Shown here: positions 1-32,000 of the stretch, piece by piece | How the letters are laid out: each line of letters opens with the position of its first letter | Position numbering within the stretch: position 1 is the first letter of the stretch | NCBI RefSeq assembly: GCF_051307035.1 | Contig: NZ_CP195536.1 | Location: 1,620,001-1,652,000, forward strand | Source of the DNA: Psychrobacter sp. DM4 | GTDB lineage: Bacteria > Pseudomonadota > Gammaproteobacteria > Pseudomonadales > Moraxellaceae | DNA: 32,000 nt | Reading direction: 5' to 3' | Position numbers and translations under genes: made by a program | Notes under the pieces: generated by a model | Database searches by the model: none | Told to the model about the DNA's origin: nothing | Seen by the model: only the letters and a program-made list of their open reading frames with translations

Positions 1-774
1 GAATTACTACCCTCTACGCAACCTACTAAAGCCGATCAGCGCTACATTATTTGCATGAAATGGGGCGATAAGTATGGTGCTGAGTACGTCAATCGCCTCT
101 ATAATATGGTCAGTCGTCACCTCAGTCTAGACTTTCAGATGATATGCTTAACAGACGATAGTACGGGTATCGATTCGGCCGTAGACTGCTATCCTATCCC
201 TGAGCTTGACCTGCCCGCTGGATTGCCCGAGCGCGGCTGGAAAAAACTCACTACATTCAAGCCTGAGCTCTATGATTATAAAGGTGTCGCTTTGTTTTTG
301 GATATTGATATTGTTATCGTCGATAATATCGATGAATTTTTTACCTACAAAGCGGAACATGATGATAGCGTCGTTATCATCCGTGATTGGAAAAAACCAT
401 GGCGCATGGTAGGTAACAGCTCGGTGTATCGATTTAAAATCGGTCAAAACACCTATCCCAATTTGCTAAGCAACTTTGAGCAGAATTTTGCACAAATTAG
501 CTCAGAGGTTCGTCACGAACAAGCTTATCTGTCCAACTACTTACGTGAGCACCATCACCTAGAATACTGGGATAAAGACTGGTGCGTGAGTTTCAAATAT
601 CAGTGTATTGCTCCTATCCCATTTAACTTCATTCGTGCGCCCAAACTCTCTGATAACGCCAAAATTGTCATTTTTCACGGTGAAATCAATCCACCAGATG
701 CTATTGTTGGTGGCAGTGGCAAATGGTATCGTCACGTCAAGCCCAGTCCTTGGTTAAAAGAATACTGGCAATAA
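1..774 (+). CDS. GT-A-like (DxD) glycosyltransferase, 'KWGxKYG' family; probably 5'-truncated by the window edge
   Basis: The ORF track gives 55..774, but the frame stays open back to nt 1 (..ADQRYIICMKWGDKYG). That stretch aligns with NNIKQIICIKWGTKYG of the paralog at 9116..9967, so the true start lies upstream of 55 and may be outside the window. A DxD-like motif LFLDIDIVIVD is present. Function is inferred from this motif and the glycan-locus context. Confidence 0.6.
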   Translation, partial: ELLPSTQPTKADQRYIICMKWGDKYGAEYVNRLYNMVSRHLSLDFQMICLTDDSTGIDSAVDCYPIPELDLPAGLPERGWKKLTTFKPELYDYKGVALFLDIDIVIVDNIDEFFTYKAEHDDSVVIIRDWKKPWRMVGNSSVYRFKIGQNTYPNLLSNFEQNFAQISSEVRHEQAYLSNYLREHHHLEYWDKDWCVSFKYQCIAPIPFNFIRAPKLSDNAKIVIFHGEINPPDAIVGGSGKWYRHVKPSPWLKEYWQ

Positions 775-790
775 CGCTTTAGGAAATAAC

Positions 791-1792
791 ATGACCCAGC
801 ATAGTGAACCGCCAATAGATATTGTCATTGCTTGGGTAGACGGTGATGATACTGTCCTAAAGCAAAAAAGAGCGCAGTATCAAGGATTATCAAATACTGC
901 CTCTAGTGCTGTCAGCTCAACACGTTTTGCTAGTAATAACGAAATATATTACAACGTTGCTTCCATTATCAAGTACGTACCGTTCTGTCGTCATATATAT
1001 ATCGTCACGGACGGACAGCGACCTAAATTTGTCGATGAATTTGCGGAACAAGGTATTTGTGAAAAAGATAAAATACGTATTATAGATCATACAGAAATTT
1101 TCACAGGGTTTGAGCAGTATTTACCGACTTTTAATACCCGCTCCATTGAAACAATGTTATGGAATATCAAGGATTTATCTGATTACTTTATCTATATGAA
1201 TGACGATTTTTTCTTTAATCAATCTGTGACCTTAGATGAATTTTTAGATGAAGATAACATTATTATTCATGGTCATTGGCGAAAAAATGCAGTACTCCAA
1301 GCCAAACTCAAATATCGTAGTACTATGTCTAGAGTGACTAAGACCCCTATGCAACCAAAGCATACAACTGCCCAGATGCTAAGTGCTCAGATCCTTGGCA
1401 TGACTCAGTTCTTTGAGATTCATCATTATCCTCATATTGTGGATAAGAATATCTTGAAAAATTACTTATTAGATAACCCTCAGTTGTTAAATAAGCAAAT
1501 TAAGTATAAGTTTCGAGATGTGGCTCAAGTCAATCCTATTACGCTTATGAATCACTTAAAAATTCAAGCTAGCGAGGCTATGCTCAGACCTGATACCCCT
1601 ATTAACTATCTTAAGAACAAAAATAGCGTTATCGGTTTTTTAATAGATTTGAATAACGACTCAATCAAATATGGTTGTATACAAAGTCTAGATTTATATG
1701 ATCTAGACGCTTATAACAAAATTAGCGACGCTATGACTCAAAAATTTTTAGAGTATCTACCATCGTCATTGCTGCTAGATGATAATAAATAG
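791..1792 (+). CDS. Stealth-family sugar-1-phosphate (hexose/HexNAc-1-phosphoryl) transferase
   Basis: 333 aa. It matches the Stealth conserved regions as I recall them. CR1-like: IDIVIAWVDGDD. CR2-like: TRFASNNEIYYNVASIIKYVPFCRHIYIVTDGQRPKFV, then LPTFNTRSIETMLWNIKDLSDYFIYMNDDFFF. It starts 16 nt after the upstream gene on the same strand. Confidence 0.75.
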   Translation: MTQHSEPPIDIVIAWVDGDDTVLKQKRAQYQGLSNTASSAVSSTRFASNNEIYYNVASIIKYVPFCRHIYIVTDGQRPKFVDEFAEQGICEKDKIRIIDHTEIFTGFEQYLPTFNTRSIETMLWNIKDLSDYFIYMNDDFFFNQSVTLDEFLDEDNIIIHGHWRKNAVLQAKLKYRSTMSRVTKTPMQPKHTTAQMLSAQILGMTQFFEIHHYPHIVDKNILKNYLLDNPQLLNKQIKYKFRDVAQVNPITLMNHLKIQASEAMLRPDTPINYLKNKNSVIGFLIDLNNDSIKYGCIQSLDLYDLDAYNKISDAMTQKFLEYLPSSLLLDDNK

Positions 1793-1904
1793 TTCTTAAC
1801 GTTAATTATCGAACCATAAATTTATAAAATTGATTCTAAAATTATAGCTATCACTTACCACATTGATCATTGATTTAAATTTTAACTTATCAAGGAATAA
1901 CATT

Positions 1905-3125
1905 ATGGTTTTATTTTTAATATCGAACCATACTGGTTTTAATACGGGTCGAGGGGGCCATTACTACTCTTTGAGACATATGGCTGAAGCTATGGGTAAG
2001 CACAAAGAAGTTGTTACTATAATATTAGGCTCTGAGATGCCAATAGCATTAATAGGTATGGAGAAAGCTTACTATGTACCTACAAGTCTCCATCTACAAA
2101 AAAAAGGTATGAAAAAAGCAGTACGTTTATTAGAAAAGCTGAATTTTTTATCTAGAATATCAGTAGTCCATGCATACGATGCTAAATCTGTATATATTGG
2201 CGCTTCTATTGCAAAAAAAATAGGCGTAAGGTTTTTATTAACTAAGTGTGGCGGTCGAGTACTCAAAAGAAAGTATCCGAAAGTAAACTCTTTGATTGTT
2301 TTTCATGAGATGGATTATCACTATTATAATAGTCATAAAGATCACTATAAAGATGTCTACTTGATTCCAAATAGAGTTAAAGATACAACTTATAATAAGA
2401 ATAGAATACAGCAATTAGAAGATATTAGAGAAAATAGTAGTCTTAATATTATAAAAATAGGAAGGATAGGTAAATATTATTATAAAACATTAACTGATAC
2501 CATTACGTTTTGTTCTGAATTATCAAAATCTAATTATCAAATAAAACTTACATTTATTGGCTATGAAGAGTCATCAGATATTATAAGAAAACTGAATGCT
2601 TTGGCACAGGATTTGAAGGTCGACCTTACTATTTATTCTGATAGTACTTATACTTCAAACGCCTCTGAGCTAATTTGGGCTTGTGATGCTGCTGTTGGGA
2701 CAGGAAGGGGCGCGATGGAGGCGTTATCAGCCGGAAAAATACTACTTTTCCCTGTTGCCAACTTTGATTATCCATGTCTACTTAATGAGGAAACCGCTAC
2801 GTATGCGATGCGTGATAATTTCTCAGAGCGCGTAATGTTACCCCAGGAGCTAAGTCAATATTGTGACCCACACTATGTTATGAATTTATTATTAGATAAT
2901 ACATATGTAGAAAATCTAAAGAAATTTGGTCTTGGCTTGTTTGATTCTAATTTCAATGTAGATGTTGGAGCTAAAAAAGTTATTAATATATATAACGAGA
3001 ATCATACTCTAAACTCTATTACTAGATGGTCCTTATTTAAATTGAGATTGCACGATGCTGTAACTTTTTATAAATTAAAATTAAAGACTTTTAGACATAG
3101 CTTAAGGGCCTCATTAAAAAAGTAA
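1905..3125 (+). CDS. GT-B-fold (GT4-like) glycosyltransferase, very AT-rich
   Basis: The ORF track gives 1863..3125 with a TTG start. The ATG at 1905 is preceded by AAGGA with 7-nt spacing, so it is preferred. N-terminal HTGFNTGRGGHYYS and C-terminal GTGRGAMEALSAGKILLFP resemble the GT-B nucleotide-sugar-binding motif. It is soluble (no TM segments), so it is not a polymerase or flippase. Confidence 0.55.
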   Translation: MVLFLISNHTGFNTGRGGHYYSLRHMAEAMGKHKEVVTIILGSEMPIALIGMEKAYYVPTSLHLQKKGMKKAVRLLEKLNFLSRISVVHAYDAKSVYIGASIAKKIGVRFLLTKCGGRVLKRKYPKVNSLIVFHEMDYHYYNSHKDHYKDVYLIPNRVKDTTYNKNRIQQLEDIRENSSLNIIKIGRIGKYYYKTLTDTITFCSELSKSNYQIKLTFIGYEESSDIIRKLNALAQDLKVDLTIYSDSTYTSNASELIWACDAAVGTGRGAMEALSAGKILLFPVANFDYPCLLNEETATYAMRDNFSERVMLPQELSQYCDPHYVMNLLLDNTYVENLKKFGLGLFDSNFNVDVGAKKVINIYNENHTLNSITRWSLFKLRLHDAVTFYKLKLKTFRHSLRASLKK

Positions 3126-3294
3126 TGTTATCATTAATTTAAAATGAGCGACTATCAAAACTCAGACTAAAAATTTCTGATAAAAAACTTAAGTTTATTT
3201 CAGCACATCTTTACCCTTTATTTAAAATAATATAGGGCGTGTCTTCATTTCTAAAATGGTGATAAAAATGAGATAAATTGCCGTCAAACAAGAA

Positions 3295-3333
3295 AAATAG
3301 CGCAGATAATATCAGGATATTAACCCGCTATTT
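3295..3333 (-). terminator. Compound hairpin between the convergent glycan operons; likely intrinsic terminator of the ugd operon
   Basis: The outer stem pairs AAATAGCG (3295-3302) with CGCTATTT (3326-3333). The inner stem pairs TAATATC (3307-3313) with GATATTA (3316-3322). On the minus strand the hairpin is followed by TTTTTCTTGTTT. It lies 66 nt downstream of the ugd stop. Confidence 0.5.
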
Positions 3334-3398
3334 AGCAAGATTTAGCCCATTGAGATGACTATCGAGTGAATTGAAGACACGACCTAGTATACATATGC

Positions 3399-4565
3399 TC
3401 AATCACTACCGAATAGATCTCGAGTATAAACCTTGTCAATCACATCCTCTAACTCAGACGCTAAACGGTTAGTCAAAATGACATCAGCTTGTTGTTTAAA
3501 TGAAGTTAAATTGCTAATGACTCGTGATCCAAAGAAATGTTCATCTTCTAGTACGGGCTCATAAACGATAACTTCAACACCTTTGGCCTTGATACGTTTC
3601 ATTACGCCCTGCATCGCACTGGCTCTAAAATTGTCTGAACCTGACTTCATAATTAATCGATAAATACCTACAACTTTCGGGCGTCGCTTCAATACAGCAT
3701 CAGCAATAAAATCTTTACGCGTTCGATTAGCATCTACAATCGCTCGAATCATATTATTAGGTACATCTTGATAATTAGCCAATAGCTGTTTGGTATCTTT
3801 TGGCAAGCAATAACCACCATAACCAAAAGATGGATTATTATAGTGAGCACCAATACGAGGATCCAACCCTACTCCCTCAATGATTTGCCGACTATCTAAC
3901 GCTAATGATTCAGCATAACTATCTAACTCATTAAAATACGCAACGCGCATGGCCAAATAGGTATTAGAAAACAACTTGACAGCTTCGGCTTCTGTACTTT
4001 CAGTAAACAGTACAGGTACATCTCTTTTGATTGCACCCTGCAAAAGTAATTCTGCAAACTGCCGTGCTCTAGTTGAACGTTCGCCAACAATAATGCGTGA
4101 AGGATACAAGTTATCGTATAGTGCTTTGCCCTCACGTAAAAATTCAGGCGAAAAAATAAGATTAGAAACATTAAAGCGCTTTTTTGCCTCCTCCGTAAAT
4201 CCTACTGGAACCGTTGATTTAATCACTATTGTTGCACTAGGATTCACTGCGACAACATCGCAAATAACATCTTCAACACTTTTTGTATTGAAATAATTAG
4301 TGTTAGGGTCATAGTTGGTAGGCGTTGCTATAATGACGAAGTCAGCATTAGTGTAAGCTTCTGTAGAATCCAAGGTAGCTTTAAAATTAAGCATACTTTG
4401 ATTCAAAAACTCTTGTATTTCTGTATCTTCGATAGGTGATTGTCCGTCATTTAGCAATGCTATTTTCTCTGGAACAATATCGACTGCGACAACCTCGTTA
4501 TGCTGGGCTAATAGCATAGCATTAGATAATCCGACATATCCTATTCCTGCTACAGCAATTTTCAT
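3399..4565 (-). CDS. ugd: UDP-glucose 6-dehydrogenase
   Basis: N-terminal Rossmann motif [20 protein letters not shown]. The catalytic region [10 protein letters not shown]-like is [14 protein letters not shown]. Length is about 388 aa. The ATG at 4565 has AGGA 8 nt upstream; the alternative ATG at 4574 would overlap the upstream stop. Confidence 0.9.
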
Positions 4566-4567
4566 CT

Positions 4568-5548
4568 TTAACATCCTGTTTTGTAGAACTTACGATACCA
4601 GCCAACAAAATGCCCGACACCTTGTTTTATGGTCACAGCCGGACGATGACCAGTTTTTTTGAATAAAGACTCAGTATCAGCCCAAGTACGTGGTACATCA
4701 CCCGGCTGCATGGGTAGATAATTATAGATTGCTTTTTTGCCTGTTGCCTGCTCAATAGCATGAACAAACTCCATGAGTGCAACAGGGCTACCGTTGCCGA
4801 TGTTGTATACAGCGTGAGAATCTTGACTCGCATCAGACTTAGGTGGCATATCGAGTAGACGTACAATACCTTCGACGATATCATCTATATAAGTAAAGTC
4901 GCGTTGCATCTCACCATTATTGTAAATATCAATCGGCGACCCTTCAAAAATAGCTTTAGTAAACTTGAACAGAGCCATGTCTGGACGTCCCCAAGGACCA
5001 TATACAGTAAAAAAACGCAATCCGGTGGCAGGTAGATTATAAAGATGAGAGTAGGCATGCGTCATTAATTCATTAGCCTTTTTAGTTGCTGCATACAGAC
5101 TAATGGGATTGTCTACTCTATCTGTTACTGAAAAAGGGGTTTTTGCGTTCTCACCGTATACTGAGCTTGAAGAGGCATAGAGTAAATGTTTGACCCTACT
5201 GTTTCGGCAACCCTCCAGTATATTTAAATGCCCCACTAAGTTTGAATCAGCATAAGCATGAGGGTTGTCTAACGAATAACGTACGCCTGCCTGAGCTGCC
5301 AGATGAATTACAGCATCAAAATTTTCATCTTCAAATAAGTTTGTTACGTCATTGCGGTTGGCAATATCTAACTTGATAAAACGTATATTTGGCACATCAG
5401 CTAGATCTTTTAGCCGTGCAAGTTTAAGGGACACATCATAGTAGTCGTTTAAATTATCAATGCCGACTAAGTCATGATCATAGCTTGATAAACATTTTGC
5501 GACCGCGTGACCAATAAAACCTGCCATACCAGTGATTAAGATCTTCAT
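4568..5548 (-). CDS. NAD-dependent UDP-glucuronate 4-epimerase (UDP-GlcA to UDP-GalA), SDR family
   Basis: [20 protein letters not shown] (GxxGxxG), [13 protein letters not shown], and YxxxK as YAATKKANE. The 326-aa length and adjacency to ugd are typical of Cap1J/LpsL/Gla-type epimerases. Substrate specificity is inferred, not shown. Confidence 0.8.
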
Positions 5549-5647
5549 ACTGACTCTGCTTTTTGATAAAAATTGACTTTTAAGTAATAATAGAACTATG
5601 CTTTGCTACAGGCAAAAAGATTTTAATGTATTGGCGCTTAACAACGT

Positions 5648-6592
5648 TTAAATATCCTGAATTTTTCCGTAAGAGTTGACAAACTTCGCTTCGACAACCA
5701 TCTGATATCCTGTTCTACGATGAACCGTTTCTCTTACTGTATTAATTAAAGATAGAATATCCTTCGCCTGAGCACTACCGTTATTTACGATAAAATTGGC
5801 GTGAAGATAAGAGACTTGAGCACCCCCTCTACTTAAGCCCTTTAACCCGCAGTCTTCAATCACTTTACCTGGCGGTCCATAAGTTGCATACATATCAGGA
5901 TTGCTCACGAACACAGAGCCGCAGTTTGGTAGTTTACGTGGGAATTTTTTTCGACGCGACTGTAAAATCTCTAACATCTCTTGGCGAATAGCACTCTTAG
6001 TTTGATTATCATTGAGCTTAAGTCCAACCTCTATGATCACCTCATCTCTTTCTTGAAAGATAGAACGGCGATAAGAAAACTTACACTCCTCTTTGGTATA
6101 ACGTTTTACGTTACCTGCTACGTCTACTGTATCAACATAGTTGACTACACTACCAATACCTTGTCTTTGACTACCGCCATTCATGACAACAAGGCCGCCA
6201 AGGGTACCCGGTATGCCGCAAATGTGTTCAATACCAGATAAGCTGGCTTGCATCGCTGTTTTAGCTAGGCTAGGCGCCCATATACCGGGCTCGGCGGTAA
6301 TCTCTGAGTCATGCACGTGTACTTTTGAGAAGTTAGACCCTATCTGTACAACGACGCCTTGTAAGCCTTCATCTGCAAACAATAAATTTGTCGTACTGCC
6401 TATGATTACTGAGGGTACGTTGTTTTGATAGATCCACTGTCGAACTTTGATTAATTCTTCTTTATTCCTAGGACGAATAATGACCTCGGCTACTCCTCCT
6501 ACTCGCCACTGACTGAACGTAGATAAACACGTTTTAAAAGTAATAATGTCAGGGAAAAGAGCCTTAAGCTCACTCATTCGTAACGCATTCAT
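5648..6592 (-). CDS. MurB-like UDP-N-acetylenolpyruvoylglucosamine reductase paralog (short, type-II architecture)
   Basis: 314 aa. It has an FAD-binding PCMH-type N-terminal half (WRVGGVAEVIIRP, IIGSTTNLLF, GIPGTLGG). Its MurB C-terminal motifs are FSYRRS, CGSVFVSNP and HANFIVNNGSAQAKD. It starts 6 nt after the MurA-like stop. Confidence 0.8.
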   Translation of the reverse strand: MNALRMSELKALFPDIITFKTCLSTFSQWRVGGVAEVIIRPRNKEELIKVRQWIYQNNVPSVIIGSTTNLLFADEGLQGVVVQIGSNFSKVHVHDSEITAEPGIWAPSLAKTAMQASLSGIEHICGIPGTLGGLVVMNGGSQRQGIGSVVNYVDTVDVAGNVKRYTKEECKFSYRRSIFQERDEVIIEVGLKLNDNQTKSAIRQEMLEILQSRRKKFPRKLPNCGSVFVSNPDMYATYGPPGKVIEDCGLKGLSRGGAQVSYLHANFIVNNGSAQAKDILSLINTVRETVHRRTGYQMVVEAKFVNSYGKIQDI

Positions 6593-6598
6593 TGATAT

Positions 6599-7861
6599 CT
6601 ATCCAATACTGCCACTACAGTTTGCACCTAAAGCCTTTAGCTTAGGGATAAGATCAACATAACCACGTCCGATTTGCCAAGCATCAGTAATCACCGTTTC
6701 ATCTTCAGCAGCTAAACCGCATAAGGTAAGTGCGATGCCAGCACGCAGATCTAATGCTTTAACTTGAGCACCTTTTAAGCCACCGCTATTGCCTATAACT
6801 TTAAGCATATCACCAGATATTTCGTACTGTAATCCCATACGAGCCATCTCTTTAGCGTATCCATAGCGACCAGGAAAACGCAAATCCACTATTCGTGATT
6901 CTCCTTGAGCTTGAGCAGCCCAAGCCGCCATAATAGGTTGTACATCTGAGTTAATACCTGGATGTGGTCCAGTACTTATCTCAAGCGGGTAGCAACATCC
7001 GCCTCGAACAATAAGAGAGTTTTCGCCTGTATAAAGTTTTGCGCCTGCAGCTTTAAGATGGGTTAGAACAACTTCTAAATCAGCGTAAGGAAAATCATAA
7101 ATCTCTATATCACCTTTTGTGATAACTGCTGCTGCTAACCACGTGATCGCTTCCATATTATCAGCGATGACTTTATGTTCAACACCCTTTAGATGATCGA
7201 CCCCAGTAATTTCGATATGTTCTTGTCCAAAAACTTTTATACGGGCACCCATACTATTTAGCATCGTGATTAAATCGAGTATCTCTGGACGAATATGCGG
7301 GTTCCAAATACGTGTAACGCCTCTCGCTAATGAACCTGCTATTATCGCGTTTTCTGTAGCTCCTGTTGAACGTATCGGTAAATATATATCTGCACCTATC
7401 AGCCCAGCCTTTGCTTCTGCGCATAAATAGTCATCCTCCTCCCATACGTTTGCTCCTAACTTCTCAAGTAGCATCACATGTAGATCATACTTGCGCTCAC
7501 CAAGTTTACATCCTCCTGGCAGAGGCACTTTTGCTTGTCCAAATCGAGCTACTAACGCACCCAATATAAGTAAAGTATTCCTAATTGAACGACCATCCCA
7601 AACTAAATTTGTTTTTAGATTAGTATTCTCTTTAATGACTATGGTGTCATTGTTTACAAGTACTGTCTCTTTCCCTAAAGAATGAAGCATATCAACATGT
7701 ACTTGTGCATCTAGTAACTGCGAAGGATAGTTTTTTAGGATAATTTTTTCTTCAGATAAAATACTAGCTGCTAATAGACGTAATGCTGAGTTTTTAGCGC
7801 CTGCTAGTGCCACCTCTCCTTGCAGTTTACTTTTTGAAATGGTTAGCACATTATTAGTCAT
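6599..7861 (-). CDS. MurA-like enolpyruvyl (1-carboxyvinyl) transferase paralog
   Basis: 420 aa, enolpyruvyl transferase fold. It keeps the Lys motif LAGAKNSAL, the catalytic Cys loop LPGGCKLGERKYDLH, the Asp in GINSDVQP and the Arg in ALDLRAG. Elsewhere it is strongly diverged from E. coli MurA as I recall it. Confidence 0.8.
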   Translation of the reverse strand: MTNNVLTISKSKLQGEVALAGAKNSALRLLAASILSEEKIILKNYPSQLLDAQVHVDMLHSLGKETVLVNNDTIVIKENTNLKTNLVWDGRSIRNTLLILGALVARFGQAKVPLPGGCKLGERKYDLHVMLLEKLGANVWEEDDYLCAEAKAGLIGADIYLPIRSTGATENAIIAGSLARGVTRIWNPHIRPEILDLITMLNSMGARIKVFGQEHIEITGVDHLKGVEHKVIADNMEAITWLAAAVITKGDIEIYDFPYADLEVVLTHLKAAGAKLYTGENSLIVRGGCCYPLEISTGPHPGINSDVQPIMAAWAAQAQGESRIVDLRFPGRYGYAKEMARMGLQYEISGDMLKVIGNSGGLKGAQVKALDLRAGIALTLCGLAAEDETVITDAWQIGRGYVDLIPKLKALGANCSGSIG

Positions 7862-7961
7862 TCAAAATCTCGTTTTGTCTATACAATTAGACTTTATTAT
7901 TAAATAAAAGGTTTTATAACCAAATTGAGGCATTAGAAGCAGTTTAAAATGAATAGTTCAA

Positions 7962-9056
7962 TTATGATGCTAGATAATCAACATACTGCTGAGCAATATT
8001 CTTAGGCAAGAACTTCTCATCAAAATCAACCTTGAATCTTTGCGGATCGTTCATCAATTCTGTCATTTTTATAGCTAACGCTTCTACATCGTCTACAGGC
8101 ACAAGACTATCGCTAGGCAACATCTCACTAGGCCCTGATGGACAGTTCGTACTAACTACCGGAACCTGTAGAGCCAACGCTTCTGGTATGACTCGCACAA
8201 AACCTTCAAACCGTGAAGATAATACCAGTCCTCTGGCATGCTTCATGTACGGATAAGGATTTTTATTGAAACCTAAGAAGATAATCTTGTCTTCTAATCC
8301 TAAATCTTTGACCAATTCTTTAGTTTGTTCTAGTAGCTTACCCTTACCTAGTAGCACTAGAGGATAAGCCATAGACGATTTGGCATAAGCTTTTATCAAC
8401 ACATCATGCGCCTTTTGATACGTGAGACTACCGACATGCAATATGTATTGATTCGGTTGAAGCACTTTATGAGGCGTACTATATGACTCATGACTCATCT
8501 CTTCAATTAACTGCTTATCAAAAGCATTATAAATTGTCGTACTGATGATATCTGGTCCTAGTCTTGCTTGTAGATCACTTTCCACACCTTTTGAGACACA
8601 AATACAAGGATGTGTCTTGTAGATATGCTGTAGCCTACTAATTTTGTTGTCTAACTTATGACTTTCGGTTAGTTTAAACTTATGAGAGATATCATTTCTA
8701 ATAATGTACATTATATTAGGTAATTTGCTATAAACCATAACCCTATCTGAGGGTTCTAAATTAGATAAAACAATATCTGGCTGTCCAATCTTCTTTGTGA
8801 TGAATTTATCTACAGCACCTGCAAACAATTGATGACGGATGCGCTCACTTGGTATGAGTTTATAAGGTTTAAATTTGAGCATATGATACGATAAATTTGG
8901 ATTTAAATCATACTCTGTAAGAGACTTAAACCTCAAAATATGAACCTCATAACCCAATTCATAAAATCCTTGACCTAAAGTCAGTACTGAACGCTCGGCT
9001 CCGCCCCCCTTTATAGCACTAATAATAAGAACGGCGATTTTGGAACCTTGATTCAT
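7962..9056 (-). CDS. GT4-family glycosyltransferase
   Basis: The N-terminus KIAVLIISAIKGGGAERSVL is a typical GT4 start. The C-terminal E-x7-E region is SSRFEGFVRVIPEALALQVPVVSTNCPSGPSE. Confidence 0.8.
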   Translation of the reverse strand: MNQGSKIAVLIISAIKGGGAERSVLTLGQGFYELGYEVHILRFKSLTEYDLNPNLSYHMLKFKPYKLIPSERIRHQLFAGAVDKFITKKIGQPDIVLSNLEPSDRVMVYSKLPNIMYIIRNDISHKFKLTESHKLDNKISRLQHIYKTHPCICVSKGVESDLQARLGPDIISTTIYNAFDKQLIEEMSHESYSTPHKVLQPNQYILHVGSLTYQKAHDVLIKAYAKSSMAYPLVLLGKGKLLEQTKELVKDLGLEDKIIFLGFNKNPYPYMKHARGLVLSSRFEGFVRVIPEALALQVPVVSTNCPSGPSEMLPSDSLVPVDDVEALAIKMTELMNDPQRFKVDFDEKFLPKNIAQQYVDYLAS

Positions 9057-9115
9057 AACTTATAGCCTGCTAGTGGATTGATACTCAATTTGATCATTTT
9101 ATTATTAAGACTCAA

Positions 9116-9967
9116 CTACTCTCTCCAATATGTCTCAATCCAATCCACTGGTAAGATAAAATGACGTAAATGACGTAGTGGCTTTTTAAGATTCTTTGTG
9201 TCTTTGATGTTTTTTAAATGATCTACTGCGTTGTTTGCAGCATCTTTGTTATATTTGCCTTCGATAGCATGCGTTGGATACAAGTCACCTGGGAATATGA
9301 CAAGGCGCGCGCCTTTTGGTATCTTAGGCGTTTTAAAATAATTTAGCGGAAACGGCTGACGGCATTTGCGTCTAAAGTGCGCAACCCATTTTTTGGGGAA
9401 CAGTTTGACGCCGCCGGGCGCATTACGGGTGACAAAACGCTGCTCAAAACGATATTTGTCAGCGATGCCTTGCGGATCGGCTTTGAATTTTTCTTGTAGT
9501 GACACCAACTGCCCGACTTGAAACCTAAAGCAGGATGTCTGTCCTAAACGCTCTAAGGGGTTGCTTGGATTGTACGATAGTATGATGTCATCAGCCTTTC
9601 CATATTCAAAGAAAGGATCGAGACTATCGACGATGATCACATCTAAATCGACAAATAATACCGTGCCCGTTAGATCACCTAACGTTTCGCCCCACAAACG
9701 CGACTTTGGCCACTTGCCCAACGTATTGGTAGGCATAGTCACATCGAGTGGTGGCAACTCTTGGCATTCAATCTCAGAACGTACACCAGTGGTGTCATCG
9801 GTAAAACAAACAAAGCGAAATGGCGGCGTAATATTACGAGAGACCATACCGTATAATTTGTTGGCATAATCAGCGCCGTATTTGGTGCCCCATTTAATAC
9901 AGATGATCTGCTTGATGTTGTTGTCTTTAGCTTTGGCTTTTTTGAACATAAAGGAGCTCACTGTCAT
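9116..9967 (-). CDS. GT-A-like (DxD) glycosyltransferase, paralog of the gene at 1..774
   Basis: IKWGTKYGADYANKLYGMVSR.., FTDDTTG and LFVDLDVIIVD align along the whole length with ORF 1..774. The start is uncertain (ATG at 9967 or the internal MFKKAKAK). Confidence 0.65.
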   Translation of the reverse strand: MTVSSFMFKKAKAKDNNIKQIICIKWGTKYGADYANKLYGMVSRNITPPFRFVCFTDDTTGVRSEIECQELPPLDVTMPTNTLGKWPKSRLWGETLGDLTGTVLFVDLDVIIVDSLDPFFEYGKADDIILSYNPSNPLERLGQTSCFRFQVGQLVSLQEKFKADPQGIADKYRFEQRFVTRNAPGGVKLFPKKWVAHFRRKCRQPFPLNYFKTPKIPKGARLVIFPGDLYPTHAIEGKYNKDAANNAVDHLKNIKDTKNLKKPLRHLRHFILPVDWIETYWRE

Positions 9968-10006
9968 CGTATGAGTAAATATGCCAAGTATATTAACACA
10001 AAAAAA

Positions 10007-10030
10007 AGACTGAACAATTATGTTCAGCCT
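10007..10030 (-). terminator. Intrinsic terminator after ilvE (bidirectional shape)
   Basis: CTGAACA (10010-10016) and TGTTCAG (10021-10027) form the stem with loop ATTA. A T8-9 run follows on the minus strand and CCTTTTT on the plus strand. Confidence 0.6.
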
Positions 10031-10048
10031 TTTTGAGCAAATTTACAA

Positions 10049-10978
10049 TTAATCAATAAAATCTAACCAATCCATGTATTGCTCACTACGACCATGCACG
10101 ACATCGAAGTACAAAGTTTGAAGCTTCTCTGTAATTTCGCCGCGACCACCGTTACCAATAGTGCGATCATCATATTCACGAATGGGCGTAACCTCAGCTG
10201 CCGTACCCGTCATAAAGATCTCATCGGCTAAGTAGAACTCATCGCGAGTAATACGGCGTTCTGTGACTTTGATGTCTAAGTCTTTGCAGAACTGCATGAT
10301 AGTACGGCGCGTAATCCCATCCAATGCCCCACCTGCCAAATCTGGCGTATGAAGCTCACCGTTTTTGACTAAGAATAAATTCTCACCTGACCCTTGGCAT
10401 ACGTAGCCTTGTGAGTCCATCATGATCGCCTCATCATAGCCATTACGGGTCACTTCACGGTTTGCCATGATTGAGACCGGATAATTACTCGACGCTTTGG
10501 CCTTGCACATCGTGACGTTGGGCAGATGATGAGTATAAGAAGACGTTTTGACACGAATACCATTTTGGATACCCTCTTCACCCAAATAGGCGCCCCAATG
10601 CCACGCGGCAACCATAGCATTGACGCTATTGGTGTGGGCTGAGAGTCCCAATTTTTCAGCGCCAACCCAAATTAGCGGACGAATATAAGCTTCGGCTAGT
10701 TTGTTTTGTTTAACGACATCTTTATGCGCTTGTTCAAGCGTGGCTTGATCAAAGGGCACTTCTAACTGAAAAATCTTTGCTGACCCTAACAGGCGTTCGG
10801 TATGATCTTTTAGACGAAATACAGCAGTGCGCTTGTCATCGGTCTGATACGCTCGGACTCCTTCAAATACTGCGATACCATAATGCATACTATGTGTCAG
10901 CACATGAACTTTTGCATCGGGCTGATCAATTATCTCGCCATTCATCCAAAGTTTGCCGTCTTGGGTTGCCATGTTCAT
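10049..10978 (-). CDS. ilvE: Branched-chain amino acid aminotransferase
   Basis: 309 aa. WMNGEIIDQPDAKVHVLTHSMHYGIAVFEGVRAY aligns with the E. coli IlvE N-terminus. It shows PLP fold-type IV features and the canonical length. Confidence 0.93.
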   Translation of the reverse strand: MNMATQDGKLWMNGEIIDQPDAKVHVLTHSMHYGIAVFEGVRAYQTDDKRTAVFRLKDHTERLLGSAKIFQLEVPFDQATLEQAHKDVVKQNKLAEAYIRPLIWVGAEKLGLSAHTNSVNAMVAAWHWGAYLGEEGIQNGIRVKTSSYTHHLPNVTMCKAKASSNYPVSIMANREVTRNGYDEAIMMDSQGYVCQGSGENLFLVKNGELHTPDLAGGALDGITRRTIMQFCKDLDIKVTERRITRDEFYLADEIFMTGTAAEVTPIREYDDRTIGNGGRGEITEKLQTLYFDVVHGRSEQYMDWLDFID

Positions 10979-11158
10979 GCAAAAGTCCTTAGGTTAGCAC
11001 TATCGTCTAACTTTTCTATTAAGTGTTTAATGGATGAAATACAAACGTATATAAATCCGAATGTTTCAGATCTGCGGGTGATTATATCATCGCCAGACTC
11101 AGCAAAGATAATTTTTTAGTGTGCTATAAACTGATTTTTTTAATAAACAATTAAAGAT

Positions 11159-14065
11159 TTATTTAGTATCTATTGGCGTCACGCCCATCAAGTGCTGCCA
11201 CTGTGCCTGAACCAGTCGCCGTGTTTCAACCCACAAGGATTCATCCACTAAGGAGGACTGCTCAGCTAAAGCAAGCTGGTGCGTCGCGGCTCGTATACGT
11301 AAATAAGCATCGGTTAGATCCTGACAAACCTCCTGCTTCCATATTCCCAATTTAGCTACTTCTTCAAAGATACGAACATTGTCGCTCCACTTGGTTAAGC
11401 TTGGGTACTCATGAGAATATGCCAGTACGGCGAACTGCGCCAAGAACTCGATATCGACAATGCCGCCTGCATCTTGTTTGAGATGAAATTTGCCCTCTCG
11501 TTGCTGGTTTGAGCTGGTGCCGAGATGCTTTTGCATCTTTAAACGCATGCTCGTCACCTCAACCCTTACCTCATCAAGCGTACGCGGTAATGACAAAGCA
11601 GAGCGGCGTATATCACAAAAGCGCGCTGTGACGATCTTGTCGCCGCAGATAGCACGCGAGCGTACAAGTGCTTGATGCTCCCAAGCCCAGGCCTTACCGA
11701 GCTGGTAAGTCTCAAAAGCATGACTAGATACGATCATCATTCCTGCATTACCAGAGGGCCGCAGACGCATATCAATCTCATAAGCGCGTCCATCACGAGT
11801 CTGAGTATTTAGATAAGTCATGAGCTTTTGCACAAGCCTTGCGGCAAATTTCATTCCGCTCACTGACTTCTCACCCGTCGTCATACCCGCCTCTTTTATC
11901 TTGTGCAAAAACACTAAGTCCAAATCTGATGAGTAAGACAACTCAAGTCCGCCAAGCTTGCCATAGCCAATGATAGCAAAGCCGCAATCGGCTTCCGTAA
12001 CAGGGTCGCCATTAGTCGATATAGGATAGCCATAGCGCTTGACAATCTCAGCAAAAGCACGCTCCAGAGCAGCCTCTAGTACGACCTCGGCAATATAAGT
12101 CAGTGAGTCTGAGACTTTCATGATCGGACGTTCAGCCAGCACATCGCTTGCCGCTACTGCTAGTATTTGATTCTTTTTGAATAGACGTAGCGCACTAAGC
12201 AGCTCTTCTTCATCGCCAGGCTCTACTCGCAGTAAGTGCTGACGCAAAATATCACGCAGCTCGATCTTGTCAGGTAGATGGCGATAACGCTGCTGAAGAA
12301 AGGTGTCGAGTAGTACAGGATAGCGTGCCAACTCATTGGCAATCCAAGGGCTCGCTGAGAGCATGGGAATCAGCTCAACCGTCGCATTGGGGTTTTCTGC
12401 GATCATCACTAAATAGATAGAACGACGACAAATTGCTTCAAGCAAGGTAATGAGTCGCGGTAAGGCCGTATTAGCCAGTTGCTGCTGCTGCTGGTGTGCG
12501 AGCAAAGCATGTACGATAACAGGGTACGCCTCATCTAGGCGCGTCCTAGCCTCATCGCTCAAGCTTGCCACCATTTTAGACTGCCAGAACTGATCAAGTT
12601 GCGCGCGGCTGTCTTCAGTAAGTACTGTATCTAATTTAGCGATTTGTTCATTAAGATCAGCGGGCTCTACGTCTTCATCGTCTTGGGTGGGCATCTGTCG
12701 CTCAGTTACCATACGCTCAAACGGTACATTTATCGTATGTCTATGTTGATTAAGCGTCTTGGTTAACTCGTTCCAATTCTCAAACCCTAAAGTTGTTGCC
12801 AAGTTTAGACGCCAGAATGGGTCTTGTGGTAAGCGCTGGGTTTGTTGATCGTTAATCGCTTGAATACCATGCTCTAATCGGCGCAAAAAACGATATGCGG
12901 CTTGGAGCTGCTCGTAGGTAGTTGGCTCAAAATATTCAAAATGATACAGCTCCCTCATTGCCTCCAAGCACGATTTGACCTGTAACTCAGGGTGACGTCC
13001 GCCATAGATCAGCTGAAATGCTTGTACAATGAACTCGATATCACGAATACCGCCGGCGCCAAGCTTGATATTATCTAAGTCCTCACGCTGCGCCACTTGG
13101 TTTTGAATCAGTGACTTCATCTCTCTGAGCGCTGAAAAGGCACTATAATCGACGTAATAGCGAAATACAAAAGGTTTGATTAAATCTTGCAAGCCATCAT
13201 AAAACGGCTCGGCCACTTGCCCGACTACTCTCGCCTTTAACCAAGCGAATCGCTCCCAAGCCCTGCCATGATTGGTAAAATACTTTTGTAAGGCGGAGAG
13301 ATGAATAGCCAAATCACTACCATCGCCCCAAGGTCGCAGACGCATATCTACTCGAAATACAAACCCATCGGCAGTATTATTATCGAGCAATTTTATAATG
13401 CCTTGGCCAAGGCGATTCATAAAGCGTTTGTTATCGATACTACGCGTACCTTTTGCTTTGTCACCGTCTGTCTCACCGCGCGCCCAGTGAACGAATATCA
13501 GATCAATATCACTTGATAAATTTAGCTCTTGCGCGCCAAGTTTGCCCATCGCCATAATTGCCATATCATCAAATTGTATATCGCCCTGTCCATTGACAAA
13601 GGTAGGTCGACCATACTGGGCCACCAGATGCGTATAGGTATATTCTTTGGCAAACATGATACAACCATCAGCGAATTCGGAGAGCTCATCGGTCAGCTGT
13701 TCAAGGGCGATCACTCCTAGCGCATCTTGCCAAATCCAGCGCATCATAAGGGAGGTACGCAGATGACGCAGACCGCTCATCACTTGCGTCTCATCACCCA
13801 GCTGATAGTTATCGTCTAGCGTATAATCTTGAATCAAATCATCAATCTGCTGGCGAGTTAAAGTGCTATCTAGCGGATAACTGCGTAAAAAGGTCTGGCA
13901 GGAGTTCGTTCGACTCTCCCACACCTGATAAGCAAATGCACTGGCAGTCTGCAAAACTTTAATCTGCTGAGGTGTTGGCTGATAACTCATAGGATTGGGG
14001 CTATTAGATAACATATTGGATGGTTCTAGTGGCTCCGGTAGCATAGGGATAAAAACTCCTGACAT
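11159..14065 (-). CDS. glnE: Bifunctional glutamine synthetase adenylyltransferase / adenylyl-removing enzyme
   Basis: 968 aa with two nucleotidyltransferase modules (GKLGAQELNLSSDIDLIF and GYGKLGGLELSYSSDLDLVF). Each module is followed by a GlnE-type helical domain. The exact start is uncertain. Confidence 0.92.
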   Translation of the reverse strand: MSGVFIPMLPEPLEPSNMLSNSPNPMSYQPTPQQIKVLQTASAFAYQVWESRTNSCQTFLRSYPLDSTLTRQQIDDLIQDYTLDDNYQLGDETQVMSGLRHLRTSLMMRWIWQDALGVIALEQLTDELSEFADGCIMFAKEYTYTHLVAQYGRPTFVNGQGDIQFDDMAIMAMGKLGAQELNLSSDIDLIFVHWARGETDGDKAKGTRSIDNKRFMNRLGQGIIKLLDNNTADGFVFRVDMRLRPWGDGSDLAIHLSALQKYFTNHGRAWERFAWLKARVVGQVAEPFYDGLQDLIKPFVFRYYVDYSAFSALREMKSLIQNQVAQREDLDNIKLGAGGIRDIEFIVQAFQLIYGGRHPELQVKSCLEAMRELYHFEYFEPTTYEQLQAAYRFLRRLEHGIQAINDQQTQRLPQDPFWRLNLATTLGFENWNELTKTLNQHRHTINVPFERMVTERQMPTQDDEDVEPADLNEQIAKLDTVLTEDSRAQLDQFWQSKMVASLSDEARTRLDEAYPVIVHALLAHQQQQQLANTALPRLITLLEAICRRSIYLVMIAENPNATVELIPMLSASPWIANELARYPVLLDTFLQQRYRHLPDKIELRDILRQHLLRVEPGDEEELLSALRLFKKNQILAVAASDVLAERPIMKVSDSLTYIAEVVLEAALERAFAEIVKRYGYPISTNGDPVTEADCGFAIIGYGKLGGLELSYSSDLDLVFLHKIKEAGMTTGEKSVSGMKFAARLVQKLMTYLNTQTRDGRAYEIDMRLRPSGNAGMMIVSSHAFETYQLGKAWAWEHQALVRSRAICGDKIVTARFCDIRRSALSLPRTLDEVRVEVTSMRLKMQKHLGTSSNQQREGKFHLKQDAGGIVDIEFLAQFAVLAYSHEYPSLTKWSDNVRIFEEVAKLGIWKQEVCQDLTDAYLRIRAATHQLALAEQSSLVDESLWVETRRLVQAQWQHLMGVTPIDTK

Positions 14066-14388
14066 TGAATGTTAAGACTACGTGAACCTTATGGACAAGT
14101 TTATTATTTTTTATTACGAGGCGGTCATTATTTAATAATGAGCAGATGTCAAAATACGATATTTTTTGAGCATTTAACTTAAACACCTCAGTAGTAAGCG
14201 ACGCATTATTTGCTACAATATCGTAAGTAATATTAAAGATAAATGCTTAAGTTTATCGTTGATTTTTATGACTTCATGGTAGCATAAATCGTTTTACGTG
14301 AAATGATGTTTGATACCCGATGGTATTTGGTATTTGATTTTCAATACTCAATGACTCCTATCCTATGATAAAAGTGTGATATCCCTTT

Positions 14389-14808
14389 ATGACTATCGAC
14401 CATACTGTATTATTGATAACCAAAGATCCCAGTCATCCGCTTGCGTCTTTATCTTTACGTTATGCGCGTGCCTATCTTCACAGCATTGTGGCCAATGGCA
14501 ACGATGCTAGTGAGAACAAGTCGTTGAAACTCTTCTTTTACGCGGATGCAGCTCATATTGCCAATCGTCTGCGTTGGCAGTCCGCTGATCAATCTAACTT
14601 AACGGTCAAGTGGCAGGAACTGGCGGCTGAGTATTCGCAACCCTTGCCAGTATGTGTAAGTACAGCGCTGAGTCGCGGTATTAGCGATGCGGACAATAGC
14701 GCTCGCCATCAATTAGATGGTGACAATTTAGCCCCTGGGTTCGAGCTGGTCGGGCTTGGTGAGCTCGCGATGATGTTACAAGGCAATTGTCGCTTACTCC
14801 AGTTTTAA
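14389..14808 (+). CDS. tusD: Sulfurtransferase complex subunit TusD (DsrE family)
   Basis: The C-terminus GFELVGLGELAMMLQGNCRLLQF and the active-site Cys context PVCVSTALSRGI match E. coli TusD (ICVAAALRRG ... RVVQF). It is first of a tusD-tusC-tusB order. Confidence 0.8.
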   Translation: MTIDHTVLLITKDPSHPLASLSLRYARAYLHSIVANGNDASENKSLKLFFYADAAHIANRLRWQSADQSNLTVKWQELAAEYSQPLPVCVSTALSRGISDADNSARHQLDGDNLAPGFELVGLGELAMMLQGNCRLLQF

Positions 14809-14819
14809 GAGAATACATT

Positions 14820-15143
14820 ATGAAAATACTCATCCAGCTGCGCACACCCACTGAGATGGCAAGCTACGAAGGCTGCGCTTTGGCACTAACGCTGGCTACA
14901 TTTGAGCATGAGGTACAGCTGTATTTGGATGCATCTGTCTTTGGGTTACTGATGCAACCCAAGTCGCGTTTGCATGGCATGATGCAATCGCTCGACTTAT
15001 ATGATATGCCTCCAGCTTGGCTACCTGATGATGTCTTTAGTGGCTGGATAACAGGTATGCTACCAAGCGAACTGGCAGCGCAATTAACATTAGTACCAGA
15101 AGTCATCGACTCACAAGAATTCGATCAGGTTTTGACTTTTTAG
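14820..15143 (+). CDS. tusC: Sulfurtransferase complex subunit TusC (DsrF family)
   Basis: The ORF track gives 14787..15143. The ATG at 14820 (MKILIQLRTP) lies 12 nt after the tusD stop and gives the canonical length of about 107 aa. The DsrF-like C-terminus is ..FDQVLTF. Confidence 0.75.
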   Translation: MKILIQLRTPTEMASYEGCALALTLATFEHEVQLYLDASVFGLLMQPKSRLHGMMQSLDLYDMPPAWLPDDVFSGWITGMLPSELAAQLTLVPEVIDSQEFDQVLTF

Positions 15144-15232
15144 ATTGAGTTAATTCTAATTTGCAAACTCGAATTTTATTCAAAAAATAATCACTGTTAC
15201 TCAGTGAACAACAACTTGGGTGGACGACTGCC

Positions 15233-15562
15233 ATGGCAACTTTGTATCAATTACATAGTACGATGGATATGCTTAGACGTAGCACTGAGCAAATGGCGCT
15301 GACGTGGCGACATGGTGACAGTATTGTTTTGCTTGGCACGACTATTGCTTTTATTGATTGGCTACAAGCTTATTTAGACGACAGTGATATAGAGGGCGTT
15401 GTAGCTCTGTACGCTTTAGTTGACGATGTGGCTCAATTGGGCGCTGATGCTCCAATTACCCTAAAATTAAATCGCAAGCTGACAGGTATTCTGAGCGATA
15501 AGGAGTGGGTCACAATGACACAAGAATCGATGTTTGATAAAGTGGTGACGATTAACCTATGA
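15233..15562 (+). CDS. tusB: Sulfurtransferase complex subunit TusB (DsrH family)
   Basis: Small (109 aa) and in the third position of the tusDCB order. It has a DsrH-like GDSIVLLGTTI / VVALYALVDDV pattern. Its stop overlaps the tusE start (ATGA at 15559-15562). Confidence 0.65.
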   Translation: MATLYQLHSTMDMLRRSTEQMALTWRHGDSIVLLGTTIAFIDWLQAYLDDSDIEGVVALYALVDDVAQLGADAPITLKLNRKLTGILSDKEWVTMTQESMFDKVVTINL

Positions 15563-15879
15563 GTGAGCTCTTATCGTTAGACCAAGATGGGCATCTCAAT
15601 GATCATACTCTCTGGACACCAGCGATTGCACAGCAACTTGCTGATACTTTGAATGTTGATCTGACACGTGAGCACTTACACATTTTAGATCAAGTCAGAG
15701 TATTTTTTGATACATTCAATCATGCACCGGCGACGCGTCCCCTAATTAAATGGTTACAACAAGTCTTGCCTGAACAAGATATTAGCAATCAAAGGTTGCA
15801 ACAGCTGTTCAATACAGGACTGGTGGCTCGTCACGTCAATCGCCTTGCAGGACTACCAAAACCACCTAATTGTTTATGA
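15559..15879 (+). CDS. tusE: Sulfurtransferase TusE (DsrC family)
   Basis: 106 aa. The conserved DsrC/TusE C-terminal arm is AGLPKPPNCL with a penultimate-region Cys. DGHLNDHTLWTPAIAQQLA is typical of the family. Confidence 0.85.
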   Translation: MSELLSLDQDGHLNDHTLWTPAIAQQLADTLNVDLTREHLHILDQVRVFFDTFNHAPATRPLIKWLQQVLPEQDISNQRLQQLFNTGLVARHVNRLAGLPKPPNCL

Positions 15880-15919
15880 GATTGAAGAGTGATAACCATT
15901 CAAAATACAGCTCACATAA

Positions 15920-16474
15920 CTATTCCTTTGCATCGTAAACGCTAAGCGTCTCATAACCGGTACTGCGCCCTGTATCACCCACGAATTCTTGTTGACGCCA
16001 GACCTCATAGAGACAGATAGCCACGCTGTTCGATAAATTCAAGCTGCGTGAATCAGGCAGCATTGGCAACCTAAGCCACTGCTCAGCACCGATATCAGCA
16101 CGGATATCGTCACTTAACCCTGAGGTCTCAGAACCAAAAACGAGCGCAATATTAGTAGAATTGCTTTCGTTTGAATTTGGTGTTGTAAAGTCATGCTCAT
16201 ACAAAGGGCTACTGAGTTTAGTTGTTAGAGCAACGATATGCACGCATCGCGCTGCTATTAAGGATTGTTTTGCTATAACCCAATTATCATGAACTTTTAG
16301 ATGTGCATATTCATGATAATCGAGTCCTGCTCGGCGCAACTTCTTGTCCTCAAGCTCGAACCCCAAAGGCTTTACTAGATGTAACTGCGCGCCACTATTA
16401 GCGCATAGCCGTATAATATTGCCTGTATTGCTCGGCATCTTTGGTGCAATTAGTACAATGTGAATGGTCATCAA
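15920..16474 (-). CDS. trmL: tRNA (cytidine/uridine(34)-2'-O)-methyltransferase, SpoU/TrmH family
   Basis: IHIVLIAPKMPSNTGNIIRLCANSGAQLHLVKPLGF aligns with the E. coli TrmL (YibK) N-terminus. The C-terminal knot motifs are LVFGSETSGL and LNLSNSVAICLYE. It carries a low-complexity insert, TTPNSNESNSTN. Confidence 0.88.
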   Translation of the reverse strand: MMTIHIVLIAPKMPSNTGNIIRLCANSGAQLHLVKPLGFELEDKKLRRAGLDYHEYAHLKVHDNWVIAKQSLIAARCVHIVALTTKLSSPLYEHDFTTPNSNESNSTNIALVFGSETSGLSDDIRADIGAEQWLRLPMLPDSRSLNLSNSVAICLYEVWRQQEFVGDTGRSTGYETLSVYDAKE

Positions 16475-16666
16475 ACGTTTCCATGAATTATTTATTCATC
16501 ACGATGTGTTTTTGATATATAACAAGCGTAATAATAAGTTACAGTTTACTATCAATAATTACATTTTGGTACTGTGCACTGATTTTAACTTTCACTATCA
16601 TAGCGGCAATGGATATGATGACACTGTCATGGTGCTCAGTTAGGCTATGTTATGTTGATTTTATCT

Positions 16667-16696
16667 TTACACTGGTTGGTACTTACTATTTATAAT
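16667..16696 (+). promoter_or_regulatory. Candidate sigma70 promoter for the entericidin-like gene
   Basis: TTACAC (16667-16672), an 18-nt spacer, then TATAAT (16691-16696), about 80 nt upstream of the ATG at 16778. This is a sequence-pattern match only. Confidence 0.3.
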
Positions 16697-16777
16697 CTCC
16701 GTACTAGTAACTAAGATCATAAATAGTAACCGCTATCAGCGTTCCCCCTAAACTTTACTTAATTTGAGGAATTTACT

Positions 16778-16918
16778 ATGAAAAAAGTAATCATCGCATC
16801 TTTGACTGCTATGTTTGTATTGACTGGTTGCAACACTCTACAAGGTTTTGGCCAAGACGTATCTGGCGCTGGTGATGCTGTTAGCAACACCGCTCAAGAC
16901 GTTAAGCAAAAAATCTAA
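16778..16918 (+). CDS. Entericidin A/B-family small lipoprotein (46 aa), not in the supplied ORF track
   Basis: Manual translation gives MKKVIIASLTAMFVLTGCNTLQGFGQDVSGAGDAVSNTAQDVKQKI. It has the lipobox LTGC followed by CNT..GFG.D, as in E. coli EcnA/EcnB. GAGGA lies 8 nt upstream of the ATG and a strong terminator follows. Confidence 0.85.
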   Translation: MKKVIIASLTAMFVLTGCNTLQGFGQDVSGAGDAVSNTAQDVKQKI

Positions 16919-16942
16919 GTTAGCTTGTTAGATTTATAAAAA

Positions 16943-16972
16943 AGGATTTACCGTTTGGTAAGTCCTTTTTTT
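16943..16972. terminator. Bidirectional intrinsic terminator between the entericidin-like gene and hemW
   Basis: AGGATTTACC (16943-16952) pairs with GGTAAGTCCT (16957-16966), loop GTTT, with one G-U pair. It is flanked by an A-run upstream and T6 downstream (16967-16972). Confidence 0.8.
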
Positions 16973-17010
16973 GTGACTCAATTTTTATTGACTTAATACT
17001 TAGATCGTAG

Positions 17011-18318
17011 CTAAAGAAAAGCTCGCAATATCTGATTTAAATAACGCAGACCCAGTACCGTTGGCTTTATCTTATCTTGAGTATCCTCAAGTAATCCGCT
17101 ACTGACTAAGTTTTTGATCTCATCATCGATCATGTCAATACTAAATCCCGTTCGCGACTCAAACAAATAATGGCTCACCCCCTCATGTAAGCGTAGGGCA
17201 TTTAGCATAAATTCACTGACCAGCTCATCTTGCTCGATTGTCTGCCACCCTATCATCTTCGGTGTAACATCGCCTCTCATATAATCTTTTGGCGCACGGG
17301 TCTTGCTAAAGCGATAGATACCTGGCGCAGTTGACGCCTCAAACATAGAGTCGTTAGTAGAAGCCAGTAATAATGAATTTTGTTCTACAAAGGTATCAAA
17401 CCTATGACCAATAGTTACCTTGCCGTGAGCCCCTGCGCCAATAGCTAAATAATCGCCAAATTGCCAGTAGTTAACATTATGACGGCAATGCGTATCTGAC
17501 GCGCCTGCCCAAGCGGATACTTCATAATTCCTATAACCGAGCTCATCTAACAGCCTTTGACCTGCCTGCTCGATATCTGCCAAATTGTCTTCATCTGGCA
17601 GTATGGGCTGGCTACGATAAAACACAGTATTAGGCTCTATGGTTAGCTGATACCAAGAGATATGAGTGGCACCAGCCTCATGTGCGGTCTGAATATCATA
17701 CATAGCCTCATTAAGCGTTTGCTGCGGTAGACCATGCATCAAGTCCACATTGACGCGCTCAAATCCAGCAGCACGAGCGGCTCTAATAGCAGACATCGCT
17801 TGGGTAGGATCATGAATACGACCAAGCGTCGTTAGCTTGTCGGCAGCAAAGCTTTGAACGCCGATAGACAAGCGATTGATTCCGACTTTTAAGTATTCAG
17901 CGAATGGCGCGTGCTCAAGCGTACCAGGATTGGCCTCCATCGTAATCTCGATATCAGGCATAAATTCAAAACAGTCTCGTAATCCATCAAACAAGCGCTG
18001 ATATTGCGTGATCGGCAGTAGTGAAGGTGTCCCGCCACCGATAAATATGGAGCTAATCTGACGCCCTTGCGTCAATGCTATTTGCATGCGAGCATCTAAT
18101 AATAGAGTGTCAACATACTTATCATACAAGGACAGCTGATGATCTATAGGCAGCTCATGTGAGTTAAAGTCGCAATACGGACATTTTTTGACGCACCATG
18201 GAATATGTATATATAGTGCCAACGGAATGCTCATGACGTTCAAATTAATAGACGTTGATAAGGTATCAATGCTGGCATTATCTATAGTCGCATCATCAGT
18301 AAAATCAGGTTTAGGCAT
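17011..18318 (-). CDS. hemW: Radical SAM heme chaperone HemW (oxygen-independent coproporphyrinogen-III oxidase-like)
   Basis: LALYIHIPWCVKKCPYCDFNSH carries the CxxxCxxC radical-SAM motif and aligns with the extreme N-terminus of E. coli HemW/YggW. A HemN_C-like C-terminus is present. The start is ambiguous. Candidates are the track's TTG at 18444, the ATG at 18318 (given here) and the ATG at 18234 (MSIPLALY), which matches E. coli best. Confidence 0.85.
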   Translation of the reverse strand: MPKPDFTDDATIDNASIDTLSTSINLNVMSIPLALYIHIPWCVKKCPYCDFNSHELPIDHQLSLYDKYVDTLLLDARMQIALTQGRQISSIFIGGGTPSLLPITQYQRLFDGLRDCFEFMPDIEITMEANPGTLEHAPFAEYLKVGINRLSIGVQSFAADKLTTLGRIHDPTQAMSAIRAARAAGFERVNVDLMHGLPQQTLNEAMYDIQTAHEAGATHISWYQLTIEPNTVFYRSQPILPDEDNLADIEQAGQRLLDELGYRNYEVSAWAGASDTHCRHNVNYWQFGDYLAIGAGAHGKVTIGHRFDTFVEQNSLLLASTNDSMFEASTAPGIYRFSKTRAPKDYMRGDVTPKMIGWQTIEQDELVSEFMLNALRLHEGVSHYLFESRTGFSIDMIDDEIKNLVSSGLLEDTQDKIKPTVLGLRYLNQILRAFL

Positions 18319-18540
18319 AAAGGTGTGGCTTATTGTGAGAGGGTTGGTTATCGCAAAAAAACTTTTGCTAGCATAACGAGTAAGGTCGTCAAATAAAAGC
18401 CAAGGTGCTAAATAAAAGCCTAGCGACAACATAAACGGTAACAACTACTAATATCGATCATTTTAAAATAAAGGCAAAATAGTTCTGACACGTACGTGTT
18501 AGACGTATATAGCACAAGTGACAAATATCTTTATTACAAA

Positions 18541-19029
18541 ATGAGTAAAACTATGGCGTATTGGCTAATGAAATCCAATCCAAAGTACTTTGGTATTAAG
18601 GATATCGAACGTTTGGGCACTGACGGTTGGGATGGTGTGCGCAATTACCGCGCGCGTAACTTTATGCGTGATGATATGCAAGTCGGTGATAAAGTGATCT
18701 TTTATCATTCAAGTGCCAAGCCTTCAGGTGCCGCAGGTATCATGACCGTCAATCAAGCGGGCTACCCTGACCCCACGCAGTTTTATCCTGAACATCGTCA
18801 TTATGATCCGCTTGCCTTTGAGGACGCGCCGCGCTGGTACATGGTGGATGTGAGCTTTGAGCTGGCGTTCACAGATATCGTCCCTTTATCAGCGCTCAAA
18901 TTCATACCCGCACTTGAGGATTCGCTCCTACTCAAAAAAGGCTGTCAGCAGCTTACCGTTATTCCGCTTGCGCCCAAACATTGGCAAGCGATTATCGATA
19001 TGGCAGAGGATCTGAATCTTATGCCTTAA
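18541..19029 (+). CDS. EVE (PUA-like) domain protein
   Basis: MAYWLMKSNPKYF..WDGVRNYRARNFMRD.MQVGDKVIFYHS matches the EVE-domain N-terminal signature. The likely start is the ATG at 18541 or 18553, rather than the track start at 18496. Confidence 0.75.
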   Translation: MSKTMAYWLMKSNPKYFGIKDIERLGTDGWDGVRNYRARNFMRDDMQVGDKVIFYHSSAKPSGAAGIMTVNQAGYPDPTQFYPEHRHYDPLAFEDAPRWYMVDVSFELAFTDIVPLSALKFIPALEDSLLLKKGCQQLTVIPLAPKHWQAIIDMAEDLNLMP

Positions 19030-19265
19030 GCGCTCATTATAATGACAAAGCGACGGTTATCACATTGACATCTCAGCCTTGCTTGATTACCATCGTGTCT
19101 GCCTTTGACCTGTTGATTCAAATTACGAATTAGCGGGTTATTTTCATTTTAGTCATTCAATTTTGCTTGTCCTTGATCCGCTCCTGTTATGCTGACCGGC
19201 GTTTGATGCAAGATGACCTGCATCGCAATTACTTTGTATGCTGATTATTTAATAAGTGGTTCGTT

Positions 19266-20633
19266 ATGGTGCTGCCGTTATCGTTTTCAGATTTTAAGAG
19301 CTATAGTTTGCGCTTGGGCATTTTAGCTTTGCCTATATTGATTACTCAGTTTTGTCAGGCAGCGCTTGGTGTCGTTGATGCCATTATGGCAGGGCGCGTC
19401 TCAGCCCTTGATTTGGCAGCGGTCGCGGTAGGCTCTGGCATTTGGCTACCACTGTTTTTGCTGGCAACGGGTATTTTGATTGCCACCACGCCTTTAGTCG
19501 GTGAGGCAATAGGACAAAAAAACCACGATCTAATACCTCATATCACTCAGCAATCTTTGTGGACCGCAGCTGTCATTGGTATCATTGGTTTCGTTATTGT
19601 CAACCTAGCACCGAATGTGCTTGGCCTTATGGGTGTACCTGAAAATATTCAACCGATAGCGGCGCAATATCTGTACGGCGTCTCCTTTGGTTTTCCAGCA
19701 CTAGCAATATATGCGGTGCTACGCAGTTATTGTGAAGCGCTCGGTCGCCCTGAACCTGTCACTATCATCAGTATTATAGGCCTGCTTGCAGATATACCGC
19801 TCAACTACATTTTTATTCATGGTCTGTATGGTATGCCAGAGCTTGGCGGCGCAGGCTGTGGAGTAGCAACGGCTATTGTACTTTGGATAAATGTATTACT
19901 TTTGGTGGCTTATACCGCCTTTACCAAGCGCCAGCAGTTTGCTAGCACGCGTTTTTATCGTCATTTTGCGCGGCCTAATCGTGTCCAAATCGCTAAACTA
20001 TTAGCGTTAGGCATTCCTATTGGCATCTCTATTTTCTTTGAAGCGAGCTTATTTAGCTTAGGCGCGTTAGTCATCAGTCCATTAGGGGAGCTAGCTACTG
20101 CTTCTCATCAAGTAGCATTGGCGGTCACCTCGCAGTTATTTATGATACCTATATCAGTGGCAATGGCGCTTACTATTATGATATCCAACCGTTTTGGTGA
20201 AAAGAACCTCATGGCGCTGCGTCAAGTGCAAGCCACGGGACTGATATGGACGGTTTTGATTGCTATCGTATGTATGCTTGGCGTTTGGTTATTCAGACCG
20301 CAGCTAGCGATGGCCTTTACCGATAACCCCGATGTGCAAGCACAAGCCATGCATTTGCTTATATTTGCACTCGCTTATCAGCTCTTTGATGGCTGGCAGG
20401 TCAATGTCGCAGGTATTCTACGTGGTCTACAAGACACCAAAGTACCTATGTGGGTCACCATGTTCTGTTATTGGGTGGTCGCGCTACCGATGGGTATCTA
20501 CCTTGTGCGCTATACCGATGTCGGGGCACAAGGGTTTTGGATGGCATTGATTACAGGATTGTTTTTAGCAGCGATTTTACTGACCTTAAGGCTCATTTAT
20601 CAACAAAAACAGTTAGATGAAAAGTGGGGCTAG
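19266..20633 (+). CDS. MATE-family multidrug/sodium efflux transporter (NorM-like)
   Basis: 455 aa with about 12 predicted hydrophobic helices. The MATE N-terminal pattern is LALPILITQFCQAALGVVDAIMAGRVSALDLAAVAVGSGIW. Confidence 0.85.
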   Translation: MVLPLSFSDFKSYSLRLGILALPILITQFCQAALGVVDAIMAGRVSALDLAAVAVGSGIWLPLFLLATGILIATTPLVGEAIGQKNHDLIPHITQQSLWTAAVIGIIGFVIVNLAPNVLGLMGVPENIQPIAAQYLYGVSFGFPALAIYAVLRSYCEALGRPEPVTIISIIGLLADIPLNYIFIHGLYGMPELGGAGCGVATAIVLWINVLLLVAYTAFTKRQQFASTRFYRHFARPNRVQIAKLLALGIPIGISIFFEASLFSLGALVISPLGELATASHQVALAVTSQLFMIPISVAMALTIMISNRFGEKNLMALRQVQATGLIWTVLIAIVCMLGVWLFRPQLAMAFTDNPDVQAQAMHLLIFALAYQLFDGWQVNVAGILRGLQDTKVPMWVTMFCYWVVALPMGIYLVRYTDVGAQGFWMALITGLFLAAILLTLRLIYQQKQLDEKWG

Positions 20634-20853
20634 CTACTATTAAATGCTAGTGTGTACTTTTTCGCGTCTTTATCGAGTATGATGAATAAACCGTAACCAT
20701 TCTAATATAAAATTATTGAGTTAACAGTTGTACATTGATTGCTCATTGAGCGGATAATAGGTATGATTGGCATGAGGATAAAGTATATTTTGTTACACTA
20801 TTTTTTCTTGAATACGTTCTTTCTTAAAAACAAATAAAAGGTATCGTTACATT

Positions 20854-21279
20854 ATGGATATTGAAAAGATACGCACCCTAATCGCTCTCATGGAAGAAAA
20901 CGAGCTCGTCAATCTAGAGATTAGCTCTGACGATGAGCATATCAGTTTGACCCGTCATTATGATACCCCTGTGCAACCTATGATGGCGGCGCCCGCTGCT
21001 GGGGCAATGCCAATAGCTACGCCAGCGGCTGATGTCAAAGCAGGCAGCGTTGAGACCTCTCCTATGGTTGGTGTCTTTTACTCATCGCCAAGTCCAAATG
21101 ATCCCCCCTATGCTAAAGTTGGCCAGAAAGTACAAGCGGGCGATACACTCGGTATTATAGAAGCGATGAAGATCATGAACCCGCTCGAAGCGACTCAAAG
21201 CGGCGTCATAGATGAGATCTTGGTAGCAAACTCTGATGTGGTACAGTTCGGTCAGCCTGTTATACGCTACAAGGCGTAG
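20854..21279 (+). CDS. accB: Acetyl-CoA carboxylase biotin carboxyl carrier protein
   Basis: 141 aa with a Pro/Ala-rich linker. The biotinyl-lysine motif is IEAMKIMN. The flanking SPMVGVFY..G..V..GD pattern is present. accC lies downstream. Confidence 0.93.
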   Translation: MDIEKIRTLIALMEENELVNLEISSDDEHISLTRHYDTPVQPMMAAPAAGAMPIATPAADVKAGSVETSPMVGVFYSSPSPNDPPYAKVGQKVQAGDTLGIIEAMKIMNPLEATQSGVIDEILVANSDVVQFGQPVIRYKA

Positions 21280-21401
21280 TGGCATCCGCCCTACTTTACC
21301 CAGTTATATTCCAATATGACTGGCCGCTAAGCCTTACTCACTCAGCTACAGAGAAGACTTGCGCACCACTTAGTTAACGCCGCTTGGACAAGGATGATTC
21401 T

Positions 21402-22775
21402 ATGATAAAAAAATTACTTATCGCCAATCGAGGTGAAATTGCTCTACGTATTGTAAGAGCTTGCAAGGCACTAGGCATAGAGACAGTAGGAGTATACTCA
21501 ACTGCTGACAAAAACCTGATGCATCTGCGTTTCGTTGATGAAGCTATCTGTATCGGCAAACCTAATGCTAGTGAAAGCTACCTCAATATTAATACTATAT
21601 TGACGGCAGCTGAGATATCAGGCGCTGATGCCATTCATCCGGGCTACGGATTTTTGGCAGAGAACGCTGAGTTCGCTGAACGCATTGAAGAGGCAGGATT
21701 GACCTTTGTAGGCCCTAACGCGGATCATATCCGTCTCATGGGTAACAAAGTCTCTGCCATCAATGCCATGAAAAAAGCAGGCGTTCCAACCGTTCCTGGC
21801 TCTGTTGGCGCGGTCACCATGCATAACGCTGAAGAACAAGCCGGTAATATTGGATTTCCTTTGATTATTAAAGCGGCGTCTGGCGGCGGCGGTCGTGGTA
21901 TGCGCGTCGTTGAGCGCTTTGATGAGCTTATCGGACAAGTGCAAGCGGCCAAACAAGAAGCTGAGCTCTGGTTCGGTGATGATACGGTCTATATGGAGCG
22001 CTACCTCCAAAATCCGCGCCATGTCGAAGTCCAAGTGTTGGGCGACGGCAATGGCAATGCTATTCACTTATATGACCGTGACTGCTCGCTACAACGCCGT
22101 CATCAAAAGGTGCTAGAAGAAGCCCCTGCCCCAGACATCCCTGATGATGTACGTGAGCCTATTCTGCGCGCTTGCGTCAAGGCTTGCGAGCTGGTCAAGT
22201 ACCGCGGCGCGGGAACCTTTGAGTTTTTGTTCGAAAATAATGAGTTCTTCTTTATTGAGATGAATACCCGCGTTCAGGTCGAGCATCCCGTTACTGAGAT
22301 GATTACGGGTATCGATATCGTCGTCGAGCAGCTAAAGATTGCCGCAGGTTATGGTCTCTCCTATCGTCAAAGCGAGATTGAGATCCAAGGTCACGCTATT
22401 GAGTGCCGTATCAATGCCGAGGATCCTGCGACCTTTATGCCCTCACCTGGTACGGTCACGCAATTGTTTGCCCCAAGCGGCGCAGGCGTGCGTTTTGACT
22501 CGCATCTCTATCCTAGCTATGAGATACCAAGTTATTATGATTCGCTGATTGGTAAGCTCATCTGTCATGGACAAACGCGTCAGCAGGCTATCTCAAAGAC
22601 GGTACATGCGCTTGATGAATTGGTCATTGAAGGTATCAAGACCAACATTCCGCTACATCGTGATGTTATCTTGGCGGATGAGGCATTCACTGAAGAGGCG
22701 CAAAACATTCATTATCTCGAAAGAGTATTGCTTCAACCCAAAAAAGAAAAGCCAGAAGTAGACTTCACCGCTTAG
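21402..22775 (+). CDS. accC: Acetyl-CoA carboxylase biotin carboxylase subunit
   Basis: [29 protein letters not shown] is the canonical AccC start. AAGGA lies 7 nt upstream of the ATG at 21402; the track's TTG at 21384 is unlikely. ATP-grasp motifs are [10 protein letters not shown] and [14 protein letters not shown]. Confidence 0.95.
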
Positions 22776-22809
22776 TTCAGACATGGACGTTCAACTCTAA
22801 TACAAAAAA

Positions 22810-22838
22810 GCCGCCCTTTATATGAAGAGCGGCTTTTT
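22810..22838. terminator. Bidirectional intrinsic terminator after accC, shared with the convergent ORF 22892..23506
   Basis: GCCGCCCTT (22810-22818) pairs with AAGAGCGGC (22825-22833) with one mismatch. A6 lies upstream and T5 downstream. Confidence 0.75.
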
Positions 22839-22891
22839 ATTGTGCGCTATTGTTAAATACTGTAGCTGTTAAACACTACGGCTATCAAAGG

Positions 22892-23506
22892 TTATGGCAT
22901 GACTCTACGAAAAGTCATAAAACACTCAAGCCCTTCAGGATCAGCGCACCATTGCATCTGATTGTCTTTATGATCTAAAAACGCAATGAGCGTCTCATCG
23001 CTTTGATCAATCTGATTACCTGAACAGTCCACTTCATTATTGTCATAAATGGTCTTTATTGCGATAATAGGCAAACCTTCATCAAGATGACTGACTAGGT
23101 AGCGACTATACGTCCACTCCTTGCCACTCACCGCCCACATCTCGTTGTCCGCGCCGAAGTTATATATCTCACGGCACTGATTATTTGAGGACGCTTGAGC
23201 GCTACTATTCAAACCTGTAGTAGCGGGAGTTTTAGTGTTGCTCGGGGTCATAGTGATGATGCGGCGCTCACTTTGGTCCAGTACGCCATCAGTAGTCTCT
23301 GAATTTCTCTCGGCCAACATCAGCTTATCTAGCAGGGATGAATTGCTCATAGCGCTGTTGCTAGTGAGCTCAATCTCCCACTGTCCAGCGATAGCAGGAC
23401 TGATATGCGTGGTTATGTTAGAGGCACTGACTATCTCGTTACTCGCAGGTAGAGACGCCAAAATAGACGCCAAAGAGATAGACGCAAATGAAAAGACAGG
23501 TTCCAT
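22892..23506 (-). CDS. Hypothetical secreted protein with a four-Cys C-terminal domain
   Basis: 204 aa. AAGG lies 6 nt upstream of the ATG and an in-frame stop lies 5 codons upstream. The N-terminus is hydrophobic with a VSA-SN-type cleavage site. A Ser/Thr/Asn-rich linker follows. The C-terminal domain has 4 Cys. I recognise no family. Confidence 0.5.
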   Translation of the reverse strand: MEPVFSFASISLASILASLPASNEIVSASNITTHISPAIAGQWEIELTSNSAMSNSSLLDKLMLAERNSETTDGVLDQSERRIITMTPSNTKTPATTGLNSSAQASSNNQCREIYNFGADNEMWAVSGKEWTYSRYLVSHLDEGLPIIAIKTIYDNNEVDCSGNQIDQSDETLIAFLDHKDNQMQWCADPEGLECFMTFRRVMP

Positions 23507-23682
23507 AATTAACCTTAATTTTTATGCAAAAGTAAACTGTCTGTTAGCGTAAGTCTTAGCCGACTAAAACACAAGTAACAATATGCTATGGATTACTCCG
23601 TTTAATGCTCATCAGCTAATGGGCAAGTGATATTCGAGCTTAAGACTAGTTAGACTACACTGATATGGACCAACTACACCAC

Positions 23683-23730
23683 AAAAAAGCCCTCTACCCT
23701 AAGCGCTATTCACACTTAAAATAGAAGGCT
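23683..23730 (-). terminator. Probable intrinsic terminator of leuA
   Basis: On the minus strand AGCCTTCTA (23722-23730) pairs with TAGAGGGCT (23688-23696), with one G-U pair. The long loop is partly self-paired. T6 follows (plus-strand A6 at 23683-23688). It lies 25 nt after the leuA stop. Confidence 0.5.
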
Positions 23731-23754
23731 CATATAAGCACTAAGGCTACTACA

Positions 23755-25518
23755 TTACGCCGCAGTAGTATTTGGAGCTTGCGCTAAGGCCGATAACGCG
23801 CCTTTTAGCATCGCTGAGACGGTACTGCTACAGGTTCCGATACCTGAGTACACCGTGCCATCAACGTTGAGCTGAATGTAGGCGGCGGCATTGGCATTGG
23901 TCTTGTTATCCGTACTAGTATCATCATAACCATCGACATTTCCATTAACATTATTGTGCTGCGGATTGATCGCGTGCTCAGCATAGTTGATGATATGGAG
24001 CGACTTGCCAGTGTGCTGCGCGAGTCCATCGATAAAGGATGACAACGGACCATTACCCGTACCATCTATGGTGATAGTGTCGCCATTCATATTGACTTGA
24101 CCACTAAAGAAGACCTCACTGCCTTTACTATTGACACTATAATCGAGCAGCTCAAAATCGCCTTGCTGTAAATAAGTGCTCTCAAAAGTCTGTAATATCT
24201 CATCGTTTTGAAGCTCGCGTGCCGCTTTTTCTGCCTGTTTTTGTACCACACCGCTAAAGTCAATCTGCATCCAACGCGGTAAATTAAAGCCGTAATTGCG
24301 CTGCAAGATATAAGCGACACCGCCTTTGCCTGACTGACTATTAATACGCACCACATCTTGATAGCTACGACCAATGTGCGCAGGATCAATAGGCAAGTAC
24401 GCCACATCCCAAACGTTTTCAGTTTCATCGACATGCTGCTCATTGTAATCAAGAGACTTTTTGATAGCGTCCTGATGCGAGCCACTGAAGGCGGTAAATA
24501 CTAGCTCACCGACATACGGATGACGCGGATGCACAGGTAAATTGTTGCACTCGCTCACCACCTGTACGATCTCGCTCATGTTGCTAAAATCAAGCTTCGG
24601 GTCTATGCCTTGACTAAACATATTCATCGCCGTGACCATAATATCCATATTGCCCGTACGCTCACCATTACCGAGTAGTGTGCCCTCGATACGATCAGCA
24701 CCCGCGAGTATCCCTAATTCAGCGGCGGCTACCGCACAACCGCGATCATTGTGCGTGTGGAGGCTCACAATGATATGCTCGCGTTTGGCGAGGTTACGGC
24801 AGAAGTACTCGACTTGATCGGCGAATATGTTAGGCATAGAGGCCTCAACGGTCGCCGGCAAGTTAATGATCACGCCCTGCCCGTTCTCAGGCTGCCAGAC
24901 CTCACATACCGCATCACAAACTTCTACCGCGTACTCGGTTTCTGTTTGGCTAAAGCTCTCTGGTGAATACTGAAAGACCCACTCCGTCTCAGGATATTTG
25001 GCAGCATAATCGACCAATAATTTAGCACCCTCGATAGCGATCTCTTTGATCTGGGCTTTGTCTTTGCCGTAGACTTTTTCGCGCTGAATACGACTGGTTG
25101 AGTTATAGACATGGACAATAGCGCGCTTAGCCCCTTTTAAAGACTCAAAGGTACGGGCGATCAAATGCTCGCGGGCTTGTACCAATACTTGCAAGGTCAC
25201 ATCATCAGGCACATGATTCTCTTCAATGAGCTTACGTGCAAAATCAAACTCAACTTGCGCCGCAGAGGGAAAGCCTATCTCGATGTCTTTAAAACCAACA
25301 TCGACCAAAGTCTTAAAAAAACGCATTTTTTGTTCAATGGTCATCGGATCTATCAATGCCTGATTGCCATCGCGCAGATCAACGCTTGCCCACATTGGTG
25401 CCTTTTCGATAGTCTTGCTCGGCCACGTGCGATCTGGCAGATGTGGTGCAAACTCAAAAGCACGATATTTACGATAATCAAAAGCAGCGTTCTTTGGAGT
25501 AACGGCGGGTTCAGACAT
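23755..25518 (-). CDS. leuA: 2-isopropylmalate synthase, long (LeuA type 2) form
   Basis: 587 aa. WASVDLRDGNQAL and HTHNDRGCAVAAAELG are the DRE-TIM metal-binding motifs. The N-terminal FDYRKYRAF..PDRTWP is typical of the long actinobacterial/pseudomonad-type LeuA. AGGA lies 6 nt upstream of the ATG. Confidence 0.93.
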   Translation of the reverse strand: MSEPAVTPKNAAFDYRKYRAFEFAPHLPDRTWPSKTIEKAPMWASVDLRDGNQALIDPMTIEQKMRFFKTLVDVGFKDIEIGFPSAAQVEFDFARKLIEENHVPDDVTLQVLVQAREHLIARTFESLKGAKRAIVHVYNSTSRIQREKVYGKDKAQIKEIAIEGAKLLVDYAAKYPETEWVFQYSPESFSQTETEYAVEVCDAVCEVWQPENGQGVIINLPATVEASMPNIFADQVEYFCRNLAKREHIIVSLHTHNDRGCAVAAAELGILAGADRIEGTLLGNGERTGNMDIMVTAMNMFSQGIDPKLDFSNMSEIVQVVSECNNLPVHPRHPYVGELVFTAFSGSHQDAIKKSLDYNEQHVDETENVWDVAYLPIDPAHIGRSYQDVVRINSQSGKGGVAYILQRNYGFNLPRWMQIDFSGVVQKQAEKAARELQNDEILQTFESTYLQQGDFELLDYSVNSKGSEVFFSGQVNMNGDTITIDGTGNGPLSSFIDGLAQHTGKSLHIINYAEHAINPQHNNVNGNVDGYDDTSTDNKTNANAAAYIQLNVDGTVYSGIGTCSSTVSAMLKGALSALAQAPNTTAA

Positions 25519-25776
25519 GATTTTTCCTTTTTAGTTAAAAAATATTATTGGTTTAAGAATGTTAGTTAGTGTAAGAGTATATTTTATTTACTGGGCTTGA
25601 ATAATTAATGAAGCAATTCTATGCCTTTATAATAACAAATTAGTGCAATCAAAAAACGGCTTTATCAAAGGATATTACCTGTCATAATAGAGTTTACTGA
25701 CAGTATTACACCGCTAAATAGTGAAATTCTCTAATAAACGGGTTTAATCGTGATAGATAACAATATAAATTCTGAT

Positions 25777-26232
25777 ATGACTATGGATAAAATAGATAAG
25801 CAGCTACTGCGCCTATTACAGACTAATGCGCGAATGAGTATTACTGAACTTGCCGAACGGGTCAATCTGTCCGCTACGCCTTGCGCGCGGCGTATCAAGC
25901 GCTTAGAAGAGTCAGGAATTATTACAGGATATCATACACAAACCAATGCGCAGAAGCTGGGTTATCCGCTGGCGGTATTTATTGCTATCAGTATGGACCG
26001 TCATACTGCTGAGCGCTTCGATCAGTTTGAGCGCAAAGTTCAAAGCTTTGATGAGGTGGTGAGCTGTAGTATTGTGACGGGTCGCAGTGAGGATTATCTG
26101 ATCAAGGTACGCGTGCGCGATATGGCACATTATGAAGAGTTTTTATTGCACCGTCTTAATCGTATCGAGGGTGTGGCGCAAGTACATACTAGCTTTGAGC
26201 TGCGAGAGGTATTCAATCGTAGCATGGTTTAA
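25777..26232 (+). CDS. Lrp/AsnC-family transcriptional regulator
   Basis: The HTH_AsnC region is LDKIDKQLLRLLQTNARMSITELAERVNLSATPCARRIKRLEESGII. It is followed by an AsnC/RAM ligand-binding domain. The track start is GTG at 25750; the ATGs at 25777/25783 give the usual length of about 150 aa. Confidence 0.88.
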   Translation: MTMDKIDKQLLRLLQTNARMSITELAERVNLSATPCARRIKRLEESGIITGYHTQTNAQKLGYPLAVFIAISMDRHTAERFDQFERKVQSFDEVVSCSIVTGRSEDYLIKVRVRDMAHYEEFLLHRLNRIEGVAQVHTSFELREVFNRSMV

Positions 26233-26251
26233 ATATTTACTTTTGAAGATC

Positions 26252-27487
26252 TTAAATTGCCTTTTGCGGCAACTGTCGAAACCATAGCAATAATACTAAG
26301 CCAATGAATAGCCCGATACCCGCCGCAAGTAGTCCTGCATCAAAATTATCACTATCACCTGCCAAGGCGACGGTCACCAGAGGCCCTATAAACTGGCCTA
26401 GTGCATACGCTAAAGTAGCCAATCCAACGAGCAGATTTGAATAAACAGGATTCATATTTTTGATAATATTTAGGGTCATTGACACCATACCTGCAAAGGT
26501 CATCCCGATGATGATCGCATTGGCATACAGTCCGAGCGCGCCTGAGAACCATAAGGGACTGAACATACCAAATGCTTGTAACAAGGTTAAGCCAATCAAA
26601 GTATTAATCTCGCCAATGCGTTTGGCAAGGATACCCCAAATGGGGTTGAACACAATAATACAGACACCAACCACCAGCCAAATCTGCAAGCCTGCGTAAG
26701 CGTTTGCCATTTGATTCGTTGCCATGACTGGTAAAAAGGTCGTTGAGGTAATGTAGCCGAACCCTGCGAGTACATAGCTGGCTGATAGCAACGAGATGGC
26801 TTTACCATTGCCGCTAATCGCATCAATCAAGGAGCGTTTGAAGTTGATGTAAGTTTGACGAATAGAGCGTGGTTGCAAGTTTGGTTCAGCAGTGCTACTC
26901 GGTCGAATGCCTAACAGCAACCATAACAACGGCAAGCTGCTAATCCCTGCGATTAACCAAATCATATCGAAATGATACCCCAGAGCCAGCAACCCCCACG
27001 TTAAGATAGCCGACGCACTGATACCGACACCAATACCAGCATAGTGTACGGTCGAGAGCAGTGATCGACGCTCAGCGCTAAAGTTTTGAATGACAAGGGT
27101 TGTGCTTAGTATCATCGCTATACCGCTTGCGATACCAGCCAGCAGACGAACGACATACCAGAGCATAAGAGGCATATTTGACAAGACAAGCATCATAGTC
27201 GTTATGATACTCATCGCTGTCCAGAGTATAAGGGTTTGCCATGTCGTACGCTCAGGCACGAACATCGCTATTAAAGCGCCAATAAAATAACCCATATAAT
27301 TGACCGAAGCCAACCAACCCGCGATCGTCGTTGACAGCGTCAGTTGAGTCATGATATCAGGTAAGGTAGCAGTAAATAAAAAACGCCCATAACCCATGAC
27401 TACCGCAAGACAATATAGACCAGTAAAGGCGATATAAGTCTGATTGGTAATCCTAGGAGCCATACGATTTATGATACTTGTCTTCAT
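26252..27487 (-). CDS. MFS transporter (YbfB/YjiJ-like)
   Basis: 411 aa with about 12 hydrophobic helices and a central basic loop (RPSSTAEPNLQPRSIRQTYINFKR). The subfamily assignment is from recollection of N-terminal similarity only. Confidence 0.7.
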   Translation of the reverse strand: MKTSIINRMAPRITNQTYIAFTGLYCLAVVMGYGRFLFTATLPDIMTQLTLSTTIAGWLASVNYMGYFIGALIAMFVPERTTWQTLILWTAMSIITTMMLVLSNMPLMLWYVVRLLAGIASGIAMILSTTLVIQNFSAERRSLLSTVHYAGIGVGISASAILTWGLLALGYHFDMIWLIAGISSLPLLWLLLGIRPSSTAEPNLQPRSIRQTYINFKRSLIDAISGNGKAISLLSASYVLAGFGYITSTTFLPVMATNQMANAYAGLQIWLVVGVCIIVFNPIWGILAKRIGEINTLIGLTLLQAFGMFSPLWFSGALGLYANAIIIGMTFAGMVSMTLNIIKNMNPVYSNLLVGLATLAYALGQFIGPLVTVALAGDSDNFDAGLLAAGIGLFIGLVLLLWFRQLPQKAI

Positions 27488-27584
27488 GACAGTCGCTTGC
27501 AGGGATAAAAGCTAAAAAGCGGCTTTGATGGCAGCTTTGTAATAATACTTCGAAGGTACGCTCAAACTAACTTATTCATTGTGA

Positions 27585-28910
27585 TCAAACAGATTGTCCG
27601 ATCATCGCCACACGCTGATCGCTGAACATATCCATATCAGGCGCAAGCGTACGCATAAAGCGATCGAAGTAGAGCAGCTGCTTGGTGAGCAAAGCAAAAT
27701 CTCGCGGGAAATGAATACCATGACGCTTACCAACAGCGACGATCTCTAGCATCATCTTATTAAGCTCATCAGCCTGCTCTTTGGTATTGAACGGCACGCC
27801 ACTGGTAAAAGCCTTGTCCTCTGCCATAATCGTGCGCATCATCTTTTCCAAATCCTGACCGAGCGCGGCCACATCGACCTGCGAGCGACCATGCGTCATC
27901 TCCATATCGATCATATTGTGTGCCATAGCCTGATAGTCATTGTCTTGCAAGGCTTGCATCATACCCATACACGCGCGCCAGCTCTCAGCCTTAAGCTTGC
28001 CGACGATACCGAAGTCTATGAAGCCAATACGCCCATCGGTAAGTAGCATCAGGTTGCCCGCATGCAAGTCCGCATGAAAGCTGTTGCATAGCATAAGGCT
28101 TGCAAACCAAGTATTCAACGTATCTGCCATTACTTGCGCAGGATCATCACAGTACTGACGCATGACGGATTCATCGATCATAGAGACGCCATTGAGTCGG
28201 CTCATGGTCAACACGCGCTTAGTGGTCAGCTCATTATAGACGGTGGGCGCGATGACTTTTGTATTACCCGATACCGCTAGGAACTGCTGAAAGTCGCGGA
28301 TGTTTTGTGCTTCAGCGATAAAATCGGTCTCAGCGAGCATACGCAAGCGAATCTCATCGATAATAGGCGCGATACTGGCAAACCTCATCGAGGGCATCAG
28401 TAGTTCAATGATTTTGGTCACGCCATGCAATACCCCAAGATCGGTCTGCATGATGGTTTCGACATCTGGCTTTTGTACCTTGAGCACGACCTCATCACCG
28501 TTATGCAGCCGCGCAGCATGCACTTGAGCAATAGAAGCTGAGGCCAGTGGCTCTGTCTCGATATGAGCAAATAGATCGCTCAAACTTTGACTATTAATGG
28601 CTAGCTCATCACTCAATACTTGCTCGATATACTGATACGAGAGTGGCGTCGTTTGATCTAGGCAATCTTGAAAAGCCTCAACGTATTCACGCGGAAATAG
28701 TGACGGCGTACTGGCAACAAACTGCCCTATCTTGATATAAGTCGTGCCTAATTGCTCAAAGGTTTCTTTGAGCAATTGCGCGTCAGGCTTCTCCCCTTTG
28801 GCAATACGAAGGGCGGATAAACCTGCGACGCTTGCCGTCTGACGCACACGATTGGCGACATTAAGAGTATGTTTTAATAAATGCGGACGATGTATTTTCA
28901 TAAAGGACAA
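27585..28910 (-). CDS. ABC1/UbiB-family atypical protein kinase, short soluble form
   Basis: Its ABC1 motifs are LGTTYIKIGQFVASTPSLFP, ASIAQVH.A, VVLKVQKP and the kinase core HADLHAGNLML..GRIGFIDFG. At 441 aa it has no C-terminal hydrophobic helices. Confidence 0.8.
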   Translation of the reverse strand: MSFMKIHRPHLLKHTLNVANRVRQTASVAGLSALRIAKGEKPDAQLLKETFEQLGTTYIKIGQFVASTPSLFPREYVEAFQDCLDQTTPLSYQYIEQVLSDELAINSQSLSDLFAHIETEPLASASIAQVHAARLHNGDEVVLKVQKPDVETIMQTDLGVLHGVTKIIELLMPSMRFASIAPIIDEIRLRMLAETDFIAEAQNIRDFQQFLAVSGNTKVIAPTVYNELTTKRVLTMSRLNGVSMIDESVMRQYCDDPAQVMADTLNTWFASLMLCNSFHADLHAGNLMLLTDGRIGFIDFGIVGKLKAESWRACMGMMQALQDNDYQAMAHNMIDMEMTHGRSQVDVAALGQDLEKMMRTIMAEDKAFTSGVPFNTKEQADELNKMMLEIVAVGKRHGIHFPRDFALLTKQLLYFDRFMRTLAPDMDMFSDQRVAMIGQSV

Positions 28911-29092
28911 CTATTGATAATAAGCAATGCCTAGTGACATGCGATTAAAGAAATTATGAGATATTAAGTATAGATAGTGATATCAAATACAAGGTAAACA
29001 AGTTCTTAGAAGAGTAATGCTCTTAAGGGATGCGACTTTCTCACAATATGATTAGGCTGTCAGTAAGGTTTTAGTTACTACTATTCATACTA

Positions 29093-30073
29093 TCAATCAC
29101 CTAATGGCATTGTTGTTTGTCCTAAAGTAACCCGATCATTATCTCCATAATCTTGAATGGTCTGTATAGACTCAAAGCCATGTTGAACAAATATATCTTG
29201 TACACGATCTTTTTGATCATAGCCATGTTCAATAGCTAATAGACCACCTGCTTTTAGATACTTAGGTGCGCCTTTTACAATCTGCGTGATATCAGCCAGT
29301 CCAGAATCGGGCGCAGTTAGCGCACTAATAGGTTCAGCGATTAAAGAGGTTAAGTGCTCGTCTTGCTCATCAATGTAAGGCGGGTTTGAGACGATGATGT
29401 CAAACAAATGCGCGTCATTATTAGATAGTGCTTTATACCAGCTACTTTGTATAAACTTAACATCAGGAACTTGATTGCTTATGGCATTGTATTGAGCAAC
29501 CTCTAATGCATCCTTACAGATATCAACTGCAACGACTTGCCACGCCTTACTATCCTGCATCAGACTCAACTCGTGCGCCAGACTAATCGCAATACAACCG
29601 GAGCCTGTGCCTAGATCTAGCAGACGCTTAGGGACTACTAGATCTGCCGTTAAATTATCAGTCTTCGTTTGTATCCACTGTAGTACCTGCTCAACCAACA
29701 CCTCAGTATCAGGCCTTGGTATCAGAGTATGCGCGTTTACTTTAAAATTCAGTGACCAAAACTCCTGATGACCTATCAAGTACGCAAGCGGCATACCTTG
29801 GCGCATTTGAGTTATACCAGTATCAAACTTGACACTTTCAGTATCTGTCAGCTCGTAGTGCTCATCGGTAAATAAGAACGATCTTGGCTCATCAAGTACA
29901 TGCAACAGCCAGTCAGTTATCCAAAAGGCTGGGATTGTTCTATCAGCCGTATCCGGGTCAGCCCCTAACACCGTATCAGTGCTCAAATCCCTGTTTGACG
30001 CACAACTTGCCAGCTGCAAACTTTGCTGCTTGATTTGAAGTACTGTCATCTTTTCAACGCTAGACACTGCCAC
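29093..30073 (-). CDS. prmC: Peptide chain release factor N5-glutamine methyltransferase
   Basis: MRQGMPLAYLIGHQEFWSLNFKVNAHTLIPRPDTEVLVEQVL, LDLGTGSGCIAISLA, IVSNPPYIDEQD and DYGDNDRVTLGQ align with E. coli PrmC/HemK. The start may be GTG at 30073 or ATG at 30049. The N-terminal region is longer than in E. coli. Confidence 0.88.
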   Translation of the reverse strand: MAVSSVEKMTVLQIKQQSLQLASCASNRDLSTDTVLGADPDTADRTIPAFWITDWLLHVLDEPRSFLFTDEHYELTDTESVKFDTGITQMRQGMPLAYLIGHQEFWSLNFKVNAHTLIPRPDTEVLVEQVLQWIQTKTDNLTADLVVPKRLLDLGTGSGCIAISLAHELSLMQDSKAWQVVAVDICKDALEVAQYNAISNQVPDVKFIQSSWYKALSNNDAHLFDIIVSNPPYIDEQDEHLTSLIAEPISALTAPDSGLADITQIVKGAPKYLKAGGLLAIEHGYDQKDRVQDIFVQHGFESIQTIQDYGDNDRVTLGQTTMPLGD

Positions 30074-30110
30074 TTCTCACTTTTAAAATTGCATAAAGCT
30101 CATTACAGAT

Positions 30111-32000
30111 TTATTCCGTAGCGCGCGGCGGCTCAGTTGTGTTGCTTAAACTAGGGTTAGACTTTGCTAATGAGGGCTTGCCGCCTTCAGAGTCATCATC
30201 ACCATAGATATCATCATTATCACCAATGACGATATGCTTGTCCACTAAGTAGATAAGTAGCAAGATAGGAATACCGATAGCAAAGGTAAACATAAAGAAG
30301 AAAGGATAACCCATAGCATCGACGATACCACCAGAGTAGCCACCCAACACTTTGGGCAACAAAGTCATGAGTGATGAGAATATCGCATACTGTACGGCGG
30401 TGAACTTGATAGAGGTTAATGCGGATAAGAAGGCAATAAATACCGCACTTGCAAAACCTGCTGCCAAGTTATCCAAGATAACCGCAAAGTACATATACTC
30501 AAGGCTACCCGGATGGTAAGTGAGCAACACAAACAGTAGATTGGTAACGCTTGCGAGTATCGCACCTAGCATCATCACATGCATCATGCGCATTTTTTGC
30601 GCTAGTATCCCGCCCAAAAACCCACCAATGAGCGCCATCAGCACTCCAACGAGTTTGACAGCATTGGCAATCTCAACCTTAGTGAAGCCCATATCTTGAT
30701 AAAAGACGTTGGAGATGACCCCTGCGACGATATCAGAGATGCGGTACAGACCGATAAGTGCCAGCAACAGCAAAGCTTGCTTACCGTAGCGCTTAAAGAA
30801 ATCAGCAATAGGGTCAACCCACATCTTCTTAGCGACTTCTTTTTTGGCAAGACCTACTTTAATTAGTGCGTAGCCTACTACTCCCGCTACCGCTAAGCTA
30901 CCGAGCAAAGTCACGGTTTCAATGAGGAAGCTTAACAGCACACTTTCGGTCTCAGCGAATAGACTGCCAATAACAATAAAAGCACCAACAAAACCTATCA
31001 CAGTAATAATAAATAGCAAGACTATGCGTAGATAGTCGTTACCGTTCTCAACGAGCAGCGAGACTTTATTAATGAGTTTTGGCTGATTAAACATAAAAAA
31101 TAAAAGCAGTAATGGCGCGCAGGCTACCAGAGCTAAAAAGTAAAGATTAACCATAGGCAAGAGCGCAAGTGGTATCACAGTAATATCAGCGTTCAAAAAG
31201 TTGTTATAGATGATCTTGATAAGACTCAATAAGCCGTATATTGCTCCTGGTATCACCAATAGTCCTGCATAAATAAAGAAGAGCTTTAAGTTTAGTTTCT
31301 GTTTTTTGGTCTGCAAAATCTCAGCGATCGGCTCATAACCTGCAAAGGTGGTCAAGATACCAATAGACATGACTGCTGCCATAACATAATAAGTATTGCG
31401 CCAAGCCTCGTAACTATAGAACGTCTCTGTCGAACTAAAATAGTCTGCTAAATATAATGCCCCAGCCCCAGCAACTATCATACCGATACGGTAGCCTGCG
31501 ACATACATGGCTGCAAGTGTAGGTTGCAACTCTGGCGGTGCAAGCTCGATACGGTACGCATCAATGACAATGTCTTGGGTCGCTGATGAAAACCCTAGCA
31601 ATACGGCTGCTGCAGCCATAAACCATAGTGCCTCATCGCTAATAGGGTTAAAGCTTGCCATTAAGAGTATTGCTATGACAATTAATAGCTGAGAGACCAC
31701 AATCCAAGCCCTGCGTCTACCAAGCCACTTTGTCAACACAGGTACAGGGAGTGCATCAATTAGTGGCGCCCAGATAAACTTGAACGAATATCCTAGCGCC
31801 GCCCAACTAAACATAGTCACAACGCCGCGCTCTATACCCGCTTCTCGTAGCCATAGCGATAGGCTCGAGAAAATAAGTAAAATAGGAATACCTGCTGAGA
31901 ATCCTAAAAACAAGATTAGGACAGCACGAGGATCAAGATAAGCTTTTGCAGCATCACCCCATGACTTTTTGATGACGGATTGATTGGGTGGTACAGATCG
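30111..32000 (-). CDS. ampG: AmpG-family muropeptide MFS permease, 5' end beyond the window
   Basis: ILFLGFSAGIPILLIFSSLSLWLREAGI and FSWAALGYSFKFIWAPLID match the AmpG N-terminal helices. The frame stays open from the track's TTG at 31913 up to nt 32000 (RSVPPNQSVIKKSWGDAAKAYLDPRAVLIL) with no start codon, so the gene is truncated by the window edge. Confidence 0.85.
   Translation of the reverse strand, partial: RSVPPNQSVIKKSWGDAAKAYLDPRAVLILFLGFSAGIPILLIFSSLSLWLREAGIERGVVTMFSWAALGYSFKFIWAPLIDALPVPVLTKWLGRRRAWIVVSQLLIVIAILLMASFNPISDEALWFMAAAAVLLGFSSATQDIVIDAYRIELAPPELQPTLAAMYVAGYRIGMIVAGAGALYLADYFSSTETFYSYEAWRNTYYVMAAVMSIGILTTFAGYEPIAEILQTKKQKLNLKLFFIYAGLLVIPGAIYGLLSLIKIIYNNFLNADITVIPLALLPMVNLYFLALVACAPLLLLFFMFNQPKLINKVSLLVENGNDYLRIVLLFIITVIGFVGAFIVIGSLFAETESVLLSFLIETVTLLGSLAVAGVVGYALIKVGLAKKEVAKKMWVDPIADFFKRYGKQALLLLALIGLYRISDIVAGVISNVFYQDMGFTKVEIANAVKLVGVLMALIGGFLGGILAQKMRMMHVMMLGAILASVTNLLFVLLTYHPGSLEYMYFAVILDNLAAGFASAVFIAFLSALTSIKFTAVQYAIFSSLMTLLPKVLGGYSGGIVDAMGYPFFFMFTFAIGIPILLLIYLVDKHIVIGDNDDIYGDDDSEGGKPSLAKSNPSLSNTTEPPRATE

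What the first reader, a model, noticed from the sequence alone, without database searches (positions are those of the whole stretch)
5648..7861. Divergent MurA/MurB paralog pair inside a glycosyltransferase locus: predicted muramic-acid-type (lactyl-ether) sugar for LOS, not peptidoglycan
Seen in sequence: two ORFs separated by 6 nt lie in a same-strand run with a GT4 transferase, a UDP-GlcA 4-epimerase and ugd. The MurA-like protein keeps the catalytic residues (GAKN Lys, PGGC Cys loop, Asp in NSDVQ, Arg in DLRAG). Otherwise it is far more diverged from E. coli MurA than housekeeping gammaproteobacterial orthologs normally are; I cannot compute identity here. The MurB-like protein has the short type-II (Firmicute-like) architecture, not the long type-I form used by enteric-type gammaproteobacteria.
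Established knowledge: MurA plus MurB convert UDP-GlcNAc, PEP and NADPH into UDP-MurNAc. Carboxyethyl/lactyl-ether sugars occur in some LPS glycans.
Inference: this pair makes a nucleotide-activated 3-O-lactyl HexNAc (or acts on another UDP-sugar, e.g. a uronic acid derivative supplied by Ugd and the epimerase). That sugar would then be transferred into the outer core. I recall, unverified, a chemical report of N-acetylmuramic acid in the LOS core of a Psychrobacter strain. If this recollection holds, these genes are the obvious but, to my knowledge, unassigned genetic basis.
Basis: partly seen in the sequence, partly recalled or inferred. Interest (0 to 1): 0.72.

Follow-up and report, generated by a model that had tools for sequence, protein, structure and literature searches.

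The report
Accessory MurA/MurB pair for lactyl-sugar glycans
A Psychrobacter strain carries, inside its variable surface-sugar locus, a second and very divergent copy of the two enzymes that normally make the cell-wall sugar muramic acid. The pair belongs to a horizontally spreading family (it even occurs in archaea) that most likely decorates surface glycans with a lactic-acid-ether sugar rather than building peptidoglycan.

Summary
Window 6599-7861 (-) encodes a full-length MurA homologue and 5648-6592 (-) a short type-II MurB homologue, 6 nt apart. They lie in a same-strand run of GT, GT4, murA', murB', UDP-GlcA 4-epimerase and ugd, directly after ilvE (Psychrobacter sp. DM4).

All catalytic residues are kept. 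However, MurA' is only 38% identical to E. coli or Acinetobacter MurA, while those two share 59%. It is 65% identical to a Methanosarcina homologue.

It belongs to a discrete family (55% or more identity within, 44% or less to canonical MurA). The family is spread across many bacterial phyla, plasmids and archaea. It is nearly always followed by MurB' and embedded in polysaccharide clusters. It carries an invariant set of changes in conserved MurA motifs, some at or next to the uridine and diphosphate contacts.

Three other Psychrobacter genomes lack the pair at the same locus. It is therefore accessory, not the housekeeping copy.

Best reading: a cassette of MurA', MurB' and a GT4-like transferase (1863-3125) that makes and installs a UDP-activated lactyl-ether sugar in the LOS outer core.

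Whether the product is MurNAc itself is open. No homologue could be linked to P. arcticus 273-4, the strain with chemically proven MurNAc. The DM4 housekeeping copy could not be fetched.

The parts
6599..7861 (-). murA' : divergent enolpyruvyl (1-carboxyvinyl) transferase, 420 aa, of the accessory glycan-associated MurA-like family
   Evidence: PF00275 full length. Below the TIGR01072 equivalog cut-off. 38% identity to E. coli MurA with K22, C115, D305, R371 and R397 kept. 59-87% identity to 73 loci from many phyla. 100% identity to a Psychrobacter sp. DM4 protein.
5648..6592 (-). murB' : type-II FAD-dependent enolpyruvyl reductase homologue, 314 aa, starting 6 nt after murA'
   Evidence: FAD_binding_4 plus MurB_C; NF010480 scores 286.5 bits against a cut-off of 259. 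Best solved relatives are 3tx1 and 1hsk. R159, S229 and E325 equivalents are invariant in 46 of 46 family members and the Tyr190 loop is absent. In about half of the 61 related loci where gene order could be read (28) it directly follows murA', and in about ten more it lies within a few genes.
1863..3125 (+). U: divergent GT4-like (GT-B, retaining) glycosyltransferase with no Pfam hit. Candidate transferase of the lactyl-ether sugar.
   Evidence: Profile-profile match to the GT4 family: probability 99.4%, E = 4.8e-22. Homologues lie within a few genes downstream of murB' in about 20 related loci. Among Psychrobacter loci it is present in all 4 with the pair and absent in all 3 without.
7962..9056 (-). 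GT4 glycosyltransferase directly upstream of murA'. Alternative candidate transferase.
   Evidence: Glycos_transf_1 and Glyco_transf_4 domains; weak similarity to the PglJ HexNAc transferase. 71% identical in PP-21, which has the pair, against 51% in L080, which lacks it.
4568..5548 (-). UDP-glucuronate 4-epimerase family SDR
   Evidence: Best solved relatives are 5u4q (448 bits) and 6zl6, the B. cereus UDP-GlcA 4-epimerase (180 bits). It overlaps the ugd start by 7 nt.
3399..4574 (-). ugd, UDP-glucose 6-dehydrogenase
   Evidence: NF011631 scores 708.8 bits (cut-off 757); TIGR03026 passes.
9116..9967 (-). First gene of the run after ilvE. Putative glycosyltransferase without a Pfam hit; paralogue of 55-774.
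   Evidence: No family hit. 90% identical orthologues sit next to ilvE in PP-21 and L080.
791..1792 (+). Stealth-family protein (hexose-1-phosphoryl transferase type) of the same locus
   Evidence: Stealth_CR2 E = 1.3e-29; Stealth_CR1. Conserved in PP-21 and L080.
10003..10034 (.). Hairpin terminator that separates ilvE from the glycan genes
   Evidence: 14-bp stem followed by a T-run on the - strand.

Best explanation
murA' and murB' are an accessory, horizontally acquired two-enzyme module. They are not the peptidoglycan genes.

By homology, MurA' transfers the enolpyruvyl group of PEP to a hydroxyl of a UDP-activated sugar, most simply UDP-GlcNAc. MurB' then reduces the enol ether with FAD and NADPH to a 1-carboxyethyl (lactyl) ether.

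The resulting UDP-lactyl-sugar is UDP-MurNAc or a regio-, stereo- or sugar isomer of it. A neighbouring retaining GT4-type transferase attaches it to the lipooligosaccharide outer core. The best candidate is the no-Pfam GT4-like protein at 1863-3125; the alternative is the GT4 at 7962-9056.

Shown: homology, intact catalytic residues, accessory distribution, the cassette-like co-occurrence of A, B and U, and the setting in a glycan locus.

Inferred: the chemistry, the identity of the acceptor sugar, and the LOS outer core as the destination.
For: - Fold and catalytic residues are intact in both proteins.
- The family is discrete. Within it, identity is at least 55% (median 63%); against canonical representatives the median is 36% and the maximum 44%. 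tblastn against plasmids is bimodal, 60-73% then 40% or less. Only two full-length 50%-identity representatives fall in the family.
- DM4 MurA' is 65% identical to a Methanosarcina homologue but 38% to Acinetobacter and E. coli MurA. Housekeeping Acinetobacter and E. coli MurA share 59%.
- Among 73 related loci from Proteobacteria, Bacteroidota, Desulfobacterota, Deinococcota, Chlorobiota, Actinomycetota and Methanosarcina, MurB' is adjacent in most. The neighbours are wzx flippases, an LbH acetyltransferase and GT2, GT4 or U transferases.
- Copies occur on plasmids or chromids, including a minimal cassette of (hypothetical protein), murA', murB' and GT2.
- Three other Psychrobacter genomes have no EPSP_synthase-family gene in the syntenic glnE-ilvE locus. 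PP-21 and L080 differ by presence or absence of the murA'-murB'-U block.
- The housekeeping murA of Moraxellaceae sits in rpoN-raiA-ibaG-murA-hisGDC, a different context.
- The locus has 38.2% GC against 44.6% for its flanks.
- MurNAc does occur in a Psychrobacter LOS core, alpha-linked as a retaining GT would make it.
Against: - No enzyme or glycan data exist for DM4.
- P. arcticus 273-4, the only strain with proven LOS MurNAc, was not found among named family members. MurNAc in LOS may therefore not need this pair.
- The family shows invariant changes in otherwise near-universal MurA motifs: RP[VI]D becomes RK[YF]D, ET[VI]FENRF becomes DLRFPGRY, plus V161R, V163T, E188R and R232N. These argue that the acceptor or regiochemistry may differ from UDP-GlcNAc O3.
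- 'LOS outer core' rests on analogy with the ilvE-flanked OC locus of Acinetobacter, which is from my own knowledge. It also rests on the absence of wzx, wzy and wza-c in the visible part; the left end of the locus lies outside the window.
Confidence: 0.75

Rival explanations
1. The pair makes exactly UDP-MurNAc (3-O-D-lactyl-GlcNAc) as a dedicated, possibly feedback-insensitive, supply for LOS.
For: - All residues for PEP and catalysis are invariant, as are N23, R91, R120, D123, H125, S162 and G164.
- Many loci, including a minimal plasmid cassette, carry no special nucleotide-sugar genes. The substrate should therefore be a ubiquitous UDP-sugar.
- Alpha-MurNAc exists in P. arcticus LOS.
- MurB' passes the MurB equivalog cut-off.
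Against: - Every bacterium already makes UDP-MurNAc.
- P. arcticus shows no named family member.
- About 19 invariant family-specific substitutions fall in conserved MurA motifs. Of these motifs, the literature read here places only Arg120-Pro121 at the uracil ring; that the others line the sugar-nucleotide pocket is from memory.
- MurA' scores below the murA equivalog cut-off.
Confidence: 0.4
2. The pair makes a different lactyl-ether sugar. Possibilities are another position (for example O4), the S-lactyl (iso) configuration, or another UDP-sugar (UDP-GalNAc, UDP-Glc, UDP-GlcNAcA or UDP-GalA), as in the 'glycolactilic acids' of enterobacterial O antigens.
For: - The substitutions are invariant in the family and add net positive charge: V161R, E188R, V327R and E329P, with R232N.
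- MurB' splits into two deeply divergent subtypes while MurA' stays conserved. This could reflect different stereochemistry.
- Lactyl ethers on Rha, Glc and GlcNAc at different positions and in both configurations exist in E. coli O antigens. A nucleotide-level route (wfeP, UDP-GlcLA) is cited for O124.
- UDP-GlcA 4-epimerase orthologues are frequent neighbours.
Against: - At least 20 loci have no dehydrogenase nearby, and L080 keeps ugd and the epimerase without the pair. A uronic acid is therefore not an obligatory substrate.
- N23 and the other sugar-nucleotide contacts typical of UDP-GlcNAc binding are retained.
Confidence: 0.35
3. The pair is a redundant or backup peptidoglycan MurA/MurB, like MurA2/MurZ of Gram-positive bacteria, or is even the only copy in DM4.
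For: PGAP names such genes murA/murB with cell-wall GO terms. The Cys115 equivalent is present, so the enzyme would be a normal fosfomycin target.
Against: - The NF009470 score is 311 against a cut-off of 552.
- The pair is absent from the syntenic locus of three congeners, which must therefore carry murA elsewhere.
- The family occurs in Methanosarcina, which has no murein, and on plasmids.
- It is always embedded in polysaccharide clusters.
- The context differs from ibaG-murA-hisG.
Confidence: 0.03

Closest known systems
Canonical MurA/MurB (UDP-GlcNAc enolpyruvyl transferase EC 2.5.1.7 and UDP-N-acetylenolpyruvoylglucosamine reductase EC 1.3.1.98) of peptidoglycan synthesis
   Same: Same folds and the same catalytic residues: K22, C115, D305, R120, R331, R371 and R397 in MurA; R159, S229 and E325 in MurB. 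The same two-step chemistry is expected.
   Different: - 38% and 24% identity to the E. coli enzymes.
- Below the murA equivalog cut-off.
- Invariant changes in the RPxD, SVG and ETVFENRF motifs, plus E188R and R232N.
- Accessory and horizontally spread, found in glycan clusters, on plasmids and in archaea, and not in the ibaG-murA-hisG context.
Second MurA of low-GC Gram-positive bacteria (MurA2/MurZ)
   Same: A second murA homologue in one genome.
   Different: Those act in peptidoglycan synthesis and match NF009470. This protein scores 311 bits against a cut-off of 552 and has a glycan-locus context. The role of MurA2 is from my own knowledge.
wfeP of E. coli O124 / Shigella dysenteriae type 3, cited as responsible for synthesis of UDP-D-glucolactilic acid
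   Same: It is a precedent for making a lactyl-ether sugar at the nucleotide-sugar level from a gene inside a surface-glycan cluster (PMC7685785).
   Different: The protein family of WfeP is not stated in the text I could read. A distant blastn search with the DM4 pair found nothing in 5,426 E. coli genomes. A protein-level relationship was not testable.
Acinetobacter outer-core (OC) locus between ilvE and aspS
   Same: A variable block of glycosyltransferase and sugar genes directly next to ilvE, without wzx, wzy or wza-c, in a Moraxellaceae genome.
   Different: The aspS boundary was not seen, because the window starts inside the locus. OC-locus status in Psychrobacter is inferred. The Acinetobacter layout is from my own knowledge.
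NikO, the enolpyruvyl-UMP transferase of nikkomycin biosynthesis
   Same: A MurA homologue recruited to a non-peptidoglycan pathway (reference listed).
   Different: It acts on UMP in a secondary-metabolite cluster and has no MurB partner, from my own knowledge. It was not compared here because the paper is not held.
Pyruvyl (ketal) transferases of polysaccharides (CsaB/WcaK type)
   Same: They use PEP to add a three-carbon acid to a glycan sugar (review).
   Different: They have a different fold, give a cyclic ketal rather than an ether, and involve no reduction step.

Membership tests
MurA, UDP-N-acetylglucosamine 1-carboxyvinyltransferase (TIGR01072 equivalog) | Full-length EPSP_synthase-fold protein | tested here: met
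   PF00275 covers residues 10-408, E = 9e-71.
MurA, UDP-N-acetylglucosamine 1-carboxyvinyltransferase (TIGR01072 equivalog) | Score above the curated equivalog cut-off | tested here: not met
   380.9 bits against a cut-off of 392.7. Only the broader subfamily model NF006873 passes.
MurA, UDP-N-acetylglucosamine 1-carboxyvinyltransferase (TIGR01072 equivalog) | Catalytic and PEP-binding residues K22, C115, R120, D305, R331, D369, R371, R397 | tested here: met
   Invariant in 57 of 57 family members, including the window protein.
MurA, UDP-N-acetylglucosamine 1-carboxyvinyltransferase (TIGR01072 equivalog) | Conserved motifs around the substrate site: R-P-[VI]-D-x-H, S-V-G, E-T-[VI]-F-E-N-R-F, and E188/R232 | tested here: not met
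   The family has RK[YF]DLH, STG and DLRFPGRY, with V161R, E188R and R232N, nearly all invariant.
MurA, UDP-N-acetylglucosamine 1-carboxyvinyltransferase (TIGR01072 equivalog) | Housekeeping distribution and context: present in every member of the genus, next to ibaG and hisG in Moraxellaceae | tested here: not met
   Absent from the syntenic locus in 3 other Psychrobacter genomes. The A. baumannii murA context is rpoN-raiA-ibaG-murA-hisGDC. Here the gene lies between two glycosyltransferase genes.
MurA, UDP-N-acetylglucosamine 1-carboxyvinyltransferase (TIGR01072 equivalog) | Activity on UDP-GlcNAc O3; essential for peptidoglycan | not testable with these tools
   Needs an enzyme assay and gene deletion.
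MurB, UDP-N-acetylenolpyruvoylglucosamine reductase (type II) | FAD_binding_4 plus MurB_C domains, and a score above the equivalog cut-off | tested here: met
   NF010480 scores 286.5 bits against 259; TIGR00179 scores 210.6 against 144.5.
MurB, UDP-N-acetylenolpyruvoylglucosamine reductase (type II) | Catalytic Arg159, Ser229 and Glu325 equivalents; absence of the type-I Tyr190 loop | tested here: met
   R, S and E are invariant in 46, 46 and 45 of the 46 family members, and the Tyr190 column is all gaps. Best solved relatives are the type-II enzymes 3tx1 and 1hsk.
MurB, UDP-N-acetylenolpyruvoylglucosamine reductase (type II) | Acts on enolpyruvyl-UDP-GlcNAc for peptidoglycan | not testable with these tools
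   The context argues for a glycan role. The substrate is unknown.
Gram-positive second MurA (NF009470, PRK12830) | Score above the equivalog cut-off | tested here: not met
   311.2 bits against a cut-off of 552.
Moraxellaceae LOS outer-core (OC) locus | Variable glycosyltransferase block adjacent to ilvE, without wzx, wzy or export genes | tested here: met
   ilvE lies at 10049-10978, followed by GT genes. No flippase, polymerase or Wza-c is seen in 1-9967. The content varies between four Psychrobacter genomes.
Moraxellaceae LOS outer-core (OC) locus | Second boundary at aspS; products shown to build the LOS outer core | not tested
   The window begins inside the locus, and attempts to fetch the left flank failed. 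No chemistry exists for DM4.

The most novel reading that the evidence does not exclude
The DM4 pair is a member of an undescribed, cross-domain mobile cassette: MurA' with a re-shaped acceptor pocket, MurB' in two subtypes, and a cognate GT such as the no-Pfam GT4-like 'U'.

In this reading the product is not UDP-MurNAc but another carboxyethyl (lactyl-ether) sugar. The two MurB' subtypes may set R versus S configuration.

If true, this would supply the general genetic basis for 'glycolactilic acid' residues in bacterial LPS, capsules and EPS. It would also explain the puzzling MurA/MurB-like genes in archaea that lack murein.
Probability: 0.35. Interest if true: 0.7.

Novelty: new variant of a known kind. 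Interest (0 to 1): 0.5.

Why it matters
1. Lactyl-ether (carboxyethyl) sugars are widespread in LPS, capsules and exopolysaccharides. In the literature I could search, their genes are essentially unassigned. A conserved, recognisable A-B(-GT) cassette would let such residues be predicted from genomes.

2. These genes are annotated automatically as peptidoglycan murA/murB with cell-wall GO terms, even on plasmids and in archaea. This misleads essential-gene, fosfomycin-target and 'peptidoglycan in archaea' inferences. A 2021 study called the role of archaeal MurA/MurB-like proteins unclear.

3. It gives a concrete, testable candidate for the acidic sugar in Psychrobacter LOS cores.

4. The family-specific signature in conserved MurA motifs is a natural experiment in acceptor specificity of enolpyruvyl transferases.

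Tried and rejected
- **Direct retrieval of the DM4 housekeeping murA/murB.** This was not possible. Homologue searches list only the best 120 hits. No held locus contains a canonical murA or murB.
- **Finding the P. arcticus 273-4 locus through GlnE homologues.** All 120 hits were at 84-87% identity with truncated names, and none had the 273-4 chromosome size.
- **Searching the P. sanguinis subtype.** This also gave no P. arcticus.
- **Fetching the left flank of the locus through the first two ORFs.** Those exact proteins are not on record.
- **Distant blastn of the pair against all complete E. coli genomes.** No match, so nothing can be said about the E. coli lactyl O-antigen genes.
- **Papers that could not be read.** Liu 2008, Knirel 2017 and the NikO paper are not held.
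- **Uronic acid as the obligatory substrate.** Considered and down-weighted.
- **Promoter scan.** Not above shuffled expectation, 29 against 24.3.
- **Structure prediction.** Not used, because the tools return no coordinates for ligand-contact analysis.
Full report
**What is there**

The window is from Psychrobacter sp. DM4: the MurA-like protein matches an NCBI protein of that strain at 100%. On the minus strand, directly after glnE (11159-14065), ilvE (10049-10978) and a strong hairpin terminator (10003-10034), lies a same-strand run of six genes:

| Coordinates | Gene |
|---|---|
| 9116-9967 | no-Pfam putative glycosyltransferase |
| 7962-9056 | GT4 |
| 6599-7861 | murA-like |
| 5648-6592 | murB-like |
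| 4568-5548 | UDP-GlcA 4-epimerase family SDR |
| 3399-4574 | ugd |

On the other strand follow a no-Pfam 420-aa protein 'U' (1863-3125), a Stealth protein (791-1792), and a paralogue of the first GT (55-774). The murA' stop and the murB' start are 6 nt apart. The block has 38.2% GC against 44.6% for the rest of the window.

**Check of the observation**

- MurA' is a full-length EPSP-synthase-fold protein. It passes the broad MurA subfamily model but falls below the murA equivalog cut-off (380.9 against 392.7 bits).
- It is 38% identical to E. coli MurA, with K22, C115, D305, R371 and R397 aligned.
- For scale, the housekeeping MurA of another Moraxellaceae member, A. baumannii, is 59% identical to E. 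coli MurA. It is also only 38% identical to the DM4 protein.
- MurB' passes a MurB equivalog model and is 24% identical to E. coli MurB.
- The best solved relatives of MurB' are the type-II enzymes of Listeria and S. aureus. It lacks the type-I Tyr190 loop while keeping the catalytic Arg, Ser and Glu.

**A discrete, mobile family**

A pattern scan of one genome per species found 73 loci with 59-87% identical proteins. They come from:

- Gamma-, Alpha- and Betaproteobacteria
- Bacteroidota
- Desulfobacterota
- Trueperaceae
- Chlorobium
- a Microbacterium
- two Methanosarcina assemblies

The DM4 protein is 65% identical to the M. spelaei one. Within the family, identity is never below 55% (median 63%). 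Against 126 canonical MurA representatives the median is 36% and the maximum 44%.

A full HMMER scan of 1.8 billion representatives puts only two full-length 50%-identity clusters in the family. A handful of intermediates follow at 41-46%, then the bulk at 300 bits or less.

tblastn against plasmids is bimodal. Seven records fall at 60-73% (Rhizobium chromids, an Agrobacterium plasmid, a Qingshengfaniella plasmid). Everything else is at 40% or less. Such conservation across phyla and domains, far above that of orthologous MurA, indicates horizontal spread.

**Context**

MurB' directly follows MurA' in about half of the 61 loci where gene order could be read (28). In about ten more it lies immediately before MurA' or within a few genes. 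The recurrent neighbours are:

- Wzx-type flippases
- a roughly 165-aa hexapeptide acetyltransferase
- a glycosyltransferase directly downstream, which is either GT2, a GT4-like group, or homologues of the window's protein U

U has no Pfam hit, but its family profile matches GT4 with 99.4% probability. The Methanosarcina locus is likewise a polysaccharide cluster: sugar dehydrogenase, two SDRs, A, B, flippase, U and GT4s. On the Qingshengfaniella plasmid the module is reduced to a hypothetical protein, murA', murB' and GT2, sitting between unrelated catabolic genes.

**Accessory in the genus**

Three further Psychrobacter genomes, whose GlnE is 84-85% identical, were fetched at the syntenic glnE-ilvE locus. 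All carry a variable glycan block, and none has an EPSP-synthase-family gene there.

One of them (L080) shares GTb, a GT4, the epimerase, ugd and Stealth with DM4 and PP-21, but it lacks murA', murB' and U. Strain PP-21 has exactly these three genes as a block.

Across seven Psychrobacter loci, U is present in all four with the pair and absent in all three without. Other strains carry the pair in a capsule-type locus with wza-c and wzx (L004, L044).

Named carriers are scattered: P. submarinus, P. pacificensis, P. piscatorii, P. sanguinis and several unnamed strains.

Congeners that lack the pair must have their essential murA elsewhere. In A. baumannii it lies in rpoN-raiA-ibaG-murA-hisGDC. 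The pair is therefore not the housekeeping set. I could not fetch the DM4 housekeeping genes themselves.

**Mechanism**

All residues for PEP binding and catalysis are invariant in 57 family members. So are several positions near the substrate site: N23, R91, R120, D123, H125, S162 and G164.

Against this, about 19 positions that are strongly conserved in canonical MurA are replaced by a different, nearly invariant residue (E. coli numbering):

| Canonical MurA | Accessory family |
|---|---|
| P121-V122 (Arg120-Pro121 form one face of the uracil sandwich) | K-Y/F |
| V161, V163 | R, T |
| A185-A186, E188 | P-H, R |
| R232-I233 | N-M |
| F302-P303-T304 | I-N-S |
| E325-T-V-F-E-N-R-F | D-L-R-F-P-G-R-Y |

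The substitutions add net positive charge. What these residues contact could not be modelled here.

MurB' keeps its catalytic triad in all 46 members. It splits into two deeply divergent subtypes, at 37% or more against 25-34% identity to DM4.

The simplest model has three steps:

1. MurA' enolpyruvylates a ubiquitous UDP-sugar.
2. MurB' reduces the product to a lactyl ether.
3. The adjacent GT transfers it.

A ubiquitous precursor is favoured because at least 20 loci, and the minimal plasmid cassette, have no sugar dehydrogenase nearby. In addition, ugd and the epimerase persist without the pair in L080.

UDP-GlcNAc is the most parsimonious substrate. However, the altered motifs keep a different regio- or stereochemistry, or a different sugar, fully open.

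**Link to known chemistry and literature**

Casillo et al. 2015 found a terminal alpha-D-MurNAc-(1->3)-L-Rha in the LOS core of P. arcticus 273-4. They called it the first MurNAc in a core oligosaccharide and named no genes. An alpha linkage fits a retaining GT4-type transferase.

However, no P. arcticus protein appears among the named homologues of either Psychrobacter subtype. The DM4 genes therefore cannot be tied to that structure, and housekeeping UDP-MurNAc may suffice there.

In the searchable literature I found no assignment of MurA/MurB paralogues to glycan lactyl ethers. The E. coli O-antigen review lists lactyl groups on Rha, Glc and GlcNAc. It mentions neither MurA nor MurB, but it states that wfeP is responsible for UDP-glucolactilic acid synthesis in O124. 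That is a precedent for a nucleotide-level route whose enzyme family I could not check. A 2021 study noted a few MurA- and MurB-like proteins in archaea without murein and called their role unclear.

**Verdict**

This is an accessory, horizontally acquired MurA'/MurB' module for a lactyl-ether sugar of a surface glycan, probably the LOS outer core. It likely works together with the GT4-like protein at 1863-3125.

It is a new variant of a known kind: the chemistry is the expected one, but the clade, its signature in conserved MurA motifs, its cassette structure and its cross-domain spread are not described in what I could search. The exact product is unknown.

Confidence:

| Reading | Confidence |
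|---|---|
| Glycan role | 0.75 |
| Product is exactly UDP-MurNAc | about 0.4 |
| Peptidoglycan role | about 0.03 |

Noticed in passing
window 1863-3125 (+); homologues in L003, L004, L008, L020, L021, L037, L044, L049, L051-L053, L065, L067, L075 and others: A 420-aa protein with no Pfam or NCBIfam hit founds a family of divergent GT4-like transferases (hhalign 99.4% to GT4). The family travels with the murA'/murB' pair across phyla and appears or disappears with it among Psychrobacter loci.
   Followed up: partly
L043 10001-12158 and L075 7243-9400 (Methanosarcina barkeri MAG, M. spelaei MC-15): Archaea without murein carry the same MurA'/MurB' pair (65% and 44-46% identity to DM4). It sits inside a bacterial-looking polysaccharide cluster with a flippase, a U-type GT and GT4s.
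   Followed up: partly
L078 8419-12220 (Qingshengfaniella alkalisoli plasmid NZ_CP042263.1): A minimal four-gene cassette (177-aa hypothetical protein, murA', murB', GT2) lies between proline and arabinonate catabolism genes. PGAP gives it peptidoglycan and cell-division GO terms, which is probably annotation error propagation.
   Followed up: partly
related loci L006, L010, L016, L019, L022, L024, L030, L040, L041, L062, L064, L069 and others: A Wzx-type flippase and a roughly 165-aa hexapeptide-repeat acetyltransferase recur directly upstream of murA' (order wzx, acetyltransferase, A, B). This suggests the lactyl sugar is often also acetylated, and that the flippase is transferred together with the module. 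DM4 has neither gene.
   Followed up: no
MurB' family alignment: MurB' splits into two deeply divergent subtypes, at 37-68% and 25-34% identity to DM4, while the partner MurA' stays at 59% or more. The column aligned to E. coli N233 is Ser in 26 members and Arg in 12. This might correspond to different lactyl stereochemistry.
   Followed up: no
window 55-774 (+) and 9116-9967 (-): Two paralogous proteins (about 35% identity, shared KWG-KYGA-Y-N-LY motif) have no family hit. They sit at the two ends of the visible glycan block in opposite orientation. Orthologues of both are kept in PP-21.
   Followed up: no
window 791-1792 (+): A Stealth-family (CR1/CR2) protein lies in the locus and is conserved in PP-21 and L080. 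It hints at a phosphodiester-linked sugar in this glycan.
   Followed up: no
representatives P0123-P0133 and about 15-20 of 126 'canonical' representatives: Beyond the tight family there is a wider set of MurA-like clades at 41-46% identity. They share parts of the signature (R-K-[YFH]-D, D-x-R-[FWY], R188, T163). This suggests several uncharacterised enolpyruvyl transferase specificities.
   Followed up: no
window 30111-31913 (-): The AmpG-family muropeptide permease is 600 aa. Its match spans residues 1-556 against a 417-position model, so it carries a large insertion relative to the family model.
   Followed up: no
L080, L081, L082 versus window 1-10000: The region next to glnE-ilvE is a hypervariable glycan locus in Psychrobacter. 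Four genomes have four different gene sets (rml/FdtA type, GtrA/PMT_2 type, GT8 type, murA'/murB' type).
   Followed up: partly
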